Below, one piece after another: positions 1 to 40,000 of a stretch of DNA of 40,000 bases; positions within the stretch are counted from its first letter, which is position 1, and each line of letters starts with the position of its first letter. The stretch is taken from positions 1,392 through 41,391 of the forward strand of contig CAWCTL010000005.1 in NCBI GenBank assembly GCA_963798575.1. The letters run 5' to 3'. The stretch comes from an uncultured Alphaproteobacteria bacterium. GTDB taxonomy: Bacteria; Pseudomonadota; Alphaproteobacteria; Rhizobiales; Rhodomicrobiaceae. The notes beneath the pieces are model-generated. The model was given only the letters and a program-made list of their open reading frames with translations, did no database searches and was not told the DNA's origin. The translations under genes and the position numbers were made by a program.

Positions 1-374
1 CTTTATCGCCGGTTCCCCAGCCGCAAGGCCCACCCTTTGCCTCTTGAGGCGGCCAGTCCCGGAAATAACGGCCAAACTGCTCCCGGTAACGGCTTCTTCT
101 CCGGCAAGCCGGATGCCAATCCCCCGGATCGGCATTGCAGCAATCAAAGAAGCGCGTGTGCCGCCAACGCATGCGGCTGCCGTTCCTCCTAAATCCCCAT
201 AGGTCACGGACGCTGCCCGCGGTTTCGTTCTTCGAGGGCTTTCAGACGCCGGCCGGGCAGGAGAAGACCCGCGCGCGTTCATCGGCCGCCATCTGAAACC
301 CATTACGAAAGCGGAAAGGCTTGACATGAGTAAATGTTGGCGGCTTATCCCTTATGAGCCGAAGTTCTGGCCGG

Positions 375-746
375 TTAAGCATCGGCCAGAAGCACCCCTG
401 TGACACAAACATCCCCATCGTCGATCACAAGCTTGATCGGTGTGAGGTGCTGCCCCTGGCAAGGGCCGATAAAGCATTTTCCCGTGTCGAGATCGAATAG
501 CGCGTTATGATTGCCGCAGGCGATGAAATTGCCTTCTTCATCCATGAACTGGCCGGGCGTCGTGTCGAGACGCGAATGTTCGTGGGGGCACCTGTTTTCA
601 AAGCCGTAGAAATTATTGCCCTTGCGGGTGATAAGAATGGGCCAAGGGCCTGCCTCCCCGCTCTCGTCGGCCCGCATCAGAACAAAACCGGTCGCAATCC
701 CGTCCTCGATTTGGTTTGTTGCACATATGACAAACAGCTCGTCCAT
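375..746 (-). CDS. Rieske [2Fe-2S] domain protein
   Basis: ORF 375..830. Motifs CPHEHSRLD and CGNHNALFD match the Rieske CxH...CxxH ligands. Start trimmed to the ATG at 746 (GGAG 6 nt upstream); ATGs at 758 and 830 are alternatives. Confidence 0.8.
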   Translation of the reverse strand: MDELFVICATNQIEDGIATGFVLMRADESGEAGPWPILITRKGNNFYGFENRCPHEHSRLDTTPGQFMDEEGNFIACGNHNALFDLDTGKCFIGPCQGQHLTPIKLVIDDGDVCVTGVLLADA

Positions 747-1053
747 GACTTGCTCCATTTTCGGACAGTCCGCTGCAAATCCGGTTGCAAGCCGGCGGAT
801 GCGGCCTTCACTACGCAAGGGGCGGGCCAAATTAGGCGCCGGCCAGCCGCGTCTAGCGCGGCAAGGCGATCCGATGGGTGGCGCGGTTGCGCAAGACCGG
901 AAGCGCGGCGCCGTCCAGGATCGGCGGCTAACCGCCGTCGCGCAATCGCCAGATGGTAAGCAAACAAACCTGATCCTCTATGCCGGTTGCCGAGATGATC
1001 CCTTTACTAAATGAAATTGAAACCGCCCCCTCATTTTGATGGGTCGGTTCGTC

Positions 1054-1081
1054 CTCGAAAGCGGACAGGTCCGTTTTCGAG
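1054..1081 (-). terminator. Palindromic hairpin downstream of the SDR gene
   Basis: CTCGAAAGCGGAC..GTCCGTTTTCGAG is a near-perfect inverted repeat about 60 nt after the stop at 1143. There is no clear U-tract, so terminator function is uncertain. Confidence 0.3.
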
Positions 1082-1142
1082 CTCAACTTCCGATTTCGGC
1101 CTTCTCCGGGCCTACGGTTTTATCCGCAGCGGGTACCAAGCG

Positions 1143-2057
1143 TCAGATTTTGACCGCTAGCGGCTCAGCGTCTGCCGCCACGCCGCCCGACGCCGGATGT
1201 TCCACTACCGCGCGCAGCCCTTCGCGGTAGGTGGGGTACTTGAGCACGATACCAAGCTCGCGCTTGATCTTATCGTTTCGCATCCGCTTATTGCCCGCAT
1301 AGAAGCTCCGTGCCATGGGCGAAAGCGCAGCACTTTCAAACGGGATCTCCGGTGGCGGCGGCGTGCCAATCAACTCCGCTGCATAGAGGATCACATCTTG
1401 CGGGGGCGCCGGCTCGTCATCGGCGACGTTGAAAACCCGCGTGCCGGGTTCCTGGCGTTCCTGGAAAATCGCCGCCGCCACGGTCCGCGCGATGTCGTCC
1501 ACATGGATGCGGTTGAAGACCTGGCCGGGCTTGACGATCCGGCGCGCTTCGCCCAGGCGGATGCGGTCGAGCGGACTGCGCCCCGGCCCGTAAATTCCGG
1601 CAAGGCGGAAGATATCGAGGGGCAGTCCGCGCTCGCGGCAAAATTCGGTCCATGCCGCCTCCGCCTTGAGGCGCGCAAAGCCGCGTTCCGTGTCCGGTTC
1701 GGAGGGTGTGTCCTCGACAACCCACGCGCCCTGAAAATCGCCGTAAACGCCGATGGTGGAGAGGTAGCCGATCCAATGCAGGCGCGCCGCTGCGTGCAAC
1801 GCTTGCGCGTAGGTGGCCAGAACCGGGTCGGCCGCCTCGCCCGGAGGCGCCGAAACGAGGCAGTGCGTCGCATTTGCCAAAGCGCGCGCGATGCCGTCCG
1901 CGTCGCTGAAGAGGACCGGCGTCAAGCCTTGGGCCTTCAGCGCCTCGAATTTCGCCGCGGAGCGGGCGGTTCCCAGAACCTGCCACCTCTTCTGTTCGAG
2001 CAACGCGCCGATGGCGGATGCCGAATAACCGAGGCCGAAAACGAAAAGATTGTTCAT
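1143..2057 (-). CDS. NAD(P)-binding SDR / epimerase-dehydratase family protein
   Basis: ORF 1143..2165 trimmed to the ATG at 2057, giving MNNLFVFGLGYSASAIG (Rossmann-type N-terminus). ATGA overlap with the queG stop (2054-2057) suggests translational coupling. Confidence 0.8.
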   Translation of the reverse strand: MNNLFVFGLGYSASAIGALLEQKRWQVLGTARSAAKFEALKAQGLTPVLFSDADGIARALANATHCLVSAPPGEAADPVLATYAQALHAAARLHWIGYLSTIGVYGDFQGAWVVEDTPSEPDTERGFARLKAEAAWTEFCRERGLPLDIFRLAGIYGPGRSPLDRIRLGEARRIVKPGQVFNRIHVDDIARTVAAAIFQERQEPGTRVFNVADDEPAPPQDVILYAAELIGTPPPPEIPFESAALSPMARSFYAGNKRMRNDKIKRELGIVLKYPTYREGLRAVVEHPASGGVAADAEPLAVKI

Positions 2058-3031
2058 AGGTCGCAATCCCATTCGGCAAGTACTCCGGCCTCGCGTTCTT
2101 CCGGGTAATGCTTGGCTTTCAGCGCCGCAACGAATTCCGCCGGGCCAAGCTTTCGTGTGGCCCAAACCGCCATGCCGCGAACAAGCGGCGACGCATCGCC
2201 TAAAAGCGCCAGCACGCCATCGAGGAACGCAGCATCGCCGGAATTGCCGGCCGCAACCAAGGCGTTGCGGACGAAGCGGTCCCGGCCTGTGCGCTTGATG
2301 GGACTGCCCCGGAAGCGCGCCCTGAAGCCAGCATCATCGAGCGTGAGCAGATCGGAGACCGGCGGATTGTCCGCGCCTGCCAAGGGCGCAAACCGCGCCT
2401 CGCGCGCCTCTCGTGCAAATTTGTTCCAGGGGCAGACCGCAAGGCAATCGTCGCAGCCATAGATTCGGTTGCCAATTGGCTCGCGGAATTCGAGCGGTAT
2501 CTGCCCCTTATGCTCTATGGTCAGATACGAGATGCAGCGGCGCGCATCGAGCCGGTACGGCGCCGGGAATGCCCGCGTGGGGCAGATATCGATGCAAGCG
2601 CGGCAGGTGCCGCAACGGTCCCCTTCCGGCGCATCCGGCTTCAAAAGGGCAGTGGTGAAAATCGCACCCAGGAAGAGCCAGGAGCCGAATTGCCGGGAGA
2701 CAAGGTTGGTGTGTTTGCCCTGCCAGCCGATCCCTGCCGCCTGTGCGAGCGGTTTCTCCATGATGGGCGCGGTGTCCACGAACACCTTTACGTCCGCGCC
2801 GCTGAAAGCCGAGAAATCGCGGGCGACGGCCTTGAGCTTGCTTTTGATGACATCGTGGTAATCTAGCCCTTGAGCGTAGACCGAGATCACAGCGCGGCGG
2901 CGCTCACTTAGTGCGGCCAGCGGGTCTTTCTTAGGGCCGTAGGTCATGCCGAGCATGACGACCGAGCGGACTTCAGGCCATAGCACGGCCGGATCGGCGC
3001 GCCGGTCCGCCTTGTCCACAAGCCATTCCAT
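2054..3031 (-). CDS. queG: tRNA epoxyqueuosine(34) reductase QueG
   Basis: Two ferredoxin-type clusters (CGTCRACIDICP, CDDCLAVCPWNKF) plus CISYLTIEHKG, typical of QueG. QueG-like sequence (LEQWIKRRALSEGFDAAGIA...GEMEWL) continues in frame upstream of the first ATG to about 3160, with no ATG/GTG/TTG there. The end coordinate is therefore a minimum. Confidence 0.85.
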   Translation of the reverse strand: MEWLVDKADRRADPAVLWPEVRSVVMLGMTYGPKKDPLAALSERRRAVISVYAQGLDYHDVIKSKLKAVARDFSAFSGADVKVFVDTAPIMEKPLAQAAGIGWQGKHTNLVSRQFGSWLFLGAIFTTALLKPDAPEGDRCGTCRACIDICPTRAFPAPYRLDARRCISYLTIEHKGQIPLEFREPIGNRIYGCDDCLAVCPWNKFAREAREARFAPLAGADNPPVSDLLTLDDAGFRARFRGSPIKRTGRDRFVRNALVAAGNSGDAAFLDGVLALLGDASPLVRGMAVWATRKLGPAEFVAALKAKHYPEEREAGVLAEWDCDL

Positions 3032-3185
3032 TTCGCCATTGAAACCGGCTTCGAGAAAGGCGTGGAGCGCAGCACCCGCCTCAATGACGGCCCCCGGCGC
3101 GGCTATCCCCGCCGCATCAAAGCCTTCGCTTAGAGCGCGCCGCTTGATCCATTGCTCAAGCCCCTGTCCTGACTTTGCTGAATCA

Positions 3186-3335
3186 CGACAAAGTGCCCAC
3201 TCACTCTGTCTCTCTCCCCGAGGGGACAGAGAACGCCTATAGTCCCCCTCCTCCTGCGGCGAGGGCCGCAGCTTCTTTTCCCCCTGGGGAGAGGGTGGGC
3301 TTGAGGGGGTCTTGGCTGCGCGGATCTATCGGCAT
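3186..3335. repeat. GC-rich palindromic intergenic repeat-like element
   Basis: Lies between queG and the GST gene. Contains stem-loops CTGCGGC-GAGG-GCCGCAG, an imperfect TCTCTCCCC-GAG-GGGACAGAGA, and CCCCCTGGGGAGAGGGTGGGCTTGAGGGGG. From memory this resembles REP/RIME-type intergenic elements of alphaproteobacteria; copy number cannot be assessed in one window. Confidence 0.35.
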
Positions 3336-3380
3336 CTCCGCACACATAGGAATACCTTCCGCCCTCTTTCAGGCCCCGCT

Positions 3381-4067
3381 TCAGAAATCGAGATTTGCAT
3401 AGCTGTCCGGTGGGTTGATTCCAGGCACCCTATCGTTCAGCAGCGGCCGGAAGGAGGGCCGGGATTTGAGCCGCGCATACCACGCCTTGGCCTCCGGGAA
3501 TTCGGACCACGGAATTTCGCCCAGATAATCCATCGACGAAAGCTGGGCTGCCGCCGCGAGGTCTGCGAAGCTTGGATGATCGCCGCCGAGCCATTTGCGG
3601 TGCTCGCTCAAGAAACTAATATAAGACAAATGATAGCGCAGATTCCCGCGCCCGGCCCTGATTGCATTGAGGTCGGGCGCGCCGCGGCGCGATAGCGGCT
3701 TGTAAAGCTTTTCCTCAAGCAGATATTGGCTCACTTCCGCATCGAATTTGCGCAAGAACCATTCTGCCACCCGGCGCGCCTCCGCCCGCTCGATGGGGCT
3801 TCCCGGCCAGAAGCCCGACCGGGCCGGCACGGGGCCTTCGCGCGCAGCCGATTCAGACAGATACTCGATGACCGGATAAGTCCCGCAGATCGCCTTGCCC
3901 TCGAAAGCGAGAACGGGCAGCGTGCCTGCAGGGTTCAGATTCAGGAATTCGCGGCTTGCCTCCCAGGGCCTGACCTCCGAGAGCGCCGCCTCGATTCCCG
4001 CTTCGTTGAGCGCAAGCCGGATGGCGCGCGAGGCGGGACAAAGCGGGTAGTGCAAAAGGGTCCACAT
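3381..4067 (-). CDS. Glutathione S-transferase family protein
   Basis: 228 aa. N-terminal thioredoxin-like GST domain (LLHYPLCPASRAIRLALNEAGI...NPAGTLPVL) followed by a helical C-terminal domain. Confidence 0.8.
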   Translation of the reverse strand: MWTLLHYPLCPASRAIRLALNEAGIEAALSEVRPWEASREFLNLNPAGTLPVLAFEGKAICGTYPVIEYLSESAAREGPVPARSGFWPGSPIERAEARRVAEWFLRKFDAEVSQYLLEEKLYKPLSRRGAPDLNAIRAGRGNLRYHLSYISFLSEHRKWLGGDHPSFADLAAAAQLSSMDYLGEIPWSEFPEAKAWYARLKSRPSFRPLLNDRVPGINPPDSYANLDF

Positions 4068-4097
4068 CGCGCCGAACTTAGCACCGGATTGCCTGGA

Positions 4098-5081
4098 TTA
4101 TAAGGCGGTCACGCTGCCCGTCGAGAATTCGCCGTTCGGCCGGTAGCGCTGCAGATAGGATGGAACGATCAGCTCCACGCTGCGAGGCTCCGTAATCCCA
4201 AGGCCCTCAAGCGTGTGATGAGCGCGAGTTGCCTCCTCGCTTACCACATTATCGCGCTCAAGCAGCCGGATCTGGTCTACCGTGATTGGCGCAAAGGGAA
4301 GGAACTGGACGAAGAAGGCCGGGATTTTCGCAATCCAAAACGGGATCGGGAACAGGGGGCGCGGGTGCTGAGTCCACTCGCACACTTGCTTCAGAAGCTG
4401 CCGGAACGTGTAAATGACTGGGCCGCCGAGTTCGTACGCAGCACCTTCGGTAGCCCTGCCCGCAAGCGCTGCCTTGATCGCTTCAGCCACGTCTCCCGCA
4501 TACACCGGCTGCATGCGCGTCTTGCCGCCAATCAAAGGCATGATTGGAGCGATGCGCGACACCCAGCCGAAGCGGTTGAAGAAATTGTCCTCCGGCCCGA
4601 AAACCAGCGACGGGCGCACAATCACCGCCTCGGGAAATGCGGCAAGCACCCGCGCCTCGCCTTCGCCCTTGGTTCGCGCATAAAGCGAAGGTGAGAGCCG
4701 GTCTGCGCCAATGGCCGAAACATGCGCCAGGGCTCTCGCGCCGTGAACGTGAGCCGCTTTCGCGATCCTCTCCGCTCCGTCCGCGTGGACGGCCCGGAAC
4801 TTTTGCCGTCCCGATTGCGCCAGAATGCCAACCAGATTGACGACGGCGTCCGCGCCGCGCAGCGCGTCCATCACAGATTGCTCGTCGCGGATATTGGCCT
4901 GAATCAGTGCAATCTGCCCGGCGCTGCCCAGCGGTTGCAAATGCAGCGCGAGGTCCGGGCGGCGCACCGCGACCTTGATGCGGCACCCCGTCTTAGCCAG
5001 CGCCTGCACCACATAGCGGCCTAGAAAGCCCGAGCCGCCGAAAATTGTGACAACGGACGTACTTCCCAATGTGATTGCCAT
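4098..5081 (-). CDS. NAD(P)H-binding NDUFA9-like (complex I 39-kDa subunit family) SDR
   Basis: ORF 4098..5174 trimmed to the ATG at 5081 (MAITLGSTSVVTIFGGSGFLGRYVV, a GxxGxxG Rossmann motif). Length and C-terminal region fit the atypical-SDR NDUFA9 family. Confidence 0.75.
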   Translation of the reverse strand: MAITLGSTSVVTIFGGSGFLGRYVVQALAKTGCRIKVAVRRPDLALHLQPLGSAGQIALIQANIRDEQSVMDALRGADAVVNLVGILAQSGRQKFRAVHADGAERIAKAAHVHGARALAHVSAIGADRLSPSLYARTKGEGEARVLAAFPEAVIVRPSLVFGPEDNFFNRFGWVSRIAPIMPLIGGKTRMQPVYAGDVAEAIKAALAGRATEGAAYELGGPVIYTFRQLLKQVCEWTQHPRPLFPIPFWIAKIPAFFVQFLPFAPITVDQIRLLERDNVVSEEATRAHHTLEGLGITEPRSVELIVPSYLQRYRPNGEFSTGSVTAL

Positions 5082-5321
5082 AGCGGACCCGTCTCTTTGA
5101 AGCGCTTGCGCGAGGATGCGATGCTGAAGGCATAACGTGCCTTTGCGCGAATGGAAAGCCGTGGCATGGCCCAAAGGGAAAATTTGCGGCGCCGGAGCGC
5201 CGGCGCGAGCGTGGAGTCCTCACTCGGGGCATGACCGGAGCTGTTCAAAGATCCTGACAGCACCACCAACTCACGGAAAACTAGAAGAACCTACGATCCC
5301 GGTCAAACGGCTGGACTCAAG

Positions 5322-8300
5322 ATGTCTAATTTGCTAGCTGCCAAGCGAGTAACCCGCACAGATGTTGTCAGGTATTTGGCCGTGAAGTTCATCTCCCCGA
5401 GCAGCTTTTGGACGCCAGATTATGTTGTGGAATCTGCATGGTTCGAACACGCACCCTTCGCATTTTGGCTCATAGAAGCCGGGCGGCCGCGGGTGGTTGT
5501 TGAGCTTGGCGCTCATCGCGGATTTTCTTACTGCTGCTTCTGCCAAGCGATCGAGCGCCTTGGCCTGAATGCAAAGGCCTATGCGATCGGTAGCTGGGAA
5601 GGCGACGGCCACGCCGATTTCTATGGAGAGGATATATTTCAGGAGTTGAGCGCTCATCACGAGCGCTATGCGTCCTTCTCCAGGCTTGTGCGCTCGACTT
5701 TCGGCGAGGCCCTGCTGCATTTGGAAGACGGCTCGGTGGATTTGCTCCACATCGACGGCCTGCATTCCGGCGAAGACATCAAGCAACAGTTCGAAAGCTG
5801 GCAGCCCAAGCTTTCCAGCCGCGGCGTGGTTCTGTTGCACGGCACTCATGATAGACAGGGAGGCGCCTCCCAACTCTGGTCCCGGATTAAGCGCGAATAC
5901 CCTAGCTTCGAGTTCCTTCACGGCCACGGGTTAGGCGTTATTGGCGCTGGGCCTGAGCAATCGGATGAATTGCTAGAATTCTTTGCATTATCCAGTGACG
6001 GCGCCTCTGCGCGTACAGTCCGGGACGCTTACGCGCGGCTTGGCGATCATGTGACGGCGCTGCATTCCAATGAGGCGCTGGCTGAAATGGCTGAAGACGA
6101 ACGCCAGCAGCTCCTGCTGGAGCGCAGCGGCCGGGAGCAGCAGCGCGCTTCCGAAAATTCCAGCCGTAAAGATGAAACCTCTGACCACCATGCTCGCCTT
6201 GAAGCCGCATACGCAGAGCTTCGGCTCGCACGCCGCCGGCCTTTAACGAACCTGCGCCGCTATATGAGATGGAAAACGGCCCGATATATTCTGAAGTTGA
6301 ACTGGGTTCTGCCAAGATCGGCAATCAAATGGGCAAGCAGACGCTTAGAAAAAAATCTACCGGATCGCCGAGATGCAGATAGTCGCACAGGAGAGACTCC
6401 GCGTACGAAAAAAAACTGGCCGTTTATAATCAAGGCGCTCGATACACTTGCCCGTCAGAAGTGGCTGTTTTCAGAGCGCCGAATTTATAAATTCGAGAAA
6501 TCTCTTGAAAAAAGAAGGCAGCTTTTAGCTGCTGCGCAACCAACGCCGGGGCAAAGCGGTGTTTTTGGTCAAACACCTGTACCGGATGCGCTTTCGGAAA
6601 AACTATTTCAGCCGCTTTTCAGCGCTGCAACTGACAAAGGCGTAGAATACTTACCATACTCGAAAAACCAAAAAGTGAAGAGCAGAATAAAAGCAATTGC
6701 TTTTTACCTTCCTCAATTTCATCCCATCCCTGAAAATGATGAATGGTGGGGTGAAGGTTTTACAGAGTGGACAAATGTATCTAAGGCTGTACCGCAGTTT
6801 AGAGGGCATTATCAACCCAGGCTTCCTGACGCCTTAGGTTATTATGATTTGCGATTGCCAATTATTATGGAGTCGCAGGTTGCTTTAGCGAAAAACTATG
6901 GCATATACGGTTTCTGTTTCTATCATTACTGGTTCTCTGGCGGGAAGAGGCTGCTGGATTTGCCATTAAACGACTATATAAACAATAAGAACATCAACTT
7001 CCCCTTCTGTATTTGCTGGGCCAACGAAAACTGGACTCGAAGATGGGACGGGAATGAACAAGACATTTTGATTGAGCAAAAATATACTATTCATGATGAC
7101 CTGCAGTTTATAGAGGATTTAGCTGCTTATTTGACGGATAGCAGGTATATAAGAGTTAACGGACGCCCGCTCATTATAGTGTACAGGGTTAATCTTCTCC
7201 ATGACCCAAAACGTACAGTCGAAACCTGGAGAAGTTACTGTAAGGAAAAAGGAATTGGCGATCCATACCTCGTAGCCGCTCAGTCATTTGATATTTTGGA
7301 CCCTCGGCCCTACGGATTTGATGCCGCCGTTGAGTTTCCACCTCACGGATGCGGTGCAACAATGCCGCAAGTTCAGCAACTAGATCTTATTAATACTGAC
7401 TTTGACGGTATCGTCTATGATTATGCAGATACCACCAAGTTATGGCAGACAGCGTCTATCCGGCCGGACTACACGCTGTTCAAGACCGTCATGCCATCCT
7501 GGGATAACCAGGCCCGGCGCCCTGGAGGCGGTCACGCGTTTTTTGGGTCGTCACCCTTTTTATATCGCTGGTGGTTGCGCAACGCCTGCGAAATTACCGA
7601 TAACTACCAAAGCGATAGCGAGAAATTCATTTTTATCAACGCTTGGAATGAATGGGCTGAGGGAGCTTACCTAGAACCGGACCGGCGCTTTGGATATGCT
7701 TATCTCGAAGCCACCAAAGCAGCCACTTCTGAGTTCTCAGGAGGAAGCTTAACGCCTGTTAAGTTACCGAAAGCGAGTTGCCCGGGTACTGCAGTTATTT
7801 GCCATCTGTATCATCAGGACCGCTGGCCAGAGATATTGACCTACCTACACAAGTTTCCACACGAGTTCGATCTTTATATCACGATAACAGCTGACTTAGA
7901 AAATACGGTCGCGCACTCCATTTCTATGAATTTCGATAATGCAAAGATCATAAGGCTTCCAAACAGGGGCAGAGATATTGGGCCATTTCTTGAAGTTTTG
8001 CGGGGAATCCGCCAGTTACCTTACCGTAGCATATGCAAAATACATTCAAAAAAATCTCCGCACCGCATCGATGGCGACAAATGGTTTTTCGGCTTAATGA
8101 ACGAGTTGTTGGGGTCAAGAGATGCTATTCGCGCCATCACTTCGGAGTTCGCGAACAATCCAAGGCTAGGAATGGTAGGACCGGCACAGCATTTACTTAG
8201 ATTTACTGCGTTTACCACCGGCATGGAACGCTATGAAACGGTTTTTGAAAAGCGATATGGTTTGAATTGCCGCAAGGCAGATAGTAACTTTTTTGCGGGA

Positions 8301-8549
8301 TCGATGTTTTGGTTCCGTCCTGAGGCTCTAGTTCAGCTGGCAACCGATTTCTATCAGGCAGACTTTGAAAGGGAGATGGGGCAGCTTGATCGAAGCCTAG
8401 CGCATTTCGTGGAGAGGGCGTTCCTACCTTTCTGTGAAATGGAGGGCTTCCAGGTTCTTACCAACGAACAGATTGAAGAGCGCACCAAAAGCGGGCGGGT
8501 GCTCGTCAAAAGCAGCGAATATGAATTCGCCAGATCACAAAAAAGATAA
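5322..8549 (+). CDS. Fused SAM-methyltransferase / WbsX-type glycosyltransferase / RgpF (rhamnan synthesis F) polysaccharide-biosynthesis protein
   Basis: 1075 aa. N-terminus is class I methyltransferase-like (VVELGAHRGFSYCCF...LLHIDGLH...VVLLHG). The middle is WbsX/GH99-like (AFYLPQFHPIPENDEWWGEGFTEWTNV...NAWNEWAEG). The C-terminus is RgpF-like (ICHLYHQDRWPEIL...NRGRDIGPFL...KIHSKKS). Confidence 0.8.
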   Translation: MSNLLAAKRVTRTDVVRYLAVKFISPSSFWTPDYVVESAWFEHAPFAFWLIEAGRPRVVVELGAHRGFSYCCFCQAIERLGLNAKAYAIGSWEGDGHADFYGEDIFQELSAHHERYASFSRLVRSTFGEALLHLEDGSVDLLHIDGLHSGEDIKQQFESWQPKLSSRGVVLLHGTHDRQGGASQLWSRIKREYPSFEFLHGHGLGVIGAGPEQSDELLEFFALSSDGASARTVRDAYARLGDHVTALHSNEALAEMAEDERQQLLLERSGREQQRASENSSRKDETSDHHARLEAAYAELRLARRRPLTNLRRYMRWKTARYILKLNWVLPRSAIKWASRRLEKNLPDRRDADSRTGETPRTKKNWPFIIKALDTLARQKWLFSERRIYKFEKSLEKRRQLLAAAQPTPGQSGVFGQTPVPDALSEKLFQPLFSAATDKGVEYLPYSKNQKVKSRIKAIAFYLPQFHPIPENDEWWGEGFTEWTNVSKAVPQFRGHYQPRLPDALGYYDLRLPIIMESQVALAKNYGIYGFCFYHYWFSGGKRLLDLPLNDYINNKNINFPFCICWANENWTRRWDGNEQDILIEQKYTIHDDLQFIEDLAAYLTDSRYIRVNGRPLIIVYRVNLLHDPKRTVETWRSYCKEKGIGDPYLVAAQSFDILDPRPYGFDAAVEFPPHGCGATMPQVQQLDLINTDFDGIVYDYADTTKLWQTASIRPDYTLFKTVMPSWDNQARRPGGGHAFFGSSPFLYRWWLRNACEITDNYQSDSEKFIFINAWNEWAEGAYLEPDRRFGYAYLEATKAATSEFSGGSLTPVKLPKASCPGTAVICHLYHQDRWPEILTYLHKFPHEFDLYITITADLENTVAHSISMNFDNAKIIRLPNRGRDIGPFLEVLRGIRQLPYRSICKIHSKKSPHRIDGDKWFFGLMNELLGSRDAIRAITSEFANNPRLGMVGPAQHLLRFTAFTTGMERYETVFEKRYGLNCRKADSNFFAGSMFWFRPEALVQLATDFYQADFEREMGQLDRSLAHFVERAFLPFCEMEGFQVLTNEQIEERTKSGRVLVKSSEYEFARSQKR

Positions 8550-8641
8550 GTAACTTACAGGACAGGGCTTTGGGTCCCCGGCCCGCTCGTCGCCCAGTGG
8601 GGGAAAATTGCTGCGCCGGAGCCCTTAGACGCGCACGTCAA

Positions 8642-8670
8642 TTGACAAAGACTGCCGCCGCCTTTACCTC
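8642..8670 (+). promoter_or_regulatory. Candidate promoter of tRNA-Leu
   Basis: TTGACA at 8642-8647, a 17-nt spacer, then TACCTC at 8665-8670, about 12 nt before the tRNA 5' end. The -10 element is weak. Confidence 0.3.
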
Positions 8671-8681
8671 TGATGACGCTT

Positions 8682-8766
<85 letters not shown>

Positions 8767-8955
8767 ATTATCTTTCCGATAACATCCGCTAACAGTCGCG
8801 AACAGCCGTAAGATGCATCACTAGCGTCTGATCTGGCTAGGCTTTTTCCGCAATTTTCAACCGTTGTCATGCGTTGACAACCGCCGCCAGCCGCGCCACT
8901 TTGCGGGTACATTTACCGGCGTATACCCGCAAAACTCATCATACCCGTACCCGCA

Positions 8956-10191
8956 ATGCGCGACAAGCTCACGGATACAGCGATCCGCAACACAAAGCCG
9001 CGGCCGAAAGAATTCAAGCTTTCGGACGGCGGCGGTCTTCATTTGCTCATCCGGCCGAACGGCTCGAAGCTATGGCGCTTCCGTTACCGCTACGATGGAA
9101 AAGAGAGCATGATCGGGCTGGGAAGCTACGAGCTTGGCTCGCCTGATCACGTTCCGCTCGCTATGGCGAGAGAGCGTTGCTTTGATGCGCGCCGCCTTTT
9201 GAATGCGGGGCAAAATCCGTCGAAGGTTCGCAAAACGCCAGCACTGGCCAGTGGCGCGGCGGACCATCTACCCGGGCACACTTTCGAGAGCGCCGCTCGC
9301 CAGTGGGTGGAATCCCGAAAAAAATCTCTCACACCGAAATATGCGCGGGCGATCAACGGGCGCCTTGAGCGCCTTGTTTTTCCCAAGATTGGCCAGCGGG
9401 ACATCGCAAGCATTACGGCGCCGGATCTGTTGAAGCTAATCAAAGAGATCGAGAAAGAGGCCGTTTATCTCGCAAGGCGGGTGAAAACCATTTGCGGACA
9501 GATTTTCCGGTATGGCGTCGCGCATGGATGGTGCGAGCGCGATCCGAGCCGCGACATCAACGACGGTCTAGCGATGCGGCCACGGGTAAAGCACCGGGCA
9601 TCTCTGAAGGCGAGTGAACTGCCCGATTTCTTCAGCCGGCTAAACCACTATTACGATGGCTACGAGATTACGAAACTTGCAATGCACTTCATCATCCTGA
9701 CGGCGGTCCGGACAGATGAACTCCGCTTTGCGCCCTGGAGCGAAATCGAGAATTTGGAAGGTGAGGCGCCGCTATGGCGAATACCACCGGAGCGCATGAA
9801 GATGACACGGCCCCATTTGGTGCCGCTCGCGCCCCAAGCCGTGGCAATTCTCAAGCGAGCCCGCACCCTTTACCCCGAGTCGAAGCTTATTTTTCCAAGC
9901 CAAGAGAGCCGCACCGGCTTTATGAGCGAGAACTGTCTCCTCTATGCGATCTATCACCTCGGTTTCAAGGGCAAGGCGACCGTCCACGGCTTCAGGAGCA
10001 CGTTCAGCACAGTTTTGAATGAGAACGGCTTTAGCAGCGACTGGATAGAGCTGCAGCTTGCGCATTCAGAAAATAACGACGTGAGGGCTGCTTATAACGC
10101 GGCGCAATGGCTTCCGCAGCGGCGGGAAATGCTGGAATGGTGGGCGGCCTACCTTGATAAACACGCAAGTTACGCCGAAACTACGCAATAG
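8956..10191 (+). CDS. int: Tyrosine integrase, P4-type with DUF4102 arm-binding N-terminus
   Basis: N-terminus LTDTAIRNTKPRPKEFKLSDGGGLHLLIRPNGSKLWRFRYRY is the DUF4102 signature. C-terminal catalytic region has HGFRSTFST...LAHSE...AYN. Confidence 0.9.
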   Translation: MRDKLTDTAIRNTKPRPKEFKLSDGGGLHLLIRPNGSKLWRFRYRYDGKESMIGLGSYELGSPDHVPLAMARERCFDARRLLNAGQNPSKVRKTPALASGAADHLPGHTFESAARQWVESRKKSLTPKYARAINGRLERLVFPKIGQRDIASITAPDLLKLIKEIEKEAVYLARRVKTICGQIFRYGVAHGWCERDPSRDINDGLAMRPRVKHRASLKASELPDFFSRLNHYYDGYEITKLAMHFIILTAVRTDELRFAPWSEIENLEGEAPLWRIPPERMKMTRPHLVPLAPQAVAILKRARTLYPESKLIFPSQESRTGFMSENCLLYAIYHLGFKGKATVHGFRSTFSTVLNENGFSSDWIELQLAHSENNDVRAAYNAAQWLPQRREMLEWWAAYLDKHASYAETTQ

Positions 10192-10364
10192 ACATGTACA
10201 ATACGTTTTATGTGCGTAGTATACTTTAGGTAGTTATCGAGTATTAGTGGAGGATTTTCGATTATTCGTGCAGTGTTTATAAAAAATGTAGACTTTTTTT
10301 CTTGCATTCGCTGTCCTGAATTGGCACATTCCGCCAGTAGTCAAATTTAGGTCGAGCAAAAACG

Positions 10365-10652
10365 ATGAAAGTCCAGGAAGATCAAAACCACCCAGTTCGC
10401 GACCGAATCCTGCGCCAGGCCGCGGTCGAGGCCAAGGTTGGGTTCAAAAAGACGAAGCTTTTCTATCAAATCGCTGAAGGAAATTTTCCCAAACCAATCG
10501 CTATTGGGCCGCGATCCGTCGGGTGGCGCGAATCTGAGATCGATGCGTGGATCGCAAAACTTCCGCGGGCCGGCCGCCAGAACGCCATTCTCGATAAGGC
10601 GCGGGCGGCTCGTCGCTGTAATCGTAATAATCAAGCAACTCCGGCCGCATAA
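10365..10652 (+). CDS. alpA: AlpA-family excisionase / transcriptional regulator
   Basis: ILRQAAVEAKVGFKKTKLFYQIAEGNFPKPIAIGPRSVGWRESEIDAWI matches the AlpA/MerR-type HTH. An AT-rich promoter region lies upstream (10192-10364). Confidence 0.8.
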   Translation: MKVQEDQNHPVRDRILRQAAVEAKVGFKKTKLFYQIAEGNFPKPIAIGPRSVGWRESEIDAWIAKLPRAGRQNAILDKARAARRCNRNNQATPAA

Positions 10653-10773
10653 GGCACAAAACCGCTATGCGCGCACCGGTCAAGCAGGCCAGCCACTGTG
10701 GCCCACTGTGCCAATGCGTGCAGCTCAAAGCTTTTCCCGAGCGAGCCGAGGTGCAATCAAGAGGAACGGTCAA

Positions 10774-11073
10774 ATGGTCTTCAACGAATCACTGCGGCGC
10801 CCCTCAAAAAAACAGAAACAGGCGACGGCCACTGTGGAGGCCACACCGGCAAGCCGCTGTGAGCGCTGTGCTAGCCGCGCTCCGCTCCCGGCCTATCTCT
10901 GCATTAAGTTTCCTGACGGCGGCATCTGGCAGCGCGTCGGAGTCCGCGGCTCCTGGGCCGTTCGCAGGCATCTCGACATCTTGGCGGGCAAGGGCTTTTT
11001 GAAGCAACGTCGATACCGGAAGCCGCGCGACATTGCGCCGAATGAAGGGGGAGGCGGCGCGCTCGCCGCATAG
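10774..11073 (+). CDS. Hypothetical small protein (possible winged-helix / Cys-pair)
   Basis: This is the 3' part of track ORF 10438..11073; the 5' part overlaps alpA out of frame. ATG at 10774 with GAGGA 8 nt upstream and GC-rich third positions. No recognisable family. Confidence 0.4.
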   Translation: MVFNESLRRPSKKQKQATATVEATPASRCERCASRAPLPAYLCIKFPDGGIWQRVGVRGSWAVRRHLDILAGKGFLKQRRYRKPRDIAPNEGGGGALAA

Positions 11074-11349
11074 ACAGCAACAATCGCATCCTGAAATGCA
11101 AAACGCCCCCCTCGATGGCAGGGCGTCTAACGTGTTTGTGTGTGTGTGTCTGGTTGTCAGTTTCGCGTCAGTACTTGCTCAATTGTACCGCGTGAGCCGA
11201 CTCAATTCTGCTTGCTCAGGGCAGGAGAGCCAAACTGCAACTGGTCTAAGGTCTACGAAAGGTCAGTAACGGCAATGAATGATAACCCGAAAATAGAGAT
11301 TCGGTAGCGCCGTTGCAAGTCTTTTTGTGGGGCTTTGAGGGCACACCAC

Positions 11350-12570
11350 ATGGAACTTTCAACAGAAACGTGGCGTGAGGGATACGCCGCTCAACAGCCG
11401 CCGATCAGTTTTGCCGAGATCGAAGGCAGGTCTTTCAACGAAAGCCGCGACCGGGGGCCTCTGAAGGAGCGCTTTTTCGCATCGCTGCCCAAATTCCCGT
11501 TTTGCAGTGACGATCTCAAAAATCACGGCTCTTGGCGCGAGCCGAAAAGCAAGGCGATCACGATGCCGTTCATCGGGCCGAACACTCGCGGCCTAGTAAG
11601 CACCATCAACGTCGACCTCGACTATGAGGATGCCGCCTTCGCTTGGGAAGAGGCGAACGTCACGCCTCCGAACTGGATAACCAAAAACCGGCACAATGGC
11701 CGCTGTCACTACGGCTGGCTTATGGAGCATCCAGTTTCAAGGGGGATGAATAGCAGCCCGCGCGCAATCAATCTTTACGAGTTTGTGCGGCGCGGGCTGA
11801 CCGTTCGCTTGAAGGGTGACCGCAACTATTCGCACATTCTAACCAAAACCCCGGATCACCCGAAATATCAGACGACGTGGCTGTCCAGTAAGCCCCACAG
11901 CCTGCTGGACTTTCTTGTGTTTCTTGAGCCGGAGGACATGCACCATTGGAAGCGGCCAAAGCAGGACGGAAACGAGTTTGCCGAGCGCGGCCGGAATTGC
12001 AGCCTGACAAGCGACCTTGCGAAATTCGGGCTCAGGCAAGCGCTCAAGTGCCAGGACGCTGGCCACGGATTTCACGACTTCGCAAAACGCATGCGAGCCT
12101 ATGCGTTCGACCTGGATAGCAGTTTCGCCGAGACGCTTGGCGTCCGGGAGGTTCTGGGCATCGTCAAGTCAGTTACGCCGTGGGCTTGGCAGAGCGCTTC
12201 GCACAGCGTGTTCTCTGAAATCCAACGCTTGCGGGCCTTCAAACGCTGGTATGGCCACGTTTCGGCTGAGCGCGAACAGCCTTGGATGGCTCTAGGGGTC
12301 GGCAGACGCACCTGGTACTACCGGAAGGCTAAAGGCCTACTCGCCCCCAAAAAGGGGCGTCTATCTGATAAGGCATTGTGCAACGAGCAGTCTAACTATC
12401 TATCTGAGCATCCACTGCGCGGCTTTTCTGAAATCGCGAACGGCCGAATTTCCGCCGAAGCATCAAAACCCTGGAAGCAAGCGAACGTCTCGCGGGCGAC
12501 TTGGTATTCCAAAAGGGCGAGCGGCTTGCTGGTGCCTGAAATCACGTCGCATGAAAGGTCATCGTCATGA
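11350..12570 (+). CDS. Replication initiation protein (Replicase/PriCT_1 primase-like type)
   Basis: INVDLDYEDA...NGRCHYGWLMEHPV...GDRNYSHILTKTPDHP...ERGRNCSLTSDLAKFGLRQA resembles the plasmid/island Replicase + PriCT_1 arrangement, recalled from family knowledge. ATG at 11350 with GAGGG 7 nt upstream; the track start at 11335 is TTG. Confidence 0.75.
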   Translation: MELSTETWREGYAAQQPPISFAEIEGRSFNESRDRGPLKERFFASLPKFPFCSDDLKNHGSWREPKSKAITMPFIGPNTRGLVSTINVDLDYEDAAFAWEEANVTPPNWITKNRHNGRCHYGWLMEHPVSRGMNSSPRAINLYEFVRRGLTVRLKGDRNYSHILTKTPDHPKYQTTWLSSKPHSLLDFLVFLEPEDMHHWKRPKQDGNEFAERGRNCSLTSDLAKFGLRQALKCQDAGHGFHDFAKRMRAYAFDLDSSFAETLGVREVLGIVKSVTPWAWQSASHSVFSEIQRLRAFKRWYGHVSAEREQPWMALGVGRRTWYYRKAKGLLAPKKGRLSDKALCNEQSNYLSEHPLRGFSEIANGRISAEASKPWKQANVSRATWYSKRASGLLVPEITSHERSSS

Positions 12571-12893
12571 GCAACGGCAACACCATTTTCGACCCGCACA
12601 AGCGCATCAAAAAACGCGCGCCGACGCCCGCCGAGATCGAGCGCGTCAAAATGCAGACCCTTAGAGCCATGGCATCGATCGGCGGGGAGAACGCCATTAG
12701 CCTGCTCGTTCCCATGCTCGGATCGTTTCTGTGGAGTGAGCATCTACCGGCAAGCGGGCCGCACTTCGACGACTTCGCGGACGAGCTCGCCCGCACACTC
12801 AGCATGCAGATTGAAACCTTGGAAGCTGATGCAGCCGCACTAGCAACACCCACACGCACACAATTGAAAGGAAACCGCCATGCGTGGCATTGA
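12567..12893 (+). CDS. Hypothetical protein
   Basis: 108 aa. ATGA overlap with the rep stop and coding-like third-position GC. No recognisable motif. Confidence 0.55.
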   Translation: MSNGNTIFDPHKRIKKRAPTPAEIERVKMQTLRAMASIGGENAISLLVPMLGSFLWSEHLPASGPHFDDFADELARTLSMQIETLEADAAALATPTRTQLKGNRHAWH

Positions 12894-13333
12894 GACGGCA
12901 TTCTGGGGCGTGCTCGGAAAAGACCCCGAACTGAAGACGTCGAAGACCGGCAAGGCTTTCGCGACCATGAATGTTGTCGTGACCGTCGGCCAGTCCGCAA
13001 CAAAGACGTCAGCCAGTGGCTTCGCGTTGCCTGCTTCGGCCAGACTGCGAGCGCATCGGCGCAAACTGCGCGAAAGGCGATCGCGTTTACTGCGAAGGCA
13101 ATTTGACACTGAACACCTGGAACGACAAGACAACCGGCGAGACAAAGACCGGCTTAAACGTCGCGGCGTTCACAGTGACGAAGGTGGCGGCTATCGGCAA
13201 GAACCGGCCTCGCCGGGAAAACGGACGCGAGATCGGCCCGGCAGAGTTTGCGGGACCGGCACAGAGAGAAAAGCCGCGAGTGCAAGGGCGTGATGATTTC
13301 GATTTCGAACGCGGCGACGTGATACCGTTCTAA
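12880..13333 (+). pseudogene. ssb: Single-stranded DNA-binding protein, frameshifted
   Basis: SSB-like sequence is spread over three frames: MRGIETAFWGVLGKDPELKTSKTGKAFATMNVVVTVGQS (frame of 12880), QWLRVACFGQTA (from 13014), and ERIGANCAKGDRVYCEGNLTLNTW...DDFDFERGDVIPF (frame of 13016). The last ends in the canonical acidic D-I/V-P-F tail. Confidence 0.7.
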
Positions 13334-13348
13334 CCGGAGGCTGAGCGA

Positions 13349-14110
13349 ATGAAAAAGACAATGCCGGCCGCGAAGAAGGCCAAACCGGCCAGCGTGGCGC
13401 CGCAAGAGGAAAAGCCGGAATACAAGCCCACGCCGCGAGAGCAAGAGGCGTTGGAAGCCCTCAAAGCCGCACGCAAAGCCCGCAAGCCATCGGCAAGCCT
13501 GGAGGTCAAAAAAGGCGCATCTGGCGGGGCCAATATCAGGTTTGACCACAAAGACGATTTGACTGGCCAATTGCTTTTCATGCAAGCGATCGGCACCACG
13601 GATTTTGATTTCTGCGCAGGCATTCTAAAGCAGATCGTGAACACCAGCAGCCAAGGGCGCGAGCCTGACGAAGCGGCGGTAAACTTCGTGCTTTCCATCA
13701 TCAAGGGCATTGAGCCGAGAGACCAAACGGAGGCGATGCTTGCCGCGCAAATGGCCGCGACGCACATGGCAACAATGACGTTCGCGCGTCGCCTCGCGCA
13801 TGTGGACAACATCACGCAGCAGGACAGTGCGCAGAACGCCTTCAACAAGCTAGCGCGGACGTTCACGACGCAAATGGAGGCCTTGAAGCGCTACCGGAGC
13901 ACAGGGCAGCAAAAGGTGACCGTGGAGCACGTCACCGTGAACGCTGGCGGGCAAGCCATTGTCGGCAACGTCTCACACGGCACACCGGCGAATGATGCCG
14001 GGCAACCTCCATCTGTCCCGCTGGCAGTGATCACGGCTCCGAGCCAAACGCCTCTACAGCTACCGGGAGGGGGAGGGGTATCTCTTGAAAAGGTGCGGTT
14101 AACCTCATGA
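13349..14110 (+). CDS. Hypothetical protein (island-conserved type)
   Basis: 253 aa with a Lys/Ala-rich N-terminus. Good codon bias and GGAGG upstream. No family assigned. Confidence 0.7.
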   Translation: MKKTMPAAKKAKPASVAPQEEKPEYKPTPREQEALEALKAARKARKPSASLEVKKGASGGANIRFDHKDDLTGQLLFMQAIGTTDFDFCAGILKQIVNTSSQGREPDEAAVNFVLSIIKGIEPRDQTEAMLAAQMAATHMATMTFARRLAHVDNITQQDSAQNAFNKLARTFTTQMEALKRYRSTGQQKVTVEHVTVNAGGQAIVGNVSHGTPANDAGQPPSVPLAVITAPSQTPLQLPGGGGVSLEKVRLTS

Positions 14111-14361
14111 AACGGCACTATTCCTTTGAAAAAGCGCCGAGATGTACGGCCACGTCGAAGCGCACAAAGCAGCGTTGCGGAGCGCCTGCCGAGCGTGGCT
14201 GTAGCGTTTGCCGGTTTCATGGTGCGCGTGGTGGAGCTCCAAAAGGAAACATGCACGGCAGGTACAAACACGGCATGTTCACGAATGAGAGCATTGAGCG
14301 CCGCCGCGAAGTCGCTGGCTTGATACGGCAATGCCGGGAAACCATGGAGGCGATCCAATGA
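14107..14361 (+). CDS. Small Cys-rich protein with HG..GGAP.GN..G..KHG motif
   Basis: ATGA overlap with the upstream gene. CTATSKRTKQRCGAPAERGCSVCRFHGARGGAPKGNMHGRYKHG resembles small proteins seen in alphaproteobacterial phage-like elements. Confidence 0.65.
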   Translation: MKRHYSFEKAPRCTATSKRTKQRCGAPAERGCSVCRFHGARGGAPKGNMHGRYKHGMFTNESIERRREVAGLIRQCRETMEAIQ

Positions 14362-14561
14362 CGGTCACAACAAGAGAACCCGTCACGCCAAAGGGAGCGG
14401 TGGCGCGGAACCTCCGCTGGCGAGCAAAGAACCTTGATCACCATCGGCAATATCACGCGGCATACATGCGCACCTGGCGCGCCAGAACCGGGCAAAAAGC
14501 GGCGCGCTCTCACCCTGTTAATACAGCGCAAGAACAGCGAAGCCGTCACGCTACGCAATAA
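14358..14561 (+). CDS. Hypothetical basic protein
   Basis: ATGA overlap at 14358. 67 aa and Arg/His-rich. Weak support. Confidence 0.45.
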   Translation: MTVTTREPVTPKGAVARNLRWRAKNLDHHRQYHAAYMRTWRARTGQKAARSHPVNTAQEQRSRHATQ

Positions 14562-14593
14562 TTTCTTCGCGCCCATAAAAAAGGGCTGAAACG

Positions 14594-15031
14594 ATGCTGA
14601 AACTGAAGCCGCGCCTCGATCTCCATCAGCACCCGCGAAAGCTCTTGCGGTGGAAGAGCTGCACGGTATGCAGCAAGCCCTTCGTTGGTCATTGCGCCTC
14701 GCGTCAATGTTCTGACCCTTGCCGTGCGGAAGCTGTTCGAGCACGAGGCCGCGTGTCGTCGCAAAGGATCAGAGACGCCCGCCGCGAGCCATTGCCTGAC
14801 ATGCCTTGCTTGTGGTGCCGGAAGCCGATGCAGCGCGAGCGCTCCACAAGGCGAACGTGCTCTGACGCTTGCCGGAAGGCGCTTTCCAGATTTGAGCGCG
14901 CACGCAAGAAGACGCGCCGCCGCGCGGGATGCGAGCGACCCGGCGCTGGGCACCATGGAGTTGATGGTAAATCGGCAGGAACAAGGGCCGGAAACCGCGC
15001 TTTCAGCCGACAGGGCGGGCGAAACCAATGA
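14594..15031 (+). CDS. Hypothetical protein with two Zn-ribbon-like C-x2-C...CSD-x-CR motifs
   Basis: CTVCSKPFVGHCASRQCSDPCRAEA and CLWCRKPMQRERSTRRTCSDACRKAL are duplicated Cys motifs. The alternative frame 14685..15170 was judged less protein-like. Confidence 0.55.
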   Translation: MLKLKPRLDLHQHPRKLLRWKSCTVCSKPFVGHCASRQCSDPCRAEAVRARGRVSSQRIRDARREPLPDMPCLWCRKPMQRERSTRRTCSDACRKALSRFERARKKTRRRAGCERPGAGHHGVDGKSAGTRAGNRAFSRQGGRNQ

Positions 15032-15384
15032 AGCCACCGCGCGAACCTCAAAGCAAAGACGCGCAGGACACCATGAAGTTGATGGCAAGGCTCCGCGGCT
15101 TCATGAGGCAACAAAAGCTCACTCGCGGGGCGATGGCGGAAGTTCTCAAGACGCCGCTACGGACTCTTGATGGCTGGCTCGATCACGGAACGACGCCGCC
15201 GGCTTGCCTCCTTCCGCTCATGGACCTCCTCGAAAGCCGCTCGCAAGTTCGGACCTGGCTTGGCGTCAAAACAAGCACACGCAAAGCCGAGCCGCGCGGC
15301 CGGCCGTTTCGCCGGGGCAATGAATGGCGCTTCGGCGACCTGCGCCGCGACGAGGCGCCGGCCGGGTCACGCCTGGATGATTGA
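15028..15384 (+). CDS. Putative HTH regulator
   Basis: ATGA overlap at 15028; an internal ATG at 15073 (MKLMARLRGFMRQQKLTRGAMAEVL) is an alternative start. Same general architecture as the ORF at 23559. Confidence 0.55.
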   Translation: MKPPREPQSKDAQDTMKLMARLRGFMRQQKLTRGAMAEVLKTPLRTLDGWLDHGTTPPACLLPLMDLLESRSQVRTWLGVKTSTRKAEPRGRPFRRGNEWRFGDLRRDEAPAGSRLDD

Positions 15385-15514
15385 GTTTATCCAGCGGCAC
15401 AAAAAGAACTGCTCGACTTGGCGCCTCGCAAAACCAACGGCAGGATTACGGCAAAGTTGATGAGGCCACCACGGCGCTGGACAAAGCCTAGAATTTTGGC
15501 GATGTGTTAAGTAA

Positions 15515-16435
15515 TTGCACGGAACGGTCATGCACAAGTCAGTTGATGATGCGCCAAAGCTCGCCCCGTGGCGCCGAGCGATGATTATTGCCAAAATGGG
15601 GCTGCTTTGGTGCGGCGGTGTGCTGTTCTTGATCGAGGCGGCCGGGCATCAGATACAGTACTCGTCAAGCTGGGCATTCGTCCCGCTGATAACCACGGCA
15701 CTGGCCCTGCTACCACCCAGCCGCGCATTCCTTTCTCGATTGTTGGGCTGGAAGGCTCCGCGGACAGCGCTCATTGTGCTTCTGATTGGCGGCACCGGCG
15801 TCTCAATGATGGTCATGGATGAGGCAAGAAGGAAAGACACTGTGGCGGTGGCCAAGGGCTTTGCCTCTGACGCTGAAATGACAAGAGCCGCGTCGTTCGG
15901 GTTGACCTCCTCCGCCGATCTATCTGCACACGACGCAAAGGAGAAAGTCAAAGCGGAAGAGGCTGCCGCTAAGGCTGCGGCGGAAGTAGCGGAAGCAGAG
16001 CGTAAAACGCCAATCACCAAGTGCGAAAACCTCCCTTATTCCGCATCGATCGAGACGTTTACAAACTCGCAAACTACCGTCGTTTGCCGGGAGATGTTGC
16101 GAGTTTTGGAAGGCGTCACGGTCGAAGACCTGAAGACCTTTGAGAAAGCGGTCTATTTACTGTCCGCCAAGGGGTACAAGACCGATGCTTACAAGCAAAT
16201 CGCTGCGGAGCTCGTCGATATAATCCGCCTCCGCGGGCTTTATGACCACGAGCCCAGATGGAAACCCACTATCGAAGTTGTTTGGAAAAGCTTTTCAGCG
16301 TTCAATGGCGTTGTAACGCCCGCTGACGTCGAACTTTTTCTAAGCAGTGCCGGTCCAATGGCGAAGACGCTTTCGGATGACGGCCTGCTATCCATGATCA
16401 TCGTCATGAAAAGGCAATACCAGCGTGGCGAGTGA
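15515..16435 (+). CDS. Membrane protein with N-terminal TM helices, an Ala/Glu/Lys coiled coil and a soluble C-domain
   Basis: Hydrophobic segments (MGLLWCGGVLFLIEAAG, WAFVPLITTALALL, ALIVLLIGGTGVSMMV) are followed by KEKVKAEEAAAKAAAEVAEAERK. The start is uncertain. Confidence 0.65.
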   Translation: MHGTVMHKSVDDAPKLAPWRRAMIIAKMGLLWCGGVLFLIEAAGHQIQYSSSWAFVPLITTALALLPPSRAFLSRLLGWKAPRTALIVLLIGGTGVSMMVMDEARRKDTVAVAKGFASDAEMTRAASFGLTSSADLSAHDAKEKVKAEEAAAKAAAEVAEAERKTPITKCENLPYSASIETFTNSQTTVVCREMLRVLEGVTVEDLKTFEKAVYLLSAKGYKTDAYKQIAAELVDIIRLRGLYDHEPRWKPTIEVVWKSFSAFNGVVTPADVELFLSSAGPMAKTLSDDGLLSMIIVMKRQYQRGE

Positions 16436-16772
16436 AATAAAAGGCCGCCGCGCAGTCCTGGCCGAGGAGCCGGAAATCGTCGATCTGCCACGTGATGCCT
16501 ATCACTGGAGCGAGAAAACCGCCGAAACGCCAGCGGCGCAAGCGCGCGAGGCGCTCGGCTTCTCGGATTGGATGCTGTTCATCACGGCTGCCGCGGTGCT
16601 GATCGAGTTCGCGACCGGGCGCCATGGGCTCGCCGGAGGCCTTGTGCTGTTCGGGGGGGGTATCAGGCTGAAACTGTTGTTACTCGATCGAGTGAGTACC
16701 CGCGTGCCAGACTGGCTTCTTTTCGCGATCCCGACCGCCTTGGTATGGGCGGTGCTCCTGCTGCTGATGTAG
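16425..16772 (+). CDS. Small membrane protein
   Basis: GTG start overlapping the upstream gene by 11 nt. Hydrophobic segments MLFITAAAVLIEF, LAGGLVLFGGGI and LLFAIPTALVWAVLLLLM. Confidence 0.45.
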   Translation: MASEIKGRRAVLAEEPEIVDLPRDAYHWSEKTAETPAAQAREALGFSDWMLFITAAAVLIEFATGRHGLAGGLVLFGGGIRLKLLLLDRVSTRVPDWLLFAIPTALVWAVLLLLM

Positions 16773-16833
16773 CCCTCGGCGTAGGAACAGGCGTCACCTT
16801 TCATTGACAACATAGCCTAGAAGCTATACATTT

Positions 16834-17202
16834 ATGACTTGGAAAATAGAATTCGACGATGCGTTCGAGGCAGAGTTTGCGGCTTTGGCGGTTGATGTTC
16901 AAGATGCTTTGCTCGCCGCGGCCAAGTTGCTGGCCGAATATGGGCCGCTACTGAAGCGGCCGCATGCGGATACGCTCAACGGCTCGAAGCACGCCAATAT
17001 GAAGGAGCTGCGGTTTGAAGCTGCGGACGGCGAATGGCGGGCCGCCTTCGCCTTCGATCCCAATCGCAAGGCGATCCTGCTTGTGGCTGGTGACAAATCC
17101 GGCGGAAGCGAAAAGCGCTTCTATAGGCAGCTCATCGCAAAGGCGGACAGGCGGTTTTCTGCACACCTGGAATGCCTGAAGGCCGCGAAGAAGGGAAAGT
17201 GA
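16834..17202 (+). CDS. Type II toxin, RelE/ParE superfamily (HigB-like, toxin-first operon)
   Basis: MKELRFEAADGEWRAAFAFDPNRKAILLVAGDKSG..KRFYRQLIAKADRRF matches the Gp49/HigB-like toxin pattern. It lies 1 nt upstream of an XRE antitoxin gene. Confidence 0.8.
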   Translation: MTWKIEFDDAFEAEFAALAVDVQDALLAAAKLLAEYGPLLKRPHADTLNGSKHANMKELRFEAADGEWRAAFAFDPNRKAILLVAGDKSGGSEKRFYRQLIAKADRRFSAHLECLKAAKKGK

Positions 17203-17203
17203 C

Positions 17204-17575
17204 ATGGGCCGGAACCTGAGCGAGATCATAGCCGAACTCCCGCCTGAGCGGCAGGAGCACATCGAAACGCGCTATCAGGAACTCAGGCAGGAAGTGGAGA
17301 GCTTGCGCAAGCTGCGGCAGATTGCGGGCAAGGCTCAGGCCGATATCGCAACCGCCCTAAAGATCAAGCAGCCATCGGTGTCCAAGATCGAAAAGCAGGC
17401 TGATATGTACCTATCGACTCTGCGCGGCTACGTGCGCGCGATCGGTGGCGAGCTAGAACTGACGGTAAGACTGCCGGACCATCCAGCTTTGCGGCTTCAG
17501 CACCTCAGCGATGCGCTTGGACATACGCCGCGAAAGGCAAAACACAAGACTCGCAAACGGCGCGTTGCTGCTTAG
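17204..17575 (+). CDS. XRE-family HTH antitoxin (HigA-like)
   Basis: LRKLRQIAGKAQADIATALKIKQPSVSKIEKQADMYLSTLRGYVRAIGGELELTV is an HTH_XRE-type domain positioned directly after the toxin gene. Confidence 0.8.
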   Translation: MGRNLSEIIAELPPERQEHIETRYQELRQEVESLRKLRQIAGKAQADIATALKIKQPSVSKIEKQADMYLSTLRGYVRAIGGELELTVRLPDHPALRLQHLSDALGHTPRKAKHKTRKRRVAA

Positions 17576-17946
17576 GCACTACGCGGCTGCCGTTTCGCCT
17601 TCGCTTGCGGCAACTCCATCACATCCCTGCGCCCCAAGAGCCAATCAATGGAGATCTGGAGGCGATCGGCGACATTTGCGACGTGGTACGCACGCGAGTA
17701 CGCACCGTCGCGCGCGTGCGAGGGCTTAGGCCGTAGCGCGTACTCCCGGCCCGGTGGCGCAGCGCCCTTGTGTTATCCGGCCGATGTCACTGGCGGCAAG
17801 GTTTTGGACTGGCGCAAGGCACACGAGACAAATGCGGCGGCAAACTGATGGCAACGCTCTCTGAGCATGGACTTGGCCAGCAATCTATCATGGCGATGCG
17901 CGCGCGGCATGGGCTTCGAAGCGCTGGGGGCCCCTACACCGAGCAT
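17572..17946 (-). pseudogene. Degenerate XRE/cI-like regulator
   Basis: The minus-strand frame ends ...VANVADRLQISIDWLLGRRDVMELPQAKAKRQPRSA, a typical XRE C-terminus. It is interrupted by an in-frame TAA at 17773-17775, and an HTH-like stretch (LAASDIGRITQG) sits in another frame. Confidence 0.3.
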
Positions 17947-17963
17947 GCTCACGTAAAGTTACA

Positions 17964-17978
17964 TTATCGTGAGCTAAA
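17964..17978. repeat. 15-bp direct repeat TTATCGTGAGCTAAA (left end of nested element)
   Basis: Exact copy of 23506-23520. Lies 68 bp beyond the SNF2 stop codon. Part of the inverted repeat GCTCACG-N14-CGTGAGC. Confidence 0.5.
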
Positions 17979-18045
17979 AAATGACCAGACAGGAGGACAG
18001 CGAGGCATCGACGAAAGGAAGGGCTCCTGGGAGCCATGCCCGACA

Positions 18046-21000
18046 TTATCCTGACGCAGACCAGGAATTATTCGTCCGTCGGCCGATGGCAAGGCGACCG
18101 ATGATAGCTCTATCCAGGACAGAAAAAACAAAACCGATGTGGCGAGTGCGAAGGCCGAGGAGCTTTTTCTGTTGGGCGCAGATCGCGAGTTGTTGGCCAT
18201 CGGGTGATGCTTGAACGCTTTCCACGGTGCATCTTGAGTCGCTAGCCGCCGAAATGCGGCATTCGAGGTCGCTCCAAAGCTCTCGCCGATCCGAAGCGCG
18301 ACGAGTGCCATTGAGCATCTCAGCGAGGGGCAAGAGCCTGAAGGGTAGCTGGCGGGTCACGAAGGAGTAGTGGATCTGAAGCCCAGTAAGCTCGCAAGCC
18401 CGGATGTCGTCGGGATGGGCATCTCGACCGCTCCAGGCGCAGGGCAGGGCCTCTGACTTTGTACAGAACTTTCCCAGGTCGGACCTGAGGGCCTCGTCTT
18501 CAAGACAGCGCAAGCTTGATCGGCTGCTCGTTACGAAAAACTGCTTGAGAGCTTTTCGGCCGCTGACCGAGGAGGCTTCCAACTCGGAGGGGACAACCCG
18601 CCGCCGGGATACGACGCACTCTTGGAGAAGGCCCGGGAAAACGGCCACACCCGTGACAGCGCACTGTTCGGCTTCGCTAGCCAGAAGAACGCGCCCAGTG
18701 ACGCCACATGTGATGAATTCCGATATATGACCCGTTCGGCCGGAGACTTCTGACCGCCTAACCTGGTCGGCGCGGAAGCGCTTGCCTGACACTTCGCTGA
18801 CGGCAAGCTCTGGAAGAAGAGCGTTAGCATTGGTGAAGGCACAGCGGGCGAAGTGCTCAGGCTCCGCCTTGCGACCACTCAACGAAGATATCTTGAGCAG
18901 CGACCGCAGGACGAGGTTGCCCGTAACCGCCGAGGGCTCAACTTCTGTTGACAGCACACGCTTGCCGCTCAGGCCGCAGACGGTCATGTACTCCGGAAGG
19001 GCGTAGCGATCGGAGGCAGCTGACCTAACGAGAAGGTGGCGGAGGACGCGCATGCCGGAGACGGCGCATTCGCCCATGGCATCGATCGGAGCGCCGGTGC
19101 CCGATTTCGCGCACGTGGCAAAGGCAGGAGCCTCGGCGATCTGGGAGGCTGACGGCACCACACGGATGGCGGAGCTGGATTCAGTTTGACCATCGAACGT
19201 GTAAGTGACGCGGTTATCCAGGATGCGATGGACGGTGCCGCGAAGCCCAGTGACGGTCGTTTGCAAGCGGGGTGTGAAGTCATCCTCCAGCTTCTTGCTC
19301 ATGCGCAGATCGTTGCCTGCAGCGTGGACCTCTTCCGCCCTTCGCTCCGTGTAGAACCGGCAGAACTCCGCAATTCCCGGATCGAGCATAACGCTGCGTG
19401 TCAAGCGATCGAGTGAGACACCAACTTTTTCGGGGAACTCGACGACGGGGGGCAGGGGATCGAGCGCGGCCACGCCGTCTGCTACCTGGTGATCGGCGCT
19501 GGAGCAGTCGACAGGGATCAGGCGCTCATAACTATCGTGGGCAACGGTTGCTCTCACCTGGACCAACGCCTGCCCTTCGAAAGCGCGCGTGACCTTCACC
19601 AGCTTTGTCGATCGGAGCGTGCCGCCAAAGGACTTCACCCAGTCGGCGCATAGGGCCTGAGCGCGTTGTTGCGGATTGGCGTCGGCGTCGCGAACGTCAT
19701 GCACGCCGGATTGGGTAACACGGGTGATGAGCTGGTCAAATGCCTGAGAGCCGGGTGCATAGAGGATGGAGCGTGCCTCGGGGTCCGGCTCCTCCGAGAA
19801 GCGGATCCGGTCGACCCGGCCATCGAGGTCACACAGAAACGTGTCAGGTGACTGCTCAGAGAGGTTGGCTCCCAACACCTGCAGTCCGGCCAGAACGAAG
19901 TCGCGCGCCGTCATGGAGCGCGTTTGAGGCGGCAAGTCGGGGCTACGGGGGCCCTTGAAGGCCGCACCATCCATCGCGCCGAGCATCTCGTTGATGGTGT
20001 TCTCCTCGGCATCGAGGGTCCGTCGTGCGCGGTCGATACTGTCCCTAGCTGCTTGTGTCGCTGCATCGACGTCTTTTCCCTCCAAAGAGGAGAGCACGAG
20101 ACGGAGAATTTCATCTTCGAAGCTTTGGGCACGTCCCTCCTCACCGTCTCCCATACCCGAAGCTTGGAGGAGAGATTCGATGTCGCCGATGGCGTGGGAA
20201 GCCATCTGCAGCTTCTCCATCAAGCGCCCAACGATGTAGTCCTCGAATGTGCCGGACAGCGTGACGCTGTAGACAAGGACACTGGCGTGGTCCGATCCAA
20301 GGCGCTGGATGCGTCCGATACGCTGTTCGACAATCATCGGATTCCACGGCAGGTCGTAATTGACCAGCACGTTAGCGGCCTGGAGGTTGACACCTTCGGA
20401 GCCCGCTTCCGTGGAGACGATGACGTTGAGCTTCGGCGGCGGAGCCTTGAAGGCGGCGATGGTCGCTTGGTTCTTGCCGGTCGTTTCGCCGTTGATAATG
20501 CCGACTGGAACACCCAAAGATTCCAAATAGGCCTGAATAGTCGTCTGCGTCTCTCGACGTTGCGTAAAAACGACCATCCGCCAATTTTGCGGGTTTTCGC
20601 GTTTCAGCTTGTCGACCAATGTGGCGAGCCCTTGGAGCTTCGCGCTCATCTTCATGCTTTTGACGACGGCCCGGAACTCGCCGGCTACTCCGGCCGGAAA
20701 GGTGCCTTTCTTCGCCATGTTCTCGAGCTGGAGCGCGCACGCATCGGGGCTGCTCGTCAGTGCCTGTAGAATGCTAATCTGGGCCAATCGATTGAGCTTT
20801 TGGATCGGTTTCGCGATGAGCTTATGCAGCGCCCATTCCTCTGGTGTGGGTGTGACACCCTGCCGAAAGACCTCGCGTTTGGGGAAATGCAGTTGGGCGT
20901 CGGCACGGCGAACGCGCGACATGTACCCATAGACGATCGACCGAAATTGATTCTTAGCCTCGACCTTGAGTTGTCGCGCCTGCGTGCGGTTGTCGGCAAT

Positions 21001-21747
21001 GAAGTTTCGGGCGAACATGCCCTCGCTGCCGAAAGGGTTTTGATGGCCACGGGCGACTGTGAGCAGGTCAACCAAGGAATAGAGATCCCAGAGCCGATTC
21101 TGGATCGGCGTCGCCGTCAGCATGAGGACGAACTTAAATGTGCGTTCGGCTAGAACTTCGCGGAAGCGGACAGCCACCTGAGGTGGGTTTGGAACACCAT
21201 GCAAGTTCCGGAGCTTATGGGCCTCGTCGAGTATTAGCATCTGGAAGCGATCGCGTGGTAGCCGGTTGATGTACACGCGAGCCGAGTGGTAAGTCGTGAT
21301 GACGGCGCCCACGTCGCCATCAGGGTCAGCGTCGAGGAGCTTCTTGCCTGGGGCCACAAGAGCAGGAATGTTGAACTTGGTCTCCAACTCCTCCTTCCAC
21401 TGCGGACCTAAGAGCTTAGGCGCGACGATGATAATCCTGTTCAGTCGGCGCCTGGAGATGAGTTCGCTTGCGATCAATCCAGCGCTGATCGTCTTGCCGA
21501 GGCCAACGTCGTCAGCAAGCAGCGTGACGGGAAGGCGACGGCAGAAGGTTATGAGGTTATTTACTTGGTGCTGGAAAGGCTTAACACGGTCGTTCCAGCG
21601 CACCTCTGACTTAAGGTCCTGGCGATTGTTGATGATGATCGGATCAACGAGACCCCACTCCAAGCCCGCGCAATACACGTCGAACTCGGCGGGATTTTTC
21701 AACCGGCGGAGCGGCTTGGTCTGCACCTGGTGTGGCTGTGAGGGCAT
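18046..21747 (-). CDS. SNF2-family helicase with a large C-terminal extension ending in 17 x 15-aa repeats
   Basis: Helicase motifs LADDVGLGKT, ILDEAH, LMLTATP and QRIGRIQRLG. The ATG at 21747 is preferred over the TTG at 21765. Residues ~885-1138 carry periodic [C/S]-x-[V/L]-[S/T]-G repeats. Confidence 0.9.
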   Translation of the reverse strand: MPSQPHQVQTKPLRRLKNPAEFDVYCAGLEWGLVDPIIINNRQDLKSEVRWNDRVKPFQHQVNNLITFCRRLPVTLLADDVGLGKTISAGLIASELISRRRLNRIIIVAPKLLGPQWKEELETKFNIPALVAPGKKLLDADPDGDVGAVITTYHSARVYINRLPRDRFQMLILDEAHKLRNLHGVPNPPQVAVRFREVLAERTFKFVLMLTATPIQNRLWDLYSLVDLLTVARGHQNPFGSEGMFARNFIADNRTQARQLKVEAKNQFRSIVYGYMSRVRRADAQLHFPKREVFRQGVTPTPEEWALHKLIAKPIQKLNRLAQISILQALTSSPDACALQLENMAKKGTFPAGVAGEFRAVVKSMKMSAKLQGLATLVDKLKRENPQNWRMVVFTQRRETQTTIQAYLESLGVPVGIINGETTGKNQATIAAFKAPPPKLNVIVSTEAGSEGVNLQAANVLVNYDLPWNPMIVEQRIGRIQRLGSDHASVLVYSVTLSGTFEDYIVGRLMEKLQMASHAIGDIESLLQASGMGDGEEGRAQSFEDEILRLVLSSLEGKDVDAATQAARDSIDRARRTLDAEENTINEMLGAMDGAAFKGPRSPDLPPQTRSMTARDFVLAGLQVLGANLSEQSPDTFLCDLDGRVDRIRFSEEPDPEARSILYAPGSQAFDQLITRVTQSGVHDVRDADANPQQRAQALCADWVKSFGGTLRSTKLVKVTRAFEGQALVQVRATVAHDSYERLIPVDCSSADHQVADGVAALDPLPPVVEFPEKVGVSLDRLTRSVMLDPGIAEFCRFYTERRAEEVHAAGNDLRMSKKLEDDFTPRLQTTVTGLRGTVHRILDNRVTYTFDGQTESSSAIRVVPSASQIAEAPAFATCAKSGTGAPIDAMGECAVSGMRVLRHLLVRSAASDRYALPEYMTVCGLSGKRVLSTEVEPSAVTGNLVLRSLLKISSLSGRKAEPEHFARCAFTNANALLPELAVSEVSGKRFRADQVRRSEVSGRTGHISEFITCGVTGRVLLASEAEQCAVTGVAVFPGLLQECVVSRRRVVPSELEASSVSGRKALKQFFVTSSRSSLRCLEDEALRSDLGKFCTKSEALPCAWSGRDAHPDDIRACELTGLQIHYSFVTRQLPFRLLPLAEMLNGTRRASDRRELWSDLECRISAASDSRCTVESVQASPDGQQLAICAQQKKLLGLRTRHIGFVFSVLDRAIIGRLAIGRRTNNSWSASG

Positions 21748-21775
21748 TTTGCGGGACAGCGGCAATCAAATGAAA

Positions 21776-21797
21776 AACATAGACCTGAACATAGACC
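21776..21797 (-). promoter_or_regulatory. Tandem 10-bp repeats upstream of the SNF2 gene
   Basis: AACATAGACC at 21776-21785 and 21788-21797 (GGTCTATGTT on the coding strand), about 30-50 nt upstream of the start. Palindrome TTGAC-TTCA-GTCAA at 21873-21886. Confidence 0.3.
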
Positions 21798-21976
21798 GCG
21801 CCCCACGAACAGAGGCACGCCTGCCGGAGGGGAACCAGCAGGATACTATAGCTGAGCCCCACGCTGTGGTCATTGACTTCAGTCAAGCCAGTGTCAACGG
21901 TGGCCTGTCGCCGCAATACACGCTCACGCGTGAAAAGCGGCCCCTACGGAAGCGTTCACCGCGCCATATGTCAGGG

Positions 21977-22378
21977 TTAGTCCTTTTTGACGAGCTTAAC
22001 CAATGCTGGCGCCGCTTTTCTCTTCTCGGTTCGCAAAGGCACTTCGCTAAAGTCCGCGTCAAGCGGCTCGGAAGCAATCGGCTTCCGGCGCCTAAACAGG
22101 CCCGAAAATGACTGGAGCGAGGTGCCGACGATAGCGTCTTTATTTGTTTCAAGGTAGGCTATTGTTGCACGAACCTGGCCGATGAAATCTTCGCGGAGAA
22201 TTTCGCCCAAGATGTCAGATTGCACTTTCAAATGACGCCATTTGCCTGTCCAAGCTCCGGGGAGTTTGTTTATCCAACGGTTCGCCACCCTCGACTCGCA
22301 AGAATAGAAGTTCCTTGCCTGAGCATCTTGAAGCGCGGCCTTCAGGGCCGCAATCACCGCATCAACATCTTTTGCCAT
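21977..22378 (-). CDS. Hypothetical 133-aa protein
   Basis: Starts 6 nt after the recombinase stop, so it is probably in the same operon. No recognisable domain. Confidence 0.65.
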   Translation of the reverse strand: MAKDVDAVIAALKAALQDAQARNFYSCESRVANRWINKLPGAWTGKWRHLKVQSDILGEILREDFIGQVRATIAYLETNKDAIVGTSLQSFSGLFRRRKPIASEPLDADFSEVPLRTEKRKAAPALVKLVKKD

Positions 22379-22384
22379 GTCGAC

Positions 22385-23350
22385 TTACCCTAAAATGCTG
22401 TCGAGCGCCTGCGCAACCTGGCCCGCATGATCGGCCCGGTTGTCATCGTATCGGCGCACCGTATCAAGTGACGCATGCCGGGAGAAGGCTCGCGTCTTCC
22501 TATAGTCACCGTTGAAGGCATCGAGTGCGGCGGTGATTGCCGTATGCCTCAAGCCGTGAGGCCTGGCACTGACGCCAGCGGCGGCGCCGAGCTGGCTGCG
22601 AATGATGTGATAAATGCCGGAGCCGGAAAGGCGCTCGCCATGCGTGTTGCGGTCCATGGCAATAAACAGCGGCGCCGCGCGGTCATCGGTGCCGCGAACG
22701 GCGAGCCACGCCGCAAGGGCGGTTTTCACATTCGAGGGAAGCGTCATAGGCTCGCGCTCTGTCCTGCCCTTGCCGAGCACGGAAAGCGTTCCGGCTGCTA
22801 AATCGAGGTGGCCAATATTCAGGCTCTCGATCTCGCCGCGGCGAAGGCCGAGACCGTAGGCAATCCGGATAATGGCCGCGTCACGGGCCGCCTTCTCCGG
22901 GCTCTGCTCATTTGCCGCCGCGAGCATGTTTTGCACGCCCCGCACGCCCGGGCCTTTCGTGTCGCGGTAAGCCCTGGACTTCACGCCCTTAGCTTCGAGC
23001 CGGAGAATGGTGATTCCGTGCCGCCTCGCGCTCGCTACAAGGCTGTTGAGCGCGGACATGCTCCGGTTGATGCTGGCAGGAGAAAGGCCGCCTTCGAGCT
23101 TCCTCGCCCGCCACGCATCGGCGACTGCGTGCGCTTGGCCATCATCGAGCGCGAGGAAATGCGCTACCGCCTCGGCAACGTTGTCTCGGCCGGCGAAGGT
23201 AGCGAAAGCGGTGATCTCCCGACGGTACGCCCGGCACGTATTTTCGCTGGGGAAGCCAGCAAGCCAGAGGTCGAGCGCACTGCGCACCTTCTCGGTCATC
23301 GCGGCTGCGACGGCGATCTGGCGCCGTGGCGATTTGGTGATAGCGTTCAT
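22385..23350 (-). CDS. Tyrosine recombinase, XerC/XerD-like
   Basis: N-terminal SAM-like domain (TCRAYRREITAFATF). Catalytic region has LGLRRGEI, HGLRHTAIT and RRYD. Confidence 0.9.
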   Translation of the reverse strand: MNAITKSPRRQIAVAAAMTEKVRSALDLWLAGFPSENTCRAYRREITAFATFAGRDNVAEAVAHFLALDDGQAHAVADAWRARKLEGGLSPASINRSMSALNSLVASARRHGITILRLEAKGVKSRAYRDTKGPGVRGVQNMLAAANEQSPEKAARDAAIIRIAYGLGLRRGEIESLNIGHLDLAAGTLSVLGKGRTEREPMTLPSNVKTALAAWLAVRGTDDRAAPLFIAMDRNTHGERLSGSGIYHIIRSQLGAAAGVSARPHGLRHTAITAALDAFNGDYRKTRAFSRHASLDTVRRYDDNRADHAGQVAQALDSILG

Positions 23351-23505
23351 TTCGGCTCGCTCCTCGCTCGCCCCAGGTGGCCCCGCTGCTCCCGCTTTTC
23401 CCTAAGGTGGCTTGGACTGCCAGCGAGGGCTAACCGTGGAGGTGTGAACTGGGAAAATCCCTTTTCACGCCCTTAACGTAATCTACTCGGTTACGCATGT
23501 CAACG

Positions 23506-23520
23506 TTATCGTGAGCTAAA
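23506..23520. repeat. 15-bp direct repeat TTATCGTGAGCTAAA (right end of nested element)
   Basis: Exact copy of 17964-17978. Lies 155 bp upstream of the recombinase start and 38 bp upstream of the HTH gene at 23559. Confidence 0.5.
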
Positions 23521-23558
23521 TATTGCTTTTCATTTAGCGATAGGTTACACGCCATCAT

Positions 23559-23807
23559 ATGGAAAGAATGACGCCGGAAGAATTCGAAGCGATTTGCAGA
23601 CGCCTTAGGCTGTCACGCCGCGACTTTGGCCGCCGCTTCGGAACCGGCCCGAACCAGGCGCAGCGATATGCTGACGGAAGCGTCAAAATCCCCGGCCCGA
23701 CCGCAATCCTTCTCCGTATTCTCGACCGCCTGCCCGAGCTCATGAGCATGGTCCCGGACGCGGCGGCGAAACGCAGGCGGAAGGGGGAAGCGCCGTGTGA
23801 AGAATAG
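23559..23807 (+). CDS. Small HTH regulator (Cro-like position)
   Basis: MTPEEFEAICRRLRLSRRDFGRRFGTGPNQAQRYADGSVKIPGPTAILLRIL. The antisense ORF 23555..23968 was judged spurious. Confidence 0.6.
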   Translation: MERMTPEEFEAICRRLRLSRRDFGRRFGTGPNQAQRYADGSVKIPGPTAILLRILDRLPELMSMVPDAAAKRRRKGEAPCEE

Positions 23808-23877
23808 GGCACCTGGTGCCCTAAGCTGGCGTCTTCGAGGGCGAGGAACTTGGCAACAGCCTTGGAAAAGCGAGACG

Positions 23878-24021
23878 TTACGCACCTCGCTGTGGCGTCG
23901 ATGGTTCCGGCTCCGGAGAGTCCGGCATCTCCATCACGCTCATTACATCCGAGCGCCCAACCAGCCAATCCACGCTCACGTCGAGTTAGTCTGCGATCTG
24001 AGCGAGCGGTAAATACTTTTC
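23878..24021 (-). pseudogene. Remnant of an XRE-type regulator C-terminus
   Basis: LAQIAD-TAA-LDVSVDWLVGRSDVMSVMEMPD is homologous to the 17572-17946 remnant through the shared S(I/V)DWL(L/V)GR(R/S)DVM. It carries an in-frame stop and has no N-terminal part. Confidence 0.25.
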
Positions 24022-24088
24022 TTATTGCGGCTTTTCCCCCTTGAGGCTAAATAGGTGGTATTAGTTATCATGAAGCTTCCAGAGACAA

Positions 24089-24400
24089 ATGAGCACTAAA
24101 TCTATGAGGATCGCCACCGTTTCCGGCGCAGAGCCAGGAGAGCGGGGGCGCGTAAAGGACCCCTCGAAAGACAGGCGTTTTGCAACGAATAGGGAAGGCT
24201 CTACGGGTCAAGGCAAGGTCATAAATCCAGAGCAGGACAAGCGTCTCGCGGCAAACCGTTCGGGCCCAACCGGCCAAGGTGAGGTGCGCGACCCAAACCG
24301 TGACCGCCGTCTGTCCCGTAACCGGCAAGGGCCAACCGGCCAGGGTAAGGTTAAGGACCCAGCTCGCGATAAGCGCCTCTCCTCCAACCGTTCCACGTAG
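24089..24400 (+). CDS. Hydrophilic tandem-repeat protein (22-aa repeats)
   Basis: KDPSKDRRFATNREGSTGQGKV / INPEQDKRLAANRSGPTGQGEV / RDPNRDRRLSRNRQGPTGQGKV / KDPARDKRLSSNRST. A hairpin follows the stop codon. Confidence 0.6.
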   Translation: MSTKSMRIATVSGAEPGERGRVKDPSKDRRFATNREGSTGQGKVINPEQDKRLAANRSGPTGQGEVRDPNRDRRLSRNRQGPTGQGKVKDPARDKRLSSNRST

Positions 24401-24784
24401 CAGCGCAGAGCCCCCGGGGCTGTGGCGCTAAGTGGTCTTCCTCATCGCTGGCACCTCAACACTGCGTGCCACACATTCGCGCAGCGTTGCGGGCAGACGT
24501 GCCTGGGGAGCCGCGTATCTTGCCAAGACGTTTACACGCTAAGGCCGCAGGCGAGCATGAGGCGGAGGGTTCGCAAACTTGCGAAGGCTCATGTGTGCCG
24601 GGAAGCGTCGTAGATGGATGGTGCTGCAATTCGGCAACAGACGGCGTTTTTGTCCCGCCGCCGCTAGTGTTCCGCTACGAGTTGCGTGGCGAGCGCAATC
24701 TCCTCTGTGGGTACGTTTGAGGGTACACTTGCGCCTTTCTGAATATTTTATCGGGTAATCAATGCCTTAGAAGCCATCGTGGAA

Positions 24785-24800
24785 CCTCTTCTGGGCACCA
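24785..24800. repeat. att-type repeat: second copy of the tRNA-Leu 3' end
   Basis: CCTCTTCTGGGCACCA is identical to 8751-8766. An integrase gene starts 88 bp downstream. Confidence 0.8.
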
Positions 24801-24887
24801 TCATAATTTCTCCCCATTGACATTGCATAGCATTCTGATCTGCAAAGCGTTTTCGCCTCCTTCCTGGTACACACGGGAGGCGCACAC

Positions 24888-26504
24888 ATGGTCCTTAGAA
24901 TGTCCCGCCCTTGGAGGCACCCCCGAACCGGCACGTGGTATCTCAGAGAGCGCATTCCCCGCGATACTATCGAGAAGGCGAGAGGCCGCGTTGTTCACTT
25001 CCCGCCTGAGGCTGGCGGCTCCAAGGTCACGGTAGGCAAGGAGCACGTCAAAGCCTCGCTCCGCACCAAAGAAGTGAGGGAGGCAAAGGACAGGCACGCG
25101 GCGGCTTTGGCGCATCTCAAGCGCTTCTGGGATACGGTACGGAAGGGGCCGCAACCTCTTACGCACAGACAGGTTACCGCCTTAGCCGGGGAGACTTACA
25201 GGGCCTTCGCCAAGGGCTTTGAGGATGACCCCCTGTCTCCGCAACATTGGCGGCAAGTGGCCGAAGCGAACGAGGCCGCGAACCAAGGGGGGTTCGGCGT
25301 GGCCCCCCTCATGATCCTGGACAGCGAGAAGCAACGGCGAGCCGTCGCGATGGAACTGCGCTTTGGGAAGCTTGCGGACGGCGTTCTAGCGGCTCGCGGC
25401 GTAGTCATTGACCACGATAGCAGAGGACGGCTCCTGGACGCGCTACGCGATGCCCTCAATCAAGCCGCAGAGAAACTTGAGCGGAACGCAAAAGGGGATT
25501 ACCGGGCGGACCCGGACGCAGAGCGTTTCCCCAAATGGGAACCTAAGAAGGACGCAAAGGCCGGGCTAGGGCATAGGCGGCGACTAAGCGCGGTGTTTGA
25601 GGCATGGGCACTGGAGGCGGCGGCGTTAGGGCGCTCCGAAAAGACCGTGAAGGAATACCGCTCCTTAATCCAACGCTTCATCGCCTTTTTGGGGCATGAC
25701 GATGCGGCTAAGGTCACTCAGGCGGACATTGTGGGATGGAAGGCTAAGCGCTTAGCCGAAAAGATTGCGCCCAAGACTGTGAAGGCCGGAGACCTCGCAG
25801 CCTTAAAGTCAGTGTTCAAATGGGCGAACGAGAACGGCCTGATTACTACCAATCCTGCAAAGGATGTTACCCAAAAGCTCGGCAGGAAGCGCCAGGAGAG
25901 GTCTAAGGGGTTTAGTGACCAAGAGGCCGGAGCCGTGCTTAAAGCCGCCCTGGACTACGCTGCGCCGCCCCGCGAGCATCCTAAGACCGCCGCCGCAAGG
26001 CGTTGGGCACCTTGGCTGTGTGCATATACCGGGGCGCGTATCGGGGAGATCTTACAGCTCAGGCGCGGTGACGTTTCTCAAAGGGATGGCGTCTTGGTCA
26101 TGCGGATAACGCCAGAGGCGGGAACCGTGAAAGACAAGAAGTGGCGCGAAGTGCCGTTGCATCCGCATCTTGCTGAGCTTGGCTTTGCGGAGTTCGTTGA
26201 GGGGAGCGCAGAGGGCTACCTTTTTGTCAACTGCCGGGACGCGAACGCAAGGGGGACGATACAGGGCGTCAAGAACCGCGTCTCAGAGTTTGTGCGGGTG
26301 GTCATTCACGATAAGCGCGTGGCTCCGAACCACGCATGGCGGCACCGCTTCAAGACGATAGGCATCGAGGCCGGGATTGCTGAGCGGGTATTGGACGCAA
26401 TTTGTGGGCACGTCCCCCGCACTGTTGGCGAAGCTTACGGGGAGGTCTCATTGCACGCCAAGATACAAGCTATCGGAAAGTTGCCACGCTACACCTTGGC
26501 CTAG
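24888..26504 (+). CDS. int: Tyrosine integrase (538 aa)
   Basis: Catalytic region YTGARIGEIL...HAWRHRFKT...CGH...EAYGE. The N-terminus MSRPWRHPRTGTWYLRERIP is shared with the stub at 34120. Confidence 0.9.
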   Translation: MVLRMSRPWRHPRTGTWYLRERIPRDTIEKARGRVVHFPPEAGGSKVTVGKEHVKASLRTKEVREAKDRHAAALAHLKRFWDTVRKGPQPLTHRQVTALAGETYRAFAKGFEDDPLSPQHWRQVAEANEAANQGGFGVAPLMILDSEKQRRAVAMELRFGKLADGVLAARGVVIDHDSRGRLLDALRDALNQAAEKLERNAKGDYRADPDAERFPKWEPKKDAKAGLGHRRRLSAVFEAWALEAAALGRSEKTVKEYRSLIQRFIAFLGHDDAAKVTQADIVGWKAKRLAEKIAPKTVKAGDLAALKSVFKWANENGLITTNPAKDVTQKLGRKRQERSKGFSDQEAGAVLKAALDYAAPPREHPKTAAARRWAPWLCAYTGARIGEILQLRRGDVSQRDGVLVMRITPEAGTVKDKKWREVPLHPHLAELGFAEFVEGSAEGYLFVNCRDANARGTIQGVKNRVSEFVRVVIHDKRVAPNHAWRHRFKTIGIEAGIAERVLDAICGHVPRTVGEAYGEVSLHAKIQAIGKLPRYTLA

Positions 26505-26541
26505 CTTAATGAGCAGCCGCCGCCCTGAGGCCTTAAGTGCC

Positions 26542-26590
26542 GGGGTATACAGTCCTTACGGTGTGCATTTTGTACAGGGGCGGCGGGCGC
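26542..26590. repeat. ~45-bp imperfect direct repeat, copy A
   Basis: GGGGTATACAGTCCTTACGGTGTGCATTTTGTACAGGGGCGG aligned against 32263-32312 shows about 4 mismatches over about 43 nt. Contains GTGCA-TTT-TGTAC. Lies 38 nt after the integrase stop. Confidence 0.6.
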
Positions 26591-26689
26591 TGGCGACCGC
26601 AGCCATGTTTCTTGATCTAGCGTATAGCTTGACCTGAGCCATCTATCCCGGATTTGATGTGATCCCAGCCCCAATATCGGAGCACCCGC

Positions 26690-27820
26690 ATGAGATGGAT
26701 CACCAGGGCCTTGACGGCCACTCTAGCAGTAACCTGTGCGCACGCTCAGCAAGCCCCCAAGCAAGCTCAAACTCCGTCGGAACTTGATCCCGTTCACTTG
26801 GTCTTTGTCGCGGGAGAGCACTTGGGAATGGCGGAAGCCCTGGCTGAGGGCTGCGAGACGGCAGTGGTTGATCCCCAAAAGAAGCAAGGGGCCACGGCTA
26901 ACCTCAAGGACGCCTATAGGGAGACTTTCAGAAAGGGTTTTGCGCTGGGATGGCGTGAGGCGCGCGAGGTCGCCCGCAAGATGGAGATCAAGGGCACTTT
27001 TCAGCAGAAGTTTTGTCTCCTTGGCCTTACTCTGTACGGCCCGAACGGCACCAGCGTAAAGGACCTCATCGTTCTGCTTCGCACGGGGTCGCTCCCGGAC
27101 CCCTCGCAGGCGGGGAGGGCTCCTATCCAGGACCCTTCGCAGGAGGGTGAGGTCCCCAGCCCCCAGCCCCCAAACGGCTTGGCCCCGGCATCGGCCTACG
27201 CCCAGCGTCCAACGACCCCAGTGCCGGACACCGTACAGGCCCAGTTCCAGCAGGAGGACGACTACAAGCACCCGGCCCCGAGCTTCATCAATCGGTTCAA
27301 GATGGGGCTCTATGACGGTGAATTGGGGTGGATGTTTGAGAGCAATCCGTTGGCTCGCCCCGACCCCAACTTCATGCCTACCTCGGAGTGGGTCAAGCGG
27401 CACGCTGACCCGGAAGCCCTGAATAACTGGCCCAACGCCTTCAACAGGGCGGTCTCTGAGCAGGACTTCGAGAACACTAACGACTACCTCAAGAACGTCA
27501 TTGCGAACCAAAAGGCTCTAGCCAAGGCCCCCTATTTCGCGAACCTCCCGATTGTGGGCAAGTTGGACGCGGCGCAGATTTTGTCAGGGCTTGTCGACCC
27601 ATTCCGCCTCGCGGCGATGCTGCTCATGGCCGGTCTCGTTGGTCCCTGTCTGAGGGCGGGCCGGGGGCGTCTCAGCGCAACCGCAAGGAGCATGGGGCTT
27701 AGCGCGGGAGCCAACGTCGCAGCGACTGCCGTCTTGGCTCAGCTCAACCCAGCCATCTCCAATGAAGCGTACGCGGCTGCGGTCGCGAGCGGTCTCCTCT
27801 TCGGGGCAATCGTGGCCTAG
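26690..27820 (+). CDS. Secreted/membrane-anchored hypothetical protein
   Basis: Signal peptide MRWITRALTATLAVTCAHA-QQ, a Pro/Gln-rich linker and C-terminal hydrophobic segments. The antisense ORF 26723..27511 was rejected. Confidence 0.65.
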   Translation: MRWITRALTATLAVTCAHAQQAPKQAQTPSELDPVHLVFVAGEHLGMAEALAEGCETAVVDPQKKQGATANLKDAYRETFRKGFALGWREAREVARKMEIKGTFQQKFCLLGLTLYGPNGTSVKDLIVLLRTGSLPDPSQAGRAPIQDPSQEGEVPSPQPPNGLAPASAYAQRPTTPVPDTVQAQFQQEDDYKHPAPSFINRFKMGLYDGELGWMFESNPLARPDPNFMPTSEWVKRHADPEALNNWPNAFNRAVSEQDFENTNDYLKNVIANQKALAKAPYFANLPIVGKLDAAQILSGLVDPFRLAAMLLMAGLVGPCLRAGRGRLSATARSMGLSAGANVAATAVLAQLNPAISNEAYAAAVASGLLFGAIVA

Positions 27821-28293
27821 GCCGTGGCTACCGTTATGCCCGTGGGTGCGGGGCAGAACTAAGCGAACCAACAAAACTACGTCGTGCTAACGCTTGGATG
27901 GGGCTAAAGGGGTGCCTTTTGCCCTGTCCCGCCTCCCGTGATGTCGCACGTACGTAATGCCTCCCCGATAATTTTTTGGTGGGAATTTACGAGTGCCTAA
28001 TCGGACCTTACAGCCCGCGCGCATCCCCCCCTTGCCGCCCTCCAGCGCCAATATTGCGGCCAATAACTTCAAGTTTTGCCTCCTTCAAGAGCGATATAGA
28101 AAGACTTAGTTGCAGTATTAACACACAAAGACGCGGTGCAGCCAAGCATTTATTCGTCGCTCCAAGGCGGTTGCTCTGGCGTAAGCTTGAATATTCCAGC
28201 ATATTCTGCTATCAGTAGTGCATTCTACTTCCGCATGACCTCGGCTTCAAGGCATACAGCCAAGCGTCCATCTAGCTAAACATTGGAGGGAAT

Positions 28294-29010
28294 ATGCATT
28301 CACCCGGATGGCGGGCCGCGTCCGCTGGGCTGGGCGCGGCTGCGGCTGGGCTTGGCATGTACGGTGCGTACCAGTTTGGGTACAAGCTTGAAGGCGGGGT
28401 GTCCTATCTCACTATCGCCGCGCCGGTTGTCGCGCTGGCCGCGGCGCTCATCCCGCCCTTCGCCGAGGAAGCTTGGCGATCCCGGCAGTATGGGAAGTCC
28501 TTGCTGTGGTGGGCGGTCTTAGTCCCCGCCGCGCTCACAGTGTTCTTTGGGACGGCGGAGCGTGTGCATGTGGCGAAGGCGGGGCCGCAAGCGGAACGTC
28601 AGGCGCTGCGCAACGCGGTCGAGCGTGTCAAACAAGAGCTGGCAGAGGCCAAGCGGGAAGCGACTGAGGCGCAAGCCAAGGCGCTCAAAGCTGAGGCCAA
28701 GACGGCCTGTAAGGCGTCATGCAGGGAAGCGAAGCAGGCGCGGGAAGAGGCCAATGCCCGCGTTGAGACTGCGGAGCGCTCCCTTGTGGGGGCTGAGGCC
28801 AAAGCGGCCACAGAGGCAAGCCTCAAGGCCCCTGAGTGGCTGCTTCCGGCGTCCCTGGACTGCATCGCCTTCATGGGCATCTGGAGCGGTCTTGCGAGGC
28901 CGCGTCCGGGATCACCCAAGGCGGCATCGAGAAAGAATGCGAAGGCCAAGGCGCGCAAGCCCAAGGCCAGGACGCCGGACGCAATGGGGGGCTTGAGGGT
29001 TGTAAAGTGA
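28294..29010 (+). CDS. Membrane protein with Ala/Glu/Lys coiled coil and a basic tail
   Basis: GGAGGG 5 nt upstream of the ATG. N-terminal TM helices are followed by ELAEAKREATEAQAKALKAEAK..., a further TM segment and a KAKARKPKAR tail. Confidence 0.65.
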   Translation: MHSPGWRAASAGLGAAAAGLGMYGAYQFGYKLEGGVSYLTIAAPVVALAAALIPPFAEEAWRSRQYGKSLLWWAVLVPAALTVFFGTAERVHVAKAGPQAERQALRNAVERVKQELAEAKREATEAQAKALKAEAKTACKASCREAKQAREEANARVETAERSLVGAEAKAATEASLKAPEWLLPASLDCIAFMGIWSGLARPRPGSPKAASRKNAKAKARKPKARTPDAMGGLRVVK

Positions 29011-29169
29011 TTGTCAGGCGGGGGCGGGAACTCCCCCGCATTCCGCTTGGGGACAGGGAAGCACCAAAGCACAGGCTCGGATCAGCGATGGTCCGGGCCT
29101 TTTTTGTCGGCGGGAGCTGCGGAGGCGCGGCGGTGATGCCGCTATAAGAAGTAAGACATCCCCGCAGCG

Positions 29170-29275
29170 TTTGCGTAACGCGGATTTCGTAACGCGATTA
29201 CGTTACGATTTAGGTTGACTAAAGCTCCGCTTTCCCGTAATGATCGCGTAGGAACGAAAACTACCGTTTTCGTGC
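29170..29275 (+). promoter_or_regulatory. res-like cluster of recombinase binding-site repeats
   Basis: CGTAACGCG occurs twice (29174-29182, 29188-29196). Inverted pair CGTAACG-CGATTA-CGTTACG (29188-29207) and palindrome ACGAAAAC-TACC-GTTTTCGT (29254-29273). All lie directly upstream of the serine recombinase gene. Confidence 0.4.
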
Positions 29276-29298
29276 CACTCGGGGAGGGGAGAAAAGAC

Positions 29299-29949
29299 AT
29301 GCTAATTGGCTACATGAGAGTTAGCAAAGCGGACGGCAGTCAGGTGCTAGACTTGCAGCACGACGCGCTTATCGCGGCGGGCGTGGAGCCGACGCACATT
29401 TATGAAGACAAGTGTAGCGGCTCCAAGGATGACCGGCCCGGCTTGGCGGCCTGCCTCAGGGCGCTGCGCAAGGATGACGTGCTCGTTATTTGGAAGCTCG
29501 ACCGGCTAGGGCGCAACCTCAGGCACCTAATCGAGACGATTGATGACCTCACCAAGCGCGGCGTCGGCTTCAAGGTCCTGCAAGGCGCACCCGTTGATAC
29601 CACCACAAGCCAGGGCAAGCTCATGTTCACGATGTTCGCGGCGCTCGCCGAGTTCGAGCATGATGTGATCCGCGAGCGCACCATTGCGGGGCTTGCCGCA
29701 GCCCGCGCACGGGGCCGTGAGGGTGGCAGGAAATCGGCTTTCGATAAGAACATGCTGGCACGCGCTCAGGCCGGGGTGCGCGACCGCAGCATGAGCATCA
29801 ATGCCCTCTGTGCGGAGTTGGGGATCAGTAAGCCTACGCTTTACCGGAACCTAACGCCGGAAGGCGAACTAACGGAAGCGGGCAAGCGTGTCATGTCAGG
29901 CAAGCGGGCCAAGCCGAGAAACGGGAACGGAAAGAAGGCGGCAGCCTGA
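29299..29949 (+). CDS. Serine recombinase (resolvase/invertase family)
   Basis: MLIGYMRVSKADGSQVLDLQ (catalytic Ser region)...DRLGRN...C-terminal HTH ISKPTLYRNL. ATG at 29299 with GGGGAGGGGA upstream; the track start at 29215 is TTG. Confidence 0.9.
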   Translation: MLIGYMRVSKADGSQVLDLQHDALIAAGVEPTHIYEDKCSGSKDDRPGLAACLRALRKDDVLVIWKLDRLGRNLRHLIETIDDLTKRGVGFKVLQGAPVDTTTSQGKLMFTMFAALAEFEHDVIRERTIAGLAAARARGREGGRKSAFDKNMLARAQAGVRDRSMSINALCAELGISKPTLYRNLTPEGELTEAGKRVMSGKRAKPRNGNGKKAAA

Positions 29950-30160
29950 GCGCTGCCGTCACCGTTTTAGCGGGCGTAAGCGGTCAGGCGGATTTGCTAA
30001 ACAGGCGCTGCCTATGCTAAGCTTCCGCTTGTTACCAGCCCCCGGAACGAACCGATTAGCGCGCGCGTGCTACGAAGGGCGGGAGGGGGCATTCAACTCA
30101 ATGTAAGCGCCGACGCCATGCCTCCGCTAATGAAGGAACCAAGTATGGGGGGCCGTTATC

Positions 30161-30829
30161 ATGTTCCGTATTTTTCGCCGCAAGCGACACCGGCATGAGA
30201 ATTTGAATAAGTTTCGAGAGCGGCTGATCGAGCTGGGCATTAATCCCTCCGAGGAGTACGCGGAGATTGCGACTTGCGGGTTAATTGGGGGCGCATTTGC
30301 TCGTTTGGTCAACGGCAACCGTCATCTAAAACTCCCATCCGCCATGACAGACCATTCAATCACCGTCTTGATGGTTGGCTTGATTGCGGTCGATATGGCA
30401 GCGCAAATATCAGCAACCGAGCCATTTGAGTTAGCCGCTATCCTTATACCGCCCACAATCTTCGACGAGATCGATCAAGAGAAGGCAGCGGACGAAATGG
30501 GTGCTGCATTTCACGAAGCTACACACCTACTCAATCGTCTCCGTAGAATACAGCCAGGACAAATCTTATTGCGGTATATAGCATCTATGTTTGCAAGTTG
30601 GGCTTTGAAACGTGAGAACGGTGGAATAAACAACATGCGGACAAGGCTGCCAGAAATTATTCAACTTGTTGGGACTTTGAGATCCGCGTCCCAGGACCGA
30701 GAGGCCCTTGCCCATTCAGCCACAACGCTCAAGAACGGGGACATTGTCCACTACCTCTCGGTAGGGAGCCGGGGCGAGGCCAGGGCTCGGGAGGTGCGCA
30801 AAGGGCTCGGTTTCCCCGAGGACGTATGA
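30161..30829 (+). CDS. Hypothetical protein (lower-GC gene)
   Basis: 222 aa with no recognisable domain. Composition is visibly AT-richer than its neighbours. Confidence 0.6.
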   Translation: MFRIFRRKRHRHENLNKFRERLIELGINPSEEYAEIATCGLIGGAFARLVNGNRHLKLPSAMTDHSITVLMVGLIAVDMAAQISATEPFELAAILIPPTIFDEIDQEKAADEMGAAFHEATHLLNRLRRIQPGQILLRYIASMFASWALKRENGGINNMRTRLPEIIQLVGTLRSASQDREALAHSATTLKNGDIVHYLSVGSRGEARAREVRKGLGFPEDV

Positions 30830-31392
30830 GACACAGAAGGGGCAACGTCAGAAGAACCTTGTTATTCAGAGACGGTAGAGCGCACGGGCCCCGCCTGACG
30901 AAATCGGGACACAATAGCCTGTTACAATCCTGAGCATAGGTTAGTTGAGGCTGCGCCCGACTGACCCGCAGCCGGCCCCGAACTCCCGTCGTGCCTGTCC
31001 CTCCGGGGGTGGACGCAATTCTTGGAGACAATCCCGCCGCATGGCATGTCGCGTACCGTACTGTAATGCCCCCCACGCGACGCTGGGGGTCCCCTGTTCT
31101 ACCCATAAGGCCACTTTCTCAAGACGGCGCGGTTACAGACATCCAAACCTCCACGCCCAGCTCTCCTCATGTATGCCCCCATACGTACCCCACCAAGCCG
31201 CGAGCGTGCGCGTGCGTGCGCCTGTTGTTTTCGTGAACAGGACCCGCCGCCATGCACGGGGGCAGGCATGGCGGGCCTGCTTGTGCAGACCTTGGGATTG
31301 CCGGGGGGGATGCCCGCTAAGAAAGAGGCTGAGGACACAGCCAAAGGAAAGCAGCACACCGCGAAGTTGGGGGAAGCAGTGAGGGCGACGCA

Positions 31393-32262
31393 ATGACCGC
31401 CGAAGGTGAAATGCAGGCCGACGGGGCCGGGGAAGAGGCGGGGGGGCCGGAAGGGGAGGCGGCGGAGCTTTATGAGCCTAACGCAAGCCTTGCCGAGTTG
31501 AAGGAGAAGATGGCCAAAGGGCGGCCTGACGGGGAGCTTCCTAAGCGGCTGCCTTTGGGGCACGTTAAGGTGGCCCCCGGACTGTTCCAGCCGCGCGGGA
31601 TAAGCGAGAAGCATATTGGAGACCTTGTGCGGGCATTGAACAGCAAGGGGGCGTGGGAGGACTTGGAAAGGGTCCTTGTGATGCCGGTAGGACATGAAGC
31701 CTATCTTATCGAGGGCCATCACCGCCTCGCGGCATATGAGCGGGCGGGCCGCGAGGTCATTCCCGTGCGCTATTTCACGGGGAGCCTTGAAGAGGCCCTG
31801 CTGCGGGCCGGGAGGGAGAATAGCAGGGCTAAGCTCCCCATGACCCCGAGCGAGCGTCAAGAGTTCGCTTGGCGGCTCGTGCGGATGGCCTTGGCTTGTC
31901 ATTCAAAGAGGGACATTGCGGAGGCTGCGGGGGTATCCCCCCGTCAAGTTGCGACTATGCGCAAGGTAAGGCGCGAGCTGGGAGACGCCGCATACGATGC
32001 CCGGACATGGCGGGGGACATGGAGCCGCTATAAGGGGCTGGTAGGCGACGCCGGGGACTGGGATCGGGATGCGTGGCTTGAGGAACAAGTGAACGAATGG
32101 GCGGATAGGATGGCAAAGACTTTCGGCACCAAGCTTTCAAACAACATCGAGTTGGCCGCGAGGACCCTCGAAGCCTACTTTGGGAGAAGAATGCCGGACC
32201 TTGCGAAAGAGCTGGCGCACCACATTCCCGAAGACGAAGAGAACGAATTCGATTTTTGCTAG
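31393..32262 (+). CDS. ParB/Srx-like N-terminal domain protein with HTH
   Basis: VKVAPGLFQPRG...YLIEGHHRLAAYERAG...EEALLRAGRENSRAKLPMTPSERQ...IAEAAGVSPRQV matches the ParB N-terminal domain plus HTH layout. Confidence 0.8.
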   Translation: MTAEGEMQADGAGEEAGGPEGEAAELYEPNASLAELKEKMAKGRPDGELPKRLPLGHVKVAPGLFQPRGISEKHIGDLVRALNSKGAWEDLERVLVMPVGHEAYLIEGHHRLAAYERAGREVIPVRYFTGSLEEALLRAGRENSRAKLPMTPSERQEFAWRLVRMALACHSKRDIAEAAGVSPRQVATMRKVRRELGDAAYDARTWRGTWSRYKGLVGDAGDWDRDAWLEEQVNEWADRMAKTFGTKLSNNIELAARTLEAYFGRRMPDLAKELAHHIPEDEENEFDFC

Positions 32263-32312
32263 GGGGTGTGCAGTCCCTACGGTGTGCATTTTGCACAGGG
32301 GGCGGGGACGGC
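32263..32312. repeat. ~45-bp imperfect direct repeat, copy B
   Basis: GGGGTGTGCAGTCCCTACGGTGTGCATTTTGCACAGGGGGCGG contains the hairpin GTGCA-TTT-TGCAC. It starts 1 nt after the ParB-like stop. Confidence 0.6.
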
Positions 32313-32598
32313 GCGGGCTACCCAGCGCGCCCCCTTCCTAGAGGGACCCTAAATGCGGGTGTGTGCGTACCAGCCCGGGGCAGGCGCGGCGGGAACCGTT
32401 TCATCCCCCGGCAGGGCCTCTTTCTCCGGCCCCGTGAATATCGAAGGCGAAAGACCCAAACCTGACATGTATTCCTCCGGGGACCTGCTCAAGATTGGGC
32501 CAAACGAACCCTAACGGGAGGGCTCCGCTAAGGCGGGAGACAAGCAACCCAATGCCTCCTATTTGAACGTCAGCGAGGATTTTAAGCCGAACATTCTG

Positions 32599-32628
32599 TA
32601 TCTTTTCTACTTTCTGCATCTTTTCTAC
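32599..32628. repeat. Iteron/operator-like direct repeats
   Basis: ATCTTTTCTAC at 32600-32610 and 32618-32628, in an AT-rich patch of a 614-nt ORF-poor gap. Confidence 0.35.
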
Positions 32629-32876
32629 GCACACTGTCATACGAACTTTCCGTTCCACCAAGAAGTTACTCGCCTACGCTTCTAGCGATAGCGGCTAAGC
32701 TTAGGGCGCGCCTAGAGTCCGCGTCAATGTCAGGTGATAGGATTTGCCAATGTATGTGGCATAATCGCTACAGCCAAGCCGCAGGTCCGGCTTCACAACG
32801 TTTCCATGTTGAGCGATGCTAGGCACGGTGTGAGGCGGCCCACGCCGGTGAGAGGCGGGACGCTTAGGGGGGAAAG

Positions 32877-33221
32877 ATGAGTGTAGCGTTTCTGATCGTA
32901 CTTGCGTTCGCTCTAAGCTTTATGTTCGGGCGGCTGTTCGGCAATAAGACAAAACGCATGGTGGCGAAATTGGAGCAGATCATGATGACGATGGAGGCCG
33001 CAGCCAAAGCTGGGAACTTGGAGGTGCTCCACCACGCGACGCGGCAGCAACTTAACGTTTTGCATTGGTTGCATATCGAAGGTGAGTGGCCGGAGGAGCG
33101 CGTCATGGAGTTCATCGAGAAGCGCGGGCTGGTTCGCTCTCCCCACGACCCCGCCGTTCATGCCCTTTTAGTTGAGACGGTGCGCAAGGCGGAACAGCGA
33201 TATGGGCTGGCGGGTCAATGA
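32877..33221 (+). CDS. Hypothetical small protein with an N-terminal TM helix
   Basis: MSVAFLIVLAFALSFMFGRLF, with GGGGGAAAG upstream. ATGA overlap with the next gene. Confidence 0.55.
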   Translation: MSVAFLIVLAFALSFMFGRLFGNKTKRMVAKLEQIMMTMEAAAKAGNLEVLHHATRQQLNVLHWLHIEGEWPEERVMEFIEKRGLVRSPHDPAVHALLVETVRKAEQRYGLAGQ

Positions 33222-33907
33222 CGCAGCGTCAAGCCCCTCAGGGACAGGACTACCAGCCCGACCCATTCGAGGTCCAGATTGCAGCGCTGGTGATCCTCTA
33301 CCGGAGCGAGTTTCTAGGCCACGACCGCAGCACCTTTGCGGAGCTTATTAGCCTGTCCAAAGACTGTCTCGACTACGGGAGGCGATTGGAGAAGCTAAGC
33401 GGAAAACCATCGCCATTTGACCCGCACGCCAAGGAGGAAGCCACCCCGGCAGTGGTCTTCTTTGAGAGCGATGAGTTCGTAGGCCACACCCAGCATGTCC
33501 CGAAGCCTTCAATCGGGATGGAGATCAGGCACTTCCGCCTGATGCCGCGTGCTGAGGCCGAAAGGTCGCAGCTTGGCCCGACACCGGCGGCGGCTCGCTC
33601 GCTTGCTGTTGTCTCCCTCATTCAACATCCCCGCATGGCCTGGGAGGTCTTGCATGCAGAGACCAGGGAGCACCGCCGCCGTCAGGGCATTGGAACCATG
33701 CTTTACGACCGGATTGCCGCCTTCCTCGACACAAAGCTTTGGCCTTCCGGCTGGCTGTCGGACGATGGCTATCGCTTTTGGCAGAAGCGGAACGGCGAAG
33801 CCGTCCAGTGGCATCGCCAGCTCGACTATTTGCCGGGGCTGTGGCTCAGTCCGAAGCAGCTCCTAACCTTACAGGCCATCGCTGAGGCAAAGCTGGCGTT
33901 GGCATAG
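33218..33907 (+). CDS. Hypothetical protein with a weak GNAT-like motif
   Basis: HRRRQGIGTMLYDRIAAFL resembles GNAT motif A (R/Q-x-x-G-x-G/A). The assignment is tentative. Confidence 0.55.
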   Translation: MTQRQAPQGQDYQPDPFEVQIAALVILYRSEFLGHDRSTFAELISLSKDCLDYGRRLEKLSGKPSPFDPHAKEEATPAVVFFESDEFVGHTQHVPKPSIGMEIRHFRLMPRAEAERSQLGPTPAAARSLAVVSLIQHPRMAWEVLHAETREHRRRQGIGTMLYDRIAAFLDTKLWPSGWLSDDGYRFWQKRNGEAVQWHRQLDYLPGLWLSPKQLLTLQAIAEAKLALA

Positions 33908-34015
33908 ACGGCGGCCTTCACCACGGTTGCCTTTGGAACACGGAGCTGGTACACATTCTTAATCGAGGAAGCGAAAAAGGGCTTGTGGATCAGTGGGTAA
34001 GATGTGATCGGCCTA

Positions 34016-34034
34016 AGTCCTCTTCTGGGCACCA
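34016..34034. repeat. att-type repeat: third copy of the tRNA-Leu 3' end
   Basis: AGTCCTCTTCTGGGCACCA (19 nt) is identical to the tRNA 3' end. An integrase stub starts 86 bp downstream. Confidence 0.8.
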
Positions 34035-34119
34035 TCCCCTTCTCAAGGGATTGATTTACAAAGAATTCATGCGAAATCAGGGACTTCAGGCTGCCCGAGT
34101 GGTACAAACGGGTGGTACA

Positions 34120-34383
34120 ATGGCTCTTGCAATGTCACGTCCCTGGAAGCATCCCAAAACTGGCATTTACTGGCTTCGGAAGGCTGTTCCCGAAGACCTC
34201 CGATCTCTTGTCGGCAAGAGGGAGGAGAAGCGTAGCCTCAAGACCCGAGATCCTGGGGAAGCCAAGCGCCGGCTCCTAGAGGCGCCTACGGAGCTCGAAG
34301 TCCGATGGGCGAACTTGCGGGCTGGCCCAAAACGCCTGACCGAGCGAGACGCCCATGAGCTTGCTGTCACGATCCATGATTAG
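34120..34383 (+). pseudogene. Truncated tyrosine integrase (N-terminal 87 codons only)
   Basis: MALAMSRPWKHPKTGIYWLRKAVPEDL parallels MVLRMSRPWRHPRTGTWYLRERIPRDT of the 24888 integrase. The upstream leader is also similar (TGGTACA.ACGGG). The ORF stops far short of the catalytic domain. Confidence 0.8.
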
Positions 34384-34409
34384 TAGTTGGAGAGGTATCG
34401 CGACAATCC

Positions 34410-34796
34410 CAGCGAGCAGGTGTTCTGGCGGCTAAAGGCGAGACCTTCGCGACCGCGCTCGAGTCGCTGGAAAAGCTTGCCCAGGCCGGAATCAAGCGCT
34501 CGGTGATGATCCTCAACGGTTCAGGCGGCCAGGCGCTGTCGCAGCAGCACGCTATAAACTCGGCCCGGCTATTGAATGCCGCTCAGCCTGAGTATCTCGC
34601 CACCTTGGTCGTGAGCTTTCCGCAGGGCGAAGAGCGCCTGCGCGCCGGCTTTCCGGGCTGGGAACCGCTCAGCGTGCTGGGGCTGATGCAGGAAATGCAG
34701 CTGTTCATTTCCACGCCGGAGCCGAAGCGAACCATATTCCGCAGCGACCACGCCTCAAACTGGCTTGTGCTGAAGGGCACGGCGGGGGGCGGATAA
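34410..34796 (+). pseudogene. C-terminal fragment of a radical-SAM-family protein
   Basis: The open frame GVLAAKGETFATALESLEKLAQAGIKRSVMILNGSGG...RSDHASNWLVLKG resembles the distal part of a radical SAM barrel. There is no CxxxCxxC N-terminal part, and the fragment abuts the integrase stub. Confidence 0.5.
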
Positions 34797-35107
34797 GCCC
34801 CGGCTCCTGCAAGAGTTGGCGGCGGCCATTGCCTCAGGCGGCCCCGCTGCGGCCTGCATGGGCGCGCGGCCTGTAGTTGGGCAAGCTCAAAGAGGCGGCA
34901 AGCTTTCGCTTAGTAACTGTCACAATCTTTCATAAACGCCTGCACTCTTTTTCCAAACTTCATAAGAACTCAACCACTATCACACTTTGGTTGTGTCCAT
35001 AATACTAGAATTTGAATAATAAAGGTAATCATAGTGCAAATCTGACACAGACCTCCGATTACGACTCGCTTATCTACTGGAGCGTGTCTCATGGAGGATT
35101 ACAGGCT

Positions 35108-36649
35108 ATGATTGCACTGCGACGCGGCATGTTGAATGCATCCAAGTCCAAGGGTGTGGCTGCCCGCACGAGCACTTGCCTTATGCACCTGCGCTCTTGG
35201 CCGTCCATCTCGAAAGCGGGGCTTTTTATCCTCGCGGCGGGGGCGATCCTCCAGCCGCGGCCCGCCTCGGCCGTACCGTCCTATGCGCGCCAGACGGGGC
35301 AACCCTGCTCGACCTGCCACACGATGTGGCCCGAGCTAACGCCCTTCGGCCGCCAATTCAAGCTGATGGGTTACACCTCTGGCGGGACGCGGTGCAACGA
35401 CGGCTCAGCCAAATCGGACCAGACGCAGGTTCCGCTCTCCGTGATGGCTTGGCCGGCCACTTTCACGCACTACAATGACAAGAATGCCAATCCCACTAGC
35501 CCGCCGAACAGCATCAACGACAACGATTGGCTCCCTGGGCAGTTCAGCCTGTTCGTCGCCGGGCAGCTTTATTGCGATGTGGGCTCCTTCGCCCAGGCGA
35601 CCTACGACCGCGCAGGGAACGCCTTCGGCTGGGACAACACCGATATCCGCTATGCAAAGTCCGGCGTGATCGACGGAACGAACGTCGTTTACGGCATCAC
35701 AGCCAATAACAATCCTAGCGTTCAAGACGTTTGGAATACCACGCCGGCCTGGTTCTTCCCTTATATAACATCGGAAGTTGCGCCGGCTCCGGCGAACGGC
35801 ACAATGCTCGTCACGTCTCAGTTTGGCGCCCAAGTAGGCGGTGTTGGCGGTTATGTCTGGATCGACAATAGCTTCTACGCCGAATTGACGGCTTATGGGG
35901 CATTGCCTCCGCGCCTTGCAACGGATCTTGGCGCCGATCCTACCGCCAACAGATTTAACGGCTCAGCGCCATATTGGCGGTTTGCCTACGAAAAAACCTG
36001 GGACCAGAACTCGCTGATGTTTGGCACGATCGGTATGTACGCCGATCAGCAGATCACAAACGCGGGCCTTGGCCTTGGGGGCCCGCAGTCAGCTCTGGCT
36101 ACCGGCATAACCGATCCCACTCTCGATGCTGGCTTCGACACGCAATATCAGTGGATCGGGGCGGAGCATATTTTTTCGGTTAGGGGGCTTTACGTCTGGC
36201 AGACTAAGCAGAACAACATCGAGAATCACTTCGCGAGCCTGGCAGGTACCCCCCTCGCTAACGCAAGCGATGAGCTGAACGATATTAACATTTCTGCAAC
36301 CTATATGTACAACCGCACATATAATCTTACTGTGGGATGGTTCGATACTTGGGGCACGTCGGATACGGCGCTTTATGGAACGTTGACCGGCATTGGCGGA
36401 ACGCCGGTAGGGCCTTCCGCCAATGGCTCGCCGAACTCGTCCGGCTGGAACTTTGAGCTAGCCTATTCGCCCTTCATGAATGGCGGGGCTCCTGACATCT
36501 GGCCGTGGTTCAATGCCAGGATTGGCGTCATTTACACCCACTACGACGAGTTCAACGGCACCTCCGGGCTTGCTCCTGCAGCCAATGGAACGCTCGTAAA
36601 GGCCAGCGGCAACGACACAGTATTCTTCTACACCTGGCTCATGTTCTAA
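35108..36649 (+). CDS. Fused monoheme cytochrome c / outer-membrane beta-barrel (Cyc2-like)
   Basis: ATG at 35108 with GGAGGA 9 nt upstream. A signal peptide ending ASA is followed by a single CSTCH haem motif (35306-35320) in YARQTGQPCSTCHTMWPELTPFGRQFKLMGY. About 430 aa of alternating Gly/aromatic-rich beta-strand-like sequence follow, ending FFYTWLMF (OMP C-terminal Phe). Confidence 0.7.
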   Translation: MIALRRGMLNASKSKGVAARTSTCLMHLRSWPSISKAGLFILAAGAILQPRPASAVPSYARQTGQPCSTCHTMWPELTPFGRQFKLMGYTSGGTRCNDGSAKSDQTQVPLSVMAWPATFTHYNDKNANPTSPPNSINDNDWLPGQFSLFVAGQLYCDVGSFAQATYDRAGNAFGWDNTDIRYAKSGVIDGTNVVYGITANNNPSVQDVWNTTPAWFFPYITSEVAPAPANGTMLVTSQFGAQVGGVGGYVWIDNSFYAELTAYGALPPRLATDLGADPTANRFNGSAPYWRFAYEKTWDQNSLMFGTIGMYADQQITNAGLGLGGPQSALATGITDPTLDAGFDTQYQWIGAEHIFSVRGLYVWQTKQNNIENHFASLAGTPLANASDELNDINISATYMYNRTYNLTVGWFDTWGTSDTALYGTLTGIGGTPVGPSANGSPNSSGWNFELAYSPFMNGGAPDIWPWFNARIGVIYTHYDEFNGTSGLAPAANGTLVKASGNDTVFFYTWLMF

Positions 36650-36704
36650 CTTCAGAAAGAAACGGCGAAATCTTCGCAGAACAAGGAAACGCGGAGCTCA
36701 GATC

Positions 36705-37379
36705 ATGAAAGCCGGCAGTTTAAAAGTGGCAGTGCATACCGCCGTCCTGGCGATACTCATCCCAGCCGCCGCTCGTGCAAGCGAGCTTCAAGAGAAACTA
36801 CCAGCCGCCAGTCACGCAGGTGAGCTTGAGGAGAAATTAGACTTTTGCACGAATTGCCACGGCGATCACTTCCAAGGTTTCGCCGCGTTTTTTACAGCGC
36901 CGCGGCTTGCCGGTCAGCCGGTCCAGTATCTTGAGAACCAGTTCAGGGGGATCAGAGACCGTGTTCGCAATGATCCTACAACTCAAGAATTTATGTACCC
37001 GATTCTTACCCATCTCGATCCGCATCTACAGCCGGGCATTGCAAAGTACTTAAGCGAGCTCAATCCGCCGCCTGGCGATGGCGGTCCAAGGCATCTTGTA
37101 GCTGGGGGGAGGAAGATATTCGAAGAGGGGGTTCCAGACGAGAACGTTCCAGCATGCGCGGCCTGCCACGGCCCGGACGCGCATGGAAGCGAACAGGTCC
37201 CGCGTTTGGCAGGTCAAATGTATGCCTACGTGGTCGATCAACTGGTTCAGTGGCGTAAAGGCTACCGCGCCAAAGACCCGGCGAACCCAAGCGATGAGAA
37301 TGTCATGGTGCCGATCGCGAAAGGCTTAACCAAGAACCAGATCGAAGCAGTTGCCGCCTATGTCAGCTACCAGAGATAG
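36705..37379 (+). CDS. Dihaem c-type cytochrome (c4 family)
   Basis: Signal peptide, CTNCH and CAACH motifs, and two LAGQ..Y...Q signatures. Confidence 0.85.
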   Translation: MKAGSLKVAVHTAVLAILIPAAARASELQEKLPAASHAGELEEKLDFCTNCHGDHFQGFAAFFTAPRLAGQPVQYLENQFRGIRDRVRNDPTTQEFMYPILTHLDPHLQPGIAKYLSELNPPPGDGGPRHLVAGGRKIFEEGVPDENVPACAACHGPDAHGSEQVPRLAGQMYAYVVDQLVQWRKGYRAKDPANPSDENVMVPIAKGLTKNQIEAVAAYVSYQR

Positions 37380-37392
37380 GAAAGCCGGGATC

Positions 37393-38094
37393 ATGAAGCT
37401 CATCAAGTTGACAATGGCGGTCCTGGCGATTGCTTCTACTCCACTCTTTGCTGGATCGGGCAATGCGGAAGAAGCCCATATAACCTGCCGGACAAATCCT
37501 GGCGGGGAATGGCCAATCAATCCGCCAGCTTACGTGGTAAGAAATTGCGCGTTTTGCCACGGCGACGCAAATCTTGAAGGCCGAGGCGTTGCGCCGCGGC
37601 TGGCTGGACAGCACCAGGAATATATCGTCATTCAGTTCGAGCGGCTTCTGAATGGAACGCGGAACAATCCATTCTCTCTCCAATATATGACGCCCGCTGC
37701 GAGGCAGATACTGCCGGACTCTTGGTGTGAGTTGGGTGCTTATATCTCGACACTGCCGCCCGTAACCATTGCGGACGGGAACCCGGACCCGGCACTGAGA
37801 GCCATAGGCGAGGATATTTTTCTCCACGGAGTACCCGAGGATGATGTTCCCGCCTGCCAGTTTTGCCATGGTCCGCAGGCCCAGGGCATCGGAAGGTTCC
37901 CTCTACTGGGCGGTCAATCCTACTACTACTTGAAAAGAAGGTTGGTGCAGTGGATTGAGGGGTATTCTCCCACATCGCCCAATATGCCCAAAATCGCCGC
38001 CCACCTGAATCCCGATCAGATCGAAGCCGTTACCTCGTACCTAAGCTTCGTCCAATACACCGCAACCATCCAGGAAACGGGGAACCACCCATGA
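37393..38094 (+). CDS. Dihaem c-type cytochrome (c4 family)
   Basis: Trimmed to the ATG at 37393 (MKLIKLTMAVLAIASTPLFA signal peptide). CAFCH and CQFCH motifs. Confidence 0.85.
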   Translation: MKLIKLTMAVLAIASTPLFAGSGNAEEAHITCRTNPGGEWPINPPAYVVRNCAFCHGDANLEGRGVAPRLAGQHQEYIVIQFERLLNGTRNNPFSLQYMTPAARQILPDSWCELGAYISTLPPVTIADGNPDPALRAIGEDIFLHGVPEDDVPACQFCHGPQAQGIGRFPLLGGQSYYYLKRRLVQWIEGYSPTSPNMPKIAAHLNPDQIEAVTSYLSFVQYTATIQETGNHP

Positions 38095-38867
38095 ACAAAC
38101 TTTGTGCCGGCTTTCTTGGCCTGGCATTGGCGGGGGCGCCGTTTCCCGCAGATGCAGCCGATTGGGGTAGCGCCTCTGAAGTACCTGGCTTTGCCGTCGT
38201 AGCCGTTCCCGCTCCCGTTTGGGCCGGCTTCTATGGAGGCGTCGACGTCGGCTATGGTTGGAGCGCTGCGAGCGATCAGCTCGCTTGCGGCCCTGCCTGC
38301 TTCGCGGCCACTGGCGCCGGCCCGTTTGCAGGGGTGTCGTCGAACGGCTGGCTGGAGGGCTTGCATGCGGGCTACAACTGGCAAGGTTTCGGTCTTGCCG
38401 CGCTTGTTGTTGGCATTGAGACCGATGTTGCAGCTGCCTCCGTCTATGGCCAAGGTTCCGATGCGATTGGCGACTTCTACCACTCGCGTCTTGAGGCGCT
38501 TGGCACGGTGCGCGGCCGTATTGGCTATACGTGGGATCGCACCCTTCTCTACTTCACCGGCGGTTTGGCCTGGGGCACCATGTTTAACGAAGCAAGCTTC
38601 ACCGGCGCTAACGGTGCCGACTATTCCACAAATCCTACCGTAGCGGGCTATGTGCTGGGGGGCGGCGTCGAGTATAAATTCTGGCACGATCTGTCGGTCA
38701 AGGTCGAGTATCAATACGTCGATCTCGGCAAGAACAACCCTGTAGATATTGCAGCCGGCACCGGAGCCTACACCGCCAACGGCGGGACAGTTCGCAACGA
38801 TGCGTTCAACGTCGTCCGGGTCGGCTTCAACTGGTGGCCATTTGAAACTTATGTGCCGTTGAAATAA
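38091..38867 (+). CDS. Outer-membrane beta-barrel protein (Omp25/Omp31-type porin family)
   Basis: ATGA overlap with the upstream cytochrome gene. Signal peptide, then GFYGGVDVGYGW...GGGVEYKF...VRVGFNWWPF. Confidence 0.85.
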   Translation: MNKLCAGFLGLALAGAPFPADAADWGSASEVPGFAVVAVPAPVWAGFYGGVDVGYGWSAASDQLACGPACFAATGAGPFAGVSSNGWLEGLHAGYNWQGFGLAALVVGIETDVAAASVYGQGSDAIGDFYHSRLEALGTVRGRIGYTWDRTLLYFTGGLAWGTMFNEASFTGANGADYSTNPTVAGYVLGGGVEYKFWHDLSVKVEYQYVDLGKNNPVDIAAGTGAYTANGGTVRNDAFNVVRVGFNWWPFETYVPLK

Positions 38868-39141
38868 CCTTGCTCCCGCCTCTCGCCTCAGGTCGCGGAA
38901 TGCGGCTTACCCTGGAGCCGCCCCGCAAAAGAACGTCTTTAGTTAAGATGCTTGGTCTAATGCCTACCTTTCTATTAAGAGGAAAGCAAATATCTCAAAC
39001 AATACCCTATCGAAACTTCTCGGGTTTGAATAACCTGAAACAAAGAATTAGGGATTGCTAGCGTAGCCTTCGATAATAAGGGATGCAGGTTCAGTAAGGC
39101 GGACCTGCCAGCCCCCTCATGCAACGCGCAGAGGCTGCATC

Positions 39142-39843
39142 ATGAAGGTTGTTAGCTTTCGCTTGACGTTACAAACGGTAGTCGCTGGGCTTATTCTCCC
39201 GGCCGCAGCCTATGCCGCGGAACTGGGAGGGCACTACCACCACCACCACCACAGGGCCGCGCTTGCGGCCCATCCTAGCAAGACCGGACTTGAGGCCAAA
39301 GTCCAATTTTGTTCCGAGTGCCACGGCAAGGCGTTCCACGGCTATCAGGCATACTACACCATACCCCAGCTTGCAGGCCAGCAGCCGCAGTACCTCGAAA
39401 ACCAGTTCAACTCGATACACGACCGTGTGCGCAACGACCCTATCGCACAAAGGTTTATGTGGCCGATTCTTTCGCATGTACCGAAAGATTTGTTTCCGGC
39501 CATAGCACAGCACATAAGCGAGCTTGATGCAGCGCCCGCCGCGGACGGTCCGAGGCATCTCGTCAACGCCGGCAGGAAGATTTTCGAAGAGGGCGTTCCT
39601 GACGCTAATGTTCCGGCCTGCTCCGCCTGCCACGGACCGGATGCACACGGTCAAGACCAGGTTCCGCGTCTGGCAGGCCAGCTTTATCCCTACTTGGCGA
39701 GTGAACTGGCAGAGTGGCAGAAAGGCTACCGGAGCAAAGATCCCGCGGATCCAAGCAATGAGAACACCATGGTGCCGATCGCGGGCGCATTGTCCAAGGA
39801 GCAGATAAAAGAAGTTGCGGCCTATCTCAGCTATCAGAAATAG
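39142..39843 (+). CDS. Dihaem c-type cytochrome (c4 family), paralogue of 36705 with an N-terminal His tract
   Basis: CSECH and CSACH motifs. Roughly 60% identical by eye to the 36705 product. HYHHHHH is encoded at 39232-39252 by a (CAC)n run. Confidence 0.85.
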   Translation: MKVVSFRLTLQTVVAGLILPAAAYAAELGGHYHHHHHRAALAAHPSKTGLEAKVQFCSECHGKAFHGYQAYYTIPQLAGQQPQYLENQFNSIHDRVRNDPIAQRFMWPILSHVPKDLFPAIAQHISELDAAPAADGPRHLVNAGRKIFEEGVPDANVPACSACHGPDAHGQDQVPRLAGQLYPYLASELAEWQKGYRSKDPADPSNENTMVPIAGALSKEQIKEVAAYLSYQK

Positions 39844-40000
39844 TGGTAAAGTTGTGCGGCGATGCAAATGGGGGCATCCTCTGGGGATGGATCTGGATCT
39901 GCGCGACCCTTCCCTTCCTGAAGCTCAGGTGCGTGCGTTGGATCTTGCTTAATGGATTTTTAGAAGGATTGCGCTTTCGCGATGTATTCATGCCTACTTC

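Follow-up and report, generated by a model that had tools for sequence, protein, structure and literature searches.

The C-terminal half of an SNF2-family ATPase encoded in the window, by which we mean the whole 40,000-nucleotide stretch of alphaproteobacterial DNA that was analysed, contains a strictly periodic region (aa 885-1138), which structure prediction and covariation indicate to be a tandem array of 17 β-hairpins, with 14 canonical units followed by a modified three-unit end. The array is a hallmark of a large bacterial SNF2 clade, is unannotated in the libraries searched and is horizontally mobile on integrative islands. With a probability of about one half, we propose that it forms a rigid hairpin stalk on the SNF2 motor, and that the protein acts in a defence-like translocase-nuclease module. 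The gene and its parts are as follows.

18046..21765, minus strand: SNF2-family ATPase gene, complete, 1239 aa and a stop codon (ORF list; TTG start at 21765)
20788..21525, minus strand: SNF2 N-terminal ATPase lobe, aa 81-326 (Pfam PF00176 and motif positions)
20296..20616, minus strand: Helicase C-terminal lobe, aa 384-490 (Pfam PF00271 and motif positions)
19114..20295, minus strand: post-helicase linker and family-specific middle α/β region, aa 491-884 (AF2 for aa 606-884, local HMM)
19147-19425: conserved block of the middle region, aa 781-873 (AF2, pLDDT mostly >90)
18484..19113, minus strand: 14 predicted canonical 15-residue knuckle-hairpin units, aa 885-1094 (periodicity, AF2 secondary structure, covariation)
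18442..18483, minus strand: irregular 14-residue unit, aa 1095-1108, SDLGKFCTKSEALP, with the conserved Cys1101
18352..18441, minus strand: last two units, aa 1109-1138 (CAWSG...HPDD; CELTG...H; residue conservation)
18049..18348, minus strand: C-terminal domain of about 100 residues, aa 1140-1239 (AF2)

A protein-level repeat on an SNF2 ATPase

The product of this gene is an SNF2-family ATPase of superfamily 2. Both lobes score above their Pfam gathering cut-offs (SNF2-rel_dom PF00176, 80.3 bits against 24.9; Helicase_C PF00271, 69.5 bits against 23.5) and the ATPase motifs I, II, III, V and VI are intact (GLGKT at residue 88, DEAH at 180, TATP at 217, SEGVNL at 456 and QRIGRI at 481). The fusion of a repeat to an SNF2 motor, pointed out earlier from the sequence alone, is genuine. 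Intact homologues are 1224-1266 aa long, and divergent family members carry acidic, helical N-terminal extensions without a known domain. In the AF2 model the middle region contains two very long β-hairpins, and a local HMM finds this region conserved in 235 family members; the C-terminal domain is modelled as two helices followed by a five-strand β-meander, and of 267 family sequences gathered, 152 have a match to a local HMM of it. Neither the middle region (aa 606-884) nor the C-terminal domain belongs to a Pfam family in searches at E<=10. The protein has no nuclease domain of its own, with no PDDEXK match in aa 606-1239 at the same Pfam threshold.

The sequence-only reading had described a Cys or Ser at every 15th residue, usually within [C/S]-x-[V/L]-[S/T]-G, interrupted by one 14-residue unit. 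The description holds over aa 885-1138, which correspond exactly to nt 19113-18352, the coordinates claimed for it: all 17 positions are in register (885, 900, ... 1095, 1109, 1124), with a chance probability of about 3e-14 at the local C/S frequency of 0.16, 11 of the 17 units fit [CS]-x-[VLW]-[ST]-G, and the 14-residue unit, located at aa 1095-1108, is retained in homologues. The identity autocorrelation at lag 15 is 0.196, compared with a mean of 0.072 after shuffling (z = 7.5; 0 of 10000 shuffles as high), and it is as high at lags 30, 45 and 60. The DNA itself was said not to be repetitive, and Tandem Repeats Finder detects no repeat in nt 18000-19400 at a minimum score of 30; at a lag of 45 nt, identity between nucleotides reaches just 0.35, with a background of 0.24-0.29, and thus the period lives at the protein level. 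Unit-to-unit similarity reveals no higher-order sequence period within the 17 units, and the unit at aa 1095-1108 is unlike the rest, with a negative similarity score against all others.

The units follow the consensus [C/S]-x-[VLI]-[S/T]-G-[K/R]-x-[VA]-L-x-[EDS]-[EL]-[LAF]-x-x, in which position 1 is Cys in 58% and Ser in 40% of units and position 4 is Ser or Thr in 92%. Hydrophobic residues recur every five residues at positions 3, 8 and 13. At the predicted hairpin tips, position 6 is Lys or Arg in 52% of units and position 7 in 33%; on the edge across from them, positions 11-12 are mostly Glu or Asp. In 120 of the 120 closest homologues the units keep their 15-residue spacing, with one unit of 14 residues. 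Each unit also has a fixed choice between Cys and Ser, at 97-100% of homologues in 15 of the 17 register positions, the exceptions being the units at 960 (68%) and 1065 (78%). Within the C-terminal half, column conservation peaks in the array (0.67, against 0.57-0.66 elsewhere). The array is conserved unit by unit and is not a fast-evolving surface; this does not favour a sensor, one of the two roles, sensor or scaffold, named in the sequence-only reading.

Both ends of the array are rich in Cys and His. The modified three-unit end has C1101, C1109, H1117, C1124 and H1132, conserved among homologues at 97% (C1101, C1109 and H1117, as well as W1111), 100% (C1124) and 84% (H1132), and C885, C896, C900 and H910 are found at the N-terminal end in 89% of homologues. 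The window protein has Ala at 896, which would leave its N-terminal cluster incomplete. In divergent members, true CxxC...CxxH knuckles occur at the array ends. Both C/H-rich caps (aa 885-910 and aa 1101-1132) are no more than candidate zinc sites; the cap formed by Cys1101 and the last two units is, in the same sense, a candidate metal site, at which binding is putative.

Predicted fold of the array

AF2 models the C-terminal half with a mean pLDDT of 95.0 (aa 606-1239, pTM 0.65) and 95.2 (aa 866-1150, pTM 0.72), and the array as a monomer at pLDDT 97-98 without partner chains. Each unit is assigned the secondary structure EEE------EEEHHH, that is, a strand of three residues, a loop of six, a second strand of three and a 3-10 turn of three. 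Covariation pooled over units (134 sequences, Neff 106, null maximum z of 4.1; single pairs, unpooled, are too noisy for use) couples position 15 with position 7 in the following unit, the pair that would close the hairpin (z 7.6); position 14 with position 7 in the next unit but one, a contact from hairpin to hairpin (z 11.7); and position 8 with position 13 (z 7.2). The AF2 models and the covariation draw on the same family alignment and are not fully independent. Positions 1 and 4 also co-vary, C with T and S with S (units 8/2 against 1/5, Fisher p 0.035), as would be expected if both touch, in the manner of two ligands of a CxxC knuckle. These data indicate that the six-residue turn, which reads [C/S]-x-h-[S/T]-G-[K/R], resembles a zinc-ribbon knuckle (C-x-x-C-G), with the second Cys changed to Ser or Thr and the first being Cys or Ser by unit. 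The geometry of a knuckle β-hairpin is found in the AF2 secondary structure, the 15-7 covariation and the co-variation of positions 1 and 4, but the two Cys/His ligands per knuckle and four per site that define a zinc ribbon or LIM domain are not, position 4 being Cys in just 29 of about 4700 units.

The proposal of a solenoid-like fold of 15-residue coils is therefore upheld in one part and not in the other: the prediction does give a regular repeat fold, at pLDDT 95, but its unit is one β-hairpin and not a coil. A superhelical stack of such hairpins, a solenoid in the broad sense, is possible and would fit the four-unit quantum of array length described below. Foldseek searches with the 634-aa and 285-aa models returned no PDB match at E<=1e-3; the top-ranking hits are tandem zinc-finger arrays of the LIM, PHD and CHY types, none of them significant, and neither a β-helix nor the Rfr fold of pentapeptide repeat proteins (PRP) is among the top 50. 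Matches in BFVD include phage proteins annotated as 'LIM domain containing' and 'prokaryotic metallothionein', as well as adenovirus fibre proteins.

Three other folds can be weighed against the hairpin array. A β-solenoid with one 15-residue coil per unit and successive strands parallel and in register is compatible with the secondary-structure string taken alone, and the strict period, together with the hydrophobic positions 3, 8 and 13, could suit a triangular coil; we nevertheless consider it very unlikely, because pooled covariation finds no in-register coupling from i to i+15 at any of the 15 positions (all |z| < 1.7), against a z of 7.6 for the hairpin pair, and because of the lack of β-helices among the top 50 PDB matches. 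It is highly improbable that the array is a pentapeptide-repeat-like quadrilateral β-helix, in which a unit would comprise three pentapeptides and a coil 20 residues, and possibly a DNA mimic like MfpA or Qnr. The motif [C/S]-x-[VL]-[S/T]-G does resemble the pentapeptide consensus, the hydrophobic residues come every five positions, the least common multiple of 15 and 20 is 60, which equals the length quantum, and the MfpA profile matches with E = 0.009. However, that alignment scores just 12.5 bits with an i-Evalue of 0.29 and large gaps, the Pfam pentapeptide models give no match even at E<=10, Foldseek finds no Rfr fold, and positions 6 and 11, where small inward residues are required, are K/R and E/D. 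Stacking at 20 residues is likewise not seen, as the i to i+20 covariation is confined to positions 2 and 3 (z 3.4 and 3.1) and does not extend to 8 or 13. A trimeric fibre shaft of the triple β-spiral type also has 15-residue repeats, as in the adenovirus fibre or PRD1 P5, and adenovirus fibres appear among the BFVD matches at E of 4e-5 to 2e-3, but with a probability of only 0.1-0.35 and TM-scores <0.1. The fibre motif has alternating hydrophobic residues and Gly or Pro at the turn, and does not fit the array consensus. As the array is, moreover, an internal segment of a cytoplasmic motor protein and is modelled confidently as a monomer, we give this fold hardly any credence.

Family, array length and genomic setting

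The sequence-only reading could not place the repeat in a known family, and profile searches of Pfam, NCBIfam, PHROG, PADLOC and the PDB indeed cover none of the array. Pfam searches at E<=10 with aa 606-884, 876-1138 and 1139-1239 returned only a sub-threshold match to DUF2093 (13.8 bits), PHROGs gave no match to the C-terminal half, and the PDB sequence profiles found are SNF2 cores or the weak MfpA match only. The literature searched offered nothing relevant on SNF2 proteins combined with Cas4-like partners or with repeats of 15 residues, of zinc-ribbon type or of hairpins. The family comprises at least 717 clusters at 50% identity in many bacterial phyla, with about 125 carriers at species level, homologues of about 45% identity across phyla, a patchy distribution and pseudogenised copies. 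No family member was matched by tblastn in the plasmids of PLSDB or the phages of INPHARED, and a pattern scan of IMG/VR found no relative.

The number of units does vary among homologues, a point on which the sequence-only reading had suggested a survey. Arrays range from about 9 to about 72 units, and their length changes almost only in multiples of four units (60 aa). In 169 of the 209 proteins that have both flanks, the difference from the window array, taken as the reference, is 0. Longer arrays exceed it by 60 aa (3 proteins), 120 aa (18), 179 aa, 236 aa, about 300 aa (4), 361/362 aa, 418/423 aa and 480/482 aa, and shorter ones fall below it by 61 or 120 aa. The material that is duplicated in the longer arrays differs between lineages.

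In the window the gene lies in an integrated element. A 19-nt stretch from the 3' end of tRNA-Leu is directly repeated at its two boundaries (8748-8766 and 34016-34034). The element has the following features, the genes being assigned by Pfam.

8748..34034: 25-kb tRNA-Leu island holding the SNF2 gene (tRNA, direct repeat, Pfam)
8956-10191: P4-type integrase
11335-12570: replicase
16834-17575: Gp49/HigB-like toxin and HTH antitoxin
22385-23350, minus strand: XerC-like recombinase
24888-26504: second integrase
29215-29949: resolvase

The SNF2 gene stands alone in this island, and no nuclease partner is found anywhere in the window. The upstream 133-aa ORF and the XerC-like recombinase were considered as partners and rejected: these neighbours are not kept beside homologues and have neither a Pfam nor a PADLOC family. 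Across 80 species-level loci of homologues, the sole recurrent neighbour is a Cas4-like/DEDD nuclease (Cas4-like/RNase_H_2 or DUF2779), which is present near the SNF2 gene in 27 of the 80. Most of these have it directly adjacent, with -7 to +77 nt between the two genes; a few have it at a distance of 0.3-3.7 kb or have a fragmented or fused SNF2 gene, and one locus (L064) has an in-frame SNF2-nuclease fusion. The neighbourhoods are otherwise heterogeneous, with a recombinase or terminase within 10 kb in only about 18 of the 80 loci. Some homologues are in islands with integrase, Prim-Pol and DUF927 genes, and others adjoin HEPN-MNT and OLD-family genes or sit at the edge of a prophage.

Proposed role and comparison with known systems

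We envisage that consecutive hairpins pack together into a long rigid stalk, which would link the SNF2 motor and the family-specific middle region to the small C-terminal β domain. The SNF2 protein would be the DNA translocase of a defence-like DNA-targeting module and, in about a third of genomes, would work with a nearby or fused Cas4-like PD-(D/E)xK plus DEDD exonuclease. The stalk may serve as a spacer of fixed geometry that holds the motor at a set distance and angular phase relative to the C-terminal domain or a partner. This would explain why length is tolerated only in four-unit steps. The knuckle tips, which are basic (K/R at positions 6-7), may lie along the DNA. One turn of the stalk may consist of four hairpins, a proposal drawn from the length steps. 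It is a tentative and rather doubtful extension that the stalk is a rigid β-hairpin superhelix of a new kind and a phase-locked ruler, selected for whole turns of four hairpins that keep the motor and the distal domain, or a recruited Cas4-DEDD nuclease, on the same face of the substrate, as part of an unrecognised and widespread anti-mobile-element immune module. Since the nuclease is missing from the window and from two thirds of the loci, the translocase-nuclease model is not the whole story, and the unit-specific invariance of Cys and Ser, which a pure spacer leaves unexplained, hints at a chemical role for the Cys residues.

One rival reading is a metal-binding or redox-sensing array, in which the Cys residues would take up zinc or iron or make reversible disulfides, on the model of tandem zinc ribbons, LIM domains or metallothionein. 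Whether a unit has Cys or Ser is invariant almost throughout, which a purely structural part would not need; the C/H clusters at both ends, the true CxxC...CxxH motifs of divergent members, the zinc fingers as nearest folds and the BFVD match annotated as metallothionein point the same way. We consider this unlikely, as the internal knuckles have at most one Cys and rarely a Cys at position 4, Ser replaces Cys in 7 of the 17 units, Ala896 spoils the N-terminal cluster of the window protein, and a linear stack of single-Cys knuckles cannot gather four ligands. An extended binding platform or sensor, in which a long ligand lies along the array, be it DNA or RNA held through the K/R tips or a peptide added by β-augmentation as in LIM-LDB1, would be compatible with the spacer model. 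It would agree with the Lys and Arg of positions 6 and 7, with the Glu and Asp of the opposite edge, and with tandem LIM domains, which bind peptides, as the closest fold analogues; we regard it as possible but somewhat unlikely, given that the array carries a net charge of just +6 (33 K/R against 27 D/E) and that conservation unit by unit speaks against an arms-race sensor. The motor could instead belong to a remodeller outside defence, which recycles RNA polymerase like RapA or helps the island to replicate or integrate, the stalk being its protein-docking arm. The recombinase genes beside the window gene, the replicase gene in the same island, the two thirds of loci that lack a nuclease and a partial match to the NCBIfam RapA model (NF003426) argue for this. 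Against it, the window's neighbours are not conserved at other loci, the RapA score is 117 bits against an equivalog cut-off of 576, and a patchy spread across phyla at about 45% identity, with pseudogenised copies, is more typical of accessory conflict genes, so that we judge a remodeller of this kind improbable.

To return to the proposed stalk, it is usually by way of the accessory domains that an SNF2 motor is understood, and the array is such a domain: an uncatalogued repeat, confidently modelled and under strong purifying selection, without a significant match in Pfam, NCBIfam, PHROGs, PADLOC or the PDB. The four-unit length rule, which is rare among protein repeats, suggests a geometric constraint such as helical phase. 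The recurrent pairing with a nuclease, and the single fusion, point to a helicase-nuclease module on mobile islands that is absent from the defence catalogues and literature searched. Even if the array were a passive spacer, a domain model would inform thousands of 'DEAD/DEAH box helicase' annotations.

Among known defence systems, PADLOC and NCBIfam matches are confined to the helicase core and fall far below the family cut-offs. The best-scoring annotated relatives of the ATPase core are DISARM DrmD, BREX BrxH and Dpd DpdE (197, 167 and 168 bits), and the present protein lies 2 to 6 times below their equivalog cut-offs; the DrmD comparison, for instance, gives 197 bits against 610 for NF038317 and 167 bits against 950 for NF038318. 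Their system partner genes are found neither in the window nor among the immediate neighbours of the 80 loci, and the window ORFs scanned include no DrmA, DrmB, DrmC or methylase. Only 3 of the 141 immediate neighbours have DrmA/DrmD-type PADLOC matches, and these three match all SNF2-core models together (DrmD, BrxH, HmaA, DpdE and DrmA). ZorD (NF041790) scores 83.8 bits against a cut-off of 1500, with neither a fused Mrr-like nuclease nor Zor genes nearby, and the PADLOC model of HmaA matches the helicase core only (143.9 bits in 2 stretches, the best at aa 375-527), which does not place the protein in that family. In HmaA an SNF2 core and a C-terminal PD-(D/E)xK nuclease are joined in one protein, which by itself gives protection from phage T4 (PMC11232893). 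The present family shares with HmaA and ZorD an SNF2 motor that is found on mobile or defence islands and is linked to a PD-(D/E)xK nuclease. It differs in that the nuclease is a separate, optional gene of another type, that HmaBC or ZorABC are lacking, and that no counterpart of the predicted hairpin stalk, the middle region or the C-terminal domain was found in HmaA or ZorD.

Among repeat proteins, β-hairpin superhelices such as choline-binding repeats likewise give each short repeat one hairpin and stack these into open-ended rods that grow or shrink by entire repeats. They are extracellular ligand-binding domains with repeats of about 20 residues that contain aromatics; compared by description, both motif and period differ from those of the array, and no search that we ran matched the two. 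Pentapeptide repeat proteins such as MfpA and Qnr share with the array the pattern [S/C]-x-[L/V]-[S/T]-G and hydrophobic residues at every fifth position, but the period of the array is 15, not 5 or 20, and charged residues occupy its would-be inward positions. The nearest Foldseek neighbours, although non-significant, are zinc-ribbon and LIM arrays. Tandem zinc-ribbon or rubredoxin-type knuckles and LIM domains resemble the array in their short hairpins every 15 residues or so, in the turn (C-x-x-C-G, here C-x-x-[S/T]-G) and in their elongated shape. Unlike them, the internal units of the array have one Cys or none, which makes Cys4 sites impossible, and where those have 2-4 hairpins per domain, the array has 17 to about 72 uniform units.

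The repeat array and its predicted hairpin units

The mobile SNF2 ATPase encoded in the window carries a hairpin-repeat stalk that is real, conserved and open-ended, and that is uncatalogued in every library searched. The longest open reading frame covering the array is as follows.

18046-21765, minus strand: SNF2 protein, 1239 aa, TTG start

Residues 885-1138 correspond exactly to nucleotides 19113-18352 and, as the sequence-only reading had claimed, a Cys or Ser recurs every 15 residues, heading all rows from 885 to 1095; one row is 14 residues long, and the two that follow it are headed likewise, at 1109 and 1124. The accompanying motif, [CS]-x-[VLW]-[ST]-G, agrees in 11 rows, and the unit at 1095 diverges in sequence from the others. 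Identity autocorrelation over the array peaks only at multiples of 15, and its lag-15 value, 0.196, exceeds that of all 10000 shuffles (mean 0.072; z 7.5). The array DNA is non-repetitive, as had been noted: Tandem Repeats Finder reports no repeat and nucleotide identity at lag 45 is just 0.35, and therefore the period is maintained at the protein level. Homologues conserve it, since the 128 proteins retrieved with residues 606-1239 (36-65% identity, almost all unnamed metagenomic) without exception retain 15-residue spacing and its one 14-residue unit. In their alignment the choice of Cys or Ser is set unit by unit (C C S C S S C S S C C C C S S C C), with 15 of the 17 units constant at 97-100% and the remaining two reaching 68% and 78%. 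Within the C-terminal half of the protein, conservation is highest in the array.

AlphaFold2 models of residues 606-1239 (mean pLDDT 95.0, pTM 0.65) and 866-1150 (mean pLDDT 95.2, pTM 0.72) both predict a regular repeat fold with an identical order of elements in each unit.

Elements of one unit in both AlphaFold2 models, in order (positions 1-15 counted from the heading Cys or Ser)
Positions 13-15 of the preceding unit: first strand
Positions 1-6: six-residue loop, [C/S]-x-h-[S/T]-G-[K/R]
Positions 7-9: second strand
Positions 10-12: 3-10 turn

Each unit is thus modelled as one beta-hairpin with a zinc-ribbon-knuckle-like turn. Covariation was measured over 134 arrays of identical length (Neff 106), pooling the 14 canonical units, with 900 long-lag pairs as control (maximum z 4.1). 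Position 15 couples with position 7 of the next unit (z 7.6), the hairpin-closing pair on the two sides of the knuckle, and position 14 with position 7 two units on (z 11.7), a contact between neighbouring hairpins; positions 8 and 13 are also coupled (z 7.2). Of the solenoid of 15-residue coils proposed earlier, the regular repeat fold stands, but the coils are disfavoured by the hairpin-closing pair and the lack of coupling of any position with itself 15 residues on (|z| < 1.7 in the pooled analysis). A pentapeptide-type 20-residue coil is likewise disfavoured, 20-residue coupling being restricted to positions 2 and 3.

A Foldseek search of the array model against the PDB gave no significant match; below significance, the best-ranked entries are tandem zinc fingers of the LIM, PHD/PZP and CHY types, and no beta-helix is among them. 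Viral structure models gave 18 matches at E<=1e-3, mostly uncharacterised phage and giant-virus proteins, and the two models annotated as LIM domain and metallothionein fell slightly above this cut-off.

Candidate metal caps and array length

Co-variation links position 1 with position 4 (C with T, S with S), a pattern to be expected of residues in contact, like the paired ligands of a CxxC knuckle. Only 29 of ~4700 units have Cys at position 4; most of these lie at the ends of arrays in divergent members, where they form true CxxC...CxxH motifs. Our reading is of zinc-ribbon-like hairpins whose internal metal sites have been lost, and candidate metal-binding caps may be retained at the array ends.

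Candidate cap residues
C-terminal cap, window protein: C1101, C1109, H1117, C1124, H1132
N-terminal cap, family: C885, C896, C900, H910 (Ala at 896 in the window protein)

That repeat number varies among homologues was borne out by the distance between the middle-region and C-terminal-domain HMMs, taken as a proxy for array length in 209 proteins. It equals that of the window protein in 169, is longer by 60 (3 proteins), 120 (18), 179, 236, about 300 (4), 361/362, 418/423 or 480/482 aa in others, and is shorter by 61 or 120 aa in yet others; five values (-129, -28, +9, +134 and +407) lie outside the series. The inserted units vary by lineage: P0040 has four copies of one unit type, P0001 and P0002 a block of eight units, P0135 and P0141 C-S-S triplets, and the ~72-unit array of P0125 a super-repeat of 12 units (181 aa). 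Since the inserted material is lineage-specific, selection appears to act on total length modulo four units and not on a fixed duplication size; a candidate superhelix with four hairpins per turn would explain such lengths. The stalk would serve as a rigid, phase-constrained spacer that separates the motor from the C-terminal domain or a partner.

Members of a divergent branch (P0125 of 2098 aa, P0133, P0137 and other long proteins) have up to ~72 units, occasional 16-residue units and a C-terminal domain of another kind. In some members (P0203, P0205, P0212, P0223, P0233) the N-terminus is extended by 175-330 aa of acidic, helical sequence, in which no known domain was found.

Distribution and the genomic island

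A motor-free profile run against 1.84 billion representative proteins matched 717 clusters (339 at E<=1e-30), with full-length members of 1208-2098 aa. Scanning one genome per species gave 125 carriers, and 80 loci, all of ~45% identity, were retained from Alphaproteobacteria, Gammaproteobacteria, Nitrospirota, Acidobacteriota, Patescibacteria, Planctomycetota, Verrucomicrobiota, Cyanobacteria and other phyla; the closest carrier is a Rhodomicrobium MAG (98% protein identity). Searches of PLSDB plasmids, INPHARED phages and IMG/VR found no member of the family.

The reading frame is intact in 66 of the 80 loci, and several others have frameshifts or in-frame stops at differing sites. The coding sequence often breaks within the N-terminal ATPase part: L001 changes frame near aa 110 and 164, Bradyrhizobium sp. 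190 does so near aa 203 (in two independent assemblies), and L004 has an in-frame stop near aa 190; P0103, 100% identical to the window protein, goes out of frame after ~aa 790. Such scattered breaks suggest that a costly gene has been inactivated repeatedly, or that the assemblies contain errors.

In the window, a 19-nt repeat of the tRNA 3' end, its second copy 25.3 kb downstream, marks an integrated element holding the SNF2 gene.

Features of the element
8682-8766: tRNA-Leu(CAG), followed by a P4-type integrase
8748-8766 and 34016-34034: direct repeat of the tRNA-Leu 3' end (AGTCCTCTTCTGGGCACCA), element bounds
16834-17575: Gp49/HigB-like toxin (122 aa) and HTH antitoxin (123 aa), with a one-base overlap between the two, both convergent with the SNF2 gene at its 3' end
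24888-26504: second integrase, DUF6538-type
29215-29949: resolvase
Also within the element: replicase, XerC-like recombinase

Positions 8638-23865 match 6091-21310 of the Rhodomicrobium MAG locus L008 at 98.9% DNA identity, limited to that stretch, and 23866-34034, with the second integrase and resolvase, is missing there; therefore the island looks composite, as two elements in tandem. The close match to this MAG in both protein and DNA makes Rhodomicrobium the probable source of the window. Just upstream of the second integrase, a putative 103-aa ORF (24089-24400) has about four copies of a ~23-residue repeat (N-R-x-G-x-T-G-Q-G-K-V-x-D-P-x-x-D-K-R-L). Outside the island, a low-GC patch just upstream of tRNA-Leu (0.48 vs about 0.60) holds the gene for a 1075-aa protein (5322-8549) with Methyltransf_24, WbsX glycosyltransferase and RgpF domains. 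Past the repeat at 34034 lie chromosomal-looking cytochrome c and outer-membrane genes, including three cytochrome c paralogues (36705-37379, 37351-38094, 39142-39843) that flank a beta-barrel gene (38091-38867).

Candidate nuclease partner and relation to named families

The window neighbours of the SNF2 gene do not generally recur at other loci, the toxin-antitoxin pair being found again in L073, where it also adjoins the homologue. The sole recurrent neighbour, present in 27 of the 80 loci, encodes a ~500-aa protein with Cas4-like PD-(D/E)xK and RNase_H_2/DEDD domains, or DUF2779, which PMC13621843 describes as joining a Cas4-like nuclease to a DEDD exonuclease. The nuclease gene is mostly the immediate neighbour, with gaps of -7 to +77 nt, and stands on either side, in some cases convergent; a few loci have it 0.3-3.7 kb away or have a fragmented SNF2 gene. 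In L064 (6632-11908, a Pyrinomonadaceae MAG), the Cas4-like/RNase_H_2 nuclease is fused in frame at the N-terminus of the SNF2-hairpin protein (1758 aa), a Rosetta-stone link between the two genes. Most loci are without the nuclease, and no such gene is present in the window; other contexts are an integrase/Prim-Pol/DUF927 island, HEPN-MNT and OLD-family-type neighbours and a PRD1-like prophage edge.

Pfam matches in the protein are limited to an N-terminal SNF2-related lobe (aa 81-326) and a Helicase_C domain (aa 384-490); its ATPase motifs are intact. For the last 634 residues, profile searches of Pfam (even at E<=10), PHROGs, PADLOC, NCBIfam and the PDB found nothing significant, in keeping with the earlier inability to place the repeat in a family. 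The nearest named families, DrmD, BrxH, DpdE, HmaA, ZorD and RapA, cover the motor alone with scores far under their cut-offs (for example, DrmD at 197 bits vs 610). The SNF2-hairpin protein would plausibly be part of a translocase-nuclease module of defence-like character. The closest functional precedent is HmaA, which combines an SNF2 ATPase with a PD-(D/E)xK nuclease and protects against T4 (PMC11232893); the window protein belongs neither to the HmaA family nor to any other named one.

Follow-up and report, generated by a model that had tools for sequence, protein, structure and literature searches.

Five intact genes in the order cyc2-c4-c4-omp-c4 (G1-G5), all on the + strand, fill positions 35108-39843 of the window, i.e. 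the whole stretch of 40,000 nucleotides analysed here. The first of them, G1 (35108-36649, + strand), was recognised from its ORF, its signature and a barrel model as a Cyc2-family fused monohaem cytochrome-porin. Counted from the ATG at 35108, which is preceded by GGAGG at a distance of 10 nt, the product has 513 aa, while an alternative ATG at 35183 would give 488 aa; the longer product is 100% identical to a 513-aa protein of a Rhodomicrobium sp. MAG (P0001). The long leader ends in QPRPASA, with cleavage predicted before VPSY, and the only CXXCH of the protein, CSTCH, has its first Cys at residue 12 past the predicted cleavage site, in keeping with the original prediction of a signal peptide and a lone haem motif within about 15 residues of the cleavage site. 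The ~440 residues following the haem motif were modelled by AF2 as a beta-barrel of ~16 strands (pLDDT 77, pTM 0.79) and the C-terminus, YTWLMF, ends in Phe, so that the anticipated barrel-like body of ~430 aa with an aromatic C-terminus is borne out. Foldseek searches initiated with this model matched the porins OmpT, OmpF, OprP and AlgE with E-values of 1e-8 to 1e-6. In the N-terminal haem region the pLDDT falls below 50, so that the model does not place this region with respect to the pore.

Searches of G1 against the Pfam and NCBIfam models gave no matches. According to Keffer et al. 2021 (PMC8406198), Cyc2 proteins are characterised by a signal peptide, a single CXXCH, an AXPXFAR[Q/K][T/Y] signature, a PXL four residues past the haem motif, a length of >365 aa and a porin of ~16 strands. 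All of these sequence and structural features are found in G1, whose signature string (AVPSYARQT-GQP-CSTCH-TMW-PEL) agrees at 8 of 9 positions, with a single F-to-Y change. G1 thereby resembles A. ferrooxidans Cyc2 (Cluster 2 of McAllister/Keffer) and its homologues in Hyphomicrobiales, Burkholderiales and Acetobacteraceae in its signal peptide, one N-terminal-proximal CXXCH, AxPx[F/Y]ARQT, PXL at +4, a length of ~450-510 aa and a ~16-strand barrel, and differs in having Y instead of F; 40 close G1 homologues are split evenly at this position, 20 with Y and 20 with F. G1 could be aligned over its full length with a 465-aa protein of Methylocapsa palsarum NE2 (40% identity over 480 aa, E 1e-99), which we equate by organism and length with the 465-aa M. 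palsarum protein that Suppl. Table 2 of He et al. 2017 (PMC5566968) gives as an A. ferrooxidans Cyc2 homologue (34% identity, E 2e-53). Two further relatives point to the same table: that of Bradyrhizobium sp. STM 3843, whose ORF of 514 aa from the first ATG equals a length given there, and that of Ralstonia solanacearum CFBP2957, an organism included there. Judged by sequence and modelled structure, the proposal that the first gene has the Cyc2 architecture appears largely right, G1 being a probable Cyc2-family haem-porin tied to A. ferrooxidans Cyc2 through a published homologue.

G2 (36705-37379, + strand, 224 aa, CTNCH and CAACH), G3 (37393-38094, + strand, 233 aa, CAFCH and CQFCH) and G5 (39142-39843, + strand, 233 aa, CSECH and CSACH) each contain two CXXCH motifs and match the Cytochrom_C / Cytochrome_CBB3 models of Pfam (PF00034 and PF13442 for G2). 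G2 and G3 are predicted periplasmic dihaem c4 cytochromes, and G5, a third dihaem c4 cytochrome, is a paralogue of G2 (56% identity) belonging with it to one subtype; G3 forms a separate subtype (40% identity to G2). The two dihaem c4 genes and the third dihaem paralogue expected downstream of the cyc2-like gene are thus present. The ATG codons of G2 and G3 (the latter at 37393) are preceded by GGAG and AGGAAAG, respectively. In searches of the PDB the top solved-structure match of all three proteins is 1H1O (E 7.8e-29, 5e-21 and 1.9e-24 for G2, G3 and G5), titled just 'cytochrome c-552' and which we take to be Cyc1 of the A. ferrooxidans rus operon; with this identification, the suggested analogy to the cyc2/cyc1 pair holds. 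Like 1H1O, the three are dihaem class I cytochromes, and their two CXXCH motifs and Met positions can be aligned with those of that structure (for example, residues 48-221 of G2 with chain residues 16-181 of 1H1O, an alignment that matches the two haem motifs and the two Met positions); the scores of 78-104 bits make them only distant relatives. G5 carries a His-rich mature N-terminus (HYHHHHHR), a tail that 1H1O lacks and that, among the 124 c4 genes of the compared loci, was seen only in one from locus L083. As the spacer before G5 is 274 bp long with 50% GC, this gene probably has its own promoter.

Between G3 and G5 lies G4 (38091-38867, + strand), predicted from PF13505 and an AF2 model to be an 8-strand outer-membrane beta-barrel of the Omp25/Omp31/OmpA type with 258 aa. 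Its match to PF13505 (OMP_b-brl) scores 47.4 bits against a cut-off of 28.7, the model (pLDDT 83) has 8 long strands, Foldseek retrieves OmpA TM, OmpW and OmpX, and its relatives are annotated as 'outer membrane immunogenic protein'. The ATG of G4 overlaps the stop codon of G3 (cATGA), and the description of this gene as a translationally coupled Omp25-type barrel is accurate.

The association of these genes extends beyond this locus. At least one c4 gene is found within 4 kb of 55 of 86 related cyc2-like genes from several bacterial classes, both c4 subtypes (G2/G5 and G3) accompany 37 of the 86, and a similar small barrel is present beside 24, each time together with c4 genes. The partnership is not obligatory, since a c4 neighbour is missing in 24 of the 79 loci with sufficient flank to judge. 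L083, which encodes a Cyc2-like protein with 69% identity to G1, has the same set of genes, but with the equivalents of G2 and G3 apparently fused into a single cytochrome of 421 aa and with the third c4 gene on the opposite strand. In L084 (Cyc2-like protein 61% identical to G1), the haem-copper oxidase genes ctaB-coxC-sco1-coxB-coxA are directly 5' of cyc2-c4-c4, an arrangement that recalls, by analogy, the logic of the rus operon. On a plasmid of Methylocystis MJC1, three genes for c-type cytochromes come after cyc2, and the Bradyrhizobium loci retrieved comprise cyc2, the small barrel, a G2-type c4, a G3-type c4 and a divergent third c4.

The cluster shares with the A. ferrooxidans rus operon the succession of cyc2 and a c4 gene and differs from it in lacking rusticyanin, cup and cox genes and in having three c4 genes and a small outer-membrane barrel where the A. 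ferrooxidans system has one c4. The hosts also differ, an uncultured Rhodomicrobium here and an acidophilic chemolithotroph there. A closer parallel is the Cyc2 cluster of a Bradyrhizobium from a pyrite-oxidising enrichment (Percak-Dennett et al. 2017, per He et al. 2017, PMC5566968). In the passage describing it, the Cyc2 gene is clustered with three periplasmic c-type cytochromes, including homologues of Cyc1 and CycA1, a composition similar to that of G1-G5; as described there, the Bradyrhizobium cluster differs in gene order and in having a HiPIP gene, and the small barrel of G1-G5 is not mentioned. Identity to the Bradyrhizobium proteins is just ~37-40%. Comparable Cyc2 and c4 clusters have thus already been published for Bradyrhizobium, and G1-G5 adds, from an uncultured Rhodomicrobium, another case of an electron-uptake module of known type, its iron-oxidising function being putative. 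In cultured Rhodomicrobium vannielii, the system known for Fe(II) oxidation is the PioAB / MtoAB porin-decahaem conduit, which likewise uses an outer-membrane barrel and a c-type cytochrome to take electrons across the outer membrane. In that conduit a ~26-strand barrel encloses a distinct decahaem protein, whereas G1 has a single haem fused to a ~16-strand barrel; we rejected membership of G1 in this group because there is no sequence relationship.

We consider it fairly probable that the locus encodes a Cyc2-type outer-membrane-to-periplasm electron-transfer module with Fe2+ as its most probable reductant, homology and synteny pointing to Fe(II) oxidation. G1 would be exported and become a ~16-strand porin of the outer membrane, and its short N-terminal monohaem c domain would lie within the periplasmic end of the pore or next to it. 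A small dissolved reductant, for which Fe2+ is the most probable candidate, would enter the pore and reduce the single haem, from which the electron would pass to the soluble periplasmic dihaem c4 cytochromes, whose two conserved subtypes may parallel the Cyc1 and CycA1 beside Bradyrhizobium Cyc2 (He et al.). The c4 cytochromes would then deliver it to inner-membrane acceptors; candidates are the bc1 complex, a haem-copper oxidase and, if the host is a phototroph, the reaction centre. G4 appears to be a conserved accessory protein and may be a structural outer-membrane partner of the complex.

Several observations count against this model. No rusticyanin, HiPIP, oxidase or bc1 genes were found next to the cluster within the window, some related loci lack a c4 neighbour as noted above, and neither an Irr (ICE) box nor an FNR box, either of which would hint at regulation by iron or oxygen, was found near the cluster. 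In He et al. 2017 (PMC5566968), many organisms with close homologues, from Bradyrhizobium, Methylocapsa, Ralstonia and Burkholderia, are entered as not known to oxidise Fe(II). Keffer et al. (PMC8406198) point out that large parts of Cyc2 Clusters 2 and 3 are remote from the characterised proteins and require verification, and homologues from organisms that are not known iron oxidisers likewise require it at the functional level. It is conceivable, though less likely, that the same Cyc2-like porin and c4 chain serve another substrate or direction, such as oxidation of Mn2+, reduced humic/quinone compounds or sulfur species, electron transfer to the outside, or a detoxification of Fe(II)/ROS in the periplasm instead of energy conservation. 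Additional Cyc2 functions are regarded as possible (Keffer et al., PMC8406198; He et al., PMC5566968), and close homologues are frequent among Alphaproteobacteria and Burkholderiales of soil and peat that, according to He et al., are not known iron oxidisers. The family is also very large (4887 clusters at 50% identity, E <= 1e-3) and several paralogous modules occur per genome; two share the locus-tag prefix of the MAG of G1, and L046 and L047 are in one MAG. Many homologue MAGs, however, come from palsa, bog and peat sites as judged by isolate names, and such sites are assumed to supply Fe(II). Moreover, the biochemically tested members, A. ferrooxidans Cyc2, Leptospirillum Cyt572 and Mariprofundus Cyc2 PV-1, all oxidise Fe(II) (McAllister et al.; Keffer et al., PMC8406198), and a narrow pore with a single haem suits a small dissolved ion (Keffer et al., PMC8406198).

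The cluster is preceded by two tandem integrase islands at a tRNA-Leu gene, the 3' end of which (8748-8766) recurs at 24782-24800 and, as an exact copy, at 34016-34034 (0 of 100 shuffles matched). This third 19-nt copy (34016-34034, + strand) forms the right boundary of the second island and is followed at about 34.1-34.4 kb by an integrase N-terminal remnant, where a DUF6538 product is called in L081; the cluster does therefore lie just beyond a decayed island at a tRNA hotspot. It is also, as had been remarked, somewhat poorer in GC than the core block at 1-5200 (56.9% vs 62.0%), and the GC3 of its genes is 58-70% vs 71-73% in the core. Some G1 relatives are on plasmids and others adjoin transposases or integrases. 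Location, composition and relatives make horizontal acquisition of the cluster plausible, as originally suggested, though they fall short of proof. The same features, including a deficit of 5 points in GC and up to 14 points in GC3, would suit silent or decaying mobile-element cargo that is intact by chance and unused by its host, but we regard this as improbable given five full-length ORFs with plausible ribosome-binding sites, the coupling of G3 and G4, the retention in G1 of every invariant family residue and the recurrence of the gene set in L083.

A reading of G1 as an ordinary diffusion porin whose CXXCH is incidental, its c4 neighbours being unrelated respiratory electron carriers, would fit the lack of Pfam or NCBIfam matches and the general porins among its structural neighbours, but is very unlikely given the c4 genes beside relatives from several classes and the CXXCH, upstream signature and PXL kept in 39-41 of 41 G1 homologues (43-84% identity). 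These homologues share 62 invariant columns, including C42, C45 and H46, and the invariance of the haem motif, its flanking signature and 60 other columns shows that the pattern is not due to chance. A Cys71/Cys131 pair is likewise invariant in the G1 clade and is missing from the M. palsarum homologue.

The cluster at 35108-39843 consists of five intact genes, all on the + strand. The first, G1 (35108-36649), encodes a Cyc2-like fused cytochrome-porin of 513 aa from an ATG at 35108, which has a GGAGG 10 nt upstream, or of 488 aa from an in-frame second ATG at 35183. It is followed by two cytochrome genes, G2 (36705-37379) and G3 (37393-38094), by the gene of a small outer-membrane barrel, G4 (38091-38867), whose ATG overlaps the stop codon of G3 (cATGA), and by a third cytochrome gene, G5 (39142-39843). 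Judging from the intergenic spacings (55 nt between G1 and G2, 13 nt between G2 and G3, a 4-nt overlap of G3 and G4, and 274 nt of 50% GC between G4 and G5), G1-G4 have the appearance of a single operon, and a separate promoter may serve G5. Scans for sigma-70 promoters and terminators gave scores no better than those of shuffled sequence, Rfam yielded no match across 33900-40000, and neither an FNR box close to the cluster nor an Irr ICE box anywhere in the window was found. The 513-aa product of G1 is identical to a database protein of a Rhodomicrobium sp. MAG (P0001, 'hypothetical protein WCD20_12795'), encoded on contig JBAVSE010000247.1 of GCA_049695435.1, which stops within G2.

Cyc2 proteins are recognized by a signal peptide, a single CXXCH motif, a length of at least 365 aa and a 16-strand porin, together with a PXL motif four residues past the haem motif and the signature AXPXFAR[Q/K][T/Y], which has been called unique to Cyc2 (Keffer et al. 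2021, PMC8406198). The signal peptide of G1, read by inspection, has a basic n-region and a hydrophobic stretch (AGLFILAAGAIL) leading to PASA, with VP across the predicted cleavage site, which thus separates AGLFILAAGAILQPRPASA at the end of the leader from VPSYARQTGQPCSTCHTMWPELTPFG. The sole CXXCH of the protein, CSTCH, has its first Cys at residue 12 past this site, and one haem motif each is likewise found in all 41 sequences of the G1 homologue alignment (43-84% identity). The motifs of G1 follow one another in the order AVPSYARQT, GQP, CSTCH, TMW and PEL, so that the signature is matched at eight of nine positions, the sole deviation being a conservative Y for F. This position is itself variable in the family: among the 40 homologues that carry the signature it is occupied by F and by Y in 20 sequences each (alignment consensus AVPSFARQT), while the spacing of the signature and haem motifs is constant across the aligned homologues and the PXL motif is kept in 39 of 40. 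A literal PXFAR regular expression, the screen used by Keffer et al. (PMC8406198), would reject G1, and a strict motif filter would miss the Y-for-F variant. The protein ends in YTWLMF, a terminal F being present in 40 of the 41 homologues. Long leaders are usual in this family, the signature beginning at about residue 54 in most homologues (alignment A1; G1 35108-35272), with an extended basic N-region ahead of the hydrophobic core; these unusually long leaders fit the upstream start at 35108.

Sequence searches of Pfam, NCBIfam and the PDB gave no match to G1. An AlphaFold2 model built from the homologue alignment (pLDDT 77, pTM 0.79; barrel mostly at pLDDT 80-96) has 16 long strands; counting the short segment 85-89/93-97 as two would make 17. 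Its third external loop comprises 42 residues (176-217), long as in general porins, and the periplasmic turns are short save for one conserved 15-residue turn (429-443); confidence is low in the haem region, as is to be expected of a model that lacks the cofactor. Foldseek searches with this model against the PDB identified OmpT, OmpF, OmpC, OprP (PDB identifier 2O4V) and AlgE with E-values of 1e-8 to 1e-6, OmpF, OmpT and OprP being listed as 16-strand and AlgE as 18-strand barrels. OprP is among the structures named as the structural match of Cyc2 (Keffer et al. 2021, PMC8406198). Thus, the original prediction of a secreted single-haem protein with an aromatic C-terminus and the architecture of Cyc2 agrees with the motifs and the length found here, and the strand count for which it had called gives a porin-like barrel of about 16 strands. 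An additional feature of G1 is a pair of Cys residues, Cys71 (35393-35395) and Cys131 (35573-35575; 488-aa numbering), which are conserved without exception in the 41 homologues with 43% identity or more and absent from the 40%-identical Methylocapsa homologue. One comes directly after the haem domain; the first periplasmic turn of the modelled barrel carries the other, and a disulfide between them may tether the haem domain.

A bridge to published Cyc2 proteins is provided by Supplementary Table 2 of He et al. 2017 (PMC5566968), entitled 'Proteins homologous to A. ferrooxidans Cyc2', which includes proteins of Methylocapsa palsarum NE2 (465 aa, 34.1% identity, E-value 2e-53), Bradyrhizobium sp. 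STM 3843 (490 and 514 aa) and Ralstonia solanacearum CFBP2957 (446 aa). Our genome scans recovered a M. palsarum ORF of 465 aa, equal in length to the tabled protein, which aligns with G1 at 40% identity over 480 residues (E-value 1e-99), as well as an ORF of 514 aa from its first ATG in STM 3843 and a match at 34% identity (E-value 4e-58) on the CFBP2957 replicon. A separate network study tied A. ferrooxidans Cyc2 to homologues from Hyphomicrobiales, Burkholderiales and Acidiphilium, and the copies on Acidiphilium plasmids are full-length relatives of G1. A search seeded with the protein of Acidiphilium pACRY03 found no named Cyc2 among the best 120 matches listed, and the clusters of ten representatives of 481-489 aa bore no informative names. 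Based on the published family criteria, the porin model and the homologues tabled by He et al., we assign G1 to the Cyc2 family, in which it probably falls in the A. ferrooxidans-related part (Cluster 2).

A signal peptide, two CXXCH motifs and matches to the Pfam families Cytochrom_C and Cytochrome_CBB3 are common to the products of G2, G3 and G5, in keeping with cytochromes c4, in which two class I cytochrome c domains, each with a CXXCH and a distal Met, are combined. G2 is 56% identical to G5 and 40% identical to G3. The best PDB relative of all three is 'cytochrome c-552' (PDB identifier 1H1O), with E-values of 7.8e-29, 5e-21 and 1.9e-24 for G2, G3 and G5, respectively, outscoring the c4 structures of Pseudomonas type. 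We take this structure to be that of Cyc1, the A. ferrooxidans c4 cytochrome whose gene adjoins cyc2 in the rus operon. In the alignment of G2 with 1H1O, which spans the two haem domains, the CXXCH motif and the Met of each domain (fMyP and vMvpIAk) coincide. G4 matches PF13505 (OMP_b-brl) with a score of 47.4 bits, the cut-off being 28.7, and its AlphaFold2 model (pLDDT 83) has eight long strands and Foldseek matches to the OmpA transmembrane domain, OmpW and OmpX. Its relatives are annotated as 'outer membrane immunogenic protein', presumably the label of Omp25/Omp31. The initial reading of the accessory genes as three dihaem c4-type cytochromes and a translationally coupled Omp25-type barrel is therefore borne out by these matches. 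The mature N-terminus of G5 reads HYHHHHHR (39217-39240, residues ~29-38), and may be a periplasmic metal-binding tail; among the 124 c4 genes of the retrieved relative loci, a His-rich tail occurs in one only, that of locus L083 (HRHRHHAH).

The family to which G1 belongs is large, comprising 4887 clusters (50% identity) at an E-value of 1e-3 or lower and 692 at 1e-30 or lower, and at least 590 matching stretches could be confirmed in a collection of species-representative genomes. The best 80 of these at least 590 loci are mostly from Alphaproteobacteria (Rhodomicrobium MAGs, Bradyrhizobium, Methylocapsa, Roseiarcus, Stellaceae and Hyphomicrobium), with some from Gammaproteobacteria (Steroidobacteraceae), and many isolate names among the best loci indicate MAGs from bog, palsa and peat. 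In the retrieved loci, 86 genes are cyc2-like; for 55 of them at least one c4 gene lies no more than 4 kb away, and 37 of the 86 have both a c4 gene of the G2/G5 type and one of the G3 type beside them. A small OMP_b-brl gene adjoins 24 of the 86, c4 genes being present in all 24 cases as well. For example, Bradyrhizobium loci have the order cyc2, small barrel, c4, c4, with a third, divergently transcribed c4 gene upstream. In L083, where the Cyc2-like protein shares 69% identity with G1, the set comprises cyc2, a fused cytochrome of 421 aa, small barrel and c4. A plasmid of Methylocystis sp. MJC1 carries cyc2 with three c-type cytochrome genes and has no annotated barrel gene, and another Rhodomicrobium MAG has a paralogous cyc2-c4-c4 set amid housekeeping genes. 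In locus L084 (Cyc2-like protein 61% identical to G1), cyc2-c4-c4 stands directly past ctaB-coxC-sco1-coxB-coxA, and adjacent cox genes are found only there and in the related locus L013 among the retrieved loci. On this metagenomic contig (L084 2349-12891), a haem-copper oxidase cluster with genes for UbiA/CtaB, COX3, SCO1, COX2, COX1, DUF420 and a second COX1 precedes the cyc2-c4-c4 set, behind which lie an integrase and an IS91 transposase.

The rus operon of Acidithiobacillus has the order cyc2-cyc1-cup-coxBACD-rus, whereas no gene for rusticyanin, cup or an aa3 oxidase could be found at 35-40 kb of the window. By analogy, the locus would correspond in function to the initial part of the rus operon, without being a rus operon itself. 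It also differs from PioAB and MtoAB, which combine a periplasmic decahaem cytochrome with a porin of about 26 strands (Keffer et al. 2021, PMC8406198), in that G1 has one haem motif and about 16 strands and the cluster has no multihaem gene; it is thus not a member of this group. The core arrangement of cyc2 with cytochrome genes is already known, since He et al. 2017 (PMC5566968) describe a Bradyrhizobium Cyc2 in a cluster with a HiPIP and three periplasmic cytochromes, including homologues of Cyc1 and CycA1; a small barrel is not part of that description. Among the papers searched, none mentions both Cyc2 and Omp25. In the papers considered, PioAB is the system given for cultured R. vannielii, a species not listed among the holders of Cyc2 in the text of He et al. 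2017 (PMC5566968). The locus adds an intact Cyc2 and c4 module in a lineage of this genus.

The analysis shows the set of genes, the barrel fold, the conservation and the synteny. By extension from characterized family members, a dissolved reductant, most likely Fe2+, would reduce the single haem of G1 at the pore, from where the electrons would be handed to the c4 cytochromes in the periplasm. Each of the two conserved c4 subtypes may serve a different inner-membrane acceptor, comparable to the Cyc1 and CycA1 branches of A. ferrooxidans. We lean towards Fe(II) oxidation as the function of the cluster, and do so with some reserve because homologues distant from the tested Cyc2 proteins are considered to need verification (Keffer et al. 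2021, PMC8406198). The same caution leaves room for a second reading, to which we assign a distinctly smaller though real chance, namely that the same machine handles another substrate or runs electrons in the other direction; the likeness to characterized family members favors Fe2+. The module, often accompanied by the small Omp25-type barrel, is found again in numerous uncultured Alphaproteobacteria with isolate names suggestive of bog, palsa and peat samples, and if it is active, the iron-oxidizing or electron-uptake capacity of such habitats may exceed that suggested by surveys of classical iron oxidizers. Among marker genes for microbial Fe(II) oxidation, Cyc2 is the one in widest use, and its function has been verified in few iron oxidizers.

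A bolder proposal, which we regard as improbable, is that the Y-variant porin with its extra Cys pair, the two c4 subtypes and the small barrel form a distinct, undescribed version of the Cyc2 pathway that feeds electrons from dissolved Fe(II) to the photosynthetic reaction center in this Rhodomicrobium lineage, with the small barrel as a new component of the complex. This recurring four-part set appears to be widespread in uncultured Alphaproteobacteria of peat and soil. In the papers considered, photoferrotrophy linked to Cyc2 is described from Chlorobium and its relatives (Keffer et al. 2021, PMC8406198), while cultured Rhodomicrobium uses PioAB. If the proposal is true, a purple bacterium would practise photoferrotrophy by way of Cyc2, and the small barrel would be a genuine new component. 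The host genus, the Y variant, the clade-specific Cys pair, the recurrent small barrel and the His tail of G5 are mildly interesting and leave the basic picture unchanged.

The last 19 nt of the tRNA-Leu(CAG) gene (8682-8766) are repeated at 24782-24800 with three mismatches and exactly at 34016-34034, with no match in any of 100 shuffles. The first two copies are followed by integrase genes (8956-10191 and 24888-26504) and the third by an 83-aa N-terminal fragment of a DUF6538 integrase (~34.1-34.4 kb). These copies mark two tandem integrase islands of about 16 kb and 9 kb plus a decayed remnant, and the Cyc2 cluster begins about 1 kb past the latter; a fourth att copy was not found in 34035-40000. 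The cluster has a GC content of 56.9% versus 62.0% in core genes, and its GC3 is 58-70% versus 71-73%. Both the lower GC and the position just past a decayed island at a tRNA hotspot had been proposed initially, and both are confirmed by these values. The settings of relatives include plasmids and transposase or integrase neighbors, and horizontal transfer of cyc2 is documented in the literature; horizontal acquisition of the cluster is plausible.

The interval from the integrase remnant to G1 contains an ORF of 97 aa (34503-34796) that lacks a Pfam match and is probably a gene fragment. It was considered as a conserved radical-SAM neighbor and rejected, being unrelated to the radical-SAM gene beside the Methylocystis cluster. 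Among the genes carried by the islands are those of a replicase-family protein (11335-12570) and, on the minus strand, of an SNF2-type helicase of 1239 aa (18046-21765). Directly before the tRNA-Leu gene, a 1075-aa fusion protein with methyltransferase, WbsX glycosyltransferase and RgpF rhamnan-synthesis domains is encoded at 5322-8549, with a GC content of 49.6% versus 62% in neighboring core genes; because of its place immediately before the tRNA gene, this fusion gene may itself be foreign.
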